In this document: positions 1-64,000 of the stretch, one piece after another
Numbering within the stretch: the first letter of the stretch is position 1
How the letters are laid out: each line of letters starts with the position of its first letter
NCBI GenBank assembly: GCA_045121495.1
Contig: JBGVGF010000030.1
Location: forward strand, 17,914-81,913
Reading direction: 5' to 3'
From: Faecalimonas sp.
GTDB lineage: Bacteria > Bacillota > Clostridia > Lachnospirales > Lachnospiraceae
Length of the DNA stretch: 64,000 nt
Notes under the pieces: model-generated
Database searches by the model: none
Told to the model about the DNA's origin: nothing
What the model saw: the letters and a program-made list of their open reading frames with translations, nothing else
Translations under genes and position numbers: made by a program

Positions 1-1
1 A

Positions 2-655
2 GGGCATAAAGGCCGCTTTATCTTTGGATATGTAAAAGGAGTACCAGTAGTATGTATGCAGGGGCGTGTGCATTATTATGAAGGATATCCTATGACAGAT
101 GTTGTGTTGCCAACACGTCTGATGAAATTGATGGGTGCAAAAGTGTTGTTTTTAACAAATGCGGCGGGTGGAATTAATTATGATTTTTTCGCTGGCGATT
201 TTATGATGATCACAGATCATATTATGAATTTTGTGCCATCTCCGCTGATCGGACCAAATATTGATGAGCTTGGAACAAGATTTCCTGACATGAGTGAGAT
301 TTATAAAAAAGATCTGCAGCAGATTATCCGTGATTCTGCGAATGCGCTTAGGATCAAATTGCAGGAAGGGGTATATATTCAGCTAACAGGACCAAACTTT
401 GAGACACCGCAGGAAGTAAAGATGTGTAGAATTCTGGGAGCAGATGCAGCCGGTATGAGTACAGCAGCAGAAGCAGTTGCAGCAAATCATATGGGAATGA
501 AAGTGTGTGGAATCTCATGTATTTCAAATCTTGCCTGCGGCATGATGGACCAGCCGCTTAGCCATGAAGAAGTGCAGGAAACAGCAGACCGTGTATCCGG
601 GCAGTTTAAAGAATTGGTAACAGAGGCGATTGTGAATATATACAAAGCGATGTAA
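2..655 (+). CDS. punA: Purine nucleoside phosphorylase (5' end outside window)
   Basis: Frame open from base 2; motifs QGRVHYYEG, TNAAGG, GPNFETPQE, GMST, EEV typical of trimeric PNP. Confidence 0.92.
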   Translation, partial: GHKGRFIFGYVKGVPVVCMQGRVHYYEGYPMTDVVLPTRLMKLMGAKVLFLTNAAGGINYDFFAGDFMMITDHIMNFVPSPLIGPNIDELGTRFPDMSEIYKKDLQQIIRDSANALRIKLQEGVYIQLTGPNFETPQEVKMCRILGADAAGMSTAAEAVAANHMGMKVCGISCISNLACGMMDQPLSHEEVQETADRVSGQFKELVTEAIVNIYKAM

Positions 656-665
656 GGAAGAGATT

Positions 666-1958
666 ATGAATATTCGTATTTATCATGCAAGAATTTTAAC
701 GATGGAAGAGGATATGCCCCTTTTTGAAGGAGAGGTCCATATTAGGGGCAATCGAATCTCGTACGTCGGACCAGAATTAAAAAAAGATAATCCGATTCTG
801 GTAAATACATTATGGGATCGGGTAATTGATGCAAAGAAAAATGTAATCATGCCAGGGTTTAAGAATGCCCACACACACTCGGCTATGACTTTCTTGCGCT
901 CTTATGCAGATGATCTGCCTCTCCTGGATTGGCTGAATAAGCAGGTTTTTCCGATGGAGGCTAAAATAACTGCCGAAGATATCTATCATCTGTCGAAATT
1001 GGCGATTCTGGAATATCTGACCAGTGGGATTACTGCCAATCTGGATATGTATCTTGCGCCTGATACGATGGCGCAGGCTTCTATGGACTGCGGTTTTCGT
1101 ACCGTCATCTGTGGTGCGCTGAATGATTTTGTACAGTCGCCGGAAGAGATGGAAGTATGGTATCAGAAATATGCGGCAAAAGACGAATTGGTCAGATTTG
1201 AACTTGGTTTTCATGCAGAATATACATCTTCTCTGGATAAGTTAGAAAGAATAGCAGATATGTCGCGCAAATTTCAGGCGCCTGTATATATGCACAGTTC
1301 AGAAAGTGCATCGGAAGTAGAGGGATGTATAGAAAGGTATGGTATGACACCGACAGCTCTGTTTGAAAAATTGGGAATGTTAGAATATGGAGGTGCGCAT
1401 TTCCACTGTATTCATATGACAGAGGAAGACCTGGATATCTTAAAAAAGAAAAATATTTATGTGGTAACGAATCCATCTTCGAATATGAAGCTTGCAAGTG
1501 GAATTCCGCGGATTCAGGATATGTTGGATAAGGGGATTCCTGTTGCAATCGGCACAGACGGGCCTGCTAGCAACAATTGTCTTGATATGTTTCGCGAAAT
1601 GTTTCTGGTAACGGGATTAGCAAAATTAAAGACGCAAGATGCGGCAGCAGTGGGTGCAGACAAGGTACTTCGCATGGCAACGGTAGAGGGTGCTCACGCT
1701 ATGGGACTTATTGGGGCAGACGTTTTAGCAGAAGGAAAATTGGCAGATCTGATAATGATTGATCTGAACCAGCCAAATATGCAGCCACTGCACAATATTC
1801 CCAAGAATATCGTATACAGCGGCAGCAAGCAGAATGTTAAGATGACAATGATAAACGGAAAGATTCTTTATGAAGATGGGAACTTTTACATTGGTACGCC
1901 GGCAGAAGAGATCTATGCCAAAGCAAATGAAATTGTATCTCGCATCATTCATCCCTAG
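666..1958 (+). CDS. mtaD: Amidohydrolase, MTA/SAH deaminase-like
   Basis: PGFKNAHTH metal motif, MHSSES, GTDGPASNN; directly downstream of PNP. Confidence 0.75.
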   Translation: MNIRIYHARILTMEEDMPLFEGEVHIRGNRISYVGPELKKDNPILVNTLWDRVIDAKKNVIMPGFKNAHTHSAMTFLRSYADDLPLLDWLNKQVFPMEAKITAEDIYHLSKLAILEYLTSGITANLDMYLAPDTMAQASMDCGFRTVICGALNDFVQSPEEMEVWYQKYAAKDELVRFELGFHAEYTSSLDKLERIADMSRKFQAPVYMHSSESASEVEGCIERYGMTPTALFEKLGMLEYGGAHFHCIHMTEEDLDILKKKNIYVVTNPSSNMKLASGIPRIQDMLDKGIPVAIGTDGPASNNCLDMFREMFLVTGLAKLKTQDAAAVGADKVLRMATVEGAHAMGLIGADVLAEGKLADLIMIDLNQPNMQPLHNIPKNIVYSGSKQNVKMTMINGKILYEDGNFYIGTPAEEIYAKANEIVSRIIHP

Positions 1959-2989
1959 GCACGCTTATTCATAAGATAGAAGTAGTAAGATTGCCATGCA
2001 AATGCGACGGCATCTTCGCTATATTTTTCACTTCCTTTTTTGGAGCATTCACAGCAATGGTCATAGAACCCTAAATCCGTCGACAATTTTTGAATGCAGG
2101 ATATGAATTCGGCCGTAGTTTCTGCATACTGAACATAGTCGAATAAGATATTATCGTAAATATCCAGTTTACGTACTAGAACCGGAATCTGACAGCTCAT
2201 TGCTTCCAGAACTGTCATTGGGAACAGCTCTTCATAAGAAGGAAGCAGCATGAGATTACATGCATTATATAGAAGATTCATTTTGTCGTGGTCAATCAGA
2301 CCAAGGAAGGTCACATTCTTTGGTGGATTGGCCACGATTTCTTTTATCTGAGAATAATCCTGAGAGATTTTTCCAAAGGAGAAGTCACCTGCCCATACGA
2401 AATGGAAATCTGGCATATTTTTTGCGATTTCAATAAAGTCCATTACACCTTTACGTTTCTGGAGTTGACCTGCGCAAAGTACGATAAAAGCATTTTGGGG
2501 AAGATGAAACTGCTCTCTTGCTTTTGCTTTTTCAAACCAACTCATTGGATAAAAATGTTTAGAAGAAACTACATTTGGAATATAGGTCACTTTGCTTCTT
2601 GGAATATGATATTTTTCTTCCAACAAATCAATAAAGTATGGATTCACAGTCACAAGACTGTCCATTCGCCGGTAGAAAAAGAGTACATATTTGTAATAAA
2701 GCCATTGAATTGGCTTTGGAAGCCGAATACTGTTTTCCAGAGTTTCGGGAACAAAGTGTACATAACCTACGTTGTGTGTGTCATTTTTTCTGCCATGAAA
2801 GACAGAAAACAAAAATTCCGGATTGATGGTGTGATAATGGTTGATATCACAAACTTCACATCCTTGTTCTACCACTTTAAAATTTTTCTTTAAATAATTT
2901 TTGACAAGCGAAACCTGTTCATCGTGAGCACTTAAAACTCCGTGCCCTTTAGTCATATCCGCTTTGGAATACATGCGAATCGTGTACAT
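1955..2989 (-). CDS. GT4 glycosyltransferase, CpoA-like diacylglycerol glycosyltransferase (second sugar)
   Basis: GHGVLSA N-terminus, GQLQKRKG, PSYEELFPMTVLEA; paired with MGS-like GT4. Confidence 0.8.
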   Translation of the reverse strand: MYTIRMYSKADMTKGHGVLSAHDEQVSLVKNYLKKNFKVVEQGCEVCDINHYHTINPEFLFSVFHGRKNDTHNVGYVHFVPETLENSIRLPKPIQWLYYKYVLFFYRRMDSLVTVNPYFIDLLEEKYHIPRSKVTYIPNVVSSKHFYPMSWFEKAKAREQFHLPQNAFIVLCAGQLQKRKGVMDFIEIAKNMPDFHFVWAGDFSFGKISQDYSQIKEIVANPPKNVTFLGLIDHDKMNLLYNACNLMLLPSYEELFPMTVLEAMSCQIPVLVRKLDIYDNILFDYVQYAETTAEFISCIQKLSTDLGFYDHCCECSKKGSEKYSEDAVAFAWQSYYFYLMNKRA

Positions 2990-4152
2990 TTTTCGTTCAC
3001 TCCTCTCTCTATGATCACATCTTTGTATAGTTGTATTGCACGGTGTGCAAACATTTCTTTGCTGAAATAGTATGCAGTCTGATACGCATTGGAAGAGAGT
3101 AATCTCAGATGCTCTCTGGATTGAAAAATCTTTGAAAAGCTGTCAAAGAAATCAAGGTCAGATTCAAATGCGTAACCATTTTTACCAGGCGTCAAAACAG
3201 AATTCAGACAGATATCCTGCAGGCATAAGAGTGGAAGACCGCATGCCATCGCTTCTATGTAGGTTAGGCCTTGCGTTTCGCTTTGTGAGGCAGAGACAAA
3301 TACATCACCAATTCGGTAATACATTCCTACTTCTTCAGGCTTTACCATACCGGTAAAATGTACAACGTCTTTCAGATGCAGATGGTGCACCATACTTTCC
3401 AGACGTTCACGGTCGGGTCCGTCTCCGACAATTACAAGGTGTGCATTCTGGCTTCGCATCTTGGAATCTGCCATTTGATGAATAAAGAAATCGATATTCT
3501 TTTCACGAGCAACTCGTCCCAGTGTCAAAAGAACCGGAACATTTTCTGGAATCCCAAGTTGTTTTCGAAGCATATCTGGTTTTATGGAATTTGTTTTTTC
3601 CTGGAATCTGTCCAGAGAAAGGCCTGTTGGAATAATGCTCATCGGTGTTTTGACGCCATAGCCAGCCAGAATATCTGCAGTTTTCAGGGTAGGTGCGATC
3701 ACAGCATCTGTGCGTTTGCAGATGAATTTAGAGCCCATTGCAACAATCTTTCGTCCGAGTTTCGGACTCGGGCAAAAATAATGTGTGTAATATTCATACA
3801 GGGTATGATAAGTATGAACAATTGGAATGTTTAATATGCGTGAAAGACGTCTGGCAAAAATAAATGTAAAAAATTCACATTGAGAGTGAATAATATCAGG
3901 CTTCCATTCGACAATCTCATCCAGTAAATCGTTATGGAAAGAGAGTGCTGCACGTGCATCGGGATATATTTTAATAGGAACGGAACCGATATAATATACA
4001 TTTTCATTTTTATGGGACTGGTGTGTCTGGGATAATGTGAGAATCCGTACATCATTGCCACTCTCAGTCAGTGCAGAATATAAAGTTTTGACAGAAATTG
4101 CGACACCGTTAATCATTGCATCATATGCATCTGTTGTAATTAGTATTTTCAT
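2953..4152 (-). CDS. GT4 glycosyltransferase, 1,2-diacylglycerol 3-glucosyltransferase-like
   Basis: MKILITTD, NGV, HTYHT, GRVAREKN, SETQGLTYIEAMA. Confidence 0.85.
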   Translation of the reverse strand: MKILITTDAYDAMINGVAISVKTLYSALTESGNDVRILTLSQTHQSHKNENVYYIGSVPIKIYPDARAALSFHNDLLDEIVEWKPDIIHSQCEFFTFIFARRLSRILNIPIVHTYHTLYEYYTHYFCPSPKLGRKIVAMGSKFICKRTDAVIAPTLKTADILAGYGVKTPMSIIPTGLSLDRFQEKTNSIKPDMLRKQLGIPENVPVLLTLGRVAREKNIDFFIHQMADSKMRSQNAHLVIVGDGPDRERLESMVHHLHLKDVVHFTGMVKPEEVGMYYRIGDVFVSASQSETQGLTYIEAMACGLPLLCLQDICLNSVLTPGKNGYAFESDLDFFDSFSKIFQSREHLRLLSSNAYQTAYYFSKEMFAHRAIQLYKDVIIERGVNEKCTRFACIPKRI

Positions 4153-4171
4153 TGAGAATCCCCCTCGTATA

Positions 4172-4684
4172 TTATTGGATAAAATATTTCATTGCTTCTG
4201 TTAAAAGTGTGGATAATCCAACGCTGTACATAAAAATAGAGCATGGTTTGCAAAGTGCTATAATTGTTACGAATTTTTGAAAAGTCATTTTTGTGAGTCC
4301 GGCCAGCATGCACAGAAAATCATCGGGAGCAACCGGCAAAAAAATAGCAATGGCAAATAACTTGTCAAAATGTTCACCTTTATCAAGCCATCCAACATAT
4401 TTGTCGTAAAGTTTAGGCGAAGAAAGCCGTACTAAAAGTGGCTTTCCATATTTCCGGATCAATAAGAAATTGATACAGGAGCCAATTCCAATACTGATGT
4501 AGTTGTAGACAAAACCCCAGAATGGTCCGAAGCAAAGGACGCCTGCTACGCAGGTGAGTCCTCCTGGAATGATTGGAAAAACAACCTGTGAAATCTGAAT
4601 GACCATAAATATGAGTGGTGCAATCATGCCGAAGTGTAATAAGTATTCCTGAAGTGCTTCTGGAGAAGCAAAAATATCAAACAT
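4172..4684 (-). CDS. TVP38/TMEM64 (VTT/DedA-like) membrane protein
   Basis: QVVFPIIPGG, FLPVAPDDFLCMLAGLT; ATG at 4684 follows AAAAGGA RBS and TATAAT. Confidence 0.85.
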   Translation of the reverse strand: MFDIFASPEALQEYLLHFGMIAPLIFMVIQISQVVFPIIPGGLTCVAGVLCFGPFWGFVYNYISIGIGSCINFLLIRKYGKPLLVRLSSPKLYDKYVGWLDKGEHFDKLFAIAIFLPVAPDDFLCMLAGLTKMTFQKFVTIIALCKPCSIFMYSVGLSTLLTEAMKYFIQ

Positions 4685-4865
4685 TGTATCAAATCCTTTT
4701 CTTTTTGATGTGCACATTATAAAATATGGAAAAAAAGATACCGTTAACGTACGATTAAGAAAAATCGAAAGATTTCTGAAAGGTTTCTTAAGAATCTGCC
4801 AAAACGTTAACAATTTGTAAACAAATGACTGTTATACTCGTGAAGATAATAAGGAGGACTATGGA

Positions 4866-5402
4866 ATGTTTCAAATATTAGTGGTAGAAGATGATAAAGC
4901 ATTAAATCAGACTGTATGTACATTTTTAGGTGGAAAAGGATATGAAGCGACAGGCGTTTTGGAAGTAATGGATGCTTATGATGCGATGTATGAAAATAAG
5001 TTTGATCTCGTTATTTCTGATATTATGATGCCTGGGATTGATGGATTTGAGTTTGCAGAGACGATTCGTGAAACAGATAAAGAAATTCCGATTCTCTTCA
5101 TGACAGCAAGGGACGATTTTGAGGCAAAAAGAAAAGGATTCCGAGTAGGAATTGATGATTATATGATAAAACCAATCGATCTAGAAGAATTATTGTGGCG
5201 TATTGAAGCGCTTCTTCGAAGAGCAAGGATTGCTACCAGTAAGAAACTTGAAATAGGAAGTCTGAAATTAGATGCAGACTCCACATCGAGCACTCGTACT
5301 GTTGACGTATATATGACGAAGATCAGAGACAAGTTCTCAGAATGTGATGAATTTGAGATCGTTACGGTGCATGGTTTGGGATACAAGGCGGTGATTAAGT
5401 GA
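4866..5402 (+). CDS. OmpR-family response regulator (HssR-like) with in-frame deletion in the DNA-binding domain
   Basis: Intact receiver (VEDD, DIMMP, KP); only about 55 aa follow, with LKLDAD joined directly to STSSTRTVDVYMTKIR. Confidence 0.8.
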   Translation: MFQILVVEDDKALNQTVCTFLGGKGYEATGVLEVMDAYDAMYENKFDLVISDIMMPGIDGFEFAETIRETDKEIPILFMTARDDFEAKRKGFRVGIDDYMIKPIDLEELLWRIEALLRRARIATSKKLEIGSLKLDADSTSSTRTVDVYMTKIRDKFSECDEFEIVTVHGLGYKAVIK

Positions 5403-6469
5403 TGCATGATACAAAACAGCATAAACGGAGAATGCTGGGAGATGCGATTCAACATTTTGAAGTATTCTTTTTATTGATTGCGTTTGTAATAACCTGCAAC
5501 TTCTATTTGTTTATGAATGGGATGCAAATGGATGAAGAGGAAATCAGAGCAGCAGCGCCAATTACATTTTATAATATCCTGTTTCAGACAGTGCTTTTCT
5601 GTGTTTTTGATATAATACGTCGTATGTGGATGGTTTCACGACCTGTGAACCGAATTCTTGAAGGAATGAATAAAATCGTTGCAGGTGATTTTAAGGTACG
5701 TATTCCATATATTAAAGGGGAAAATAGTACAAATGAATTTGATTCCATTATAAAGGGATTGAATGAGATGACGGCAGAACTTGGAAGTGTAGAAACACTT
5801 CGTACAGATTTTGTTTCCAATGTTTCCCATGAGTTTAAGACACCGCTTTCTGTAATTCAAAATTATGGGACGATGCTGCAGAGTCCGGATTTATCAGAAT
5901 CCAAGCGAATCGAGTACGCAAAAGCAATTACAGAACAAACCAGAAGATTATCAAGCCTGATTACCAATATTTTGAGATTGAATCGTTTGGAGAATCAACA
6001 GATTTATCCAGACAAAAAAGAATACAATTTAACAGAACAGATTTGTGAATGTCTTCTTGGATTTGAACAATCGTGGGAGCAGAAAAATCTTGAGATCGAA
6101 ACAGAATTGGAAGAGGATGTTATAGTTTGTGAAGACGAAGAACTCCTTAGCCTTGTCTGGAACAATCTCTTTTCCAATGCGATTAAGTTTAGTGACAAAG
6201 ATGGAAGAGTCTATGTCAGTGTAAAGCGAGAAGAAGGCAAGATTTTTGTGATTGTCAGCGATAAAGGATGTGGAATTAGTCCAGAGGTAGGAAAACATAT
6301 TTTTGAACGTTTTTATCAAGGAGATACATCTCATGCGACACAGGGAAATGGTCTCGGGCTTGCACTTGTAAAAAAAGTAATCGATATTGTGGGCGGAGAC
6401 ATCAGCGTACAAAGTACTCTGGGAAAAGGTACCACATTTTGCGTTCGTCTGGAGGATAGTGTAAAATGA
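5399..6469 (+). CDS. HAMP-containing sensor histidine kinase
   Basis: Two TM segments, H-box SHEFKTPL, NLFSNAIKF, DKGCGI, GNGLGL; GTGA overlap with regulator. Confidence 0.92.
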   Translation: MMHDTKQHKRRMLGDAIQHFEVFFLLIAFVITCNFYLFMNGMQMDEEEIRAAAPITFYNILFQTVLFCVFDIIRRMWMVSRPVNRILEGMNKIVAGDFKVRIPYIKGENSTNEFDSIIKGLNEMTAELGSVETLRTDFVSNVSHEFKTPLSVIQNYGTMLQSPDLSESKRIEYAKAITEQTRRLSSLITNILRLNRLENQQIYPDKKEYNLTEQICECLLGFEQSWEQKNLEIETELEEDVIVCEDEELLSLVWNNLFSNAIKFSDKDGRVYVSVKREEGKIFVIVSDKGCGISPEVGKHIFERFYQGDTSHATQGNGLGLALVKKVIDIVGGDISVQSTLGKGTTFCVRLEDSVK

Positions 6470-7368
6470 GTAATAAAGCAGCCAGATGGAAAGAAATAGG
6501 AAGAAAAATCTTGTTCCCTAATACGTTACTTACCTTTATTATGGTGATTGTATCAGCAATACTTTTGATATATGTTTTTAGTTATAAAGATGCGAATGAA
6601 ATCATTACCTATACTGGCTATGCTTTTTCAGCATATACTTTAACTGTTGTAATTATAAAAACGCCTTCACTAATAAAAAAATTAAGAAATAGTTTATATG
6701 CAAACAAATATAGCGGCAAGTATTTATCAGAGGCTCATCTGCGCGCAAAGATATCTTTGTATGTGGGTTTTACAATAAATGTTGCATATGCAATCTTAAA
6801 ATTTGCAGCAGGCATCTATTTTCGTTCATTTTGGAGTGGAGCTATAGCAGTTTACTATGTTATTTTGAGCTTAATTCGTTTTGGGTTGATAAGAAGGGAG
6901 CATTATGGTATAAAGTGTTCGAATAAAACGGAGCAAAGAAAACGTGAATTAAAAGTTTACCGTAATTGTGGATATTGGATGTTTCTGCTGAATATAGCAG
7001 TTGCAGGGATTGTGATTCAGATGATCTGGCAGAATAAATCGTTTACGTATCCAGGATTTTTGATTTATGCTTCTGCTGCGTATACGTTTTATTGTTTTAC
7101 AATGGCAATTGTGAATCTGGTAAAATATAGAAAATTAGAAAGACCAATCTTGTCAGCAGCAAAGATGATATCTTTTGCCTGTGCCCTAACTTCGATGTTG
7201 TCGCTTCAGACTGCACTTTTGGCAGAGTTTGGCACTGGACAGTCGATGTTTATCAGAATGATGAATTCGTTGACCGGTGGATTTGTATGTTTGACGGTAT
7301 TTATGCTTGCTGTACATATGATTCGCAAAGTAAATAAAGAGATAAAAATGGAGAATAAAAATGAATAA
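6466..7368 (+). CDS. Multi-pass membrane protein, unknown function
   Basis: 300 aa with many hydrophobic segments; ATGA-type coupling to neighbours. Confidence 0.7.
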   Translation: MSNKAARWKEIGRKILFPNTLLTFIMVIVSAILLIYVFSYKDANEIITYTGYAFSAYTLTVVIIKTPSLIKKLRNSLYANKYSGKYLSEAHLRAKISLYVGFTINVAYAILKFAAGIYFRSFWSGAIAVYYVILSLIRFGLIRREHYGIKCSNKTEQRKRELKVYRNCGYWMFLLNIAVAGIVIQMIWQNKSFTYPGFLIYASAAYTFYCFTMAIVNLVKYRKLERPILSAAKMISFACALTSMLSLQTALLAEFGTGQSMFIRMMNSLTGGFVCLTVFMLAVHMIRKVNKEIKMENKNE

Positions 7369-7735
7369 TAATGATAATAAATTTGAGTATACTTATTCGG
7401 CAAAGAGACAGGAAGAATTAGAAAAAATCAGAAGTAAATATATTCCCAAAGAAGAAGATAAAATGGAAACACTTAGAAGATTAGACCAGAGTGTGGAAAG
7501 AATAGGGACAACTGCTTCTATTATAGTGGGGGTTATCGGAACATTAATCATGGGAGGCGGGATGAGTCTTGTTATGGTAGGGCCTGATGATTTTTTGGTT
7601 CTTGGGGTTATAATAGGAGTGATCGGAATGGCAATTCTTGCAATGGCATATCCGATTTACAAAGTGATTATGAAAAAGCAAAGAGAAAAGATTGCGCCAC
7701 AGATATTGGCTTTGAGCGAAGAACTCCTTAAGTAA
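7361..7735 (+). CDS. Small two-TM membrane protein, unknown function
   Basis: 124 aa, two hydrophobic helices, overlaps upstream stop. Confidence 0.7.
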   Translation: MNNNDNKFEYTYSAKRQEELEKIRSKYIPKEEDKMETLRRLDQSVERIGTTASIIVGVIGTLIMGGGMSLVMVGPDDFLVLGVIIGVIGMAILAMAYPIYKVIMKKQREKIAPQILALSEELLK

Positions 7736-7784
7736 CTTTGGAGCTGTTGGTGGATGAGATAAACAAACATAAAAGGAAATACAA

Positions 7785-9248
7785 ATGGACGAGTACGAAA
7801 TCAAAAGAAGAAAACGTCGTGAAAGAATACGACGAAAAAGAAGAAGACAGAGAGCTATTAGGATCGGAGCATTGATTGCTATTGTAATAGCAATCGTCGT
7901 AAGTGTTTGTGTAGTGTGGTCTGACAAACGGAGAAAAGAAGCGGTAGAGAAGGAGACAAAAGAGAAGGCGGCACAGGAATTACAAATAAAACGTTTGGAA
8001 AGTGCAAAGGCTATTTTAGACGAATGTTATGTATCTCATTTGTACGGAGATAAGGTGGTTTCAACTGAGAATAAGCAGACGGCTACTTTTTCGGAGTGGT
8101 TTTTTGAATATCATTCAGAAGAAATCAAAGAAAATGTAATGAATGCGGCAGAAGATGGAGTGTTAACACCTTCTGACCTTTATGAGTTGACGGGAGAGAG
8201 TATATATGTACTTTCTGATAGGTATCACGGGCTTTTAAACGATGTTGAGACAGCAGTTCAGAATTGCATTTACATACGAGATGGAATTATAGAAAATGGA
8301 GCAGAAATTACAATCGCAGGTGATTTATGTTTTGCAGAAGATGGATTTGTTTTGGATCATTATGATACAGTAAACGATTTAGAACAATGTATCTCACCTG
8401 AAATATTGGAGATTACAAATCAGTCAGATATTTTTTATCTGAATCATGAATATTGTATTAGTGATCGCGGAGAGCCGCTTGAAGGCAAATATTATACATT
8501 CCGTGCAAATCCCGAAAGAATGGAACTATTAAAGCAGATGGGTACAGACATTGTATCGCTTTCAAATAATCATGTGTTTGATTATGGAAAGGATGCGCTT
8601 TTGGATACAACTGATTTATTAGATAAAGCCGGAATTCCATATGTGGGAGGCGGAAGGAATATAGAAGAAGCAAAAAGGCCGATATATTTTATTGTGAATG
8701 GAATCAAAATTGGATTTGTTGGGGCTTCGAATGGAGAAAAGAACAAATATACACCACAGGCAACCGAAGAGGAACCGGGAATTTTGAGAGCATATGATAC
8801 CACAGAGTTTAATCAGGTGATTTTAGAAGCTTCGAAAGAATGTGATTATTTAATCGCATACATTCACTGGGGAACAGAAGATACTAATTATTACAACGCA
8901 GATCAGGAAAGGTGGGGAAGAGAATTCCTAAGCTCTGGTGCCGATATTGTAATTGGAGGCCATCCGCATGTACTTCAGGGTATGGAATACGTAGACGGAA
9001 AACCAATTGTTTATAGTCTCGGAGATTTTTGGTTCAATCACGAGACCAAATACACTGGTGTTTTAAAGTTACACATTTCACAGGAAGGTTTAGAAGAAAT
9101 GTCATTCGTACCATGTCTGCAAACGAATTTCACAACACAGTATTTGGCTGCGAAAGAAGAGCAGGAAGAAGTGTATTCATTCCTGGAAATGCTGTCTCCG
9201 AATATACAAATAGATTCAAATGGAATCATTACTCAGCTTGCAGAGTAA
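7785..9248 (+). CDS. CapA/PGA_cap family metallophosphoesterase with N-terminal membrane anchor
   Basis: AGD, LNHE, SLSNNHVFDYG, IHWGTE, GGHPHVLQG, YSLGDF. Confidence 0.88.
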   Translation: MDEYEIKRRKRRERIRRKRRRQRAIRIGALIAIVIAIVVSVCVVWSDKRRKEAVEKETKEKAAQELQIKRLESAKAILDECYVSHLYGDKVVSTENKQTATFSEWFFEYHSEEIKENVMNAAEDGVLTPSDLYELTGESIYVLSDRYHGLLNDVETAVQNCIYIRDGIIENGAEITIAGDLCFAEDGFVLDHYDTVNDLEQCISPEILEITNQSDIFYLNHEYCISDRGEPLEGKYYTFRANPERMELLKQMGTDIVSLSNNHVFDYGKDALLDTTDLLDKAGIPYVGGGRNIEEAKRPIYFIVNGIKIGFVGASNGEKNKYTPQATEEEPGILRAYDTTEFNQVILEASKECDYLIAYIHWGTEDTNYYNADQERWGREFLSSGADIVIGGHPHVLQGMEYVDGKPIVYSLGDFWFNHETKYTGVLKLHISQEGLEEMSFVPCLQTNFTTQYLAAKEEQEEVYSFLEMLSPNIQIDSNGIITQLAE

Positions 9249-9270
9249 AAATATCTTAACTGAATCTTAG

Positions 9271-9300
9271 TTGACACTTCCTTTCATTCTTCAATATAAT
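9271..9300 (+). promoter_or_regulatory. Sigma-A promoter of antiporter leader
   Basis: TTGACA-18 nt-TATAAT. Confidence 0.75.
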
Positions 9301-9309
9301 CGAATTGAT

Positions 9310-9400
9310 ACAAGGGAGTAGTTCGCACTTAAAGAGAGTGTTATGCATAACGTCATCACGCTGAAAAGCCGGGATGCATACTGAAAAAAGAACGAGACTT
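9310..9400 (+). ncRNA. yybP-ykoY (Mn2+-sensing) riboswitch
   Basis: AAGGGAGTAG, CGTCATCAC...CCGG, paired ATGCAT stem and ACGAGAC 3' strand match the known consensus; overlaps a terminator; upstream of a cation antiporter. Confidence 0.88.
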
Positions 9401-9433
9401 TATCGCATTTTTTGATGCGATGAAGTCTTTTTT
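9395..9433 (+). terminator. Riboswitch expression-platform terminator
   Basis: AGACTTTATCGCAT / ATGCGATGAAGTCT stem plus T run. Confidence 0.85.
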
Positions 9434-9487
9434 ATTTGCGAAAGACTTCACGCTACAATATTTCTAATATATGTAGGAGGAAAAAAG

Positions 9488-10417
9488 ATGTTTATTGAAT
9501 TATTGTTACTTGCACTTGGATTTGCGCTGTTAGTATTTGGCGCTGACTGGTTTGTAGACGGTTCTTCAGGAGTTGCAAACAGATTTGGAATTCCACAATT
9601 AGTAATCGGTCTAACAATCGTAGCAATGGGAACAAGTGCACCAGAAGCAGCCGTTAGTATCACAGCTGCATTAAAAGGAAATGCTGACATCACAGTTGGA
9701 AACGTGGTGGGGAGCAATATCCTTAATATTTTTATCATTTTAGGGATTGCATCTGTGATCACTTCTATTGCAGTTGCAAGAACGACGATCCGCTATGAAA
9801 TTCCAATTATGCTTGCAGCCACTTTAGCACTTTTGGTATGGGGCTACACAGGTGGTACAATCAGTTTTGTAGAAGGTATCTTGATGTGGGTTTGCTTCAT
9901 TGCTTATCTCGGATACATGTTTGTTATGTGTAAAAGAGGAGAAATGCAGGCAGATGAGATTGAAGAATCGGATGATCCGATTTGGAAAATGCTTATCAAA
10001 GGTATCTTGGGATTAGCATTAGTCGTTTGGGGAAGTGACGTGACAGTAGATGCTGCCACAAATCTTGCTGAAATGTTTGGAATGAGTGAACGTTTTATTG
10101 GATTAACAATTGTTGCACTTGGAACTTCGCTTCCAGAGCTGTTTACTTCGGTTATTGCAGCTAAAAAAGGAAAAGCCGACATTGCTATTGGAAATATTGT
10201 AGGAAGTAATATTTTCAATATTTTATTTGTAGTTGGTACATCAGCGCTTATTATACCAGTTGTATTTGCGTCAAACTTTGTAATCGATTGTATTGTTGCA
10301 ATGTTAGCAGGTATAGTTTTATGGGCATGTGTATTCCGTACAAAAAAACTTACAAGAACAGGCGGTATTCTTATGCTTGTCTGCTATTTGATTTATTTCG
10401 TTTATCTGCTATTCTAA
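9488..10417 (+). CDS. Calcium/sodium antiporter (CaCA, YrbG-like)
   Basis: Two alpha repeats GTSAPE...GNVVGSN and GTSLPE...GNIVGSN. Confidence 0.92.
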   Translation: MFIELLLLALGFALLVFGADWFVDGSSGVANRFGIPQLVIGLTIVAMGTSAPEAAVSITAALKGNADITVGNVVGSNILNIFIILGIASVITSIAVARTTIRYEIPIMLAATLALLVWGYTGGTISFVEGILMWVCFIAYLGYMFVMCKRGEMQADEIEESDDPIWKMLIKGILGLALVVWGSDVTVDAATNLAEMFGMSERFIGLTIVALGTSLPELFTSVIAAKKGKADIAIGNIVGSNIFNILFVVGTSALIIPVVFASNFVIDCIVAMLAGIVLWACVFRTKKLTRTGGILMLVCYLIYFVYLLF

Positions 10418-10442
10418 GAGAAAAGCAGAAACGGAGATTCAT

Positions 10443-11438
10443 ATGAAAAAATTTGTAAAGTACTTTAATGAGGTTCTGATTACTGTTGGTATACTCGGCT
10501 TTTCTTTGATTATTTGTCTGAATGTACAGAATGCAGTCGGAACACAACACTTAATACCCGCAATTTTTACGGTGTCGGTATTTATTATTACGCTTTTGAC
10601 ACATGGATACTTATATGGAGTCGTGGCGTCATTAGTCAGTGTGTTGGCGGTAAATTACGCATTCACATTTCCTTATTTCAAATTTAATTTTACAATCCGC
10701 GACAACTTTTTTTCGGCAATTATAATGCTGACAGTAACACTCATTACCAGCGCACTGACAACCAAGATTAGGAAACATGAGAAGATGATGGCTGACAGTG
10801 AAAAAGAAAAGATCCGTGCAAATCTGCTTCGTGCGATTTCGCATGATCTTCGTACACCGCTGACGACGATATATGGCTCAAGTTCAACTATCATTGAGAA
10901 CTACGATAAATTGACGAAAGAACAACATATTGAATTGGCAGAAGGAATCCGACAGGATGCGGAGTGGCTGACACATATGGTTGAAAATTTATTGTCAGTT
11001 ACCAGAATTGATGGACAGGGAATGCATCTTGTGAAAACGCCAATTGCTCTGGAGGAATTGATAGACAGTGTATTGGTAAAATTTCAAAAAAGATATCCAG
11101 ACAAGCAGGTGCTGTTAGATCTTCCAGACGAATTTGTACTCATTCAGATGGATCCAGTGCTAATCGAGCAGGTAATTATGAATCTTCTGGAAAATGCTGT
11201 AAAACATGCAAAAGGAATGACAGTTTTATCATTACGAGTTACACTAAAGGATAAGTGTGCTATTTTTGAAGTATCAGATGATGGAATCGGATTTTCTTAT
11301 AAGCATATAGGAATTGGTTTATCAGTTTGTGAATCAATTGTAAAAGCACATGGTGGAAAGTTTTTTATGAAAAACCGTATGGGTGGTGGAGCTACAGTAG
11401 GCTTTTCACTGGATAAGGAGGATGAAGTAGATGAGTAA
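10443..11438 (+). CDS. Short KdpD-like sensor kinase (4-TM, HisKA, HATPase with very short ATP lid)
   Basis: RANLLRAISHDLRTPLT, NLLENAVKH, DDGIG...GIGLSVC. Confidence 0.82.
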   Translation: MKKFVKYFNEVLITVGILGFSLIICLNVQNAVGTQHLIPAIFTVSVFIITLLTHGYLYGVVASLVSVLAVNYAFTFPYFKFNFTIRDNFFSAIIMLTVTLITSALTTKIRKHEKMMADSEKEKIRANLLRAISHDLRTPLTTIYGSSSTIIENYDKLTKEQHIELAEGIRQDAEWLTHMVENLLSVTRIDGQGMHLVKTPIALEELIDSVLVKFQKRYPDKQVLLDLPDEFVLIQMDPVLIEQVIMNLLENAVKHAKGMTVLSLRVTLKDKCAIFEVSDDGIGFSYKHIGIGLSVCESIVKAHGGKFFMKNRMGGGATVGFSLDKEDEVDE

Positions 11439-12150
11439 CAATAAATATAAGATTTTATTGATTGAAGATGAGGGAAATATTCGCAGCCTCATTCGAACAT
11501 TGCTTACAGCAAATAATTATCAAGTGTTTTTGGCTGAAAATGCGATCCAGGGAAAAATGATGTTCAAATCACACTGTCCAGATCTGATTTTGCTTGATTT
11601 GGGACTTCCGGATATGGATGGATTAGACTTATTGAAAGAGATTCGTGAGGAAGCATTAGTACCAATTATTGTGCTTTCGGCTAGATTTGACGAGATGGAT
11701 AAAGTACATGCACTGGATTTGGGAGCCAATGATTATGTGACAAAGCCTTTTGGAACAGCAGAGCTGCAGGCTAGAATCCGTACTGCACTGCGCAACAGCA
11801 ATCCTTTTGCAGGAAGCAGTAATTTCGCACAAGGGAAATTCCAAACGGGTGATTTAGAGATTGATTATGATAATCGTAGAGTATATATAAGTGGGAGAGA
11901 ATTAAAACTGACTCAGACGGAATACAATATTGTATCACTCCTTGCAAAAAAAGCAGGGCGTGTGCTTACATATGCAGAAATCATTATGGCGGTCTGGGGA
12001 AGTGATGACGTAGGAAGTACGAAAAAATTACAAGTAAATATGGCAAATATTCGAAAGAAAATGGGTTCAAAGCCAGGAGCCAACAAATACATTCAGAATG
12101 AATTATGTATTGGCTATAAAATGAACGTTGATATAGAGAATGAATCATAA
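11431..12150 (+). CDS. kdpE: KdpE-like response regulator
   Basis: LDLGLPDMDG, ALDLGANDYVTKPF, LQVNMANIRKK. Confidence 0.8.
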   Translation: MSNNKYKILLIEDEGNIRSLIRTLLTANNYQVFLAENAIQGKMMFKSHCPDLILLDLGLPDMDGLDLLKEIREEALVPIIVLSARFDEMDKVHALDLGANDYVTKPFGTAELQARIRTALRNSNPFAGSSNFAQGKFQTGDLEIDYDNRRVYISGRELKLTQTEYNIVSLLAKKAGRVLTYAEIIMAVWGSDDVGSTKKLQVNMANIRKKMGSKPGANKYIQNELCIGYKMNVDIENES

Positions 12151-12206
12151 AAGCCAATCATAAGAAAGAGTGGGATGGAATTCACGCGAATCCGTCTGTT
12201 AAACGA

Positions 12207-12236
12207 TTGACGAAAATGTCTGTTGCGTGTTAGAAT
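12207..12236 (+). promoter_or_regulatory. Putative sigma-A promoter upstream of Na/Pi cotransporter
   Basis: TTGACG-18 nt-TAGAAT with extended TG. Confidence 0.6.
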
Positions 12237-12243
12237 AACTTGG

Positions 12244-12290
12244 ACCCACTTTTAAGGGAAACTGTAAGTGACCTTAGAAGTGGGTTTTTT
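12244..12290 (+). terminator. Leader terminator hairpin upstream of Na/Pi cotransporter
   Basis: ACCCACTTTTAAGG / CCTTAGAAGTGGGT 14-bp stem, 14-nt loop, T6. Confidence 0.75.
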
Positions 12291-12327
12291 CGCAACTAAA
12301 AAACGAAACAGACATAGGAGAAAAATT

Positions 12328-13968
12328 ATGGAATTTACAGACATTATGGGGATGCTTGGTGGTCTTGCATTATTCTTATATGGAATGCAGATGATGAGCA
12401 CAGGGCTGGAAGTTGCAGCCGGCAACAAAATGAAGCAGATTCTGGAAAAACTGACAACGAACCGATTTTTAGGAATTGGAGTTGGTGCCCTTATTACAGC
12501 GTTGATTCAGTCATCTTCAGCGACCACGGTAATGGTGGTAGGCTTTGTTAATTCGGGTATGATGACATTAAGACAAGCTGTATGGATCATCATGGGTGCC
12601 AATATTGGTACGACAATTACAGGACAGTTGATCGCATTGAATGTAGGCGTGATCGCACCATTGGTTGCTTTTGCCGGGGTTGCATTGATCGTATTTTGTA
12701 AGAATCAAAAGCTTCGTTATGTAGGAAACATTTTTGCGGGGATCGGTATCTTATTTATCGGTATGAATATGATGAGTTCCTCTATGAAACCATTGCAGAA
12801 TGAGCCGGCCTTTATTAATTTATTGAGCCAGTTCGATAATCCACTTTTAGGAATTGGAGTTGGTGCTATTTTTACAGCAGTAATTCAATCTTCAGCAGCT
12901 TCTATTGGTATTTTACAGACACTTGCAAACAACGGAGTAATCGCTTTATCAGGAGCAGCATATGTATTGTTTGGTCAGAACATTGGTACATGTATCACAG
13001 CGTTTCTGGCTTCCATTGGTACAAATCGTAATGCAAAGAGAACTATGTTGATTCATGTGTTGTTTAATGTGCTCGGCACAGCATTCTTTACCATTTTATG
13101 TATGTATACACCACTATTGACCGCTATGCAAAATTCAAATCCTGGAAATCCTGCGGGGCAGATTGCCAACTTACATACAGTATTTAATATTGCAACGACA
13201 GTGCTTTTGATTCCGTTTGGCACATTCCTTGCTATGGCGGTTGAAAAGATTCTTCCAGACAGAGGAGAGACAGATACTGGATTGAAACTTATGTACATTC
13301 GCAAACAGGAAAACATCCAGAGTGACAAACTTGGGGTTTCTGCGATGAGTATGACTGCAACAAAAATGGAAATCGCTCGTATGTTAGAGATGACAAGAAG
13401 CAACGTATCTGCATGTTTCGAGGCTTTTATGAACCGTAGAACGGATTTGGTGCCACAGGTAGATGAGACAGAGGAATATATTGATTTCTTGAATAAGGAG
13501 ATTTCAAAATATATTTCCAAAATGGTTACGCATGAAAGAACGGTAAATGGTAGTAGAATTTTCAACTCCTATTTTAAGATCACAAGTAATATTGAACGTA
13601 TTGGAGATCATGCTGTCAATGTAGCAGGTTACACTTATATGCTTCGCGAAAAGAATATCAAGTTATCAGATGAAAGTGTAAGTGAAGTGGTTCAGATTCA
13701 GAGTGTATGTGATCAATTATTGGGATGCTTGCTTCATGAAGAGACTGATGTATTGGAAAAGCATGAAAAGGTTGCGGCATTAGAACAAAAAATTGATGAT
13801 ATGACAGAAGAATTCAGAAATGGTATGTTGAATCGTATTCAGCAAGGAATCTGTTCTGACGAAAGCAGCATTTTGTTCTCAGAGATGCTTACCGATTTTG
13901 AGCGTATTGGAGACCATGCGCTGAATATTGCAAAAGAGATGACACAGATTAGTATATTAGAAGAATAA
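12328..13968 (+). CDS. Na/Pi cotransporter family protein with C-terminal PhoU-like domains
   Basis: QSSSATT, GANIGTT, GQNIGT, ERIGDH twice; AGGAG RBS before ATG 12328. Confidence 0.92.
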   Translation: MEFTDIMGMLGGLALFLYGMQMMSTGLEVAAGNKMKQILEKLTTNRFLGIGVGALITALIQSSSATTVMVVGFVNSGMMTLRQAVWIIMGANIGTTITGQLIALNVGVIAPLVAFAGVALIVFCKNQKLRYVGNIFAGIGILFIGMNMMSSSMKPLQNEPAFINLLSQFDNPLLGIGVGAIFTAVIQSSAASIGILQTLANNGVIALSGAAYVLFGQNIGTCITAFLASIGTNRNAKRTMLIHVLFNVLGTAFFTILCMYTPLLTAMQNSNPGNPAGQIANLHTVFNIATTVLLIPFGTFLAMAVEKILPDRGETDTGLKLMYIRKQENIQSDKLGVSAMSMTATKMEIARMLEMTRSNVSACFEAFMNRRTDLVPQVDETEEYIDFLNKEISKYISKMVTHERTVNGSRIFNSYFKITSNIERIGDHAVNVAGYTYMLREKNIKLSDESVSEVVQIQSVCDQLLGCLLHEETDVLEKHEKVAALEQKIDDMTEEFRNGMLNRIQQGICSDESSILFSEMLTDFERIGDHALNIAKEMTQISILEE

Positions 13969-13971
13969 TAG

Positions 13972-14008
13972 AAAGGAAGTTCCGAAATGATATGGAACTT
14001 CCTTTTTT
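13972..14008 (+). terminator. Intrinsic terminator
   Basis: AAAGGAAGTTCC / GGAACTTCCTTT plus T run. Confidence 0.85.
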
Positions 14009-14074
14009 ACTTGTATAAACCCTGCAATTTTCATATAATTATAGGATGAGTTTTGAATAAAAGGGGATTAAAGT

Positions 14075-16105
14075 ATGAGCAGAGGGACAGAGCATCTGGA
14101 ACTTGTTACGAAAAAATTGAATACGAGAATGAAAGAACTGGGCGCTGCGATTCAGGAAGTTCAGAAAGACATTGAAGGAATGAATGATTATTACTGGGAC
14201 AACTATACTGAGATGGACCAGTATGGATACGAAGATTTTGATAATCGAAGAGCACTACTTACTCAGATTAATGCAAATGAGCAGAATATGGAGATGTATC
14301 AGCGAATGAAGAAGATGAAAGATTCTCCATTCTTTGGTAGTGTAGAGTTTTTGTATGACGGAGATGATGAGGGAGAATGTTTTTATATAGGAATCGGTAA
14401 CTTCGCAGAGAAGACAGGCAGTATTCCGTTGGTATATGACTGGAGAGCACCGGTTAGTGGGCTGTTTTATGACTATGATAAAGGACCGGCTTCTTATGAA
14501 GCTCCAGGCGGACTCATGGAAGGTGAAATTCTGTCAAAATGGCAATACAAGATTCGCAGAGGCAAAATGATCTATGAGTTCGAGAGCGATGTGAAGATTG
14601 ACGATGATATTTTAAAGCATGAGCTTGGCATGAAGGGCGACGTACAGTTGAAGAATATTGTCAGTACGATTCAGAAGGAGCAAAATGCAATTATCCGAAA
14701 TACAAAGGATCGAATCCTTGTGATTCAAGGAGCGGCCGGGAGTGGGAAGACTTCGGTGGCACTTCATAGAATTGCCTATCTTCTCTATCATGACAGAGAA
14801 CGATTGAAATCATCAAATGTGCTAATTTTGTCTCCGAACAGTGTGTTTTCAGATTATATATCGCATATCCTGCCGGAACTTGGAGAAGAACATATCCGTG
14901 AGATGAGTTTTGATTTGTTTGCATATAAGGAATTGAAAGATCTGGTTGCAGACTGTGAGGATCGCTACCATTATATAGAAAATCAGATTCGCTTTTGTGA
15001 TGAAGCGGCAAAGGAACGTTATCGTTGGAAACAGTCTATGGATTATATTGGAGCAGTAGAGAGCTTTCTGGTACTTTTAGAAGATGAACTGATGGATTTT
15101 CGGGATTTTGAGTACCGTGGAATGAAAAAGTCGGCAAATGAGATTTTGGAACTGTTTTATTTTAAGTTTTCGGAACTGCCTTTATTGTCACGTATGGAAG
15201 CGGTTATGGAATATGTGGTGGATGAATATGAAACTTTGTATAATCGCACAATTTCGGAAGAGGAATCTGTAATTATCCGCGAGAAGTTTATGGGAATGTA
15301 TGATACTATGGATGTTTACGAAATTTATAACAGGATTCTGGAAGAGAATGGATGGGAAGTTTTGCCGGATGTGCCTAGAGAACAGAGAGTGTTGGCGTAT
15401 GAAGATGTGTATCCAATGCTTTATCTGAAATATCGATTGTGTATGGTGAAAAGGCATAAGGACATCCGCCATTTGGTAATCGATGAGATGCAGGATTATT
15501 CTTATTTGCAGTATGTGATTTTGCAAAATCTGTTTTCGTGTAGTATGACAATATTAGGCGATCGTGCGCAGACGATCGATGACGTACCTCAGGATGTACT
15601 TACATTTTTGCCAAAACTTTTTGGAAAGAATGTAAGAAAGATTGAGATGAACAAAAGTTACCGAAACACGATTGAAATTGCAGAATATGCAGCAGCAATT
15701 ACCAATATAGAAGGAATCAAATATTTGGAACGTCATGGAAAGCCGGTAGAGGAAAGAGAGGTCCTTTCGAAACAGGATGCACTTATGCAGGTTCTTTCGG
15801 ATGTGAATCTTGGTGAGGATGCTTATGAGACGGCAGCGGTTCTTACAATGACTGAAAAAGAAGCAGAAGCCGCCTATAGCTTTCTGAGACAAAAGAGAGA
15901 GGATGTTTCCTATATTGACCGTGACAGTTCAGAGTTTCATAAAGGGATGACTGTGACGACATATTATCTTGCAAAAGGACTGGAGTTTGACCAGGTATTC
16001 ATACTTGGAGGCGACCAGGGGAATTCATTTTATGACCAATATAAGTATATTGCAGCAACGAGAGCGCTGCATGAACTTTATGTATATAATATAGAAAAAA
16101 AATAA
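14075..16105 (+). CDS. helD: HelD/UvrD-like SF1 ATPase (RNA polymerase recycling factor-like)
   Basis: YIG, DWRAPV, IQKEQN, GAAGSGKTSVALHRIAYL, DEMQD, AKGLEFD, ATRALH; TTGTAT-17-TATAAT promoter at 14011-14039. Confidence 0.82.
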   Translation: MSRGTEHLELVTKKLNTRMKELGAAIQEVQKDIEGMNDYYWDNYTEMDQYGYEDFDNRRALLTQINANEQNMEMYQRMKKMKDSPFFGSVEFLYDGDDEGECFYIGIGNFAEKTGSIPLVYDWRAPVSGLFYDYDKGPASYEAPGGLMEGEILSKWQYKIRRGKMIYEFESDVKIDDDILKHELGMKGDVQLKNIVSTIQKEQNAIIRNTKDRILVIQGAAGSGKTSVALHRIAYLLYHDRERLKSSNVLILSPNSVFSDYISHILPELGEEHIREMSFDLFAYKELKDLVADCEDRYHYIENQIRFCDEAAKERYRWKQSMDYIGAVESFLVLLEDELMDFRDFEYRGMKKSANEILELFYFKFSELPLLSRMEAVMEYVVDEYETLYNRTISEEESVIIREKFMGMYDTMDVYEIYNRILEENGWEVLPDVPREQRVLAYEDVYPMLYLKYRLCMVKRHKDIRHLVIDEMQDYSYLQYVILQNLFSCSMTILGDRAQTIDDVPQDVLTFLPKLFGKNVRKIEMNKSYRNTIEIAEYAAAITNIEGIKYLERHGKPVEEREVLSKQDALMQVLSDVNLGEDAYETAAVLTMTEKEAEAAYSFLRQKREDVSYIDRDSSEFHKGMTVTTYYLAKGLEFDQVFILGGDQGNSFYDQYKYIAATRALHELYVYNIEKK

Positions 16106-16118
16106 TCAGGAGGCAGAG

Positions 16119-17264
16119 ATGAAGCTATTGCATACATCGGACTGGCATCTTGGAATTAGTTTCCGGGGTGTGAATGTTCAGGAGGATCAGAGGTATTTTT
16201 TACAACAGATATATCAGATGATAGCAGAGAAAGAGGTTGATGCAGTTTTGATTGCGGGAGACGTGTTTGACCGCAGCATAGCGTCTGCGGAAACAATGGC
16301 TTTGTATGATAGCGCAATGACTCACATATGCGCAGAGCTAAAAGTTCCTGTTTTCATGGTGGCAGGAAATCATGACGGAGCAGAGCGTCTGGCCTCCTGC
16401 AATCGATTGTTGGAAGAGTCTGGACTCTATATTTCGGGCTCTTTGACAAGAAAACTGGAACCGGTTGTAATTGGCGATACAGAAATCTATCTGCTGCCAT
16501 GGTTTACACTGGAAAAGGTAAGAGCAGTTTTTCCGGAATATGCAGAGGAAATTCACAATCTGGAAGAGGGATATGATCTGGTGTGTTCGCTGATGCGTAA
16601 TAAGTTTCAGGAAGGAAAGAAACATATATTGGTTTCTCATTCATTTATTATTTATGCAGAAACTTCAGTGAGTGATCGTGCTGCAGAAGTGGGGCGTGCG
16701 GCGGCAATCGGTACAAGCCCATTTCGGGGGTTTGATTATGTGGCACTTGGACATCTCCATGGGGCACAGGATATTGGTGAAAATATCCGATATTCAGGTA
16801 CACCAATGCCATATTCCTTTGGAAAAGAAGAAAATCAGATCAAAAGTGTGACCATTCTGGATTTGGATACTATGGAACGAAGTGTGGCAGAGCTGGAACC
16901 ACTGCATCTAAGAAAGACATTGACGGGAAGATACGATGAATTATTGCAGGCGGATCTGATCACAGAAAGAGAACGTCAGGGATATGTCAGAATTGAACTG
17001 GAAGATGTACATGTGGGAATAGAAGTTATTTCAGCACTTAGAGAAGTCTACCCAAATCTGTTAGAAGTAAGTGGGAAAAGCTTTGAGCAGGAAGGTGCCA
17101 AAATCACCATGACGATAGAAGAACTTGAGACAAAAGAGCAAGATCCGATGAATGTAATTCGACGTTATTTTCAGGATGTAGTAAGTGTAGAGCCAGATGC
17201 CCATGTCATAGAAATGTTTGGAAGGGCGCTGAAAGATTATGAGAGGGAGGCAGAAGAACGATGA
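16119..17264 (+). CDS. sbcD: Exonuclease SbcCD subunit D
   Basis: HTSDWHLG, AGDVFD, GNHD, ALGHLH, YSGTPMPYSF. Confidence 0.93.
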   Translation: MKLLHTSDWHLGISFRGVNVQEDQRYFLQQIYQMIAEKEVDAVLIAGDVFDRSIASAETMALYDSAMTHICAELKVPVFMVAGNHDGAERLASCNRLLEESGLYISGSLTRKLEPVVIGDTEIYLLPWFTLEKVRAVFPEYAEEIHNLEEGYDLVCSLMRNKFQEGKKHILVSHSFIIYAETSVSDRAAEVGRAAAIGTSPFRGFDYVALGHLHGAQDIGENIRYSGTPMPYSFGKEENQIKSVTILDLDTMERSVAELEPLHLRKTLTGRYDELLQADLITERERQGYVRIELEDVHVGIEVISALREVYPNLLEVSGKSFEQEGAKITMTIEELETKEQDPMNVIRRYFQDVVSVEPDAHVIEMFGRALKDYEREAEER

Positions 17265-19915
17265 GACCACTTATAATCAAGTTTCAGGCATTTGGTCCAT
17301 ATAAAAATGAAGAAATTATTGATTTCGAGAAGATTTCAAAGCAGGGTATTTTTTTGATCTGTGGAGAGACGGGGAGTGGAAAGACTACCATTTTAGATGC
17401 AATGACGTTTGCCCTGTTTGGAAAGAGCAGCGGCGGCATGCGAGACCAGCTTGAAGCGATGAGATGCAAGCAAAGCGAATGGGGAACAGATACTTACGTT
17501 TCATTCGATTTTGAACTGATGCAGAAGACATATCGCTTTGAACGAAGGCTGGAGTGCAAAAAGGTGAAGCTTTCCTCATCTCAGAATGTGTATTTGAAAA
17601 ATGAAGAGGGCATATTTGAACCGATTTTTGAAAACTGTAAAGAGAAAGACATCAATGCGAAGGCAAAAGAACTTTTAGGATTGGATTATGAGCAGTTCAG
17701 ACAGGTAATCATCCTGCCCCAGGGGCAGTTTGAGAAGCTTTTAACGTCAAATTCAGATGAAAAAGAAAAGATTTTAGTTTCGATTTTTGGCGTGAATAAA
17801 TGGCAGAAGATTGCAAATTATTTTTATGAATATGCCGCTGAAAATCGAAGTCGGCTGGTGAAGATAAAAGAACAGGTAGAAGTCCGTCTGGAGGAAGAAG
17901 GGTGCAAATCTCTGGAAGAATTTGAAAATCAGATTGCAGAGCTTCAATTACGGAAGCAAAAGATGCAGGAACAGTTTCTGAAAGCCGAGTATGATACCAG
18001 AAAAAAGCAGCTTGAAGAGCAGCGTGAGATTGGAAAGCAGTTTGCGGCAATGCATGCGTTGGAAAACCGCCTTCAGGAATTAGAAAAAAAGAGAGAGCAG
18101 TTTGAGATTCAAAAACAAAGATTACAGCAGGCAGAGCGGGCAGAAATGGTAAGACCTGTTTTGAGAGCATTTGAGGAAGTGAAAGAAGAATATGCGCAAA
18201 AGAACAAGAGGCAGGCACTTCTGGAAAAAGAGATTGCACGTGTAAAGGATGAGGCAGAACTGGCCAAAAGAAAGCTGAATACGCATTTGGAGCAAAAGGC
18301 GCAAGTGGAACAGATGAAGGAAGAGATAATCCGGCTAGAGGAAAAGCGTCCTTTTTATCAGGGGATGAGTGAAAAGCAGGCGAGTCTCGAACGAGAAATG
18401 GAAGTTTTTCAAAAACAGGATCGAATGAAAGAAAAGAAAAATTTCTTATATAAAAAAGCAGATGAGAGTCTTAAGCAGGCGACAGAAAAATATCAGATGG
18501 CTTACGAAGTTTATACCATTTATTCCCAGAGGTATATTTCAGGGATTACAGGAACGCTGGCGGCAGGGCTGAAAGACGGGGATGCCTGTCCGGTATGTGG
18601 AAGCACTTCCCATCCGTCGAAGGCAAAGGAACCGGAAGTATATGTGTCAGAAGCTGAAGTGAAGCAGAAAGAGCAGGAGATGAGTGTCTGCTTTCAGAAT
18701 CTTTCCGAAAGGCAAAAAGAAAGAGAAGCTGCACTGAAAGAAAAAGAGATGCAGGAAACAATTTGCGCAGATCAGGAAAAACGATTTGTTTTTGCAAGGG
18801 CAGAGGTTGAAAATGCCAGAGCCAATCTGGTAGATGGGATTTCGTGTCTGCAAGAGCTTCATACAATATTAACCAAGTATCAAAAAGAATTAGAATCATA
18901 TCAAAAAACAGTGGAATACTTGGAAATGGTATCGACAAAAAAGAGGGAGCAGTTTGCAGAACTTCAGACAAAATGGAATTTGGGGCTTGCAGAATTAGAG
19001 AGTCTTGTACAGAAGATGAAATATCAAAAAGAATTGTTTGAACAAACAATGAAAGAAGCAGAATTTGCATCTCCAGAAGAGGTGAAAAATGCGGTCTTAC
19101 CTGTGAAAGATATGCAGAGAATACGTGATATTTATGCAAAATATCAAGCTGAAATAAAACATATTTGTGACGAATTGCAGAAAGAGCGAAAGATGCTTCA
19201 GGGAGTAGATGAACCGGAACTACGCAGAATAGAGGAGGCGCAAAAGGCGTTGGAAGAAGAGAAGGAAGAATATTTTTCCAACCTTGCAAGACTGGATCTG
19301 GCGATGAAACAGAAGTCAGAAAAGAGAGAACAGCTTGAAAAATTGGCGCAGCAGTATGCAGCTTCATGGAAACAGGCAGAGGCTGATTTTGCTCTTGCAA
19401 AAAATCTGCGAGGTGACACAGGAATCGGACTTCAACGATATGTACTGGGTGTCATGTTTTCTTCTGTTATTGTAGCAGCAAACAAAATGCTGGAAAAGGT
19501 GCATGGCGGAAGGTATCGTTTGTTCCGTTCAGATGAAAAGGGACATGGCTCCAACAAAAAAGGGCTGGAACTGAAAGTATTTGACAGTTACAGCCGTGAC
19601 GGAGATGAAGGAAGAAGTGTGAAGACACTTTCCGGTGGCGAGAAATTCCTTGTTTCACTTGCGCTTTCGATTGGAATGTCAACGGTAGCCCAAAGAAGTG
19701 GAACGCATCTGGATGCGATGTTTGTAGATGAAGGATTTGGTTCTCTTGATCAGAATTCGATTGAAGATGCGCTGGAAGTACTTGCAAGCATTCAAAGGGC
19801 AAATGGAATGGTTGGAATTATTTCACATGTACAGGTGTTGCAGGATAATATTCCTGCAAAATTAGAGATCAAAAAGGGCAAAGATGGAAGCCGAATTGTT
19901 ATGAATATTGGATAA
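17261..19915 (+). CDS. sbcC: SMC-like ATPase SbcC
   Basis: GETGSGKT, coiled coils, CPVC zinc hook, LSGGE, DEGFGSLD. Confidence 0.93.
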   Translation: MRPLIIKFQAFGPYKNEEIIDFEKISKQGIFLICGETGSGKTTILDAMTFALFGKSSGGMRDQLEAMRCKQSEWGTDTYVSFDFELMQKTYRFERRLECKKVKLSSSQNVYLKNEEGIFEPIFENCKEKDINAKAKELLGLDYEQFRQVIILPQGQFEKLLTSNSDEKEKILVSIFGVNKWQKIANYFYEYAAENRSRLVKIKEQVEVRLEEEGCKSLEEFENQIAELQLRKQKMQEQFLKAEYDTRKKQLEEQREIGKQFAAMHALENRLQELEKKREQFEIQKQRLQQAERAEMVRPVLRAFEEVKEEYAQKNKRQALLEKEIARVKDEAELAKRKLNTHLEQKAQVEQMKEEIIRLEEKRPFYQGMSEKQASLEREMEVFQKQDRMKEKKNFLYKKADESLKQATEKYQMAYEVYTIYSQRYISGITGTLAAGLKDGDACPVCGSTSHPSKAKEPEVYVSEAEVKQKEQEMSVCFQNLSERQKEREAALKEKEMQETICADQEKRFVFARAEVENARANLVDGISCLQELHTILTKYQKELESYQKTVEYLEMVSTKKREQFAELQTKWNLGLAELESLVQKMKYQKELFEQTMKEAEFASPEEVKNAVLPVKDMQRIRDIYAKYQAEIKHICDELQKERKMLQGVDEPELRRIEEAQKALEEEKEEYFSNLARLDLAMKQKSEKREQLEKLAQQYAASWKQAEADFALAKNLRGDTGIGLQRYVLGVMFSSVIVAANKMLEKVHGGRYRLFRSDEKGHGSNKKGLELKVFDSYSRDGDEGRSVKTLSGGEKFLVSLALSIGMSTVAQRSGTHLDAMFVDEGFGSLDQNSIEDALEVLASIQRANGMVGIISHVQVLQDNIPAKLEIKKGKDGSRIVMNIG

Positions 19916-20063
19916 AATTAGAAAATCTAGTAATAATTTATAACACAAGTCCTTATTGTACTTGCGTCCATTTTTCGTGTGCAGGTTGAAGATATCTTAG
20001 TTTTAGAAACGAATGAATTTTCACGGTTGGCAGATAAATAGAGAATCATCCAGTTATATAAAT

Positions 20064-20102
20064 AAAAAAGCCGAAACGGTTCAATCTGTTTCGGCTTCTT
20101 TG
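20064..20102. terminator. Bidirectional terminator
   Basis: AAGCCGAAAC / GTTTCGGCTT between convergent genes. Confidence 0.75.
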
Positions 20103-20112
20103 CTGTATAAAA

Positions 20113-20604
20113 CTAAAATCTGATCTGTGTCACGTCGATGTCAAGATTCCAAAGGAATTTATCTAAATCTTTGAATGATAAAAATACTGTCGCTGTATTG
20201 TCACAAGGATGGATTCCGAGGCTCTTGCATTTTGATAAGCTGCGGTCAATAAAGAATTCAACTGCATGATCTTCGTCATTCATAAGACCAAATGGAGTGA
20301 CGCTTCCTTGTTTTAATTTTAAGTATTTTTCCAAACGTTCTTCGGAAGCAAAACTAAGACTGCTTGTACCCAGTTGACGTGCTAAAGATTTTAAATCTAC
20401 TTTTGATTTTTCATCGGCTGTTACGAGGAAGTGGCGTTTCCCTTTGGCATCACGAAGGAATAAGTTTTTGCAAAGTGTTCCTTTCGCAGGAAGTCCAAGG
20501 CGGTCCATATCTTCCATTGTGTGTACTGGTTCATGTTCTACTACTTCATATTTAATATTCATTTTGTTTAAAGCATCATATACAAGGTGTTTTTGGTTTT
20601 CCAT
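20113..20604 (-). CDS. proX: Prolyl-tRNA editing protein (YbaK/ProX family)
   Basis: CKNLFLRD, SFASEERL, GSVTPFGL, HPCDNTAT; GGAGG RBS before 20604. Confidence 0.85.
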   Translation of the reverse strand: MENQKHLVYDALNKMNIKYEVVEHEPVHTMEDMDRLGLPAKGTLCKNLFLRDAKGKRHFLVTADEKSKVDLKSLARQLGTSSLSFASEERLEKYLKLKQGSVTPFGLMNDEDHAVEFFIDRSLSKCKSLGIHPCDNTATVFLSFKDLDKFLWNLDIDVTQIRF

Positions 20605-20730
20605 GCTATTTACCTCCGTTCGTATCATAGTTTACATTATAAGAAATGAAAACCAGATTGTAAAGAAAGAGATGTATTTTATTTTTGCGATATATTATAA
20701 TAAAAACACGAAAAAAAGGAGGATGAACAA

Positions 20731-21090
20731 ATGTTATTTATCGAATATCCAAAATGTACAACTTGTAAAAAAGCAAAAAAATGGCTGGATGATAATGGGA
20801 TAGCGTATACAGACCGCCATATAAAGGAAGAAAATCCTACCGCAGAAGAATTAAAAGAGTGGCATAAGAAAAGTGGACTTCCTCTTAAAAAGTTCTTTAA
20901 TACAAGTGGACTCTTATATAAAGAGATGGGGCTGAAGGATAAGATTCCAACGATGTCGGAAGAAGAACAATATCAGTTGCTTGCTACAGACGGGATGTTG
21001 GTAAAAAGACCGATCATTGTAGATGGTGAAGCAGTATTAGTAGGTTTTAAAGAAGATACCTTGGAAATATTTGTAAAAAAAACGTGCTAA
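20731..21090 (+). CDS. ArsC/Spx family protein
   Basis: YPKCTTCKKA, FFNTSG, MLVKRPI. Confidence 0.88.
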   Translation: MLFIEYPKCTTCKKAKKWLDDNGIAYTDRHIKEENPTAEELKEWHKKSGLPLKKFFNTSGLLYKEMGLKDKIPTMSEEEQYQLLATDGMLVKRPIIVDGEAVLVGFKEDTLEIFVKKTC

Positions 21091-21093
21091 CAC

Positions 21094-21147
21094 TTGACAA
21101 TCACAGGTTTCAGTGCTAATCTACTAGTTGAAGTTAGTTGGAACTAA
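21094..21147 (+). promoter_or_regulatory. feo promoter with downstream palindromic operator
   Basis: TTGACA-17-TAATCT (21094-21122); palindrome TTAGTT-GG-AACTAA (21134-21147). Confidence 0.7.
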
Positions 21148-21173
21148 TTTTTTCTTGAAATCGGGAGGATGTT

Positions 21174-21386
21174 ATGAACTTAACAGAAGCACAGACAGGA
21201 GAAGAATATATAATTAAAGAGATTTTGACAGATGATGATGAATTGAACGCATTCTTGTTTTCTTTAGGATGTTACAGTGGAGAACCAATTACTGTTGTGT
21301 CGCGCAAGAAAAAGAACTGTGTTGTTTCAATTAAAGATGGAAGATATAACATCGACAATCAATTGGCAGAAGCAATTATTATATAA
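21174..21386 (+). CDS. feoA: Ferrous iron transport protein A
   Basis: 70 aa, FLFSLGCYSG, upstream of feoB. Confidence 0.88.
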   Translation: MNLTEAQTGEEYIIKEILTDDDELNAFLFSLGCYSGEPITVVSRKKKNCVVSIKDGRYNIDNQLAEAIII

Positions 21387-21519
21387 AAATTTAATGTGGT
21401 GAGGAGTCACCACATATATTTTTAAAACTTGGTTAGTCTATGCTATCCTTGGTTAGAAGATTATGATTCTATAAAAACTCTAATTGGTGAGAATGAATGA
21501 GAAAGAGGAGGAAATCCAA

Positions 21520-23526
21520 ATGAGAATTGCTTTAGCAGGTAATCCAAACAGTGGTAAAACTACTATGTACAATGCGCTCACAGGCAGAAATGAACGTGTT
21601 GGTAACTGGGCTGGTGTTACAGTAGACAAAAAAGAGCACCAAATCAAGAAAAACTATTATAATGGAAGTGAAGAATTAATCGCAGTAGACCTTCCGGGCG
21701 CATATTCGATGTCACCATTTACATCAGAGGAAAGTATCACAAGCGGTTATGTAAAAAATGAGAATCCAGATGCAATTATTAACATCGTGGATGCTACAAA
21801 CTTAAGCCGTAGCTTATTCTTCACAACACAATTATTAGAATTAGGAATTCCAGTAGTTGTAGCGTTAAATAAGAGCGACGTAAATGCTAAGAAAGAAACA
21901 AAGATTAATGCAGCTGCATTATCTAAGAAATTAGGATGCCCTGTAATTGAAACAGTTTCTACAACAGCAAATGACAAAGGTTTGTCAGAAGTAGTAAAAG
22001 CAGCAACTGGTTTAAAAGGTGCTGGACAAAAAGCTCCATATGTACAAGGAGATATTAACTTACATGACAAAGCTGAAGTAGAAGCAGCAGATAGAAAGCG
22101 TTTCGAATTCGTAAACAAAATCGTCAAAGAAGTTGAAACACGTAAAGTATTTACAAAAGACCACAATTTCCAAGATAAAATTGATACAGTTATTACAAAT
22201 CCAATCCTTGGTATTTTGATTTTTATTGCAGTAATGTTCCTTGTATTTGATATTTCACAATCAACATTCGGACCATTCTTAGCAGATACCTTAGTAGGCT
22301 GGATTGAAACATTCCAAGGCTGGGTAGCAGAATTAGTATCAGGTGCTTCACCATTCTTACAGGCACTCTTAGTAGATGGTATCATCGGCGGTGTAGGTGC
22401 AGTAGTTGGTTTCTTACCACTCGTAATGGTAATGTACTTCTTAATTGCTTTATTAGAAGACTGCGGTTATATGGCACGTGCTACAGTTGTATTAGACCCA
22501 ATCTTCAAACGCGTTGGTTTATCTGGTAAATCAGTTATCCCTATGGTAATCGGTACAGGTTGTGCAATCCCTGGTATCATGGCTTGCCGTACAATCCGTA
22601 ATGAAAGAGAGCGTAGAGCAACAGCAATGTTAACACCATTTATGCCATGTGGTGCTAAACTCCCAGTTATCGCATTATTTGCAGGTGCATTCTTCGCAGA
22701 TGCTTCTTGGGTAGGAACATTAATGTACTTTGTAGGTATCTTATTAATCTTCTTTGGTGCATTATTGGTAAATAAAATTACAGGATACAAATATAGAAAA
22801 TCATTCTTTATCATGGAACTTCCAGAATATAAGATTCCAAGCTTAAAGAGAGCATTTGTTTCTATGTGTTCACGTGGTTGGGCTTATATTGTTAAGGCTG
22901 GTACAGTTATCCTTGTATGTAACACAGTAGTACAAATCATGCAATCATTTAACTGGAGCTTACAACTTGTAGAAGAAGGTGCAGAAAGCACATCAATTCT
23001 TGCTTCAATTGCTTCTCCAATCGCTGTACTATTAGTACCAATCGTTGGTATCACAGCATGGCAGTTGGCAGCGGCAGCAGTTACAGGTTTCATCGCAAAA
23101 GAAAACGTTGTTGGTACATTAGCAGTTTGTTATGCATTAACAAACTTTATCGATACAGATGAATTAGCATTAGTTGGTGGAGCAAACGAAGTAGCAGTAG
23201 CTATGGGACTCACAAAAGCAGCAGCTTTAGCCTACTTAATGTTCAACCTCTTCACACCACCATGTTTCGCGGCTTTGGGTGCTATGAACTCAGAAATGCA
23301 GGATAGAAAATGGTTATGGGGTGGTATTGGACTTCAATTTGCAACAGGTTATGTAGTAGCATTCCTTGTATACCAAATTGGTACACTTGTTACAACAGGA
23401 ACAGTTGGTGTAGGTTTTGTTCCAGGTCTTATCGCGGCAGCTGCAATTGTTACTATCATTGTTGCAGTTGTGAGAAAATCGGAAAAGAAATTTGAGGCTG
23501 AATATGCTTTAAAGAAAGCTGTATAG
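21520..23526 (+). CDS. feoB: Ferrous iron transporter B
   Basis: GNPNSGKT, GNWAGVTV, DLPGAYS, gate motifs PFMPCGAKLP; GAGGAGG RBS before 21520. Confidence 0.95.
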   Translation: MRIALAGNPNSGKTTMYNALTGRNERVGNWAGVTVDKKEHQIKKNYYNGSEELIAVDLPGAYSMSPFTSEESITSGYVKNENPDAIINIVDATNLSRSLFFTTQLLELGIPVVVALNKSDVNAKKETKINAAALSKKLGCPVIETVSTTANDKGLSEVVKAATGLKGAGQKAPYVQGDINLHDKAEVEAADRKRFEFVNKIVKEVETRKVFTKDHNFQDKIDTVITNPILGILIFIAVMFLVFDISQSTFGPFLADTLVGWIETFQGWVAELVSGASPFLQALLVDGIIGGVGAVVGFLPLVMVMYFLIALLEDCGYMARATVVLDPIFKRVGLSGKSVIPMVIGTGCAIPGIMACRTIRNERERRATAMLTPFMPCGAKLPVIALFAGAFFADASWVGTLMYFVGILLIFFGALLVNKITGYKYRKSFFIMELPEYKIPSLKRAFVSMCSRGWAYIVKAGTVILVCNTVVQIMQSFNWSLQLVEEGAESTSILASIASPIAVLLVPIVGITAWQLAAAAVTGFIAKENVVGTLAVCYALTNFIDTDELALVGGANEVAVAMGLTKAAALAYLMFNLFTPPCFAALGAMNSEMQDRKWLWGGIGLQFATGYVVAFLVYQIGTLVTTGTVGVGFVPGLIAAAAIVTIIVAVVRKSEKKFEAEYALKKAV

Positions 23527-23556
23527 TTTAATAAGAGTTTATAAGGAGTTGTCAGT

Positions 23557-23721
23557 ATGCAAAATATCATTCTTGTAGCAGTTCTTGTGATAATTGTCGG
23601 AGCGGCAGTAGTTTACATAGTAAAAGAGAAGAAAAAGGGTACAAAATGCATAGGCTGTCCAGCAGCGGCTGCATGTGCTCAGAAACAAGGCGGATGTAGT
23701 TGCCATACAGAGACAAAATAA
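23557..23721 (+). CDS. FeoB-associated Cys-rich membrane protein (54 aa, not in ORF track)
   Basis: MQNIILVAVLVIIVGAAVVYIVKEKKKGTKCIGCPAAAACAQKQGGCSCHTETK; AAGGAG RBS. Confidence 0.88.
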   Translation: MQNIILVAVLVIIVGAAVVYIVKEKKKGTKCIGCPAAAACAQKQGGCSCHTETK

Positions 23722-23729
23722 AATGGATT

Positions 23730-23762
23730 AAAAAGAGGATGTGCATCGCACATCCTTTTTTA
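23730..23762. terminator. Bidirectional terminator
   Basis: AGGATGTGC / GCACATCCT flanked by A and T runs. Confidence 0.8.
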
Positions 23763-24143
23763 TTGTCTTTCTAAAAATGAATTTACGTGTTTTTTAATGG
23801 CTTCAAAGCTTTCCACGCTGAGAACATGTTCCAGCTTACAAGCATCTTCAGAAGCAATGTCTTCTGGTACTCCGAGTTTTGTGAGCCATAAAGACAGTAG
23901 CTGGTGTCGCTCACGAATCATTTCTGCAATCGCACGTCCTGATTCTGTAAGATAAATAAATCCTGCATCAGTTACAGTAATATGTTCCTTTTCACGAAGA
24001 TTTTTCATAGCGACACTGACACTTGATTTTTTAAATCCTAATTCGTTTGCAATGTCTACAGAGCGTACAACAGGAAGTTTTCCGCTTAGTACTAAAATTG
24101 TTTCTAAATAATTTTCTGCTGATTCATTAATATGTGCTGCCAT
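23760..24143 (-). CDS. DtxR/MntR-family metal-dependent repressor (short form)
   Basis: ESAENYLETI, RSVDIA, SVSVAMKNL, EDACKLEH. Confidence 0.9.
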   Translation of the reverse strand: MAAHINESAENYLETILVLSGKLPVVRSVDIANELGFKKSSVSVAMKNLREKEHITVTDAGFIYLTESGRAIAEMIRERHQLLSLWLTKLGVPEDIASEDACKLEHVLSVESFEAIKKHVNSFLERQ

Positions 24144-24155
24144 AGTTTTCCCCCT

Positions 24156-25163
24156 TTAACATCCAAATTTCTTTGCTGCGTCCTTTAACATCTCGCGTAT
24201 TGGTAAATTGTAAGGACATCTAGGTTCGCAGGCGCCGCATTCAATACAGTCACTGGCTTTTACAGTCATTGCATTGTAGCGTCCTTTTGCCCATTCTCCA
24301 AGACCATATCGATCTAAGTAGCCTTGGAACAAAAATACACCAGAAATATTCAGACCCACTGTACATGGTTGACAATAGTTGCAGCGGCGACAGAAATTAC
24401 TTCCAAGCTGGTTGCGAATATCATTCATCTTAGTCAATTCTGTCTCAGAAAGTGGAGAAATATCTTCCACCGCTTCCAAATTCATATCAATCTCTTTTAA
24501 ATCATACATTCCTGGGATGACAACAGATACATCTGGATTCGCACAGATAAATCGAAGAGCTAAGTTCGCATCTTCAATTGCACCACCTGCAAGTGGCTTC
24601 ATAACAACAAAACCAATATTCTTTTCTGCACATTTGTGAATCAGGGCTTCACCCTGTGTTTCTACGATATTGTATGGGAACATAAATGTCTCCACCCAAT
24701 CGAGTTCCACTGCTTTTTCAAACAGTTCCATGGTATGACCTGTAAGTCCGATGTGGCCAATTTTGCCGGCTTCTTTTGCTTCGAAAAGAGCTTCCAAAGC
24801 ACCGCCTTTTGCCATGACCTGGTCGAGCTGTGCCACATTTGGATTATGTACCTGATAGATATCAATATAATCCGTTCTCAAATTCTTTAAGCTTGTTTCA
24901 ATGTCAGCGGCCATTGCTTCCTTTGTACGAGCCATACTTTTTGTGGCAAGAATAAATTTGTCACGGCACCCTTCCAGAGCTTCGCCAAGAAAACTTTCAC
25001 TTACTGTGTATCCACGAGCTGTATCAATATAATTAATCCCCTTTTGAACCATAGCCTGTACCAGTTCTCTGGTGGCAGCTGCGTCTACCCTTTGAATAGG
25101 AATACCGCCGAAACCGAGACGGGATATTTTCAGACCTGTTTTCCCAAGAGTTACATATTCCAT
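24156..25163 (-). CDS. Aldo/keto reductase with C-terminal 4Fe-4S motif
   Basis: LGFGGIPIQ, DTARGY, MKPLAGG, CRRCNYCQPC, CIECGACEPRCP. Confidence 0.9.
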   Translation of the reverse strand: MEYVTLGKTGLKISRLGFGGIPIQRVDAAATRELVQAMVQKGINYIDTARGYTVSESFLGEALEGCRDKFILATKSMARTKEAMAADIETSLKNLRTDYIDIYQVHNPNVAQLDQVMAKGGALEALFEAKEAGKIGHIGLTGHTMELFEKAVELDWVETFMFPYNIVETQGEALIHKCAEKNIGFVVMKPLAGGAIEDANLALRFICANPDVSVVIPGMYDLKEIDMNLEAVEDISPLSETELTKMNDIRNQLGSNFCRRCNYCQPCTVGLNISGVFLFQGYLDRYGLGEWAKGRYNAMTVKASDCIECGACEPRCPYNLPIREMLKDAAKKFGC

Positions 25164-25289
25164 GATTCTCCTCCTCATATATCAATCTGTTTTAAGGCAT
25201 TTTTATTAGTATACCACGATTTGATCCATTTGTATATCTGTTAAGTTTTGCGGAATTATGATAAAATGAAGCGGACAGGAGGGATTTTT

Positions 25290-27149
25290 ATGAATAGGGA
25301 TAATAGAAAGTTAACCATGGAAAGTAAGATTGGAGAACTTTATGCATCGCCTATCGGGCATGATGCAATTTATAAAGTATTATTACAATTAGGAATTTCG
25401 GAAAAGGTGATTCAAAATCCAATTATTGCCAATTTGAGACTGGGTACGGTGGCTTCTCTGACAAAAAGACAGTTGGGACAAGGATTTTTTGATACATTAC
25501 TTCAATTGGTTAATATAGAAAAAGATACTCCTGTAAAAGGAGACGGCCCAATTATTGAAAAGTGGTGGAAAGAAGCTGTGTTTTATCAGATCTATCCAAG
25601 AAGCTTTTATGATACGAACAATGATGGAATTGGGGATTTGCGTGGGATTATCGAGAAGCTTGATTATTTACAAGAGCTAGGAGTAACTGCGCTTTGGTTA
25701 TCGCCTATTTATGACTCTCCAAATGATGACAATGGTTATGATATCCGTGATTATCGTAAAATCATGACAGAATTTGGAACAATGGAAGAGTTCGATGAAC
25801 TTTTAGAGAAGGCGCATGAAAAAGGGATTCGTCTGATTATGGATCTGGTGATCAATCACACTTCTGATGAGCATGAATGGTTTCAAAAGGCACTTAAAGA
25901 CCCAGAAAGCAAATATCATGATTATTATATCTTCCAAAAAGATGATGGAAGCAAGAAAGAACCGAATAACTGGACTTCATTTTTTTCGGGATCCGCGTGG
26001 AATTATTATGAAGATTTGGAAGAGTGGGCGCTTCATCTATTTTCAAAAAAACAGATGGATCTAAATTGGGAAAATGAAGAGATGCGCAATGACATTATCG
26101 ATATGATCAACTGGTGGTTGGATAAAGGTGTAGATGGTTTCCGTATGGATGTAATTAATTATATTTCGAAGGAAGATGGCCTGCCGGACGGAGATGAAAC
26201 GATTGGTTCTATGATGGGATATCCGGGAATCGAGCATTATTATTATGGCCCAAAGCTGCATCAATTCTTGCATGAAATCAGAGAAAAGGCATTTGAACCA
26301 CATGAAGCATTTTCTGTTGGGGAGACACCAGGGATTGGGATGAAGATGTCTCAGCTTATCACTGGAGAAGAACGAAAAGAACTGGATATGGTATTTTCGT
26401 TTGACCATTTAGAAACACCGGGGCACGTGCGCTTTGATGACTATGAATATGATTTGAATTATTATAGAGATTATATGATTGACTGGATGACGAATTATGG
26501 TAACAATTGTTGGATGTCTGTTTTTTACAACAACCATGATAATCCGAGAATGGTAAGTAAAATTACAAATGACAGTCAATATCATACTGCAATTGAAAAA
26601 TTGCTTGCAGTCATGCAGTTAACAATGAAAGGAACACCATTTATCTTTCAGGGAGATGAGATGGGACTTACGAATTATGACTTTACATCAATGAAACAGA
26701 TTACAGATGTAGAGGCGAAAGGTTATTATAAAGAGTTTGCGGAAAAGAAGGGCGCTGAAGAAGCATTTAGGACGATTCTTGCCGGAACGAGAGAACATGC
26801 ACGTGTGCTTCTTCCATGGAATGATAGTGTGAATCCATGTCATGTTGGATTGCAGCAGGAGATTAAGCAGGAAATTACGGAAGTCTATAAAAAACTGATT
26901 GCGCTTCGAAAGGAAAATAAAGCTCTTATATATGGAAGTTTTGAAGTACTTGACCAAAGAAAAGACCGATTTACATATAGACGCAGATGGAAGGGGCAGA
27001 CATTTATTGTGGATTGTAATCTTGGTAAAAATAAACAAAAAGCCTATATTTCAAAAGGTAAATATGAATTGGTGTATGGAAGTGAAGGAGAGGCTGGTAA
27101 TTTCTTAAAACCATATGAAGCACGTATCTGGATAAAGAAGCGTGTCTAG
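25290..27149 (+). CDS. GH13 alpha-glucosidase / oligo-1,6-glucosidase with N-terminal extension
   Basis: YQIYPRSF, DNGYDIRDY, DLVINHTS, DGFRMDVIN, NHD; GGAGG RBS. Confidence 0.9.
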   Translation: MNRDNRKLTMESKIGELYASPIGHDAIYKVLLQLGISEKVIQNPIIANLRLGTVASLTKRQLGQGFFDTLLQLVNIEKDTPVKGDGPIIEKWWKEAVFYQIYPRSFYDTNNDGIGDLRGIIEKLDYLQELGVTALWLSPIYDSPNDDNGYDIRDYRKIMTEFGTMEEFDELLEKAHEKGIRLIMDLVINHTSDEHEWFQKALKDPESKYHDYYIFQKDDGSKKEPNNWTSFFSGSAWNYYEDLEEWALHLFSKKQMDLNWENEEMRNDIIDMINWWLDKGVDGFRMDVINYISKEDGLPDGDETIGSMMGYPGIEHYYYGPKLHQFLHEIREKAFEPHEAFSVGETPGIGMKMSQLITGEERKELDMVFSFDHLETPGHVRFDDYEYDLNYYRDYMIDWMTNYGNNCWMSVFYNNHDNPRMVSKITNDSQYHTAIEKLLAVMQLTMKGTPFIFQGDEMGLTNYDFTSMKQITDVEAKGYYKEFAEKKGAEEAFRTILAGTREHARVLLPWNDSVNPCHVGLQQEIKQEITEVYKKLIALRKENKALIYGSFEVLDQRKDRFTYRRRWKGQTFIVDCNLGKNKQKAYISKGKYELVYGSEGEAGNFLKPYEARIWIKKRV

Positions 27150-27170
27150 AAAACGAAAAGGAGTTAGAAA

Positions 27171-27344
27171 ATGTCGAATTGCGAAACATGTATGAATTAT
27201 GAATATGATGAAGAATATGAATATTATGTTTGTACCAAAAATCTGGACGAGGATGAAATGTATCATTTTATTAAAGGAGAATTCCGCAACTGCCCATATT
27301 ACCAATTTGGAGACGAATATCAGATTGTGAGAAAACAGATATGA
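27171..27344 (+). CDS. Small acidic Cys/Tyr-rich protein (57 aa, DUF6472-like; not in ORF track)
   Basis: MSNCETCMNYEYDEEYEYYVC...CPYYQFGDEYQIVRKQI; AAGGAG RBS; ATGA overlap with next gene. Confidence 0.8.
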   Translation: MSNCETCMNYEYDEEYEYYVCTKNLDEDEMYHFIKGEFRNCPYYQFGDEYQIVRKQI

Positions 27345-28336
27345 TGCAGGCACTGGCACATTTGTTGGAAGTGTTCGACTGTCAGGTATTTGAATTGTGC
27401 GGACCATTTGAAGAAGATGGGCAGATTGTTTATTATGTACCATATATGATGAATGATGCGGTAGAAGACTATTTGATCCTGAGAAATTGTCGTATGATCG
27501 GAGAATACCTCTCAGACACAGAGCTCACTCAAGAGGCTCAGATTGCGAAAGATGAATCCGGATATGTGCTGGCAGTCAGACAAGGAGAACAGAATGCGTT
27601 TACTCTGTATTTTGAAACAATTGAAGAATGTGTACAGTGTTATCAATATCATCAGATCGGTCACTTTTGGGTAAAGGGGCAGGAGCATTGGCGCCAATTG
27701 GTCTATATGATAGGAACAATCCATGATAAGCATACATTTTTGGGAGAAGCATTCTGTAATTCTGAGGAAATGGAACTGCTGCATCTGGTGGAATTTGCTC
27801 CATTTCGAGAGTGGTCACCGATTCATGGTTCTCTGGAAGAATCTTATCCGGAGACGGAGAATGGAATAGAGGCTATGGAGCGGTTGGCCAAAGAGGCAGG
27901 CGATATGGAATTTGTAAGATGGATAGGCAGATACCGTCGTTTTTCTTTGCTGCAAAGAATATCGTCAAAGATGCTTTTAAGTCCGAGGCGAGAAGCTCTT
28001 TACCAGTTAATTTATGAAAAGGTTGCAGAGGCTTCTGCAAAGTATCCGGAACGACAATATAGTGAAGAAGCGAAAGCGCAGATGGATAAGGCACGAAAAG
28101 CTGCGCAGGCAGAACTGGAATCGAGAGGGTTTCAGGGAGTTTATCCGGTATTCCAAAAAGAACATCAAAAAATTTTAGTGACGGAGGAACATCCATTTAC
28201 GATTCTAGAATGGAATCATTACAAATTTAAAATTCAATTTATGGTATCAGAATGTAAAGGTGCAAATAAATTGAATAGTGGATTTTTTAAAGGAAGAGGA
28301 AGAAAGGGATGGATAGAAGAGTATGACAAACTTTGA
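27341..28336 (+). CDS. Hypothetical protein (DUF3878-like)
   Basis: 331-aa ORF coupled on both sides; family name from recollection only. Confidence 0.65.
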   Translation: MMQALAHLLEVFDCQVFELCGPFEEDGQIVYYVPYMMNDAVEDYLILRNCRMIGEYLSDTELTQEAQIAKDESGYVLAVRQGEQNAFTLYFETIEECVQCYQYHQIGHFWVKGQEHWRQLVYMIGTIHDKHTFLGEAFCNSEEMELLHLVEFAPFREWSPIHGSLEESYPETENGIEAMERLAKEAGDMEFVRWIGRYRRFSLLQRISSKMLLSPRREALYQLIYEKVAEASAKYPERQYSEEAKAQMDKARKAAQAELESRGFQGVYPVFQKEHQKILVTEEHPFTILEWNHYKFKIQFMVSECKGANKLNSGFFKGRGRKGWIEEYDKL

Positions 28337-28865
28337 AATTTCGATATTACTGTGGATACAGGAAAATTTAAGAGGAGTGATGGATGGATTTTGGATTTTC
28401 ATTACATCTCTGGCAGATAGAGGTATCTTTTGGATTCTTGTGGGTGTTCTACTGCTTTGCTTTAAGAAAACAAGAACAACTGGTGTGACATTATTGATTG
28501 CATTACTGATCAACCATGTTATGACAAATATGATCTTGAAAGATCTGTTTGGAAGACCTCGTCCTTATATGGCGAGTACGGAAATCGTAACATTGATCAA
28601 ACAATTATCAAGTTATTCATTTCCATCGGGACACACAAGTGTTTCATTTTCCGGTGCATTGGTATTATATCGCATGATGCCAAAGAAAGTTTCTATTCCT
28701 GCGCTAATTCTCGCAGTGATGATTGGTTTTTCGAGAATGTATGTAGGTGTGCACTTTCCAACAGATGTACTTGGAGGTATTGGAGTAGGGATCATTGCAA
28801 GTACGGCAGCGTATTATTTGGTGCAGTTGATAAAAGAGAAAATAGGAGCAAAGAAGCATGGCTAA
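28323..28865 (+). CDS. PAP2-family phosphatase (undecaprenyl-PP phosphatase-like)
   Basis: KDLFGRPRP, SFPSGH, SRMYVGVHFPTDV. Confidence 0.9.
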   Translation: MTNFEISILLWIQENLRGVMDGFWIFITSLADRGIFWILVGVLLLCFKKTRTTGVTLLIALLINHVMTNMILKDLFGRPRPYMASTEIVTLIKQLSSYSFPSGHTSVSFSGALVLYRMMPKKVSIPALILAVMIGFSRMYVGVHFPTDVLGGIGVGIIASTAAYYLVQLIKEKIGAKKHG

Positions 28866-29502
28866 GACTAAGAAACAAAAATTGGCAATAGAAATCATCG
28901 AGCGTCTTCGCGCTGAATACCCGGATGCAGGATGTACATTAGACTATGATGAAGCGTGGAAACTTCTGGTGAGCGTAAGACTTGCAGCGCAGTGTACAGA
29001 CGAGCGTGTGAACGTCGTTGTGGAAAAATTATATGAAAAATACCCGGATGTACGTTCTTTAGCAGACGCAGATGTGGAAAACATTGAAGAAATTGTCCGT
29101 CCTTGTGGATTAGGCAAGAGCAAAGCACGAGATATCAGTGCTTGTATGAAGATTTTAAGAGACAAATATGACTGCCAGATTCCAAAGACATTTAATGAAT
29201 TGCTTGCACTGCCGGGTGTAGGAAGAAAAAGTGCGAATCTGATTATGGGAGACGTATTTGGAGAGCCGGCAATCGTAACAGATACTCATTGTATCCGTCT
29301 GACAAACCGTATGGGATTAGTGGATGGAATTAAGGAACCTAAAAAAGTGGAGATGGAGCTTTGGAAAATCATCCCGCCAGAAGAAGGAAGTGATTTCTGC
29401 CACAGACTGGTTTACCATGGAAGGGCAGTCTGCACAGCACGTACAAATCCATATTGTGACAGATGCTGTCTACAGGATATTTGCCCAAAGATTGGTGTAT
29501 AA
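28858..29502 (+). CDS. nth: Endonuclease III
   Basis: LAAQCTD, LPGVGRKSAN, VTDTH, C-terminal 4Fe-4S Cys motif. Confidence 0.93.
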   Translation: MAKTKKQKLAIEIIERLRAEYPDAGCTLDYDEAWKLLVSVRLAAQCTDERVNVVVEKLYEKYPDVRSLADADVENIEEIVRPCGLGKSKARDISACMKILRDKYDCQIPKTFNELLALPGVGRKSANLIMGDVFGEPAIVTDTHCIRLTNRMGLVDGIKEPKKVEMELWKIIPPEEGSDFCHRLVYHGRAVCTARTNPYCDRCCLQDICPKIGV

Positions 29503-29580
29503 GAATTTTGTGTTGCAACATTATGGAAGAATATAGTATTATACTATGGTGTAAATAGAGAAGTACAAGGAGATAAAAAC

Positions 29581-30318
29581 ATGAGTGAAATTTTAGCAGT
29601 AGTTGCAGGCGAACAAATCACAAAAGCTGATTTAGATGTATATTTACAAGGCGTTCCGAGAGAACAACAGGCATATGCGTCACAACCTGCATTTAGAGAA
29701 CAATTCTTAGAGCAATTGATCTCATTATATTTATTTGCAAAAAAAGGTGAAGAAGACAACTTAGAAGAATCAGAAGAATTCAAAAAAGTAATGAAAAATG
29801 CAAGAAGAGAAATCTTAGCACAATTTGCTATGCGTGACATTTTAAAAAATATTGAAGTTTCTGATGAAGACTGTCAAAAATTTTATAATGCAAACCAAAG
29901 TCAATTTGCAAAAGGTGCAACAGTTAGTGCAAAACACATTTTAGTTGATACAGAAGAAAAGTGTGCTGAAATCCTAGCTGTAATTAATGCTGGTGAAAAG
30001 ACATTTGAAGATGCAGCAAAGGAATTCTCAACATGCCCATCAGGACAAAGAGGCGGAGATTTAGGTGCGTTTGGCAAAGGTCAGATGGTTCCTGAATTTG
30101 AAAAAGCTGCGTTTGAAGCAGAAGTTGGCCAAATCGTTGGCCCTGTAAAAACACAGTTCGGTGCACACTTAATCAAAGTAGAAGCAAAGAATGAAGCAGA
30201 AACAGCTGACTTTGAAGAAGTAGCAGGTCAGATCAGACAACATTTATTGCAACAAAAACAGAATAAGGTTTATACAGATGTATTAGATACCTTAAAAGAA
30301 AAATACATTCAAAAATAA
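29581..30318 (+). CDS. PpiC/parvulin-type peptidyl-prolyl isomerase
   Basis: AKHILV, FSTCPSGQRGGDLG, MVPEFEKAAF, TQFGAHLI. Confidence 0.9.
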   Translation: MSEILAVVAGEQITKADLDVYLQGVPREQQAYASQPAFREQFLEQLISLYLFAKKGEEDNLEESEEFKKVMKNARREILAQFAMRDILKNIEVSDEDCQKFYNANQSQFAKGATVSAKHILVDTEEKCAEILAVINAGEKTFEDAAKEFSTCPSGQRGGDLGAFGKGQMVPEFEKAAFEAEVGQIVGPVKTQFGAHLIKVEAKNEAETADFEEVAGQIRQHLLQQKQNKVYTDVLDTLKEKYIQK

Positions 30319-30416
30319 AGAAAAATAATTGATTTCTGAAAAGTCATTGATTATAATACAATTTATTAATTCTACAAACATATGAAATTAAGCAAATGAT
30401 AACAGGAGGAGATATC

Positions 30417-31400
30417 ATGGATTCAAACAAAAGACCGGATACAATGGAACGTATTACAACACCTGAACTTGCAGATGCTTTTATCGCAGAACAAGTTGCA
30501 GCAGTTAGAGAACAAGTTGGAGATAAAAAAGTGTTATTAGCTCTTTCAGGCGGTGTAGACAGCTCTGTAGTAGCAGCATTATTAATTAAAGCAATTGGCA
30601 AACAATTAGTTTGTGTACATGTTAACCATGGTTTAATGCGTAAAGGCGAAAGTGAACAAGTTATCGAAGTATTTGAAAAAGGCTTAGATGCAAACTTAAT
30701 TTATGTAGATGCAACAGACAGATTCTTAGATTTATTAGCAGGTGTTGCAGAACCTGAAAAGAAACGTAAAATTATCGGAGAAGAATTTGTTCGTGTATTT
30801 GAAGAAGAATCTGACAAATTAGAAGGTATCTCTTTCTTAGCACAAGGAACAATTTATCCAGATATTCTTGAAAGTGATGGAGTAAAGGCTCATCACAATG
30901 TTGGCGGACTTCCTGAAGATTTCAAATTTGAAGGTTTAGTAGAACCAGTGAAATTATTATTCAAAGATGAAGTTCGTGTAGTTGGTAGAGCACTTGGTTT
31001 ACCAGCATCCATGGTTGATCGTCAGCCATTCCCAGGTCCAGGACTTGGTGTAAGATGTTTAGGTGCAATCACAAGAGATCGTTTACATGCACTTAGAGAA
31101 GCAGATGCTATCTTAAGAGAAGAATTCGACATTGCTGGCTTAACAGACAAAGTATGGCAATTCTTTACAGTGGTACCAGATTTTACATCAACAGGTGTGA
31201 AAGATGGAAAACGTCTTGATTACTGGCCAGTAATCATCCGTGCCGTAAACACAGTGGATGCTATGGCTTGTACAGTACCAGAAATCGATTGGGCAGTGCT
31301 TCAAAAGATCACAAACCGTATCTTAAACGAAGTAGATGGAGTATGCCGTGTATGCTACGACATGAGTCCAAAGCCAATCGCTACAATTGAGTGGGAATAA
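30417..31400 (+). CDS. guaA: GMP synthase, ATP-pyrophosphatase and C-terminal domains only (no GATase domain)
   Basis: SGGVDSSV, QGTIYPD, HHNVGG, RQPFPGPGLGVR, KPIATIEWE; 327 aa; AGGAGG RBS. Confidence 0.9.
   Translation: MDSNKRPDTMERITTPELADAFIAEQVAAVREQVGDKKVLLALSGGVDSSVVAALLIKAIGKQLVCVHVNHGLMRKGESEQVIEVFEKGLDANLIYVDATDRFLDLLAGVAEPEKKRKIIGEEFVRVFEEESDKLEGISFLAQGTIYPDILESDGVKAHHNVGGLPEDFKFEGLVEPVKLLFKDEVRVVGRALGLPASMVDRQPFPGPGLGVRCLGAITRDRLHALREADAILREEFDIAGLTDKVWQFFTVVPDFTSTGVKDGKRLDYWPVIIRAVNTVDAMACTVPEIDWAVLQKITNRILNEVDGVCRVCYDMSPKPIATIEWE
31235..31253 (+). repeat. 19-bp direct repeat inside guaA
   Basis: CATCCGTGCCGTAAACACA identical to 41153-41171. Confidence 0.9.
31359..31400 (+). 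repeat. Left att direct repeat (42 bp, guaA 3' end)
   Basis: GACATGAGTCCAAAGCCAATCGCTACAATTGAGTGGGAATAA identical to 41277-41318. Confidence 0.95.
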
Positions 31401-31538
31401 AAAAATTGGGGAAAAGCCTTATTTTATAAGGATTAAGAGCCTTTTGAGAGAAAAAAAGAAGTGGCTATGATTTGTTTTTTAGTTATTTAGAAAGCAATCG
31501 TAGCCACTTATTTTTTTTATTTAGAAAGGAGCTTTGAT

Positions 31539-32513
31539 ATGACTAAAGAGCCAACAAGAGAAGATGTTTTAAAAGAGATTAAAAGAAGAAAAAGAAAAGA
31601 TTTTGGGAAATATGGGGATAAGAATATAAGTTATAAAAGTTTGCTTGATCTATATGTTAGAAGATGTAAAGTGAGAAACTTGTCAGAAGCAACAATTCAG
31701 GGATATATGAATGCTAGTAGATATTTCATGGATTTTGCGGGGTATGATTTAATGTGTATTGATATAGATCAGGATTTAATAAATGAATATTATCTGTATT
31801 TACAAAATTTTTACAAACCACAGACTATAAATAGTTATGTGTTCAAAGTTTGTCCAATTGTAAAATTTGGAATCGAAGAAGGATACATAAAGGATGATAT
31901 TATTTTTACTCATGTAGTAGAACAAAAACAAGTTAAAGAAATTTATACAAAAGAAGAATTAGAGAAACTTCTAGTTAGACCTCAAAATGGAACGTTTGGG
32001 GAAATGAGAGCATGGACTGTTATTAATACGCTAATATCGACTGGGATAAGAGCAGGAGAGCTTAGAGCATTAAAAATAAAAGATGTGAAAATAGATGAAA
32101 GATATATTGTTTTGAATCAGACAAAGAACAGAGAACCAAGAATACTTCCTATGCCAACTACATTACAAAAGGTATTGTTGGAGTGGCTAGAAATAAGAAA
32201 TGGAGCGAGTGAAGATTATCTTTTCTGTAATATTTATGGAGAAAAATTAGAAAGATCAGTTTTACAAAGTTGCGTAAAAAAATATTCTTTGAAACGTGGA
32301 GTAAAAAAATATGGATTACATCTATATCGCCATACGTTCATAACTTTATCTGTTAAGTCGGGAATGTCGCCAGTTATGTTAAAGCGAATTACTGGTCATA
32401 AAAGCATGAAAATGCTTGAGCATTATTATCAGCATAATCCAACTGATTTAGTGGATATAGTAGATCAATACAATCCGTTGGAGAAATTCAGTCCAAGAGT
32501 AAGGAAATTTTAA
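31539..32513 (+). CDS. Tyrosine recombinase/integrase
   Basis: TGIRAGEL (R), TK, HLYRH (HxxR), GH and HY catalytic residues; AGGAG RBS. Confidence 0.93.
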   Translation: MTKEPTREDVLKEIKRRKRKDFGKYGDKNISYKSLLDLYVRRCKVRNLSEATIQGYMNASRYFMDFAGYDLMCIDIDQDLINEYYLYLQNFYKPQTINSYVFKVCPIVKFGIEEGYIKDDIIFTHVVEQKQVKEIYTKEELEKLLVRPQNGTFGEMRAWTVINTLISTGIRAGELRALKIKDVKIDERYIVLNQTKNREPRILPMPTTLQKVLLEWLEIRNGASEDYLFCNIYGEKLERSVLQSCVKKYSLKRGVKKYGLHLYRHTFITLSVKSGMSPVMLKRITGHKSMKMLEHYYQHNPTDLVDIVDQYNPLEKFSPRVRKF

Positions 32514-32516
32514 ATT

Positions 32517-32771
32517 ATGGGAAATAAAAATATGATAACAGTTGATGCAGATGAAATCTTTGATATTATGTGTGATTTTACGGACGTAGAACACGCTATG
32601 CTTAATTTAATAATAGTATGTAATGTTCTGTCAGAGCATTATAATGGAACTGAATATAACGAGCTTTATGCGTTTGTAAGCCTATTAACCAGTCAGATGG
32701 ATATGATACGAAAGGATTTTAGACGTGTCATAAATAGAGTGGATGAATTTTTGTTAAAGAATAAAGCATAA
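32517..32771 (+). CDS. Hypothetical protein (84 aa), co-transcribed with integrase
   Basis: Starts 3 nt after integrase stop; followed by a terminator. Confidence 0.6.
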   Translation: MGNKNMITVDADEIFDIMCDFTDVEHAMLNLIIVCNVLSEHYNGTEYNELYAFVSLLTSQMDMIRKDFRRVINRVDEFLLKNKA

Positions 32772-32774
32772 TAA

Positions 32775-32850
32775 TAACATCTTTTTTACATCTTTTAGTC
32801 CAGAAGCAAGCAAGAATAAAGCAAGTGTTTAACATCTTTATAACATCTTT
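32775..32850 (+). repeat. Two tandem pairs of TAACATCTTT (11-bp period)
   Basis: Copies at 32775, 32786 (TTACATCTTT), 32830, 32841; inverted pair at 40944 and 40955. Confidence 0.85.
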
Positions 32851-32916
32851 GAAACTGCGGGAAGCAGGCTTTAAAGCGATTGGTATTCTGCTGCCCGATC
32901 GGTGATTTTAATATTG

Positions 32917-32948
32917 ACGCAAGTCTATTCGTAGGCTTGCGTTTTTTT
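32917..32948 (+). terminator. Terminator of integrase operon
   Basis: ACGCAAGTCTA-TTCG-TAGGCTTGCGT plus T run. Confidence 0.8.
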
Positions 32949-32968
32949 GTTATAAAATCATACCAGTT

Positions 32969-33063
32969 CCATTAAAACGACTGGTTTTGCAATTGTGCAT
33001 TATATAATAAATACATAAAGAACAGGGAACACAAACCTGAAACAAATAGAAAGAATGAGGTAA
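32969..33063 (+). repeat. Repeated promoter/leader module, copy 1 (copy 2 partial at 33351-33405, copy 3 at 33599-33672)
   Basis: CCATTAAAACGACTG box plus TATATAATAAATACATAAAGAACAGGGAAYACAAACCTGAAA, repeated at offset 630. Confidence 0.88.
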
Positions 33064-33068
33064 GTAAA

Positions 33069-33350
33069 ATGAAAAAGACAAGAAATAGTAGAAAAGGAAA
33101 AAATATTTTTGGAGACAAATGTAGAGAAAAAATTTTAAAGCTTAATAAAGAAACAGCAATGGATCAGTATATAGAAATGATGAAAGATCTTTTGGTTAAT
33201 GGAAAAAACAGTAGTATCGAATATACAATTGACAGCAGTTGTTTCACAAGAGAAGAAGAGGAAGCTTTTTTTCAGAGTGTAGAGGGTATTAATTCGTTGT
33301 TTGCGAGAATGATGAATCGTAATTATACAGAATATACTTGTAAATATTAG
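33069..33350 (+). CDS. Hypothetical protein (93 aa)
   Basis: GAGGT RBS within the repeated leader. Confidence 0.65.
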   Translation: MKKTRNSRKGKNIFGDKCREKILKLNKETAMDQYIEMMKDLLVNGKNSSIEYTIDSSCFTREEEEAFFQSVEGINSLFARMMNRNYTEYTCKY

Positions 33351-33412
33351 TAAATACATAAAGAACAGAAAATATAAATCAGAAACAAATAGAAAGAATG
33401 AGGTAATTAAAA

Positions 33413-33595
33413 ATGAAAAAGATTTATTCCAAAGAAGCAATTAATCGTATGGCTGAAACCCTTTGTATGGATATTGAAGATCACGGTTGGCTGTGTGAGG
33501 ACGGGCATTGGCTGACAAACGAAGAATTTAAGGCATGGACAGATAAAGAAATTGTTGAAGCCTATGAGTTGGCTTATCCAGTGTTTGTTGGATAA
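33413..33595 (+). CDS. Hypothetical acidic protein (60 aa)
   Basis: Same GAATGAGGTAA RBS module as the upstream ORF. Confidence 0.65.
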   Translation: MKKIYSKEAINRMAETLCMDIEDHGWLCEDGHWLTNEEFKAWTDKEIVEAYELAYPVFVG

Positions 33596-33709
33596 GTGCC
33601 ATTAAAACGACTGATTAATAAAAACACTATTATATAATAAATACATAAAGAACAGGGAATACAAACCTGAAAGAAAAATAAAAATTTAATTTAAAAGGAG
33701 ATTAAAATT

Positions 33710-34186
33710 ATGACACTTAATTATGAAGCAAAGGCAATTGAAATGACAAAAACAGAAGCAAAAGAAGCAGGAAAACCAAATACAACAACATACAATAAAC
33801 TTATTGAACTGCGCACAGCATTTCCTACATTCGAAATCATTATAAAGAAAACAACTAGAAAAAAAAGCACATTCAAAGGTCTTGATTATGATTATATGGA
33901 AAGATATATGGTATCAAAAAAGAGTAGCCTTATCGAAGAATTCTATACAATGCGTGGTTATGTAGATGGAGTAAAAAATGATTTTGTAGAAAGCGCATCT
34001 TTTGGAGAAATAAAAACTTGGTTTTTGTTAAATTTCCCAGAAATCGAAGAATATAATAGCAAAGTTGAAAAATTAAGAGAAGAAAATAAAAGAAAAGTAG
34101 AAGCCAATAGAGAAAAGATGGCAGATGAGAAAAGACAAGAAAAAAAGAATGCTTATAAAGAAATGATTGCTGAACTTGCGAATTAA
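33710..34186 (+). CDS. Hypothetical protein (158 aa), paralogue of 34245-34691
   Basis: AAGGAG RBS; shared motifs FPTF, FKGLDYDYM, IKTWFLLNFPE. Confidence 0.8.
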   Translation: MTLNYEAKAIEMTKTEAKEAGKPNTTTYNKLIELRTAFPTFEIIIKKTTRKKSTFKGLDYDYMERYMVSKKSSLIEEFYTMRGYVDGVKNDFVESASFGEIKTWFLLNFPEIEEYNSKVEKLREENKRKVEANREKMADEKRQEKKNAYKEMIAELAN

Positions 34187-34244
34187 AAATTAGTAGTCCA
34201 GTAGAAAAAATAAAAGTATATCAAAAAGAAAGAGGTAAAAAATT

Positions 34245-34691
34245 ATGAAAAACACATTAAAAATTGATTTAAAAAAAAGAGTTATTATTATGGATAGAAC
34301 ATTCGCAAAGAATGTAGAAAATACAAATAGTGAAGAATACGCACATTTACAGCAGGTGCGCAAAGATTATCCAACATTTGCAGTTGAGAAGAAACAGATT
34401 AAGCGCAATGCAAACAAAGAAAGTTATAAAGGACTTACTTATGATTATATGAGAACTTACATCTTTACTCACGAACCAAAAGAAACAAAAAAAGATGTAT
34501 TAGAGGAAATGGAAGAAATGATTTTAATTTCCAAGTGTCATTCAAACGCAAAACGTTACCCAGTAATCAAGAATTGGTTTCTTGAAAAATATCCAGAAGT
34601 TAAAGAGTTTGGTATGAAAAAACCAGAAGAAAAGAAAGTTGTTGCGGAAAGCGGTGAAACAAATGAAGGAACACTTAAAAAAGTAGCATAA
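34245..34691 (+). CDS. Hypothetical protein (148 aa), paralogue of 33710-34186
   Basis: GAGGT RBS; YPTF, YKGLTYDYM, IKNWFLEKYPE. Confidence 0.8.
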   Translation: MKNTLKIDLKKRVIIMDRTFAKNVENTNSEEYAHLQQVRKDYPTFAVEKKQIKRNANKESYKGLTYDYMRTYIFTHEPKETKKDVLEEMEEMILISKCHSNAKRYPVIKNWFLEKYPEVKEFGMKKPEEKKVVAESGETNEGTLKKVA

Positions 34692-34763
34692 TTTTAAGTT
34701 GAACATTTAACAATTCTATAAATTATATTTGGTGTTAATACAATGACTTAAAACGGAAAGGAA

Positions 34764-35423
34764 ATGTTATATATGTTAGAAGTAAAGAAGTATTCGAAGC
34801 CTGAGATGACTAAAATATTTGGAACTAAAAATATGCAAGGTTTAGAAAGAAAATTAAAACGTTATGGTGTTATATTTGACAGAAAAGGTAGAGGTGAAAA
34901 AGCCATCTTTACTATAAAAGAAATAACCAATCCACTTAGAGTTTATCTTATCACAGAACTGGGTTTTAATGGGCAACATGATTATATCAAAGTGCGCAAT
35001 TTCTTATATTACTTCTTTAATGATGAAGAATTTATGGCAATGCCTGATGAAGTAAAAGAAGCTAGAATGAAGAATGATGGCAATGGTGTGTCAAGACAAG
35101 CAATAGCCGGTTATATTGCCAAATTAGATGGAAAAAATTTAATTGAAAGAAATACCAATAATTATATATATTACTTTGCATACAAGCAAAATCAACGAAT
35201 TGTAGATCGTGATGAATATATACAGGCGTGGCATGAGTATTGGGCTGATATTGATATGGGATTATATTCAGGAACAGCGATTAATAAAATGCGAAATAAA
35301 TATGGTGGAGTAGCAAGAAAGCAAGCAATACCTGAAATTAATGGTATTTACAAAACGGAAGTAGAATATTTAAATACTCTTATAGTAGAAAGTATAGAGA
35401 AAGAAATCGAGGAGCAAAATTAA
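34764..35423 (+). CDS. Hypothetical protein (219 aa) with probable winged-HTH segment
   Basis: VSRQAIAGYIAKLDGKNLI resembles an HTH recognition helix; flanked by related palindromes. Confidence 0.7.
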   Translation: MLYMLEVKKYSKPEMTKIFGTKNMQGLERKLKRYGVIFDRKGRGEKAIFTIKEITNPLRVYLITELGFNGQHDYIKVRNFLYYFFNDEEFMAMPDEVKEARMKNDGNGVSRQAIAGYIAKLDGKNLIERNTNNYIYYFAYKQNQRIVDRDEYIQAWHEYWADIDMGLYSGTAINKMRNKYGGVARKQAIPEINGIYKTEVEYLNTLIVESIEKEIEEQN

Positions 35424-35479
35424 GTCATTGATTTAACAGTAAGAGTATATATTATTACTGTTAAATCAATGACTTAATT
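35418..35479. repeat. Perfect 25-bp inverted repeat with 12-nt spacer
   Basis: AATTAAGTCATTGATTTAACAGTAA / TTACTGTTAAATCAATGACTTAATT; degenerate copy at about 34692-34752. Confidence 0.93.
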
Positions 35480-35545
35480 GGGCGTATTCAGTTAAAAGAG
35501 CAATCTTCTAAAGCAATATAATAAAAGAGATAAGGAGAAATAATT

Positions 35546-35728
35546 ATGAATTACCTTGATTTTATGAATCGTAATGTTCCAGATTATTACGATACAATGT
35601 ATATGGATGGTTATACACCAGAGCAAATTATAATGGCTCATAGAAAGATGATGCGTGAAATGCTATTAGAAGATGAAGAAGAACAGGAAAATGATTTTTC
35701 TATAGTTAGTCAGGTGAATGTAAAATGA
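35546..35728 (+). CDS. Hypothetical acidic protein (60 aa)
   Basis: AAGGAG RBS. Confidence 0.65.
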   Translation: MNYLDFMNRNVPDYYDTMYMDGYTPEQIIMAHRKMMREMLLEDEEEQENDFSIVSQVNVK

Positions 35729-36327
35729 GATTTTCCAGTCATGATAAGCGAAACAGAAAAAAGAAAAAGCGCAAAAGCCAGTCTGTTATTGAAAAAGAAA
35801 TACTGGCGATTATGTAGAAGAGTATGAAAACGGCTTTGGATCTTGCACTCGATGACATTATGAAAGAATGGAAATATTGAACGATACCGTTATCTTTCGT
35901 CTGACGGGAGAAATAAAATTTTGAGAAGTGAGTAGCTTTGCTACTCACAATCTCAAAAAATTTTATTTCTCTGTGTCGTCAAAGACGACAATAGAATTGA
36001 ATAATAATAACATAAGCGGAAGCTTGCTTTACCGATCTCAAAAATGAGAACAAAGAATCGGTGGAACGAGCTTCCGCTTTTTCTTGTTTTATAGACTTTT
36101 GCTTCTGGTGTCATCGGTCGCAAAGATCGTCTCCTGAAATCAAAATCACTCTTCGTGGGAGTGAAGCCCACGCATTTCCAACAACTACCTTTAAAAATTT
36201 TATTTTCCTGAAATATAGGCGGGTGTCAGCGAAAGGGTGATTATAATTTCTTGAACAAAAATAGACTATTTTTGCCTGTTTTTAGCCTTTTGGAACTTGT
36301 TATAAAGTGTTCAGGAAAACAGATGTT

Positions 36328-36552
36328 TTATTGGACACCCTCCACAGGATCTTCCACATATTCTACAAGATCACCTGGCTGGCAATTAAGTAGAGCGCAG
36401 ATCGTGTCAATGGTTTTCCAAGAGACTAATTCTCCGTGGCGCAATTGCTGTAAATAAGATTGTCCGATCAGCTTTTCTTCTCTGATCTTTGTAGAAGTGT
36501 ATCCTGCTTTTTTTAGTTCTGCCATAATATCAAGTTTATATCGTATAGCCAT
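36328..36552 (-). CDS. XRE/Cro-family HTH regulator (74 aa)
   Basis: MAIRYKLDIM...VSWKTIDTICALLNCQPGDLVEY; AGGAGG RBS. Confidence 0.9.
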   Translation of the reverse strand: MAIRYKLDIMAELKKAGYTSTKIREEKLIGQSYLQQLRHGELVSWKTIDTICALLNCQPGDLVEYVEDPVEGVQ

Positions 36553-36590
36553 AATCATCCTCCTTTTGATAATTTTATCATAACATATAA

Positions 36591-36683
36591 TAGCACTAGA
36601 ATATAGTGTAAATAATACACAAAATAAGCACTGGAAATTAGTGTATTTTACCAATAGACTGCACTAGATATTGGTGCTATAAT
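36591..36683. promoter_or_regulatory. Divergent promoter region with three GCACT-N-AGTGY operators
   Basis: Palindromes at 36591-36610, 36626-36645, 36659-36679; rightward TAGACT-17-TATAAT (36655-36683). Confidence 0.8.
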
Positions 36684-36866
36684 AAAGACAGTTAAGAGAG
36701 GAACACAAGTCAAGGCGGACGGGATTACCGAAAGGGAAAGCAAGAACGCAAGGTAAGAGTGAGACAGGATAAGAGAGAGTGAGATTGCAAAAGGTGCATA
36801 GATGTTTAAAGCCACTCAACACTTGAAAGCCTTAACAATAAAACAAACCAAAAGGAGAAATGAACA

Positions 36867-37145
36867 ATGACAAAAGCAGAAATGATCGCAAAAATCGAGG
36901 CACTTAACGAATGGGAAACACTTATGGAAGAAGCAAAGGCAGAGGCAGACGCAATTAGAGACAGCCTCAAAGCTGAAATGATGGAGAGAGAAACAGAAGA
37001 ACTGATCGCAGGATCTTACATCATCAGATGGACTTCCGTTCTTTCAAATAGATTTGACACTACTGGATTTAAGAAAATGTATGGAGATCTCTACAAAGCA
37101 TTTACAAAGCAGAGTGCGAGCAGACGATTCTCAATCTCCTGCTAA
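36867..37145 (+). CDS. Hypothetical protein (92 aa), coiled-coil N-terminus
   Basis: AAGGAG RBS; long leader from strong promoter. Confidence 0.8.
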   Translation: MTKAEMIAKIEALNEWETLMEEAKAEADAIRDSLKAEMMERETEELIAGSYIIRWTSVLSNRFDTTGFKKMYGDLYKAFTKQSASRRFSISC

Positions 37146-37202
37146 TAGATAACAATCTCCACAGACAACACAAAGCCTGTGGAGATAGAAAGGATAGACG
37201 CT

Positions 37203-37790
37203 ATGAATTACGGATATGCAAGGTGTAGCACCAACGAAACAAAGCAAGATATTAACAGACAAGTGCGGGAACTGAAAAGCGCAGGCGCAGAAGAAATTTT
37301 TCTTGAATACGAACATGGAGACAGCAAGATCAAAGACCAGCAGCAAGAAATGTTTGCGCAGGCAGCCGCAGGAGATACAATTATTACATTAGAAGTTCCA
37401 CGACTTGCCAGAAGCACAAAACAGTTATGTGAGATTATCGATATTATCAGAGAAAAGCACCTGCGTCTTGTGATCCTTGGAAGTATTACTCTTGATTGCC
37501 GAGATGGACAAGCAGACCCAATGAGTGAAGCATTTTTACAAATGGCAGGAGTTTTCAGTCAGTTAGAACTTTCAATGATTCGATCAAGAGTGCGTTCGGG
37601 GATGGCAAACGCCAAAGCTAAGGGGAAAAGGATCGGGCGTCCGCATGTATCTGTGGAGGATCTGCCTAATACATTCCTTAAACACTATCCTGCTTACAAA
37701 ACAGGAAAACTTAATCTTTCAGAATTTGCCAGAGTATGTGATTTGAGCAGAACGACAGTTTATAAATATATTGAACTTTTGGGAAAATAA
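37203..37790 (+). CDS. Serine recombinase (resolvase/invertase family)
   Basis: YGYARCST, RLARS, C-terminal HTH SRTTVYKY. Confidence 0.92.
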   Translation: MNYGYARCSTNETKQDINRQVRELKSAGAEEIFLEYEHGDSKIKDQQQEMFAQAAAGDTIITLEVPRLARSTKQLCEIIDIIREKHLRLVILGSITLDCRDGQADPMSEAFLQMAGVFSQLELSMIRSRVRSGMANAKAKGKRIGRPHVSVEDLPNTFLKHYPAYKTGKLNLSEFARVCDLSRTTVYKYIELLGK

Positions 37791-37814
37791 AAGGTGCAGA
37801 ATTCTGCACCTTTT
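37789..37814. terminator. Perfect 26-bp palindrome, probable bidirectional terminator
   Basis: AAAAGGTGCAGAATTCTGCACCTTTT between convergent stops. Confidence 0.75.
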
Positions 37815-38364
37815 ATTTTTTAATTCTTACCGTTGGATTATAAGTATTCCTTCCTTTATCGATAGTAATTTCATCACCTTCATCTGTAGTGATATTAATA
37901 TCATATTCATAGCCCCACATCTCATCAGGAATATCAATTTTAAGAATCGAGCCCTTGACTTTTTCACAAGTAACACCATATTCAAAAATATTATTAATAT
38001 CATACCCACTCCCTAGGTTCGCAAGTTCTATATCGTCTGTCCTTTCAAAATATTCACCTATCCCATTATCGTATGTATATGTAAGTCGAATGACACTATC
38101 CGACGTAACATAACAGTTTTCCTTTAATGCAATCCTTGTAGTTGTATAACGGTCTGTTTCTTCCCCAAAAGAATCTTCTACTGTCACTTCAATTTCTTTT
38201 AATTCAATATAGTCTTTCCAGTTTTCAGTGGTTAATTCAATAAACTCTGCATCTGCTAATAATTCTTTTTGTGAGATAGTTTGTTTTTTCGTGTTATCCA
38301 AACTACAACCACAAACAGAAATTATCATAAAACATAAAATCATAAGTAAAAATAATTTTCTCAA
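37813..38364 (-). CDS. Putative lipoprotein, paralogue 3
   Basis: TTG start after AGGAGA; signal peptide with CGC lipobox; ELTTENWKDYIE motif. Confidence 0.75.
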   Translation of the reverse strand: MRKLFLLMILCFMIISVCGCSLDNTKKQTISQKELLADAEFIELTTENWKDYIELKEIEVTVEDSFGEETDRYTTTRIALKENCYVTSDSVIRLTYTYDNGIGEYFERTDDIELANLGSGYDINNIFEYGVTCEKVKGSILKIDIPDEMWGYEYDINITTDEGDEITIDKGRNTYNPTVRIKK

Positions 38365-38377
38365 GTTATTCTCCTTT

Positions 38378-38968
38378 TTAATTAAAAAATGATTCATAAG
38401 TAGCTGTTGAATCATCTATTGTTATTGTATCATTTGCTTCCCCTCTCTTGATTAGGACATCAATACTTTTACTTCCATCCTCATTGATGTTCCATCTTTC
38501 ATCAGGAATATTCGTTTTAAGAATTGTGCCTTTTATTTTTTCACAAGAAACACCGTATTCAAAAATAGCAAGCAGATCCCATCTTCTTCCTTCATAAATA
38601 GGTCCATCATAAAAAGAATAATCGTGTGTCATTTCATAATATTCGCCTATTCCATTATCATATGTAAATGTGATTCGAATGGCATTATCTTCCGAAATAT
38701 AACAGTTTTTCTTTAATTCCATTCTTGTTGTTGTGTGGCGACCTGTTTCTTCGCCAAAAGCATCTTTTTCTATCACTTCGACTTCTTTAATTTCAATGTA
38801 ATCTTTCCAGTTTTCGGTTGTTAATTCAATATATTCTGCATCTGCTAACAATTCTTCTTTTGAGATAGTTCCTTTTTTCGTATTATTATTTACGGAGCCA
38901 GTTGTATTGCAAGAACAAGTGGAGAAGCAGATGAGCAGAGAAAGCATAAAAATTAGTGTTTTTTTCAA
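38378..38968 (-). CDS. Putative lipoprotein, paralogue 2
   Basis: TTG start after AGGAGG; CSC lipobox; ELTTENWKDYIE motif. Confidence 0.8.
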   Translation of the reverse strand: MKKTLIFMLSLLICFSTCSCNTTGSVNNNTKKGTISKEELLADAEYIELTTENWKDYIEIKEVEVIEKDAFGEETGRHTTTRMELKKNCYISEDNAIRITFTYDNGIGEYYEMTHDYSFYDGPIYEGRRWDLLAIFEYGVSCEKIKGTILKTNIPDERWNINEDGSKSIDVLIKRGEANDTITIDDSTATYESFFN

Positions 38969-38992
38969 AATGAGTTCCTCCTAAATCCTTTT

Positions 38993-39634
38993 TTAATGCA
39001 TATATTCAGCTTCCCAGGTTGATGAACCAAAACCGCATATGATTTCTTTTATATTAGCATTGACAAGATACGGTGTCATGCTGTTTTCAGCAGCTATATA
39101 GAAACCACTTTCGTAAATTTCAGCTATTTCACCAGGTAATGGAGAATAGATTACTTCATTAGGGAGATTTACTACATAAACATTGCCTTTGATTCTGGAA
39201 CATTCATAATCTTTGATATTAAAATTTGATGGAAGATAATCATAAATTTTATCACCTTTAGGATCTAGGGAGTAGATAATGGTCTCTCCTGTTGTTTTGT
39301 TCTTTAATTCGATAACGACATCTTCATAACAATAATAGTGCTCTATATTAGCGCCCAAGACCCTTCGCACAATTTCTTCGGATGAAATGACTTCGCCAAA
39401 TTCATCTTTTTCTACAATTTTTTCGGTGTATTTAATGACATCAATATAATTATTCCAGTTTTCAGGGTTGAGTTTTACTAATTCGAGGCATTCATTAAAT
39501 CTATTGCGGTTGATACATTTTATCCCATCTCTTTCGATAACTAGGGTGTCAGCTATTGTTTGAGAAGAATCACCACAAGAACAAAGTGACAAACACATAA
39601 TTAAAGTAAATGTAATTATAATAAGTTTTTTCAT
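38993..39634 (-). CDS. Putative lipoprotein, paralogue 1
   Basis: LSLCSCG lipobox; KLNPENWNNYID...EKDEFGE motif. Confidence 0.8.
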   Translation of the reverse strand: MKKLIIITFTLIMCLSLCSCGDSSQTIADTLVIERDGIKCINRNRFNECLELVKLNPENWNNYIDVIKYTEKIVEKDEFGEVISSEEIVRRVLGANIEHYYCYEDVVIELKNKTTGETIIYSLDPKGDKIYDYLPSNFNIKDYECSRIKGNVYVVNLPNEVIYSPLPGEIAEIYESGFYIAAENSMTPYLVNANIKEIICGFGSSTWEAEYMH

Positions 39635-39768
39635 AATAATTCCTTTCTTCTAAAGTAGTCATTTGATTATAGAATATTTAAAAGAACAAGTCAAATTTGA
39701 GCGATAATAAAATAAAACAGCTTTTTCTGTTATAATGAGTAAAAGGTCAAGAGAGAAGGGAATCGATT

Positions 39769-40923
39769 ATGGAAAAGGTTTATAAAAAATTTCACAGAAA
39801 AAAGGATCAGCATTTAAACGGAACTATTGAAGCTAAACATGGAAAGCAGACAAACCAGAAGCTAAAAGCTTATGTGGTTCTCCAATATCTATTAAAGTAT
39901 TCTGATGAAAATCATGTGGCGACCGCATTTGATCTGATAGAGTTCCTGAATGAAATGGGGATTAGTGCCGAGCGCAGATCCATTTACAAAGATATAGAAG
40001 AAATCAACAAAGTTGCGTTGATGATGGAAGAAGAATGTTCTGTAGAAGAAGCAGAGGAAATGCTTGAAGATGATGAAGATGGAGAACTAAGGTTAGTTAT
40101 CTATGATAAAAGCAAAAAAGGATTTTATGTGCGTCAGCGCCACTTTGATCTTAATGATATTCGACTTCTGGCTGAATGTGTGTATTCTGCTAAATTCGTG
40201 GCAGAGGGACAGGCAAAACGTCTTGTAGATGTTGTTTGCGATTTTGTTAGTGAGTATCAGGCAGACAAGATCAGGCACAATGCTTTTCTTACAGATAGAG
40301 TAAAGACCAATAATAAAAGTGTATTAAATAATATTTCACTCATTAACGAAGCTATGAGTAAGGAAAGTGATGGACAGAAACACATTCCTGAAAAGATCAC
40401 TTTTAAATATTTAAAATATTCTCTCGATAGTATGGGGAAACAAGTGGAGCGCAGGCAGGGTGCAAAATACTGCGTTAGTCCTTATCAGTTATTGATTAAC
40501 GATGGGAACTACTATCTTCTGGCTTATGATGATTACGCAAAAGATATGAGAACTTATCGCGTGGATCGAATGAAAGGTGTTTCTTTCACAGGAGTTCCAA
40601 GAGAGGGAGAAGAAGTTTTTAGAGAAATCGATTTGAAGACTTATACACAAAGAGTGTTTTCTATGTTCGGTGGAGAAGAAAAACGTGTGGTTTTGCGCTT
40701 TATCAATCCGCTTCTGGATACAGTTGTAGATCGCTTTGGAACAAAAGATGTTTATTATAGTAAAGTTGATGATACACATTTTAGTGTATCTGCGCACGTA
40801 GAGATCAGCGATCAGTTCTTCGGTTGGCTTCTGGGATTTGGCAGAAAAGTTAAAGTGCTTGCGCCAGATGATGTTGTAGAACAGTTTAAAAAGTATATGG
40901 AACGTATTATAGAAATGTATTAA
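39769..40923 (+). CDS. WYL-domain transcriptional regulator
   Basis: N-terminal wHTH (ERRSIYKDIEEIN), VSPYQL...NYYLLAY...RTYRVDRM WYL motif, FFGWLLGFG C-terminal domain. Confidence 0.9.
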   Translation: MEKVYKKFHRKKDQHLNGTIEAKHGKQTNQKLKAYVVLQYLLKYSDENHVATAFDLIEFLNEMGISAERRSIYKDIEEINKVALMMEEECSVEEAEEMLEDDEDGELRLVIYDKSKKGFYVRQRHFDLNDIRLLAECVYSAKFVAEGQAKRLVDVVCDFVSEYQADKIRHNAFLTDRVKTNNKSVLNNISLINEAMSKESDGQKHIPEKITFKYLKYSLDSMGKQVERRQGAKYCVSPYQLLINDGNYYLLAYDDYAKDMRTYRVDRMKGVSFTGVPREGEEVFREIDLKTYTQRVFSMFGGEEKRVVLRFINPLLDTVVDRFGTKDVYYSKVDDTHFSVSAHVEISDQFFGWLLGFGRKVKVLAPDDVVEQFKKYMERIIEMY

Positions 40924-40943
40924 AGTGATATGAAACATGAATA

Positions 40944-40964
40944 AAAGATGTTAAAAAGATGTTA
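40944..40964 (-). repeat. Tandem pair AAAGATGTTA (inverted copies of TAACATCTTT)
   Basis: Copies at 40944-40953 and 40955-40964. Confidence 0.8.
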
Positions 40965-41152
40965 GAAGAAGAGTCATATTTCAGTGGGTTGGAAATTTGC
41001 CTTTTAGAACAAAGTATGTTATTTTGGAATAGGAAGAGTAGAAAGCCAACTAAATAACGAAAAAACATGTTAGCTACGTAGTGAAAAAAGGACACTTGTT
41101 CAACAAAAAGCGTGATTGGAGTAAAAAACAGTCCGCGATAGCGAAGCTATCG

Positions 41153-41318
41153 CATCCGTGCCGTAAACACAAAAGACGCTATGTCTGCAACAATCGAAGA
41201 AATTCCATACGAAATCCTTCACCATATCACATACAGAATCACACACGAAGTTCCTGGCATCAACAGAGTTCTTATGGACATGAGTCCAAAGCCAATCGCT
41301 ACAATTGAGTGGGAATAA
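41153..41318 (+). pseudogene. Second, divergent guaA 3' fragment (54 codons, in frame, no start) containing the right att repeat
   Basis: IRAVNTKDAMSATIEEIPYEILHHITYRITHEVPGINRVLMDMSPKPIATIEWE*, colinear with 31235-31400. Confidence 0.92.
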
Positions 41319-41502
41319 TCACGTTTGTCACGAAGATTAGAGATAATTTACATGCTCCACAGAGAAATTCTCTGGCGGGGCATGATCTGATTAAAAAATT
41401 ATTTTTAGAAAATATAGAACAAAGAATTAGAATGTTGCAGCAGGTCATCAAAGAAAAAGAAGCAGCATTAATTCAGAAGAAAAATAAGAGGAGGCGTCAT
41501 AT

Positions 41503-41712
41503 ATGGGAATATTTGATTTCAATGGAGATGAGAAAAAATCTGTGGTTGAACAATGGATAGAATATAATATTTATAAGGAATGCACGACAGATGATGAGTC
41601 TGATGATGACGCCTATCTTTATGATGGTGAAGAGAAAGATCATAGTTGGAGAGATTTCTGCGAGGATGGATCTGACTATGGATTATCTCCTGAAGATTAT
41701 GATAGTGAATAG
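41503..41712 (+). CDS. Small highly acidic hypothetical protein (69 aa)
   Basis: GAGGAGG RBS; D/E-rich. Confidence 0.55.
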   Translation: MGIFDFNGDEKKSVVEQWIEYNIYKECTTDDESDDDAYLYDGEEKDHSWRDFCEDGSDYGLSPEDYDSE

Positions 41713-42119
41713 GTATATGCAAGTTTAAAATTATTAAACAGGTGCAAAAATCAGATTTAGTGCATGAAATCTGTCAAGCATTGCATACTATCTCTGAGGT
41801 GACCAGAATAATGAAAGATAAACAAGAAAAGAAAGATAACGAGAAATTTAATAGCATTACTCAAAAAGTAAAACCACAAAATCAAAACCAGCATCACAAT
41901 GTTAAAAAAGAAGGTGTAGATGCAAAAAGAAGGCAAGTATAATAGGCAGGTAAAAAGACATTCCAATCGGATGTCTTTTTTATTATGGTCAATTCGGAGA
42001 GAAGTTGTAAAGGACAACCACAAATTATCATAAAGTCTTTTTTTCGACTGAAAAAATGGAATATACTATACTGACTTCAACTATAGGATAAATAACATAA
42101 AAGGAGAGAGGGAAAAGTT

Positions 42120-42650
42120 ATGCAATTTCCTAAGGGAACATTTTTAATGAGGGCAAGAGAACCGGTTGCTTCAATATATTTCCAATTATCTGGGAAGTCA
42201 ATTGTAATTCCTCTGCATTTTGTGAAACAATCGATTCAAGTGAGATATTAGTGATTCCACCAGCTTTCACAAGAATGATGGAATGCGATTTCCAACTAAC
42301 AAAAAAGTTTTGAAAGCACAAGAAAAGAAAATCTGGAGACTTGGCATCAACTGAAAAATACAACGAGTTGTATTCAGTTAGAAAGGAAGCTGGTCGCAAT
42401 GCTCTGGAAATTAGCACGAGATTTTGGATTTGAGACAGAGGAAGTGATTGAAATTGACATTAATCTATCAATTACATTTTTAGCAGATATGCTTGGAACT
42501 TCAAAAGAAACTACTTCAAGAATCTGCTCATTTCTTGTAGAAAACGGATTAATAAAGATAAATAAAAAACGAATTACAATTGTAAATTTACAAAAAATGT
42601 CATTGTTTTATAGACCAAATTTCTTGCATGATATACTTAGCCTTTTTTGA
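42120..42650 (+). pseudogene. Crp/Fnr-family regulator pseudogene
   Basis: Fragments YFQLSGKS / CETIDSSEILVIP / KIWRLG / QLKNTTS...LWKLARDFG / LGTSKETTSR lie in different frames with stops. Confidence 0.8.
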
Positions 42651-43381
42651 ATAAAATGCAGCTAATCCAACTGCAAATTTTAACTCTCTGAAAGATGTTT
42701 CTATCCCCATCACTTTCCATACAGTTCGTAAAGTTATGTCGTAATGCTTGTTTTCGTAATCTATATAATCCAAAGGAGTACTTTGAGCAATAAACTTATA
42801 TATTCTTGGATTTTGTTTGATTTCCTTTGTTTGCGATCGAGTTATTTTTAGCGGAACAGTAACATCATATTCATTCTTTTTTCTCCCTGGCTCAATTACG
42901 GCATCAATATATCTTCGAGGACAGAGATTATACATGGCATTGAGATGTAATTGATTAATATCCTTCATTGTTTATACCATGAGGAAAATAAGTATCTGTG
43001 TCTTCAGGATTATATGAAATATTAAAATCACTTCCATCACATGCAACAATGTGTAATCCATTAAACAGATGTGTCATCTCATAACTCTGATTAAACTCTT
43101 GAAAAAGAAATTCAAATGCATCTGGCAAAATCTTGCGCTCTGCGTTGGTTGAATGAAGAGAGCTACTTTCTGTCGTAAGAATAAATTTAATCACCTCACT
43201 AAAACTCCATTTCATCAATTAGTGAAAAAAGAATCTGTTTTACTTTAATAGAAAAATTCAAAGTATAATCCTCCTTTTTCTGAATATGTCAATATCCTTT
43301 TCGAATTTATTACAAAAAAAGAGCAGAACATGTATTTCATATGCTCTGCCCTGAGGGCCATTCCTTATCTAAATGACATTG
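42615..43381 (-). mobile_element. IS4-family insertion sequence remnant
   Basis: Fragments ACDGSD, NQLHLNAMY, IETSFRELK, QEIW in broken frames; end-like CAATGTCATTTAGATAAG at 43381-43364; RBS and TTG at 43261. Confidence 0.75.
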
Positions 43382-43403
43382 GTTTTTTACAGCCCCTTTT
43401 CAT

Positions 43404-45005
43404 TTATCCTAGAATTCTTTTTAAATCCGCTTCTGGTGTACTAATAGGTGCAATATTATAGTTTTCGACAAGCAATTGTAATACATTTGGTGAAATAAAT
43501 GCCGGAAGCGATGGTCCGAGTAAAATATTCTTGATACCCAAATGTAAAAGTGTCAATAAAATGCAAACTGCTTTTTGTTCATACCATGAAAGAACCATAG
43601 AGAGTGGCAGATCGTTTACGCCACATTCAAAAGCATCTGCTAAGGCCACTGCAACTTTAATTGCACTGTATGCATCATTACATTGCCCCATATCCATGAT
43701 ACGAGGGAAACCGCCGATTGTTCCAAGATCTAAATCGTTAAAACGATATTTACCACAAGCAAGAGTTAAGATAATGCTGTCAGAAGGTGCCTGTTTTACA
43801 AACTCTGTATAATAGTTTCGGCCAGGTTTCGCACCGTCACATCCACCAACGAGGAAGAAATGTTTGATAGCGCCAGTTTTCACCGTTTCGACAACTTGAT
43901 CAGCAACAGATAATACAGCATTGTGACCAAAACCAGTGATCACTTGATTGCCTCCATTCATGCCGATAAATACTTTGTCTTCTTTATAACCACCTAATTC
44001 GAGTGCCTTTTCAATGACAGGAGTGAAATCCTTATCCTCACCAATGTGTCGTATTTCTGGATAAGATACTACTTCGGTTGTAAATATGCGGTCAGCATAG
44101 CTTACTTTTGGAGGCATTAGACAGTTCGTAGTAAACAAAACCGGGGCTGGAATATTAGCAAATTCTTTTTGTTGATTTTGCCATGCGCTTCCATAATTTC
44201 CTTTCAGATGAGCATATTTTTTCAGCACTGGATAAGCGTGCGCAGGGAGCATCTCTCCATGGGTGTAGATGTTGATACCTTTGTCTTTTGTTTGCTCCAA
44301 AAGTTGTTTCAAATCATATAGATCATGTCCTGTAATGACGATAAATGGGCCTTTTTCAACATTCATTGATACTTCTGTCGGAGCCGGATTTCCAAAAGTT
44401 TCGGTATTTGCTTTGTCAAGCAAAGCCATGCATTTCAGATTCATTTCACCTACTTCCATTACAAGTGGAAGTAATTCTTCTGTTTTCCAATCATCGATAC
44501 CAATTGCAAACAGTGCTTTATGGAAAAACTTATTGATTTCAGTATCCGTATATCCTAGAACAGCCGCATGGTATGCATAAGCTGCCATACCTCGAATGCC
44601 GAAAAGAATGAGTGACTTCAGAGAACGAATATCTTCAGAAGCATTCCATAGATTTTGCAAATTGTAATCGGCATTTCTCTTACAAGGAGAAGCGCATTGA
44701 AAACAACGAGGGATTATGCGTTTCTTTTCTGCACGCACTCGTTCGATGAGTTCGGAAATAGCATTATTGTCAAAGCTTACATTTGTAAGAGTAGCAAATA
44801 ATCCTTCGATGATGATTCTGTCTGTGGAATCAGATACTCTGCTAGGACTTCCATCAGCAGCACGAACAAGCCCAATTAAGTAACCTGTAAGTTTATCCTG
44901 CAACATGGCAGTATCTTCCTTTTTCCCACAGGCTCCTGCAGCACCTGTGCAGCCAGCACAGCCTGCAGTCTGTTCACACTGAAAACAAAACATTTTTTTA
45001 TCCAT
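43404..45005 (-). CDS. hcp: Hydroxylamine reductase (hybrid-cluster protein)
   Basis: MFCFQCEQT, TGHD, THGEM, GGCDG, LACGKYRFN, GQCND, WYEQKA. Confidence 0.95.
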   Translation of the reverse strand: MDKKMFCFQCEQTAGCAGCTGAAGACGKKEDTAMLQDKLTGYLIGLVRAADGSPSRVSDSTDRIIIEGLFATLTNVSFDNNAISELIERVRAEKKRIIPRCFQCASPCKRNADYNLQNLWNASEDIRSLKSLILFGIRGMAAYAYHAAVLGYTDTEINKFFHKALFAIGIDDWKTEELLPLVMEVGEMNLKCMALLDKANTETFGNPAPTEVSMNVEKGPFIVITGHDLYDLKQLLEQTKDKGINIYTHGEMLPAHAYPVLKKYAHLKGNYGSAWQNQQKEFANIPAPVLFTTNCLMPPKVSYADRIFTTEVVSYPEIRHIGEDKDFTPVIEKALELGGYKEDKVFIGMNGGNQVITGFGHNAVLSVADQVVETVKTGAIKHFFLVGGCDGAKPGRNYYTEFVKQAPSDSIILTLACGKYRFNDLDLGTIGGFPRIMDMGQCNDAYSAIKVAVALADAFECGVNDLPLSMVLSWYEQKAVCILLTLLHLGIKNILLGPSLPAFISPNVLQLLVENYNIAPISTPEADLKRILG

Positions 45006-45025
45006 TTAAAGATCCTCCAATATAT

Positions 45026-45718
45026 TTAGTTTAAAATATCACCTTCTGTAGAAATTGTCACAACATTCCAAGGAATAGATTTTCCACTTGCTTCAAGTGC
45101 TCTTTCTACAGCGTATTCAATACCGCCGCAGCAAGGTACTTCCATTCGAACCACTGTGATATCTTTGATGTTATTTCTTGCAATGATTTCTGAAATTTTT
45201 TCAGCATAATCTACCGCATCCAGTTTTGGACATCCAATTAAAGTAATACGGTTGCGCATAAAATCATTGTGGAAATTTCCGTATGAATAGGCAGTACAAT
45301 CGGCTGCGATTAATAATTCTGCTTCGTCAAAATAAGGAGCAGCGACAGGAACAAGCTTGATTTGTACTGGCCAATTTGACAATTGACTTCCAACTGTTGT
45401 CGATGCATTTACTGGTGTATCGTTGTGAGAAATTGTTTTCGATTTTGTACCAGGACAACTGCAAGAAGTTTTCTGTGCTTTTAGTAATTTTGCCTTTTCT
45501 ACAGCGGCTTCATCGTATGCCGGGGCTTCTCGCATTTCAAATGAAATCGCATTTGTTGGACAGGCCGGTAAACAATCTCCCAGACCGTCGCAATAATTTT
45601 CGCGAGTCAATTTTGCCTTGCCATCAATCATATCAATTGCACCTTCATGACAGGCAGATGCACAGGCACCGCATCCATTGCAGAGTTCTTCGTTTATTTT
45701 TATGATTTTTCTTAACAT
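45026..45718 (-). CDS. 4Fe-4S ferredoxin-like protein (hcp-associated)
   Basis: CNGCGACASAC, CDGLGDCLPACP, NWPVQIKL, GCPKLD, MEVPCC. Confidence 0.88.
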   Translation of the reverse strand: MLRKIIKINEELCNGCGACASACHEGAIDMIDGKAKLTRENYCDGLGDCLPACPTNAISFEMREAPAYDEAAVEKAKLLKAQKTSCSCPGTKSKTISHNDTPVNASTTVGSQLSNWPVQIKLVPVAAPYFDEAELLIAADCTAYSYGNFHNDFMRNRITLIGCPKLDAVDYAEKISEIIARNNIKDITVVRMEVPCCGGIEYAVERALEASGKSIPWNVVTISTEGDILN

Positions 45719-45792
45719 ATACATTTCCTCCCAAATCATCATGTTAGTTTTGTGTTTATGAGGATATTCTAGTATAATAAAAAGAAAAAATA

Positions 45793-45808
45793 TGTTGAAA
45801 TTTCAACA
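45793..45808. promoter_or_regulatory. Perfect palindrome TGTTGAAATTTCAACA, probable HcpR-type site
   Basis: Between divergent ferredoxin-hcp and Crp/Fnr genes. Confidence 0.6.
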
Positions 45809-45821
45809 AACGGAGAATTTT

Positions 45822-46481
45822 ATGAAAAAATATTTGGCGATTATAAAAAAATGTGCACTCTTTGAAAATGTTGAAGATGAAAACTTGATAGCAATATTGG
45901 GATGTCTTGGAGCGAAGATCACGCAATATAAAAAAAATGAAACAATCATGAAGGAAGGAACACCAGCAAGACAGATAGGGATTGTTCTCACAGGAGAAGT
46001 GCAGATTGTAAGAAATGATTATTACGGAAATCGGAGTATTGTTACGAATGTAGAGCCGGCACAGATATTTGGAGAATCTTTCGCATGTGCAGGAGTCAAG
46101 GAAATGCCGGTTGATGTGATAGCCACCACAGATACGGATGTGATGATGATAGATTGTTATAGAATTACGAATTCATGTTGCAAGGCATGCGTTTTCCATA
46201 GTCAAATTATTTTTAATCTTATGAAAGTAGTTGCTGTAAAGAATCTTGTCTTCCATCAAAAGATAGAGATTATTTCAAAACGCACTACAAGAGAGAAACT
46301 TATGACTTATCTGCTTTCCCAGGCAAAGAAGAATGGAAGCAGAAGTTTTTATATTCCATATGACAGGCAGGAACTTGCTGATTATCTGGAAGTAGAAAGA
46401 AGCGGATTGTCGGCGGAAATCAGTAAGATGCGTAAGGAAGGAATCATCGAAAATAAAAAAAATTATTTTCAATTACTGTGA
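45822..46481 (+). CDS. Crp/Fnr-family regulator (HcpR-like)
   Basis: FGESFAC, TTREKLM, RQELADYLEVERSGLSAEISK; divergent from hcp. Confidence 0.88.
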   Translation: MKKYLAIIKKCALFENVEDENLIAILGCLGAKITQYKKNETIMKEGTPARQIGIVLTGEVQIVRNDYYGNRSIVTNVEPAQIFGESFACAGVKEMPVDVIATTDTDVMMIDCYRITNSCCKACVFHSQIIFNLMKVVAVKNLVFHQKIEIISKRTTREKLMTYLLSQAKKNGSRSFYIPYDRQELADYLEVERSGLSAEISKMRKEGIIENKKNYFQLL

Positions 46482-46604
46482 TGAATATTTTCAAACTAAA
46501 AACGGATTAAAGTTTTCACGATTCTCTTAAGAAAATCTAAAATCAGTTGACAAAATCTGGAAGAAATTTATAATTACATGCAAATACTAATGGAAGGTGA
46601 TTGT

Positions 46605-46733
46605 ATGAAAGAAAAATTTAGATATATATTAACATCGGGATTTGCGAAAGTGGCAGCGTGGGTGATTTTTATTTTTTGTGCAACACTCATGCTGTTTCGA
46701 AAGAACAGACATAAGGAAATAGAGAATAAATAA
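46605..46733 (+). CDS. Small single-TM protein (42 aa, not in ORF track)
   Basis: Own TTGACA-16-TATAAT promoter (46547-46574), GAAGGTG RBS, terminator at 46740-46768. Confidence 0.6.
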   Translation: MKEKFRYILTSGFAKVAAWVIFIFCATLMLFRKNRHKEIENK

Positions 46734-46739
46734 ATTGCG

Positions 46740-46768
46740 AAAGAACTGTTGAAGCAGTTCTTTTTTTG
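46740..46768 (+). terminator. Intrinsic terminator
   Basis: AAAGAACTG / CAGTTCTTT plus T run. Confidence 0.8.
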
Positions 46769-46782
46769 TTAAAACAAAATTG

Positions 46783-46836
46783 TTGACAAATTATGGAATA
46801 GGAAGTATTATAACGATAACCTACTTAAATGGTAGG
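46783..46836 (+). promoter_or_regulatory. metY promoter with CCTAC-N7-GTAGG palindrome at the start site
   Basis: TTGACA-17-TATTAT; palindrome at 46820-46836. Confidence 0.7.
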
Positions 46837-46851
46837 GATTAGGAGGGCGTT

Positions 46852-46920
46852 ATGAACTTTCATTTTGAAAAACTGGTTAGAGCTAATTTCCGTTTTGGAC
46901 GAATGTGCATCAGATTATAA
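46852..46920 (+). CDS. Putative 22-aa leader peptide MNFHFEKLVRANFRFGRMCIRL
   Basis: Strong AGGAGG RBS inside the metY leader. Confidence 0.45.
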   Translation: MNFHFEKLVRANFRFGRMCIRL

Positions 46921-46969
46921 AGATAACATTTAAACTTCACATTTTGTACAAAGAAAGGAAATAATAATT

Positions 46970-48262
46970 ATGGCAGATTATAGATTTGAAACACTTCAAC
47001 TTCACGTAGGACAGGAAACTCCAGATATTGCAACAGATTCAAGAGCTGTACCAATTTACGCAACTACTTCATATGTATTCCACGATTGTGCCCATGCGGC
47101 AGCACGTTTCGGATTGCAGGATGCAGGTAATATTTATGGCCGACTTACTAATTCAACGCAAGAAGTATTTGAAAAACGTATTGCAGCATTAGAAGGCGGT
47201 GTTGCAGCGTTAGCAGTGGCATCAGGCGCAGCAGCAATCAATTATACGATTGAAGCTCTGGCGCAAAACGGCGGACACATTGTTGCACAGAAAACAATTT
47301 ATGGAGGCAGCTATAACCTCCTTGCGAATACACTTCCAAATTTCGGGATTACAGCTACATTTGTAGATATTCACAATTTAGAAGAAGTAGAAAAAGCAAT
47401 TCAGGAAAATACGAGAGCTATTTATATAGAAACATTAGGAAATCCTAACAGTGATATTCCAGATATTGATGCAGTAGCAGAGTTAGCACACAAACATGGA
47501 TTACCTTTAGTTGTAGACAACACATTTGGCACACCATATCTGATTCGTCCGATTGAACACGGTGCGGATATTGTAGTTCATTCAGCTACAAAATTCATCG
47601 GCGGACATGGAACTACATTAGGTGGAATTATTGTAGATTCAGGAAATTTTGACTGGGCATCGTCAGGAAAATATCCAGCAATTGCAGCTCCTAACCCAAG
47701 CTATCATGGTGTTTCGTTTACACAGGCAGCAGGGGCAGCAGCTTTTGTTACATATATTCGTGCGATTCTATTACGAGATAAGGGGGCTACAATCTCACCA
47801 TTTGCAGCATTTCTGCTTTTACAAGGAACAGAGACTCTTTCACTTCGATTAGAACGGCATGCAGAAAATACGAAAAAAGTGATCGAATTTTTGGAAAAAC
47901 ATCCACAGGTAGAGAAAGTAAATCATCCTTCTCTAAAAGAGCATCCTGATCATGCTTTGTATGAGAAATATTTTCCAAATGGCGGGGCATCTATTTTTAC
48001 ATTTGAAATTGAAGGTGGCGTAAAAGAAGCGCATAAATTTATCGATAGTTTGAAAATCTTCTCTCTTCTTGCGAATGTTGCAGATGTGAAGAGTCTTGTG
48101 ATTCATCCGGCAACTACAACACATAGCCAGCTCACAGAAGAGGAATTGGCAGATCAGAATATTAAGCCTAATACGATTCGTCTATCGATTGGTACAGAGC
48201 ATATTGAAGATATTCTGGCAGATTTACAACAAGGATTTGACGCGGTGAAAAACAACTGCTAA
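46970..48262 (+). CDS. metY: O-acetylhomoserine/O-acetylserine sulfhydrylase
   Basis: GNIYGRLTN, HSATKFIGGHG PLP lysine, ANVADVKSLVIHPATTTH. Confidence 0.9.
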   Translation: MADYRFETLQLHVGQETPDIATDSRAVPIYATTSYVFHDCAHAAARFGLQDAGNIYGRLTNSTQEVFEKRIAALEGGVAALAVASGAAAINYTIEALAQNGGHIVAQKTIYGGSYNLLANTLPNFGITATFVDIHNLEEVEKAIQENTRAIYIETLGNPNSDIPDIDAVAELAHKHGLPLVVDNTFGTPYLIRPIEHGADIVVHSATKFIGGHGTTLGGIIVDSGNFDWASSGKYPAIAAPNPSYHGVSFTQAAGAAAFVTYIRAILLRDKGATISPFAAFLLLQGTETLSLRLERHAENTKKVIEFLEKHPQVEKVNHPSLKEHPDHALYEKYFPNGGASIFTFEIEGGVKEAHKFIDSLKIFSLLANVADVKSLVIHPATTTHSQLTEEELADQNIKPNTIRLSIGTEHIEDILADLQQGFDAVKNNC

Positions 48263-48295
48263 TATCATTTTATAAATATAAAAGAGGTAATAAGT

Positions 48296-48715
48296 ATGTT
48301 GATTTCCACAAGAGGCAGATATGCAATTAGAGTGATGTTAGATTTGGCTGAACATGGTTCGGAACGTTATGTTCCAATGAAGATTGTAGCAGAAAGACAG
48401 AATTTGTCATTAAAATATATCGAGCGTATTGTTCCGGTTCTCACAAAAAATGGATTTATTGAAGGTGTTCATGGCAAAGGCGGTGGATATCGTTTAACCA
48501 GAACACCCAAGGAATATAATATCGGAGATATTCTAAGGTTAGCAGAGGGAGATCTTTCACCAGTTGCATGTTTGGAATGTGATGCAAAAGCATGTGATCG
48601 TGCGGAAACATGTAAAACATTGCCGATGTGGATCAAATTTAAAAATATGATAGATGAATATTTTGATGGCATTACATTAGAAGATTTATTAAATGGCAAT
48701 CTGCACAATGATTAA
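48296..48715 (+). CDS. Rrf2-family regulator (CymR/IscR-like)
   Basis: ISTRGRYA, SLKYIERI, HGKGGGYRL; three Cys. Confidence 0.9.
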   Translation: MLISTRGRYAIRVMLDLAEHGSERYVPMKIVAERQNLSLKYIERIVPVLTKNGFIEGVHGKGGGYRLTRTPKEYNIGDILRLAEGDLSPVACLECDAKACDRAETCKTLPMWIKFKNMIDEYFDGITLEDLLNGNLHND

Positions 48716-48789
48716 TGTTAATAAGTTTGTGAAAGATGTATATTGCATTTTACAAAGCAAAAAAATAAAATAGAAAAGTCGAGTGGCGA

Positions 48790-48830
48790 AAGCGTAAGTC
48801 CGGATTATTCGGGACTTGCGCTTTTTTTTG
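48790..48830 (+). terminator. Terminator hairpin just upstream of first MATE gene
   Basis: AAGCGTAAGTCCCG / CGGGACTTGCGCTT plus T run. Confidence 0.8.
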
Positions 48831-48858
48831 CGCCACTAGAAAATTTTAGGAGGTATTT

Positions 48859-50253
48859 ATGGAAAAAATAAATCAATCTTATTTAGTGACCGAAAAGATC
48901 GGCAAACTTATGCAAAAATATGCGGTTCCATGTATCATTTCTTTACTTGTAGGAGCACTTTATAACATTGTTGACCAGATTTTTATCGCAAATGCATCGT
49001 ATCTGGGTTCTTATGGAAACGCAGCAAATACAGTTGTATTTCCACTTACAGTAATCGCACTTGCTATCGCAGTTATGATAGGTGATGGATGTTGTGCATA
49101 TGTAAGTCTCTGTCTGGGGAAAAAGGATGAGAAAGATGCTAAGAAAAGTATTGGAAATTCAGTTATATTAACAATAATCAGCAGTCTTATACTTACAATA
49201 ATCTATTTGGTATTTAGCGATCAGATTATCGCAATGTTTGGTGGTACTGTAAATGCGGAGACATTCAGACATTCTAAGGAATACTTTTTCTATATTACAT
49301 TGGGAATTCCTTTTTATATGTTTGGTCAGGCATTGAATCCTATTATCCGTGCAGATGGAAATCCAAAGTTCGCAATGATCTCTACTCTGGCGGGAGCTGT
49401 CATAAACATTATCTTAGATCCAATCATGATTTTCGGATTCAAATGGGGCATGATGGGTGCAGCAGTGGCAACTGTAATTGGTCAGGTAGCAACAGCCCTT
49501 CTTGGAGCGTGGTATTTACTCCATACAAAGAGTGTCAGACTGGAGAAAGTGGATTTTTATCCTTGTAAACGAATCATAGGTCGTACATTAGTGCTGGGTA
49601 TGTGTAGTTTTTTGTCGCAGATTTCTCTGGTAGCAGCTATGGCAGCGATTAATAACATGATTCGAAAATATAGTGCATTGGATCTGATATTTGGACAAGA
49701 AGAATATGCACAGATTCCGATGGCTGTTGTTGGAATTGTAATGAAGTTCTTCCAGATTGTGATTTCGATCGTTGTTGGTATGGCGGCAGGATGTATCCCG
49801 ATTGTCGGTTACAATATGGGTGCAGAACGCAAAGATCGCGTGAAAGATCTGTTTACAAAACTCCTGATTGCGGAAGCATGTGTAGGGGCGGTTGCTTTTA
49901 TTATAGTAGAAGTATTTCCAGGGCAGCTGATTGCAATTTTTGGTGCTGCAAATGAAAGTATCTATTATACAGAGTTTGCAATGAAAGCATTTCGTATATA
50001 CCTGTGTATGGTGGTTTTTGCATGTGTAAATAAAGCAGCATTTATCTTTCTGCAGGCAATGGGAAAAGCAGTTGCTTCTACATTGCTCTCTATGATCCGA
50101 GAAATTGTGTTTGGTGTAGGATTTGCATTGATACTCCCAATGTTCTTTGGGTTAAATGGAGTGCTATATTCTATGCCAGTGTCAGATGTGCTTACTTTTG
50201 TAGCTTCCATGATCGTTATTATTGGAACATATAAACAACTATCAAAGAGTTGA
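48859..50253 (+). CDS. MATE efflux transporter
   Basis: ALYNIVDQIFI, IRADGNP, NIILDP, PIVGYNMGA. Confidence 0.92.
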   Translation: MEKINQSYLVTEKIGKLMQKYAVPCIISLLVGALYNIVDQIFIANASYLGSYGNAANTVVFPLTVIALAIAVMIGDGCCAYVSLCLGKKDEKDAKKSIGNSVILTIISSLILTIIYLVFSDQIIAMFGGTVNAETFRHSKEYFFYITLGIPFYMFGQALNPIIRADGNPKFAMISTLAGAVINIILDPIMIFGFKWGMMGAAVATVIGQVATALLGAWYLLHTKSVRLEKVDFYPCKRIIGRTLVLGMCSFLSQISLVAAMAAINNMIRKYSALDLIFGQEEYAQIPMAVVGIVMKFFQIVISIVVGMAAGCIPIVGYNMGAERKDRVKDLFTKLLIAEACVGAVAFIIVEVFPGQLIAIFGAANESIYYTEFAMKAFRIYLCMVVFACVNKAAFIFLQAMGKAVASTLLSMIREIVFGVGFALILPMFFGLNGVLYSMPVSDVLTFVASMIVIIGTYKQLSKS

Positions 50254-50298
50254 AAATAGTTATTCGCCTGTGATAGAATCATCTGGAGGTGAATACAA

Positions 50299-51654
50299 AT
50301 GAAAAATCCATTAGGTTATGAAAAAATATCGACCCTCTTAAGGCAATTTGCAGTTCCAAGTATTATTGCGATGCTGGTAAGTTCGCTTTATAACATAGTT
50401 GACCAGATTTTTATTGGACATGGTGTTGGTTATTTGGGAAATGCGGCAACCAATGTTGCCTATCCGCTTACTACGATTTGTCTTGCGATAGCTCTTTTAA
50501 TAGGAATTGGAAGTGCTTCCAGATACTCGATTTATTTGGGACAAAAAGAGGAAGAAAAAGCAGCAAGGGTCGTTGGAAATGGCGTATGCATGATGTTTGT
50601 GCTGGGAACCTTGTATGCGATTATGATTGAAGTGTTATTGTATCCGATGCTGAATGCGTTCGGGGCGACAAAAGATGTGTTACCATATGCAGTCAGCTAT
50701 ACAAGAATTACGGCAGTTGGTATGCCGCTTTTGATTGTAACAAATGCGATGAGTAATCTCGCAAGGGCAGATGGCAGTCCGAAATATTCCATGACAAGTA
50801 TGTTGATCGGCGCGATTATTAATACAATCCTTGATCCTGTTTTTATCTTTATATTTGACATGGGAGTGGCAGGCGCAGCCATTGCAACGGTAATCGGACA
50901 GGTGTGTTCTTTTGTATATGCTTTGCGTTATCTAAAGAGATTTAAGTGTGTTACTTTAAAGAAAGAATATTTTAGATTGAGTCTGAAAGAAAGTTTTACA
51001 ACAGCATCACTTGGAATTAGCAACAGTATGAATCAGGTGGCAATTACATTTGTTCAGATTGTACTTAACAACTCGCTTACACATTATGGAGCATTGAGTG
51101 TATATGGGTCAGACATCCCACTTGCAGCTAACGGGATAGTAATGAAAACAAATGGAATTCTGATGGCATTTATCATAGGACTTTCCCAAGGAATGCAGCC
51201 GATTATTGGATTTAATTATGGAGCAAAGCAATATGAACGAGTACGTAAGACATATAAACTCGCAATTTGCTGTAGTTTCGTGATCACAACGATTGGATTT
51301 GTAATGTTTCAGTGTTTCCCTAGACAGATTCTTTCTGTTTTTGGAAATGGGGATGAACTTTATTTCCAGTTTGCAATTCGGTTTATGAGAATTTTCTTGT
51401 TTATGATTATGGCGAACGGAGTTCAGTTGCTTTCTTCGAATCTGTTTTCGGCAATTGGGAAACCACTCAAGGGTTTATTCCTTAGCATGACAAGGCAGGT
51501 GTTATTTTTAATTCCGTTAATTTTAATTCTGCCAAATTTCATGGGAATCGATGGGGTATTGTATGCGGCACCGGCTGCAGATACAGCAGCAATTTGTGTA
51601 ACGCTAATTTTTATAATGAAAGAATTAGGGAAAATGAAGAAATTGGAAGCGTAA
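50299..51654 (+). CDS. MATE efflux transporter
   Basis: SLYNIVDQIFIG, ARADGSP, QPIIGFNYGA. Confidence 0.92.
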   Translation: MKNPLGYEKISTLLRQFAVPSIIAMLVSSLYNIVDQIFIGHGVGYLGNAATNVAYPLTTICLAIALLIGIGSASRYSIYLGQKEEEKAARVVGNGVCMMFVLGTLYAIMIEVLLYPMLNAFGATKDVLPYAVSYTRITAVGMPLLIVTNAMSNLARADGSPKYSMTSMLIGAIINTILDPVFIFIFDMGVAGAAIATVIGQVCSFVYALRYLKRFKCVTLKKEYFRLSLKESFTTASLGISNSMNQVAITFVQIVLNNSLTHYGALSVYGSDIPLAANGIVMKTNGILMAFIIGLSQGMQPIIGFNYGAKQYERVRKTYKLAICCSFVITTIGFVMFQCFPRQILSVFGNGDELYFQFAIRFMRIFLFMIMANGVQLLSSNLFSAIGKPLKGLFLSMTRQVLFLIPLILILPNFMGIDGVLYAAPAADTAAICVTLIFIMKELGKMKKLEA

Positions 51655-51801
51655 AACGCTTCCTTTTTTGATTTAGATAAAAAATATCTAAATTCATAAA
51701 AATATAGTGGCTTTCTTACAAAGTTTTGGATATAATGATTAACAGATGTGACAAAAATGTTAAAAATATTCAAATGATTGTAAACGAAATGAGGAAAACT
51801 A

Positions 51802-52629
51802 ATGAAAAAGCAATGCAAATATTTCATGGGAATCTGCTTTCTGATGCTTCTAATGTTACTTTTGGCACCAATTCAGACAGAAGCTGCAGATTTGAACAAG
51901 GAATCTATGGAACAAGTCAAAGGAAATATGGACTGGAGATGGCCGGTTCCATCATCAAATACATTGAGTTCATGTTATATAGATGGCCGTGATCATTATG
52001 CGCTTGATATCTATGCACCAGAAGGTGATCTAGTTTATGCTTGCTTTGAAGGAGAAGTGATTAAGACCTTCAGTTCATGTCCGCATAATTATGGAAAAAG
52101 TTATGATTGTGGATGTGAAGGCGGTTTGGGGAATTATGTTTATATCCATCACATTTATAATGGAGTGGACTATGTAAGTAGGTATGGACACTTGACATCA
52201 GTAGATGTTTCAGTTGGTGATCTGGTTACAAAAGATACGATCATTGGGACGATAGGTTCTACTGGAATTTCAGCAAACTATCATTTGGATTTAAGAATAT
52301 ATCGAGGATGTGATGAGCGTCAGGAACATGAAGATTGTGTAGATCCTTTATTGGATTTCTTTTTGGAAGTTCCGGAAGGCATCAATGCAAACAGGGCATC
52401 GACAGGATGCTGCTATACATATGTATGTGAAGTGAAAGAAGTATGTGAGGCGTTCAAAGTACAGAAAGAAGCAGAAGAATTGGCAAGGCAGGAAGCCGAG
52501 AAAAAAGCATTTGAATCAGCAATGCGTAACTGGGTAGAGTCAGAGCTTCTTAATGAACACAATTATTTTGGAACAAAGCTTGTGGATGTAAAAATTGGAT
52601 TGAAAAATTTTGTAGAAAATTATAAATAA
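51802..52629 (+). CDS. Secreted M23-family metallopeptidase
   Basis: Signal peptide; HYALDI, GNYVYI, YGHL, HLDL zinc motifs. Confidence 0.85.
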   Translation: MKKQCKYFMGICFLMLLMLLLAPIQTEAADLNKESMEQVKGNMDWRWPVPSSNTLSSCYIDGRDHYALDIYAPEGDLVYACFEGEVIKTFSSCPHNYGKSYDCGCEGGLGNYVYIHHIYNGVDYVSRYGHLTSVDVSVGDLVTKDTIIGTIGSTGISANYHLDLRIYRGCDERQEHEDCVDPLLDFFLEVPEGINANRASTGCCYTYVCEVKEVCEAFKVQKEAEELARQEAEKKAFESAMRNWVESELLNEHNYFGTKLVDVKIGLKNFVENYK

Positions 52630-52631
52630 TA

Positions 52632-52674
52632 AAAAGTAAAAGCGTAAGTTTGTTGGACTTACGCTTTTACTTTT
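52632..52674. terminator. Bidirectional terminator, perfect 18-bp stem
   Basis: AAAAGTAAAAGCGTAAGT / ACTTACGCTTTTACTTTT. Confidence 0.85.
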
Positions 52675-52907
52675 GAGAGAAGAGGAATTTATATCTAACG
52701 CTATAAAACGGAATTTTTAGACGAAGACAGGCGGCCGTAAATAAATACTTAAGTCCAACCGATGTCCTCACTTATTTTGATATTATTATTATATGCGACA
52801 AATATGAGTGAAATATGACTAATCCACAAAAGAATTCTAAAATTTCTAAAGAATTTCATAAGAAAAAATGATATAGTTATTTCGTATAAAAATTGGAGGA
52901 AACAGGT

Positions 52908-53495
52908 ATGAAAAATAGCAGAATAATTCTTGCATCGGCATCACCGAGAAGAAAAGAACTGATGGCACTTGCGGGATACGAATTTGAGATAAAAGTAAGT
53001 AATAAAGAAGAAAAATACAGCAGCACAAGTCCGGATGAAATCGTAAAAGAATTGTCACTTCTCAAAGCAGAGGACATCGCGGGACAGACAGAGCAAAAGG
53101 AACTAATCATTATTGGTGCGGATACGGTTGTGGCGCATAATGGTGAAATCCTTGGAAAACCTTATTCCAAGGAACATGCATATCAGATGATAAAAAGTTT
53201 TCAGGGAGATAAACATCAGGTATTCACAGGTGTGGCGATTCTGAAATTTGATGAACAAGGAAACAAAAAAGTTATCAGTCATGCTGTGAGAACAGATGTC
53301 TATGTGAACAAAATGACAGATGAGGAAATCTGGAACTATATCGAAAAGGATAATGTGATGGATAAAGCAGGGGCCTACGGCATTCAGAGCGGTTTTGCAA
53401 TTCATATCGAGAAGATCGAGGGAGATTATTTTAATGTAGTCGGGTTGCCAATTTCATTTATTTATGAAGCTTTAAAAAATGGGAGATTTGTTTGA
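52908..53495 (+). CDS. maf: Maf-like nucleotide pyrophosphatase
   Basis: ILASASPRRKEL, IGADTVV, DKAGAYGIQ, NVVGLP. Confidence 0.93.
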   Translation: MKNSRIILASASPRRKELMALAGYEFEIKVSNKEEKYSSTSPDEIVKELSLLKAEDIAGQTEQKELIIIGADTVVAHNGEILGKPYSKEHAYQMIKSFQGDKHQVFTGVAILKFDEQGNKKVISHAVRTDVYVNKMTDEEIWNYIEKDNVMDKAGAYGIQSGFAIHIEKIEGDYFNVVGLPISFIYEALKNGRFV

Positions 53496-53509
53496 TTTTA
53501 TCTACTTAC

Positions 53510-53688
53510 GAATTCGTTGCTTATTATCCTCTGCTTCAATGCTCCACTGCATTCAACTTCATCTAGTATCTGTAAGCAAAAAAAGAATGCTTGCCGTGAG
53601 AGGCTCGCATTCTTTTTTTTTACATCTACACGATGAATTTTCAATTGTTCCGCTTAAACTTCAGCTTCGGATAAGAAGCAACGAATTC
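53510..53688. ncRNA. Candidate rod-like structured RNA or MITE (179 nt)
   Basis: 19/20 terminal inverted repeat plus nested internal stems and a central bubble. Confidence 0.4.
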
Positions 53689-54231
53689 TGTATGCAGCTA
53701 AAATAAACAAATTAAAAAAGGCGCTGCGCACCAAAGTTTGTTGGCTTAGGCGAGGGTGAATTGCTTGGTGAATATAAAAAAGTTTCCAATGGAGAAGACA
53801 AGCTCATTCTCACTTTATGAAAAAGGTATATGACGAGATACCAGTTTTAAGAAAGACAGGTATCCTGAGCTTCAATTCTTATATCAGGATACATTGCCCA
53901 AAAAACTTGCTTAAAAAGACTCAAAATAGTCAGATTGGACGTATGTATAAAAACAAGTGAATGCTACCGTCACTTTTACCGAATTCATGGGCAGTATTAG
54001 TTCCTTTTTTTACATTTAGAAAAAACACATCATTTAGAGCTATTTTTAGCAAGTTTTTTGGCAGTGGATTTAAAAAATTCGATATATACCCAGGGCATTT
54101 CTTACAAGCTATACTTTTCTCACATATGCCCACGCCATTTACAGCAAGCTCTGCGCTATAAAAATCCCCACGAAAAAAGTAGCCATAAATTGACTACTTT
54201 TATTTCTATTACTTAGATAAATCCCTAATTT

Positions 54232-55716
54232 TTATAAGTTTGTATATCCCATCATGGACGCATCTACTTCTTTTGCCACGTTTCTGCCTTCGGAAATCGC
54301 CCATACAACGAGAGACTGGCCTCTGTGCATATCTCCTGCCACAAACACATTTTCCCTGCTTGTTTTATAAGAATCAGATGCTGTTGCTACATTTGTTCTT
54401 GCATTACGTTCTACGTCAAAAGTTTCTGCCACATAGCTCTCACATCCTAAGAATCCTGCTGCGATCAGAACAAGATCTGCCGGAATCTCTCTCTGGCTTC
54501 CTTCTACCGGTTTCATCACGACTCTTTTCGCTTCTTCGTCATATTCCGGAGAAAGACTGACAATCTTAACTGCACATACGTTTCCTTCATCATTTTTGAC
54601 AAACTCCGTTACTGTTGTCTGATACATTCTTGGATCTGCTCCAAATACTTCGATTGCTTCTTCCTGGCCATAATCTGTCTTTAAGACTTTTGGCCATTCT
54701 GGCCACGGATTACTATCCAGACGTTTTTCAGACAATTTCGGCATCATTTCCAACTGAACTACATTTGCTGCACCAAGACGAATCGAAGTACCAACACAGT
54801 CATTTCCTGTGTCACCGCCACCGATGACAACCACATTCTTATCCTTTGCAAGTTCATATGGCACATTTTTAAAGTTGGTGTCTAAAAGCTGTTTTGTCAC
54901 CTTTGAAAGAAAATCTACTGCAAAATAGATACCGCCGGCTTCTCTTCCAGGTGCATTGATATCTCTTGGATTGGAAGCACCGCAAGCTAAAATAACTTTA
55001 TCATATTGGCCTAATAATTCTTCGCCGGAAATGTCCTTCCCTACATTGACATTACACTGAAATTCAATGCCGGATGCTTTCATAATCTCAATTCTACGGT
55101 CAATCACTGATTTATCCAGCTTCATATTTGGAATACCATAGCGGAGCAGTCCGCCAAGACGATCATTTCGTTCAAAGACCGTTACAGAATGTCCTCTTTG
55201 ATTTAATTGCTGTGCAGCCGCAAGTCCGGCAGGTCCACTTCCAACCACTGCCACTTTCTTTCCAGTACGCACTTTTGGAGTAACTGGTTTTACCAATCCA
55301 TGTGCAAAGGCATATTCGATCACTGCCTTTTCATTCTCTTTTGTAGAGACTGGTGCTGAATGTAGTCCGCAGGTACATGCCGCTTCGCAAAGTGCCGGGC
55401 AGACTCTTGAAGTAAATTCCGGGAAACTGTGCGTCTTACTAAGACGCACATATCCTTCTTCCCATCTTCCCTGGTAAACTAAGTCATTCACTTCTGGAAC
55501 CAGATTATGTAGTGGACAGCCAGAAGCCATTCCTGCGATCATCACACCTGCCTGACAAAATGGCACTCCACATTCCATACAGCGTGCCCCTTGCAGGCGC
55601 TGCTCCTCTTCTGCAAGTCTCCCATGAAATTCTTCAAAATTCTGGATTCGCTCCGTGGCTGGAGTTTCTGGTCCAACTTTTCTTTCATATTCTAAAAATC
55701 CTGTTGCTTTTCCCAT
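54232..55716 (-). CDS. gltD: Glutamate synthase small subunit
   Basis: RCMECGVPFC, GCPLHN, GSGPAGL, GGGDTGNDC. Confidence 0.95.
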   Translation of the reverse strand: MGKATGFLEYERKVGPETPATERIQNFEEFHGRLAEEEQRLQGARCMECGVPFCQAGVMIAGMASGCPLHNLVPEVNDLVYQGRWEEGYVRLSKTHSFPEFTSRVCPALCEAACTCGLHSAPVSTKENEKAVIEYAFAHGLVKPVTPKVRTGKKVAVVGSGPAGLAAAQQLNQRGHSVTVFERNDRLGGLLRYGIPNMKLDKSVIDRRIEIMKASGIEFQCNVNVGKDISGEELLGQYDKVILACGASNPRDINAPGREAGGIYFAVDFLSKVTKQLLDTNFKNVPYELAKDKNVVVIGGGDTGNDCVGTSIRLGAANVVQLEMMPKLSEKRLDSNPWPEWPKVLKTDYGQEEAIEVFGADPRMYQTTVTEFVKNDEGNVCAVKIVSLSPEYDEEAKRVVMKPVEGSQREIPADLVLIAAGFLGCESYVAETFDVERNARTNVATASDSYKTSRENVFVAGDMHRGQSLVVWAISEGRNVAKEVDASMMGYTNL

Positions 55717-55734
55717 ATTCTTTTTCTCCCTCCA

Positions 55735-58700
55735 CTATTTTTGTGTTACTTTCTTATATTCTTCTGGAATGATCTTTTTAAACTTAGGCAGATATTCATC
55801 GAAATGCTCCAACACATTTTGAGCTTTCCAAGAACCTGTATATGCAACGTGTTTTTCCAAAATAGTTCTTAGCTCATTTTTGTCTTCTTCCGATTCTATT
55901 TTCTCCATAAGAACCATCTCTTTATTCAAATTGCGATACAATCGATTCTTTTCATCTAACACGTATGCAATACCTCCGCTCATACCCGCTGCAAAGTTTT
56001 TGCCTGTTGGTCCAAGTACAACGGCGCGTCCACCAGTCATATATTCACAGCCGTGTTCACCTACACCTTCTACAACAGCAATTGCACCGGAGTTACGTAC
56101 ACAGAAACGTTCTCCAGCCATACCTGCAATATATGCTTCTCCTGATGTTGCACCATACAAAGCAACGTTTCCTATAATAATATTTTCTTCTGCATTGTAT
56201 GCTGCATCTTCTGGTGCATGCACGATTAATTTACCGCCAGAAAGACCTTTACCAAAATAGTCATTACTGTCACCACAAAGATTCAATGTAAGTCCTTTTG
56301 GAATAAATGCTCCAAAGCTTTGTCCGCCTGCTCCTGTACAATTAATTGTAATCGTATCTTCTGGCAGTCCCTCTGGATGATTTCTGGTAATTTCAGAACC
56401 CAAAAGAGTACCGAATGTTCGGTCTGTGTTTGTCAAATGAATCTCTGCTGTTTTCTTAACACCTTTTACAATCGCATTCTGAATTCCTCTTGTTTTTAAA
56501 ATTACAGCTTCATCTTTTGTCTGTGCCAGTTCAAAATCGTAGACACATGCAGGATCAAATACACATTTTTCTCTGCTCTGTTCTGGATTTTGCGCTAAGA
56601 TACGGCTCAAATCTACTTTTGCATCTCTTCCTGTAATTCCATCCTTTTTCTTAAGCAAATCAGTACGTCCAACCATCTCCTCTACAGTACGCACTCCCAG
56701 TTTTGCCATGTATTCACGAAGCTCTCTTGCTACAAATATCATGAAATTTTCTACATATTCAGGTTTTCCTATAAATCTCTTACGAAGTTCCGGATTTTGT
56801 GTTGCAATTCCCATTGGACATGTATCTTGATGGCATACGCGCATCATCACGCATCCAAGGGTTACAAGTGGTGCTGTTGCGAAACCAAATTCCTCTGCTC
56901 CAAGGAGTGCTGCAATTGCAACGTCACGTCCACTCATCAGTTTTCCGTCTGTTTCGATGACAACTCGGTTTCGAAGTCCATTCTGAATCAAAGTCTGGTG
57001 TGTCTCTGCAAGTCCAAGCTCCCAAGGAAGTCCTGCATTATGGATAGAACTAAGCGGAGCTGCACCTGTTCCTCCGTCATAACCGGAAACCAGAATAACC
57101 TGTGCTCCAGCTTTTGCTACCCCTGCTGCAACTGTTCCTACACCTGCTTCAGAAACAAGTTTCACCGAAATACGTGCATATTTATTTGCATTTTTCAGGT
57201 CATAGATAAGCTGTGCCAGATCCTCGATCGAATAAATATCATGATGAGGTGGTGGTGAAATCAAACTTACCCCTGGTGTTGAATGTCTTGTCTTTGCAAT
57301 CCAAGGATATACTTTCTTTCCTGGAAGATGTCCGCCTTCTCCTGGCTTTGCTCCCTGGGCCATCTTGATTTGAATCTCTTTTGCACTTACCAGATAGCGG
57401 CTGGTCACACCAAATCGTCCACTTGCAACCTGCTTGATTGCAGAACTTCTATCGTGATCCGTTCCTGCAGATTCCAGCCTTTCATCACTTTCACCGCCTT
57501 CACCACTGTTTGATTTTCCGTGAAGACGATTCATTGCAATTGCCAATGCCTCATGAGCTTCCTCTGAAATAGAACCATAAGACATGGCACCTGTTTTGAA
57601 TCTTTTTACAATAGATTCTTCACTCTCGACCTCTGAAATATCAATCCCATTTTCCGGATAATTAAAATCCATCAGGCTGCGAAGATACCCTGTCTCTTCT
57701 GCATCTACCATTGCGGTATACGTTGTAAATTTATCATAATCACCTTCTCTTGTGGCTTGCTGCAGCATGTGGATCGTCTGAGGATTATAACGATGCTTTT
57801 CACCCTGACTTCTCATTTTATGACGCCCAAGAGAACCTAATGTCAGATCTGTATCTAACCCTAATGGATCATATGCTTTGGAATGCTGCATATCTGTCTG
57901 TGCTGCGATATCATCCAATGAGATACCTCCAATACGGCTGACTGTTCCAGTAAAATATTTATCAATGACATCTTCTGAAATACCAATCGCTTCGAAAATT
58001 TTACTTCCCTGGTAAGATTGAATCGTTGATATTCCCATTTTTGATGCAATCTTTACAATTCCATGAAGAATTGCATGATCATAATCTTCCACTGCAGCAT
58101 AGTAATCCTTGTTCAAAATACCAGTTTCAATCAATTCGGCAATCGTTGCATGTGCAAGATATGGATTTACAGCGCTGGCACCGTAACCTAAAAGTGTAGC
58201 AAAATGGTGTACTTCTCTTGGCTCTGCTGATTCTAAGATCAAAGACATTGCGGTGCATTTTCTTGTCTGTACCAGATGTTTATGTACTGCTGCAACAGCT
58301 AAAAGCGAAGGAAGTGCTACATGATTTTCATCTACACCTCGATCTGAAAGTACCAAGATATTTGCACCTTTTCTATATGCTTTATCCACTTCAATACATA
58401 AATGATCGATAACACGGTCGATTGGTGTGCTCTTATAAAAAATGATAGGTACCTTAGCAACTTTAAACCCTGGTTTGTTCATTGTCATAATCTTAAGCAT
58501 ATCAAGATCTGACAGAATTGGATTTTCAATTTTAAGCACCTGACAGTTGTTGTCTTTTTCTTCCAGAAGATTTCCGTTTTTCCCAACATATACAGTTGTA
58601 GAAGTTACAATTTTTTCTCTTACCGCATCAATTGGAGGATTTGTAACCTGTGCAAATAATTGTTTAAAATAATAAAACAATGGTTGATATTCTTTTGATA

Positions 58701-60186
58701 AAACCGCAATTGGTGTGTCGACACCCATCGCTCCGATTTGTTCGGAACCGTTAAGTGCCATAGAACAAATACTTGTGCGATATTCTTCATATGCATATCC
58801 AAATGCTTTCTGAAGTCTCGCTCTATATTCTTTTGAAATCTCTGGTACTTTTGCGTTTGGAATTTTTAATTCATGCAATGTCACGAGATTACTGTCAAGC
58901 CATTCTCCATAAGGTTCTTTTTGTGCATAAGTTTCTTTTAATTCCTCATCAGAAATTACTCGTTTTTTCTGTGTATCTACAAGCAACATTTTTCCAGGAT
59001 GGAGACGCTCTTTCTTTAAAATATGTGATTCATCCAACTCTAATACGCCGACTTCGGAAGAAAGAATCAGTCTTCCATCATCCATAATATAGTATCTGGA
59101 TGGTCTAAGACCATTTCGGTCCAGAATCGCTCCCATAATATCTCCGTCGGAATACAAAATAGATGCCGGACCATCCCATGGTTCCATCATCGTTGCATAA
59201 TATTGATAAAAATCTCTTCCTTCCTGGGAAATAGTATCATTGTGTGCCCATGGCTCTGGAATCATGATCATTGCTGCAAGAGGCAGATCCATACCATTCA
59301 TTACTAAGAATTCTAACGTATTATCAAGCATTGCAGAGTCAGATCCATTTGTATTTACAACAGGTAAAATCTTTGTCATATCATCTGATGAAACTTTGCC
59401 TGAGTGCATCGTTTCTTCTCTGGCAAGCATTTTGTCCGCATTTCCTTTGATTGTGTTAATTTCACCATTATGCACAATAAAACGGTTCGGATGCGCTCTA
59501 TCCCAGCTTGGATTTGTGTTAGTTGAGAAACGTGAATGAACCATGGCAATTGCAGATTCATACGCTTCATCCTGTAAATCTAAGAAAAATGTACGAAGCT
59601 GATCTACCAGAAACATTCCTTTATATACGATTGTTCTGCTGGATAACGAAGGCACGTATGTATTGTCATTACTTTGTTCAAATACTCTTCGCACAATGTA
59701 AAGCTTACGGTCAAAATCAAGTCCCTTCGCAATATTTGCTGGTTTTTCAATGAATCCCTGATAGATTACAGGCATACAGTTTCGTGCTTTTTCACCTAAT
59801 ACTTGTGGCGCTGTTGGTACTTCTCTCCAGCCGAGGAACTTCATTCCTTCTTTTTCCACAATGATTTCAAACATTTTCTTTGCTTGACTTCTCTTGAGTT
59901 CATTTTGTGGAAAGAAAAACATTCCTATCCCATATTCTCTTTCTCTGCCAATCGAAATTCCTGATTCTTTACAGACTTTTTCGAAAAATCGGTGGGAAAT
60001 CTGAGTCAGAATCCCTACGCCATCTCCCGTTTTTCCTTCAGCATCTTTTCCTGCTCGATGCTCCAGATTTTCTACAATTTTCAGTGCATCTGCTACAAGC
60101 TGGTGGCTTTTTTCTCCCTGGATATTTACAATTGCTCCAATTCCGCAATTGTCATGTTCAAATGATGGATGATATAATTGGTTCAT
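55735..60186 (-). CDS. gltB: Glutamate synthase large subunit
   Basis: [39 protein letters not shown]. Confidence 0.97.
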
Positions 60187-61790
60187 TTTCTTTCCTCCTT
60201 CTTAACAGCCGCTGCAACTAGTCCTCTAAATAAAGGATGTGCCAGATTTGGTCTTGATTTAAATTCTGGATGCGCCTGTGTCGCAACAAAAAATGTATGG
60301 TTTTTTAATTCTATCATTTCAACGATTCGTTGATCCGGTGATACTCCGGAAAGAATCATTCCATTATCTGTCAATCTATCTCGATAATCATTATTTACTT
60401 CATAGCGATGTCTGTGACGTTCCGCAATGTCTTTCTTTCCATATAAGGAATACGCTAAGGTACCTTCTTTCAATATGCATGGGTAAGAGCCAAGTCTCAA
60501 TGTCCCGCCCATGTTTACAACCCCGTTTTGTTCTGGCATAAGACTGATCACTGGATCTTTTGTATCTGGAACCAGTTCAATACTTGCCGCATCTTTAAGT
60601 CCTAACACATTTCTTGCAAATTCTACGATTGCAAGCTGCATTCCAAGGCATATTCCTAAAAATGGAATATTATGCGTACGTGCATATTGAATTGCAAGAA
60701 TCTTTCCCTCCGTACCTCGTATTCCAAATCCTCCTGGAACTAAGATACCATGTACCTTTCCTAAATATTCCTCTATGTTGTCTTTTGTCAGTTCCTCTGA
60801 GTCAATCCACTTGATATCAACATTTACTTTATTTGCAATGCCGCCATGTTTTAAAGCTTCCGCAACGCTAAGGTAGGCATCATGAAGTGTCACGTATTTT
60901 CCTACCATTGCGATTGTCACTTTCTTTGCAGAATTGTGAAGATTTTCTACCATCAATTCCCAATCCGCCAAATCTGGCTGCGGGCAAGGAATTTGAAGAC
61001 ATTCACAAACAGCCTGTGCCAGTTTCTCTTTTTCCATCATAAGCGGTACTTCATATAAGGAAGGTGCATCCAGATTTTGCAGTACATGCTCTTTTTTCAC
61101 GTTACAGAAGAGAGCAATCTTTTCTTTCATTTTTTCATCTATCGGATAGTCAGAACGACAAACCAAAATATCCGGCCAGATTCCCATGCTTTGCAGTTCT
61201 TTTACACTCGTCTGCGTTGGCTTTGTTTTCATTTCTCCGGAAGCTTTCAGATATGGGATCAATGTAACCTGTATAAGGATCGCATTGTTTCTTCCCACCT
61301 CTGCCTGAAACTGTCTGATTGCTTCCAGAAACGGCTGACTTTCAATATCTCCAACTGTTCCGCCTATTTCAATGATAGAAATTGTCTCTTCTTCATCTGA
61401 TTTTGCCTTATAGAATCGATCTTTAATTTCATTTGTGATATGTGGAATAACTTGAACTGTTCCTCCCCCATAATCACCACGTCTTTCTTTATTAAGAACA
61501 GACCAATATATCTTACCAGTAGTCACATTCGAATTAGAATCAAGATTTTCATCAATAAATCTTTCATAATGCCCAAGGTCAAGGTCTGTCTCAGTTCCAT
61601 CATCAGTAACAAATACTTCCCCATGCTGGATTGGATTCATGGTGCCTGGATCCACATTAATATATGGATCAAACTTTTGCATCGTCACATGATATCCCCT
61701 TGCCTTTAATAATCTTCCTAAGGAGGCCGCCGTAATCCCTTTTCCAAGGCCTGATACGACACCACCTGTTACAAATACATATTTCACCAT
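60183..61790 (-). CDS. pyrG: CTP synthase
   Basis: [37 protein letters not shown]. Confidence 0.97.
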
Positions 61791-61844
61791 GTTTCTTTTC
61801 CTTTCTTCTTACTATCTAAATAGAGACTAATTTCCTGTAAAATA

Positions 61845-61954
61845 AAGAAAAAAGGTGTCAACAAACTCGCTTTCACAAATCTGTTGACACCCTTGTCATC
61901 TCTTGTTTTCATATTCATGGACAAAAGTCTATACGATTCTTTTCGATTTGTAAA
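61845..61954 (-). promoter_or_regulatory. pyrG-gltBD promoter and attenuator with ANTAR-like hairpin
   Basis: TTTACA-17-TAGACT (61954-61926); GAC-AAGGGT-GTC hairpin (61897-61886) overlapping terminator GGTGTCAACA/TGTTGACACC plus U run. Confidence 0.7.
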
Positions 61955-61997
61955 GAAATTTTTTTAATTTTTTTTGGCCGCATTTATAATTTTTTTC

Positions 61998-62084
61998 TTG
62001 ACAAGATTTTTTTTCGGTGTATACTACGAAGCATAAAGCAAGGGCGCTCTGGAATATATTTCCAAGGCGCCTCTTTTTTATTTT
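61998..62084 (+). promoter_or_regulatory. glnA promoter and attenuator with ANTAR-like hairpin
   Basis: TTGACA-16-TATACT; AGC-AAGGGC-GCT hairpin (62037-62048) overlapping terminator GGCGC..TGGAA/TTCCA..GCGCC plus U run. Confidence 0.7.
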
Positions 62085-62159
62085 AAATGTTTGTGTGCTG
62101 CACAAATTATTTACTTTATCTGCAGATTTCTTACACCAATTTGAAAGGAGAAATTTATT

Positions 62160-64000
62160 ATGACAAAAAGTATTCCACAATTATACGGAAGTCTCGTATT
62201 TAACGATAAGGTGATGCGTGACAAACTTCCAAAAGATATTTATAAGGCACTGAAAAAAACAATTGAAAATAACACGCATTTAGAACTTGATGTTGCGAAC
62301 TCTGTTGCAGTTGCCATGAAAGAATGGGCTGTTGAAAACGGAGCAACACATTTTACACACTGGTTCCAGCCAATGACTGGATTCACTGCCGAAAAACATG
62401 ACAGCTTCATTACACCAATCGGTGATGGACAGATTATCATGGATTTCTCTGGAAAAGAATTAGTGAAAGGTGAACCTGACGCATCCAGCTTCCCATCTGG
62501 AGGACTGAGAGCAACTTTTGAAGCAAGAGGATATACTGCATGGGATCCTACTTCTCCTGCTTTCATTAAAGATCGTACTCTCTATATACCTACCGCTTTC
62601 TGTTCTTACAGTGGCGAAGCACTCGATAAAAAGACTCCACTCCTTCGTTCAATGGAAACACTAAGCAAAGAAGCAACTAAAATCCTTCATCTCTTAGGCC
62701 AGACAGACATAACAAGTGTTTCTACAACAGTTGGTCCTGAACAAGAATATTTTCTGGTTGACAAAGAGCTCTACAAACAAAGAAAAGACTTGATTTTTAC
62801 CGGCAGAACTTTACTCGGAGCTAAACCTCCTAAGGGACAGGAAATGGAAGACCACTATTTCGGATCATTAAAACCTCGAATTGCGGCTTACATGCACGAT
62901 CTGGACGAAGAATTGTGGAAACTTGGGATCCCAGCAAAAACAAAACACAATGAAGTAGCTCCTGCACAACATGAGCTTGCTCCTATTTTCGATACAGCCA
63001 ACGTTGCCGTTGATCATAACCAGTTAACTATGGAAATCATGAAAAAAGTTGCCGAAAAACATGGTCTTGTATGCTTACTTCATGAAAAACCATTTGACGG
63101 TATCAACGGTTCAGGTAAACACAACAACTGGTCTATGACAACAAATACAGGTGCCAACCTGTTAGAACCAGGACGTACGCCAGCAGAAAACACACAATTC
63201 CTTGTTTTCTTAATGGCAGTCATCAAAGCAGTCGATGAATATGCAGATCTTATGAGACTTTCTGTAGCAAGTGCTGGAAACGATCACAGACTTGGTGCTA
63301 ACGAAGCACCTCCTGCTATTGTTTCAATTTTCCTTGGCGAAGAACTTACTGCTGTTTTAGATTCCATTGAAAATGATACTTTCTTTGGAAAGCAACAAAA
63401 AATCCAAATGGAGACAGGTGCTACTGTACTTCCTCATTTCTTTAAGGATAATACAGATAGAAACCGTACATCACCATTTGCATTTACTGGAAACAAATTT
63501 GAATTCCGTATGCTTGGTTCTTCCATCTCTGTATCTGGGCCAAACATCGTATTAAACACTGCTGTTGCGGAGAGCTTAAGACAATTTTACGAGGAACTCA
63601 AAGATACTCCAGCAGAAAAAATGGATGAAGCAGTTCATGCATTAGTGAAACGCGCAATTTTAAAACATAAGAAGATTATCTTCAATGGAAATGGATATAC
63701 AGACGAATGGGTTGCTGAAGCAGAGAAACGTGGTCTTTACAATTTAAAATCAACACCAGAAGCGCTTCCAGTCTTCGTTGCAAAGAAAAATATTGATTTG
63801 TTTACATCGCATCATATCTTTACAGAAGGCGAAATCTTCTCAAGACATGAGATTTTATTAGAAAACTATTGTAAGACACTCCACATTGAAGCAAAAACTC
63901 TGCAAGAGATGGTAAGACGTCAATTCCTTCCTACTTTATTGGAATATCAAGATACTCTTACATATTCTATCCAAGGAAAACGCAGCGTTGCAGATCTTCC
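62160..64000 (+). CDS. glnA: Glutamine synthetase type III (3' end outside window; not in ORF track)
   Basis: MTKSIPQLYGSLVFND, HFTHWFQP, GEPDASSFPSGG, EARGYTAWD, HEKPFDGINGSGKHNNW, DRNRTSPFAFTGNKFEFR; AAAGGAG RBS. Confidence 0.95.
   Translation, partial: MTKSIPQLYGSLVFNDKVMRDKLPKDIYKALKKTIENNTHLELDVANSVAVAMKEWAVENGATHFTHWFQPMTGFTAEKHDSFITPIGDGQIIMDFSGKELVKGEPDASSFPSGGLRATFEARGYTAWDPTSPAFIKDRTLYIPTAFCSYSGEALDKKTPLLRSMETLSKEATKILHLLGQTDITSVSTTVGPEQEYFLVDKELYKQRKDLIFTGRTLLGAKPPKGQEMEDHYFGSLKPRIAAYMHDLDEELWKLGIPAKTKHNEVAPAQHELAPIFDTANVAVDHNQLTMEIMKKVAEKHGLVCLLHEKPFDGINGSGKHNNWSMTTNTGANLLEPGRTPAENTQFLVFLMAVIKAVDEYADLMRLSVASAGNDHRLGANEAPPAIVSIFLGEELTAVLDSIENDTFFGKQQKIQMETGATVLPHFFKDNTDRNRTSPFAFTGNKFEFRMLGSSISVSGPNIVLNTAVAESLRQFYEELKDTPAEKMDEAVHALVKRAILKHKKIIFNGNGYTDEWVAEAEKRGLYNLKSTPEALPVFVAKKNIDLFTSHHIFTEGEIFSRHEILLENYCKTLHIEAKTLQEMVRRQFLPTLLEYQDTLTYSIQGKRSVADL

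Follow-up and report, generated by a model that had tools for sequence, protein, structure and literature searches.

What does it mean that a mobile element lodged in the 3' end of a gene has, at its far junction, a second and strongly diverged version of that gene end, and can the two versions be exchanged? This question is raised by the window analyzed here, a 64,000-nucleotide stretch of DNA from Faecalimonas sp., in which the end of a guaA-like gene (31235-31400) aligns without gaps to positions 41153-41318, over 166 bp in each copy and at an offset of 9918. Bases 1-19 and 125-166 of the repeat are identical, the middle agrees at 58 of 105 positions (55%), and the guaA frame is free of stops in both copies, the peptides being those quoted in a preliminary description of this DNA, whose account of a gap-free, stop-free duplicate is thereby confirmed (19 + 105 + 42 bp). 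In the gene itself, all on the + strand, a 19-bp block (31235-31253, codons IRAVNT) precedes the 35 codons of the middle that we call A (31254-31358, VDAMACTVPE...RVCY) and a 42-bp block at attL, the left junction, whose last bases are the stop codon (31359-31400). The element-side fragment, also on the + strand, opens with the same 19-bp block (41153-41171), continues with the middle that we call B (41172-41276, KDAMSATIEE...RVLM) and ends with the 42-bp block at attR, the right junction (41277-41318), after which comes the host flank. Both the 19-mer and the 42-mer occur exactly twice in the window, compared with an expectation of 0 in shuffled sequence; there is no obvious core sequence common to the two, and the identity of the left and right junctions stops exactly at the TAA. 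The copy at 41153 is without a start codon and has an in-frame TAG four codons upstream; it is not a free-standing allele.

The target gene (30396-31400, + strand) encodes 334 amino acids, or 327 if it starts, as do most of its database relatives, at the Met at 30417. It comprises ATP-pyrophosphatase and C-terminal dimerisation domains and matches the Pfam families GMP_synt_C (5e-32) and PP-loop as well as NCBIfam TIGR00884 guaA_Cterm (9e-126), with no Pfam match to a glutamine amidotransferase (GATase) domain, and NCBIfam PRK00074 covers it at model positions 197-512 only. A full-length guaA of 515 aa, whose GATase domain we recognized by eye, lies on contig C48 and is ~180 residues longer at the N-terminus, and the short form is syntenic across the genus. 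By its sequence, then, the target is a GATase-less paralog and not the canonical guaA. Because of this, and because full-length guaA is found elsewhere in the genome, the label of an essential enzyme that the gene had been given is unfounded.

The element measures 9,918 bp and is bracketed by the two repeat copies. Its left arm, from the stop codon of the gene to the integrase gene (31401-31538, + strand), contains the palindrome CCTTATTTTATAAGG and a 14-bp inverted repeat (GTGGCTATGATT...AATCGTAGCCAC) and is kept, except for its first ~18 bp, in contigs L053-L060 and L068. The integrase gene starts 138 bp past the stop codon of the target (31539-32513, + strand) and encodes an Xer-like tyrosine integrase of 324 aa with a SAM-like N-terminal domain (Pfam Phage_integrase, 2.7e-26). 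The interior (32517-37145) consists of small ORFs without a family match, together with an XRE-type HTH protein (36328-36654, - strand) and a 92-aa protein (36867-37145). It is followed by a small serine recombinase of the resolvase/invertase type (37179-37790, + strand; Pfam Resolvase, 5e-28), by three paralogous putative lipoproteins with a signal peptide and Cys and with the internal repeats D1, D3, D5, and D6 (37813-39634, - strand), and by a WYL/WCX-domain regulator (39769-40923, + strand), versions of which with 92-93% DNA identity are found in elements L078-L082 and L093. The non-coding right arm (40924-41152, + strand) shares the motif TAGTGAAAAAAGGACACTTG with element L070 and closes with a terminal hairpin, CGATAGC-GAA-GCTATCG (41136-41152), that abuts the 19-mer. 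Relaxase, coupling-protein, replication, and virion families were not found in the element with Pfam and PHROGs, many of its ORFs being without any family. Direct repeats are present at both junctions (the perfect 42-bp repeat), and five contigs have empty sites; this is a site-specific integrative element with a tyrosine integrase, as had been proposed, and the adjacency of the integrase gene to the gene's 3' end bears this out as well.

Which of the two middles is native can be read from those five contigs of the same species (L048-L052), in which the A-ending gene is joined directly to the sequence that begins at position 41319 of the window. One of them (L048) is 34.8 kb long and 99.8% identical to the window. 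The 166-bp gene end is identical at all 166 positions in L049-L052 and in L057 and at 164 of 166 in L048. A is 82% identical to the gene of the closest species (G007) and 79% identical to that of G012, which has no island at the site, and the rest of the gene is ~78-86% identical. This comparison shows that the A ending is native and vertically inherited. Since the empty sites join the A-ending gene straight to the right flank, we infer that the crossover took place within the 42-bp block and that the element normally leaves the host gene unchanged. The expectation that the gene stays as it was after crossing over in the 42-mer is thus upheld, and the comparison with the island-free gene of the same species, which had been suggested as a way to identify the native middle, gave A in all five cases. 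The present genome shows no swap of the C-terminus, which has diverged about as much as the remainder of the gene, and the idea that the element donated the current C-terminus fails for all but, at most, the last invariant codons. The gene end of L050 resembles a homogenized copy, but the tract of identity begins before 30700 and extends to 41900, as expected of ordinary recombination between strains, and so does not support exchange.

The B middle has a different history. It is absent from the empty sites, and it is the standard ending of genes from another clade of the genus (clade 2), with 96 of 105 positions identical to G022 and 94 of 105 to the host gene of L053. Contig L068, from a clade-2 host, contains a related element of 6.9 kb with the same right end, and the fragment of this element is identical to B at 99 of 105 positions but to its own host's gene at only 87 of 105. 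When distances to six other species are compared in that contig, the attL middle follows the upstream gene more closely than the attR middle does. The protein P0143 was tried as a route to empty sites of the L068 host and set aside since its species differs in synteny, and the native allele of L068 is therefore judged from distance patterns only. The B alleles differ almost only synonymously (6 of 6 differences from L068, 11 of 11 from L053, and 8 of 9 from G022), which is unexpected for an untranslated fragment unless it is often renewed from, or is periodically inside, functional genes. These similarities show that B is a foreign, element-linked allele from a former host of another clade; a former host had been one of two origins put forward for the fragment, and this one stands. 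The 19-mer that opens the fragment matches the host gene and not clade-2 genes, of which 0/10, 0/10, and 1/10 carry the host-type base at its three variable sites. The element-side fragment is thus a host/foreign/host mosaic. Assembly chimerism as the source of this mosaic was ruled out, as L061, a Logan contig from a separate assembly, shows 100% identity from 37790 to 41306.

The same right end has been joined to more than one allele. The right arm is identical at 227 of 229 positions in L081 and L082 and at 215 of 229 in L068. In L082 the same junction connects it to the 19-mer and an A middle (105/105); in L081 it is followed by the 19-mer and the first 11 bases of A before the contig ends; and in L093 it is joined to a third allele, again of clade-2 type. 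Contig L057, from the same sample as L081, starts exactly at 31235, and L081, L082, and L057 are each compatible with attP or attR. An identical integrase protein lies behind clade-2 short guaA genes in L053-L055, and the right end in L093 comes from the same sample as L054, so that the element is found in unrelated host backgrounds. Despite the identity of the integrases, the integrase-side copy is always of the type found in the clade of the local host. Integrase relatives of 63-73% identity likewise lie behind guaA genes; a search for the integrase in genome contigs and metagenome contigs gave distant relatives only, the species-representative genomes of the genus and family held no close relative (best 36% identical), and an exact-pattern scan for the right end gave 0 matches in metagenome contigs and viral contigs. 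Among classified proteins, 252 of 260 have the ending that is expected from their upstream type, and the only clearly discordant ones are two full-length genes and one fragment; in P0161, the clade switches exactly at IIRAVNT. A clade-1 body with a B ending was not found as a full-length protein among 5.8 billion clustered proteins in two targeted searches. The protein diversity of the 35-codon segment is 0.175 vs 0.084 in the clade-1 cluster, with no excess in the clade-2 cluster, a signal too weak to count.

The account that we consider probable is that the element inserted via the 42-mer and that the foreign copy in its attachment region has repeatedly been exchanged with host gene ends. 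The element with the Xer-like integrase is inserted at the last codons of the short guaA paralog, and with a crossover inside the 42-bp block the host gene would have kept its own A ending. The 124 bp to the left of the 42-mer at the far junction (the 19-mer and the B middle) then probably belong to the attachment region of the element and derive from this gene as it exists in another clade, that of a former host; in the circular form they would be placed with the right-arm motifs on one side and the core on the other. To the right of the same junction, the DNA of sister elements would have been replaced by the allele of the local host, and in the window the flanks of the fragment seem already to have been converted to the sequence of the present host; it is on these two points that we base the suggestion that host gene ends and the element copy trade material repeatedly, probably in the direction from host to element. 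What speaks against this account is that a single fixed crossover cannot yield the mosaic, which we can derive only with break points at both block boundaries. The synonymous-only divergence of an untranslated fragment, unless it is often renewed in the manner described above, is a second such point. Furthermore, left-junction tails vary between hosts despite identical integrases and right-junction tails also look host-like, so the exchange point is placed only to within the 42-mer.

A rival reading has a crossover in either the 19-mer or the 42-mer, by the integrase or by any recombination system, with entry at one site and exit at the other resulting in a reciprocal swap of the 35 codons and turning the element into an allele shuttle. 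Such a crossover predicts an element-side product composed of the right end, the 19-mer, the A middle, and the tail, and this is the junction seen in the two public samples L082 and L081, although conversion could also yield it. The start of L057 at 31235 would be expected if the 19-mer followed by A had two left contexts, the same two break-point boundaries recur in the window, in L068, and in L082, and the left edge CATCCGTGC is common to L074 and L075, which have an integrase of only 66% identity and unrelated DNA next to that edge. The synonymous-only divergence would suit a segment that is periodically within an expressed gene, and the switch in P0161 falls where this reading places it. 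However, the reciprocal chromosomal product was found in none of five empty sites, in none of 13 sampled cluster members, and in no representative in the two targeted searches; the 19-mer and 42-mer have no evident core in common; a swap between the two points alone gives no host/foreign/host mosaic from simple starting states; and the fragments of L070 and L078 begin at a point ~39 bp more upstream, which means that not all elements have their edge at the 19-mer. We regard this reading as possible but doubtful. That the integrase family itself acts at the IIRAVNT block and the last codons, in a natural cassette exchange of a 35-codon piece of the dimerisation domain, seems to us unlikely. Of the allele exchange that had been predicted, the element's side is supported, the right end carrying B, A, or a third allele, and the chromosomal side is not, no chromosomal gene with a B ending having been found among the 5.8 billion clustered proteins.

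Two further readings would leave the copies in fixed roles. In the layout known from e14 and icd, the crossover lies at the left edge of homology, A comes from the element, and B with its flank is the displaced host end; this is the usual logic for elements entering protein-coding genes (for e14 with icd and icdC, PMC13626634 and Hill et al. 1989 as cited there), and the DNA to the right of the junction does vary with host clade in L081, L082, L093, and L068. Yet A stands beside the same flank in the five island-free contigs, and clade-2 B recurs behind the same right end, at 94% identity in L068 (99/105) and 89% in L093 (48/54 of the covered part), even though the gene regions of the window and L068 are otherwise only ~74% identical. 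The agreement of the integrase-adjacent copy with the local host clade also goes against this layout, which we disfavor as highly improbable. The fragment might, alternatively, be an inert scar, host DNA captured once by aberrant excision, now functionless and not exchanged, and a possible decayed guaA homology that continues for ~38 bp to the left of the 19-mer, which is weak and not significant in that 131 of 2000 shuffles score as well, could be the eroding remnant of an older and longer capture. The variety of alleles, at least three behind one 99%-identical right end, leads us to disfavor the scar, which we find scarcely credible; in addition, all changes are synonymous, in two hosts the flanks equal the host sequence, and the fragment is kept in relatives with 66-73% identical integrases, none of which fits the suggestion that it is inert or decayed.

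A duplicated gene end at an island border is usually taken for the displaced host end or for a short core repeat. The duplicate described here is foreign, element-linked, and visibly renewed from host genes, and hence an attachment region can record the former hosts of an element, and the annotation rule that equates the far copy with the old end of the host gene can mislead. If the exchange were reciprocal, elements would carry domain pieces of conserved enzymes between species, and if the two-site reading were true, C-terminal alleles of a metabolic enzyme would spread across the genus. To our knowledge, such a route to element-borne protein mosaicism has so far been known mainly from e14 and icd.

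Recombinase-mediated cassette exchange is a two-site exchange used in genetic engineering with Cre or Flp. The likeness is formal, in that two flanking crossovers swap a segment without net insertion, at which the mosaic and the variety of A and B might hint; it is an analogy only, and unlike in that system no reciprocal product was seen. Among natural systems, there are tyrosine-integrase IMEs and ICEs that insert at the guaA 3' end in streptococci and in further Firmicutes (PMC5357655, PMC4701971). As in those elements, the last codons of a GMP synthase are hit, the integrase adjoins the target, and direct repeats flank the element, whereas here the target is a GATase-less paralog and, in relatives, full-length guaA as well, no relaxase or oriT was recognized, and the repeat is a 166-bp mosaic and not a short core. 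Another parallel lies in e14 and phage 21 in Escherichia coli icd, with the icdC pseudogene (re-analyzed in PMC13626634; Hill, Gray and Brody 1989 as cited there); in e14, the working ending comes from the element, and the displaced host end forms the far copy. In both cases, an integrase element has entered a housekeeping-type gene at its 3' end, the last ~55 codons of the gene recur at the far junction in a diverged version without stops, and excision could in principle change the ending of the gene. Here, however, the working ending is native and not brought by the element, A being identical in island-free contigs, and the far copy is foreign and element-linked and not the displaced host end, B being a clade-2 allele that recurs in L068 and L093. 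Moreover, two perfect blocks surround a 55%-identical middle, and the copy varies between near-identical elements. The locus is thus a variant of the known e14/icd-type gene-end duplication.

The last 166 bp of a guaA gene (31235-31400) have a counterpart 9,918 bp further along, at 41153-41318, and the pair aligns gap-free: 19 identical bases are followed by 105 bases with 58 matches and then by 42 identical bases, with the stop codon at the end. The same reading frame is open in both copies, the translations are the two peptides quoted in the preliminary description, and the window holds two and only two occurrences of each perfect block (hereafter the 19-mer and the 42-mer), where none would be expected by chance, so the gap-free, stop-free copy reported there stands. 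We call the 35-codon middle of the host gene A (31254-31358, VDAM...) and that of the far copy B (41172-41276, KDAM...). The gene itself (30396-31400) encodes a 334-aa paralogue with a PP-loop ATP-pyrophosphatase and a GMP-synthase C-terminal domain; a domain and model search found no glutamine amidotransferase domain in its product, which matched the full-length model only at positions 197-512. This short form is conserved and syntenic across many species of the genus, and a full-length guaA (515 aa), 54% identical over the common part, lies on another contig of the same genome; to call the target an essential enzyme, as had been done, is therefore unfounded. A related 381-aa protein (P0160, on a 1.8-kb contig) carries an internal tandem duplication of ~54 residues (ITRDRLHAL...YEGWPA, twice) terminating at the IIRAVNT site; the duplication may be the scar left by recombination of an element that carried a longer piece of the gene, or else an error of assembly.

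The element comprises 9,918 bp between the repeats. Its tyrosine integrase gene (int, 31539-32513) begins 138 bp past the stop codon of the short guaA. Beyond int come, in order, small ORFs that match no family, a regulator of XRE type, a small serine recombinase, three lipoproteins that are paralogues of one another and, last, a WYL/WCX regulator of the element; no relaxase, replication or virion proteins were recognised in it. A 30-bp inverted match at the end of the resolvase gene (37784-37813), where an independent contig begins (L061), may be a recombination site of the serine recombinase. The non-coding right end (40924-41152) closes with a perfect hairpin (41136-41152, CGATAGC GAA GCTATCG, with a 7-bp stem and a GAA loop) whose last base adjoins the 19-mer. 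The hairpin is kept in four other contigs (L068, L081, L082 and L093), and may derive from decayed guaA codons (..SRYEGW..), to which its similarity is weak.

Five metagenome contigs (L048-L052) were retrieved by exact match to the short GuaA protein. In L048, which spans 34.8 kb and shares 99.8% identity with the window, the A-ended gene joins directly to the sequence past 41318, the other four share this joint, and all five 166-bp ends equal the A copy of the window, save two bases in L048. The A middle is 82% identical to that of G007, the closest species, and the whole gene regions of the two are about 78% identical by BLAST and 86% in an ungapped comparison. The presence of A in island-free contigs, together with a divergence like that of the rest of the gene, indicates that A is the host's own ending, which answers the earlier suggestion that guaA be compared in island-free strains. 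The island is likewise absent at this site in G012, another species of the genus. The crossover of the present insertion would then lie within the 42-mer, past the last position at which A and B differ. The segment from the island to the next gene common to G012 (41319-46776) holds fragments of transposase-like ORFs (42600-43218) and a set of hybrid-cluster-protein, ferredoxin and Crp/Fnr genes; it is found in the conspecific L048 and is absent from this place in G012.

The B peptide is the usual gene ending in a second clade of the genus (clade 2, the window's host belonging to clade 1), and its middle matches the clade-2 species G022 at 96 of 105 bases. The flanking blocks of the far copy are perfect against the present host but match clade-2 genes at 14-16 of 19 bases (G022, 15) and 32-36 of 42 bases (G022, 33). 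Three sites of the 19-mer vary, and there the host bases are carried by 0, 0 and 1 of 10 clade-2 genes. Thus, of the two origins proposed earlier, donation of the current C-terminus by the element fails because A is native, whereas carriage from a former host holds to the extent that the foreign B is a clade-2 allele. Clade-2 genes in L053, L054 and L055 are directly followed by an integrase of identical protein sequence, which indicates that the element moves between clades. On L068, a 456-kb contig of a clade-2 host, a related 6.9-kb element has a right end matching that of the window at 215 of 229 bases and a fragment at the same junction. Compared with its own host gene, this fragment is identical over its first 24 bases and over a later 26, followed by 3 differences in the last 16, and its middle matches that gene at 87 of 105 bases as against 99 of 105 for B. 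In distances to six other species, the middle at its left junction (beside int) tracks the upstream gene better than the one at the right junction does, so the working gene end there looks native and the B-like middle looks like the element's own. The first ~18 bp past the stop codon (31401-31418) differ by indels and substitutions from those of L053-L055 and L068 (AAAAATTGGGGAAAAGCC against AATTTGG(A/G)GATAAAAGCC), while the integrase genes of these elements are 99-100% identical, so variation is concentrated at the junction.

Looking up near-identical WYL proteins gave three further right ends, all junctions in this study being read from assembled contigs. The right end of L082, which matches that of the window at 227 of 229 bases, passes at precisely the same base into the 19-mer and then into an A middle without a mismatch (105/105); the tail after it begins with GAT, where all conspecific contigs have GAC. 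L081 has the same joint, and L057, from the same sample, starts exactly at 31235 and continues through the A middle into int, the expected k=31 assembly-graph outcome if the 19-mer plus A has two left neighbours. In L093 the same right end leads into a 19-mer of the clade-2 type, followed by a third allele of B, and its sample also yielded the clade-2 left junction L054. At least three gene-end alleles are found behind one right end. Differences among B alleles are synonymous in 6 of 6 cases against L068, 11 of 11 against the L053 host gene, 8 of 9 against G022 and 5 of 6 in L093, a pattern that an untranslated, independently drifting passenger would not show; judging from these codons, B middles must have been recently drawn from working genes, or spend time inside them.

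Integrases with 63-73% identity likewise follow guaA genes, among them a form of 430 aa and one of full length (543 aa), and their elements also end in a guaA fragment, so carrying a piece of the gene end in the right arm is a family trait. L074/L075 have the left fragment edge CATCCGTGC in common with the window amid unrelated neighbouring DNA, and their own pair of copies agrees over a central 112 bp, with differences close to either end; the fragments of L070 and L078 start about 39 bp further upstream. L078 (11.5 kb) has a WYL gene region with 92% identity to that of the window, and the block that follows its int has 98% identity to window 32513-34165; its integrase is different (about 69% at the DNA level), and it ends in a fragment of a guaA of the canonical full-length type (GDERTYDYAVALRAV...). 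Modules are shuffled among elements with different guaA genes as targets. The short guaA stop codon is a hotspot as well: on contigs from other species of the genus (L005, L007-L010, L013, L017, L018 and L083-L092) it is abutted by no fewer than three or four sequence families unrelated to one another (one common to G007 and G019, one to G020 and G024, and one to G016, G004 and G028). They include an ICE-like element that has a coupling protein and an element with an Arm-DNA-bind integrase, and several species-representative contigs end within 150 bp of this stop codon.

We suggest, as the best and a reasonably probable reading, that the fragment belongs to the attachment region of the element, that the crossover of the present insertion fell in the 42-mer without altering the gene, and that the fragment is renewed time and again from host gene ends. 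The far copy is a host/foreign/host mosaic, and such a mosaic requires one break point where the 19-mer meets the middle and another where the middle meets the 42-mer; one fixed crossover cannot have produced it, and RecA-type recombination across the 55%-identical middle is unlikely. In favour of two-site reciprocal exchange through the 19-mer and the 42-mer, as proposed in the preliminary description, break points recur at both block boundaries in three cases; the element-side product of such exchange, the 19-mer plus A, exists in L082 and L081, and synonymous-only change fits periodic expression. However, integrase action at the 19-mer is only hypothetical, and the chromosomal product did not appear. 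When 5.8 billion clustered proteins were searched with two constructed chimeras (clade-1 body with B ending, and clade-2 body with A ending), with scoring restricted to the last 100 residues, no full-length protein was close to either, and a census of 260 proteins gave the expected pairing of upstream type and ending in 252. There were three clear exceptions: two 326-aa proteins (P0279 and P0280) join a clade-2-like upstream part to an A-like ending, and the third (P0161) fuses a phage tail-like ORF in frame to a guaA fragment, which starts at GAITRDRL and switches from clade-1-like to clade-2-like exactly at IIRAVNT, probably the right junction of a prophage using the same gene. All 13 proteins sampled from the host's protein cluster, which has 360 members, had A-like endings. 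Exchange from the element into the chromosome, unseen in these searches, would thus be rare if it happens, and we regard the two-site model as possible but rather doubtful.

An inert scar is highly improbable given the variety of alleles behind the right end. Tyrosine-integrase elements are known at the guaA 3' end in streptococci (PMC5357655), and the closest known case is that of e14 in Escherichia coli icd with its icdC fragment, where excision alters the last codons of the gene, as described in PMC13626634, citing Hill et al. 1989. A classical arrangement of this kind is improbable here, being contradicted by the empty sites and by the recurrence of B with the element in other hosts; compared with e14, the roles of the two gene-end copies are reversed in the window.

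Follow-up and report, generated by a model that had tools for sequence, protein, structure and literature searches.

Results

Location and organization of the array

The window (the whole stretch of 64,000 nucleotides that was analysed) contains the gene guaA, which ends at 31400. Its last 166 nt recur at 41153-41318 with 119 of 166 positions matching, the final 42 being identical, and this second guaA end marks the interval between them as an integrated element. Judged from the sequence, 31401-41152 is a 9.8-kb integrative element inserted at the 3' end of guaA. The features relevant to the array are listed below, loci of related elements being given by their L numbers.

31401..41152, + strand: integrative element holding the array; guaA 3'-end repeat, gene order common to L026, L029, L030, L068, L074 and L076
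31539..32513, + strand: tyrosine integrase (Pfam Phage_integrase, E 2.7e-26)
32517..32771, + strand: orf84; homologue 84-85% identical in L026 and L080
32916..32952, + strand: predicted intrinsic terminator, 12 pairs and then a T run; kept in L026, L080, L082 and L085
32966..32981, + strand: box of module copy 1, 16 nt, candidate regulator site at about -49 to -34; 9 invariant positions in 28 copies, fixed 21 nt to the -10
33003..33068, + strand: -10 and leader of copy 1; -10 at 33003-33008, hairpin 33023-33026/33036-33039, SD GAGG at 33057-33060
33069..33350, + strand: orf93, accessory cassette gene, orphan, pI 8.8; 5 homologue clusters, dN/dS 0.21-0.56
33348..33412, + strand: decayed third module (covariance-model match, E 2.5e-5)
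33413..33595, + strand: orf60, accessory cassette gene, orphan, acidic, pI 4.5; 8 homologue clusters, dN/dS 0.14-0.43
33596..33709, + strand: module copy 2, in front of the core operon; box 33596-33611, -10 at 33633-33638, hairpin 33653-33656/33666-33669, SD GGAG at 33697-33700
33710..35423, + strand: core operon; orfA 33710-34186, orfB (a paralogue of orfA) 34245-34691, orf216 34773-35423
39769..40923, + strand: HTH-WYL regulator, candidate box-binding factor (PADLOC WYL, E 5e-30)

The integrase and orf84 apparently constitute a separate transcription unit upstream of the array, from which the array is evidently insulated by the predicted terminator at 32916-32952. No further terminator-like site was found in 32400-35600; one such site precedes the array and none lies within it. 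Downstream of the array, the element encodes an XRE protein (on the opposite strand), orf92 and a small serine recombinase (resolvase/invertase), followed by three minus-strand ORFs of 200, 196 and 213 aa and the HTH-WYL regulator. No virion, terminase or replication genes were found in the element, and at the DNA level it had no match in phage and plasmid collections; a DNA search of 400 genomes of the host family gave short chance-level matches only, and did not find the element. The setting of the array is thus a small integrative element with an integrase, XRE, resolvase and WYL proteins, not the phage early region assumed in a sequence-only reading of this DNA.

The promoter-leader module

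The array contains two full copies of a module (32963-33068 and 33593-33709) and the decayed one. The 15-mer CCATTAAAACGACTG is present exactly at 32969-32983 and 33599-33613, and each box, counted to the end of its GAC, stops 21 nt upstream of a TATAAT (33003-33008 and 33633-33638). No TTGACA-like hexamer was found at either full copy, and a consensus promoter scan called no promoter at the modules. The two window copies also lack a TG extension of the -10. By ordinary rules, promoters with neither a -35 nor a TG would be weak unaided, and an activator is likely to be needed.

Downstream, a 44-nt stretch of the leader, 32999-33042, equals 33629-33672 except for one mismatch, and a 25-mer spanning the -10 and the leader start occurs exactly twice, while shuffled sequences would be expected to contain none. 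The minimum-free-energy fold of both leaders is a CAGG/CCTG hairpin, which pairs 33023-33026 with 33036-33039 in copy 1 and 33653-33656 with 33666-33669 in copy 2. The third module matches positions 43-105 of the covariance model; its box is gone, its -10 has become TATTAG and now contains the stop codon of orf93, and its hairpin is destroyed, so that it no longer folds, while the RBS part is intact. Reading of the sequence, folding and the covariance model therefore bear out what had been noticed earlier at this locus, namely the leader repeat at an offset of 630 with a single mismatch, the 15-bp box at the same distance from TATAAT in both copies with no TTGACA, the leader hairpin, and the third partial copy serving the middle ORF.

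Similarity between the full copies is uneven. The box is identical at 18 of 19 positions and the part from the -10 to CCTGAAA at 40 of 42, and the spacer behind the box at just 8 of 19 and the 3' leader at 12 of 23. The two copies evidently represent patchwise conservation and not a fresh duplicate. In the whole 2.9-Mb genome, the composite pattern of box plus -10 occurs at these two sites only. Outside them, the box has a single one-mismatch match, on contig C24, which was rejected as a further module, being located inside a coding region and having no -10. Resemblance of the box to a cre (CcpA) site was also considered and dropped, as by eye the left half alone fits.

The module in related elements

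Contigs carrying orf216 homologues, genome loci detected by profile, and contigs with orf60 or orf93 homologues together supplied about 60 loci, which come from gut and rumen Clostridia. Their source MAGs are named Faecousia, Flavonifractor, Ructibacterium, Oscillospiraceae, Acutalibacteraceae and others; related elements are present in several host families. The common layout comprises an integrase at the left or right end, orfA-orfB-(orf65)-orf216, two tiny ORFs, XRE, orf92, a resolvase, variable cargo and WYL. In pattern searches, the exact 25-mer of the leader had no match in genome_contigs, a 23-mer leader pattern was found in one metagenome contig and in no viral contig, and the composite pattern of box plus -10 gave one match in the 400 family genomes, no more than reversed-pattern controls.

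Approximately 45 module copies are present in about 25 related elements; 44 full copies were recovered, with a profile built on the first copies and afterwards with a covariance model. In a 28-copy alignment, the 16-nt box has the consensus GTACCATTAWAACGAC, with 9 positions invariant, and lies 21 nt from the -10 in 27 of the 28 copies, the exception, L057, having a 2-nt insertion within the box. The -10 is TG-extended in 22 of 28. If transcription is assumed to start about 7 nt past the -10, the box would occupy approximately -49 to -34, with its centre at about -41.5. The 21-nt spacer varies freely, its identity being at background level and equal within and between elements, and concerted evolution of the copies inside an element was rejected on this ground. 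The module is found in elements whose orf216 identity is as low as 32%. Other relatives have, at the same position, a palindrome ending a few bases before TGnTATAAT and then a longer leader.

When the window is compared with L029 or L026, the conserved parts of the module retain 82-98% identity, while in the same pairs the neighbouring orf216 has reached saturation at synonymous sites (dS 1.2-2.6). Besides selection, gene conversion could contribute to this high module identity. The family comparison, together with the sequence itself, supports the earlier suggestion that the small ORFs are fronted by a common promoter-leader-RBS module without a -35.

The leader hairpin

Among 43 distinct leaders, the mean score of the best stem near the 5' end was 7.3, against 3.7 for shuffled leaders (reached in none of 200 shuffle sets). 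The best stems use 22 different arm pairs, such as CAGG/CCTG, GAGG/CCTC, AAGAGG/CCTCTT, GAAAGG/CCTTTC and GGGA/TCCC, most of them complementary variants at one position of the leader. The leader is A-rich, the 5' arm of the hairpin purine-rich and the loop A/C-rich. In the model-fitted alignment, all four pairs were changed on both sides, with 19 double-change cells against 6.4 expected, and the covariation score was 0.285 versus 0.140 (0 of 500), slid controls being lower; this alignment leans towards structure, and the covariation is counted as support, not as proof, that the hairpin is kept by compensatory changes. Stems and loop lengths differ inside one and the same element in L067 and in L076, which favours an RNA structure over an operator. 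The hairpin is absent from the copies L073c and L090c and is therefore not essential.

No Rfam family overlapped the module in 31400-41400 at E values up to 1, and none was found for the long leader of the other relatives. RNAalifold recovered one invariant helix in these long leaders, MAFFT misplacing the variable stems. Sequestration of the real SD by the 3' arm of the module hairpin was rejected after a by-eye check, the complementarity being not conserved.

Genes of the array and of the core operon

Both accessory genes are rare: among 5.8 billion proteins, orf60 has 8 homologue clusters and orf93 has 5. Their dN/dS values, 0.14-0.56 taken together, denote purifying selection, so orf60 and orf93 are genuine genes. 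The description of both products as acidic holds for orf60 (pI 4.5) and fails for orf93, which is basic (pI 8.8). The trio orfA-orfB-orf216 is kept together in every related locus of sufficient length, and orf216 has 367 homologues at E <= 0.001.

Searches of Pfam, PHROGs, NCBIfam and PADLOC gave no family for orf84, orf93, orf60, orfA, orfB or orf216, and PDB sequence profiles gave no match. AlphaFold modelled orf216 and orfA with high confidence (pLDDT 92 and 94, respectively), and Foldseek found no significant neighbour for either in the PDB; matches in BFVD, a set of viral predictions, were limited to uncharacterised virome proteins. In its model, orf216 appears to be built of stacked winged-helix-like units. 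F4, the commonest cassette, has a generic C-terminal zinc ribbon only.

Cassette content and breakpoints

Distant relatives (L035, L042, L054, L057, L059, L060 and L062) carry one module, located before orfA. In the subclade to which the window belongs there are two or three, and every extra copy stands before a different small orphan gene. The content found behind the extra modules is as follows.

L026: nothing
L082: orf60
L090-93: a relative of orf93 alone
Window, L080, L081, L083, L085: orf93, then orf60
L029, L079, L084: orf60, then F4
L067: F8, then F4
L068, L073, L076: F4
L030: a truncated orfA-like ORF, then F4
L074: a 134-aa singleton (orf134)

In L029, L079, L082 and L084, orf60 stands under a full module of its own, and near-identical elements differ solely in having orf93, orf60 or both. 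An alignment of the window, L080, L085, L082 and L026 reveals nested indels with module sequence at their borders. L082 differs from L026 by one additional unit, which consists of the 3' leader, orf60, box, -10 and 5' leader. Addition of orf93 and a module remnant to L082 gives the arrangement of L080 and the window, and repeats of the RBS part bound this indel. The remnant has decayed differently by lineage, with the window keeping the leader start, L080 the loop and 3' arm, and L085 the box; such three-way decay points to an ancestor with three full promoters. In the single module of L026, the slot-a spacer of L080 and L082 is joined to the slot-c 3' leader, and this hybrid implies a crossover within the common 44-nt core. 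L090 has a slot-c spacer similar to the one in slot b of L030.

Location of the breakpoints inside the module argues that the repeats act as recombination scaffolds for the cassettes, a role supported by these sequence comparisons. The shuffling of cassettes proposed in the sequence-only reading is thereby supported: ORF content between the modules differs among relatives instead of being identical in all of them.

Which protein may read the box

Elements with box-type promoters have WYL proteins that share 51% identity or more with that of the window (51-90%), and those with palindrome types have WYL proteins of 25-48% identity; L063, whose WYL protein is 44% identical, has a variant box at the same spacing. 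Identities of XRE, orf216 and orfB overlap between the box and palindrome classes. On the WYL tree, the box loci fall in one well-supported clade (99), and the distribution of box and non-box promoters takes 2 changes on this tree versus 4 on that of orf216. The promoter types of L031 and L050 agree with WYL and not with the physically adjacent orf216, and L073 and L059 keep the box and WYL, with XRE and orf92 missing. The association of WYL with the box rests on two or three independent contrasts, and the palindrome-type L032 adjoins the box clade. On these comparisons and by analogy with known regulators, the element's own HTH-WYL protein is the leading candidate for the box reader, with roughly even chances of being the one. 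Two further observations speak against this candidate. WYL regulators often autoregulate, yet a box-like site near the WYL gene was not found, and the box is asymmetric, whereas dimeric WYL regulators such as DriD use palindromes. The factor, whichever it is, would act as an activator with somewhat better than even probability.

It is possible, if less probable than not, that the box is read otherwise, by a host regulator, by another element protein such as orf216, or through an unusual contact of sigma. Conservation of the box although the WYL proteins are just 51-90% identical would fit such a reader, as would the missing box at the WYL promoter, the predicted winged-helix-like units of orf216, and the occurrence of the elements in several host families, which a conserved host factor could serve. 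However, the box type is scattered on the orf216 tree, with its four changes, and XRE identity does not follow it. A -35-like reading requires a spacer of 20-21 nt, too long for promoters of the sigma-A type, and the presence of the composite pattern at two genome sites only argues against a host regulon.

Discussion

We consider it probable that the repeats are copies of one promoter-plus-5'UTR module belonging to a family of integrative elements of about 9-10 kb, and that duplicated copies of this module drive swappable orphan genes. The ancestral state would be a single module driving orfA-orfB-orf216. In the subclade that includes the window, the module would have been duplicated, with the extra copies driving accessory orphans that sit downstream of the terminator and ahead of the core operon. 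The intergenic sequence between cassettes is wholly module, with stop codons located within a few bases of the next box, and this arrangement suggests that the accessory genes are switched together with the core operon; whatever reads the box would turn on both. In the window, a predicted promoter P1 (about 33015) would transcribe orf93 and orf60 and read through into the core operon, and a predicted P2 (about 33645) would transcribe the core operon. The middle promoter appears to have decayed because it was redundant.

The same repeats could account for the turnover of the cassettes. ORFs flanked by about 80-110 nt of near-identical sequence would be deleted, inserted or swapped by homologous recombination within or between elements. 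As to expression, a dedicated transcription factor may bind the box and activate a promoter which has no -35, and if this factor were the HTH-WYL protein, expression could be linked to a signal such as ssDNA. The hairpin presumably acts in RNA, as a 5' stabiliser or in the tuning of translation. A more far-reaching but tentative version, to which we give a minor share of probability, is that the module is a gene-capture platform, in which a signal-sensing WYL activator, encoded at one element end, reads a private box replacing the -35 and any ORF that recombines between two modules joins the regulon at once.

A reading based on the earlier functional proposal, in which a phage-like early region would switch on the small ORFs jointly on entry and their products would serve in anti-defence or host takeover, seems unlikely to us. 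In its favour, the ORFs encode small orphan proteins under purifying selection; they show fast turnover and predicted co-regulation, as is often the case for anti-defence loci, and two relatives of the element are present in IMG/VR. Nevertheless, the element has neither virion, terminase or replication genes nor a match among phage records, no family was assigned to orf93 or orf60 by Pfam, PHROGs, NCBIfam or PADLOC, and F4, the commonest cassette, shows nothing beyond its generic zinc ribbon.

A different route of cassette movement would follow if the box were a site for site-specific recombination, used by the element's serine recombinase or folded in an attC-like manner, with cassettes moving by excision and insertion. 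The element does encode a small resolvase/invertase, and the box, whose GT...AC ends are invariant and separated by 12 nt, stands at every cassette boundary. We regard this possibility as very improbable, given that extension of the dyad is not significant (31 of 500 and 23 of 500 shuffles reach the observed value), that single-copy elements hold the box in a fixed register with the -10, and that L059 and L060 have the box with no detectable resolvase. Moreover, the breakpoint of the orf93 indel falls within the RBS portion of the leader, away from the box, and the L026 crossover took place downstream of the spacer. A simple recent tandem duplication of no functional meaning, suggested by two near-identical stretches 630 bp apart, can be dismissed almost entirely, as the spacers differ (8/19 identical, against 40/42 in the flank), the ORFs between the copies are mutually unrelated, and the module recurs in elements with orf216 identity down to 32%.

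The closest parallel to the promoter-plus-5'UTR module is provided by the PeSL cassettes of T4-type phages, in which a conserved composite motif is repeated between small orphan genes of a variable region, and ORFs have been inserted, deleted or replaced among close relatives, the crossovers falling within the motif (PMC2839356, PMC4122927). PeSL carry a full sigma-70 consensus (-35 and -10) and an upstream stem-loop that terminates transcription (PMC2839356). As with PeSL, the module described here flanks orphan ORFs, indels between close relatives break inside the motif, and one motif gives both expression (in our case predicted) and a target for homologous recombination. Unlike PeSL, it has a -10 but no -35, a specific box being found instead; its hairpin, of 4-5 pairs, lies downstream of the -10 in the leader, has no T run and is not terminator-like, and there are no terminators between the cassettes. 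The host is also different, a small integrative element of Clostridia and not a lytic phage. The module works like PeSL and is not a member of that class, as it has neither the sigma-70 consensus nor the terminator stem-loop and does not reside in a phage genome.

With respect to promoter architecture, DriD-dependent promoters have no -35, and the place where it would stand is covered by the regulator site, which keeps a constant spacing to the -10 (PMC13004042); the mechanism of PafBC is related to that of DriD (PMC8635444). The module shares with these promoters the lack of a recognisable -35, a site that covers the -35 position with constant spacing to the -10, and the presence of a WYL regulator, which here is encoded by the same element and is a candidate for binding. 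It differs in the asymmetry of the box, and the organisms are unrelated. CapW proteins, WYL regulators located next to defence genes, are repressors (PMC11662680).

Phage morons and integron cassettes likewise bring small accessory genes, each a self-contained unit, into a mobile element at a single place. Morons, however, have individual promoters and terminators, whereas a shared module is used here. Integron cassettes are promoterless, have folded attC ends and depend on IntI, which in integrons is accompanied by attI and Pc. Promoterless cassettes, attC and IntI are all missing from the present element; the integrase, located at the element end, is of the ordinary phage type, and the cassette units carry their own promoter module.

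To our knowledge, shuffling by means of shared regulatory cassettes has been documented essentially for T4-like phages. The same shuffling logic is now found in gut anaerobes, where a small integrative element uses promoters of another type, defined by a specific box and no -35. The system offers testable handles, namely a 16-nt box with few candidate binders, a covarying hairpin, and natural cassette-plus and cassette-minus alleles, and the module itself can serve as a search handle for more orphan cassettes. In this family of elements, represented by the 367 homologues of orf216, the core operon and accessory ORFs match no family or solved fold, which makes it a compact source of new biology in gut Clostridia. 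If the gene-capture platform proved true, it would constitute a promoter-based, homology-driven counterpart of the integron, residing in uncharacterised small integrative elements.

Conserved core and possible second variable slot

The genes orfA, orfB and orf216 are the only ones common to all related loci long enough to show them, and the first two are paralogues of each other. AlphaFold produced high-confidence models for orfA/orfB and for orf216, for which no significant structural neighbour was found in the PDB. Two relatives of the element, L065 and L066, in which orf216 is 43% identical, are filed in IMG/VR as viral contigs of 10-12 kb; no virion genes were seen within the parts of them that were read. 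The cargo lying between the resolvase and the WYL regulator differs in each element; the proteins encoded there in one relative or another are of the SHOCT type, of the RHS-repeat type or unknown. This interval looks like a second variable slot, placed under the control of WYL.

33710-35423, core operon: orfA, orfB and orf216
37813-39634, cargo between resolvase and WYL: three ORFs, minus strand

Promoters and leaders of distant relatives

In distant relatives of the element, the position of the box, the candidate regulator site of the promoter-leader module, is occupied by a perfect palindrome, whose arms contain, for example, GGTATCCA / TGGATACC, and TGnTATAAT begins just after its end.

Palindrome-type promoter with long leader: L037:5880-6003; L034:5775-5897; L046:5822-5942; also in further distant relatives

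The leader that follows is about 110 nt long and consists of three elements. The first is a purine/pyrimidine hairpin, the same as in the box-type module, the second is the motif GGT-GCG-ACC, which is invariant, and the last is a third stem, variable in sequence, whose loop is CAAGAG-like. No match to this leader was found in Rfam, and it is possibly an undescribed cis-regulatory leader.

Repeats flanking the array and the core operon

32775-32850, short repeats of the ACATCTTT type in the interval from orf84 to the terminator
35418-35479, inverted repeat with 31-nt arms (94% complementary) and no loop

The ACATCTTT-type repeats have counterparts in the corresponding position of L026, L029, L030 and L050; integrase arm sites and iterons are two possible roles for them. 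The inverted repeat begins at the orf216 stop codon and is not followed by a T run; it may serve as an operator or as an origin.

Integration and apparent exchange of integrases

Among the related loci, two unrelated integrases accompany the same element core. One, of 312-324 aa, occupies the left end of the element in the window (at guaA) and of L026, L030 and L090; the other, of 404 aa, occupies the right end of L073, L074 and L076. The right end of L029 bears a minus-strand integrase interrupted by the end of the locus. A rubrerythrin gene forms the left flank in L068, L073 and L076. Such association of one core with two unrelated integrases indicates that the integration function has undergone module exchange.

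31235-31400, guaA 3' end
41153-41318, guaA 3' end

The two guaA ends are identical at 119 of 166 positions, including all of the final 42 nt. The element brings along a version of guaA's last 55 codons that is its own; integration thus swaps the C-terminus of GMP synthase for a diverged version.
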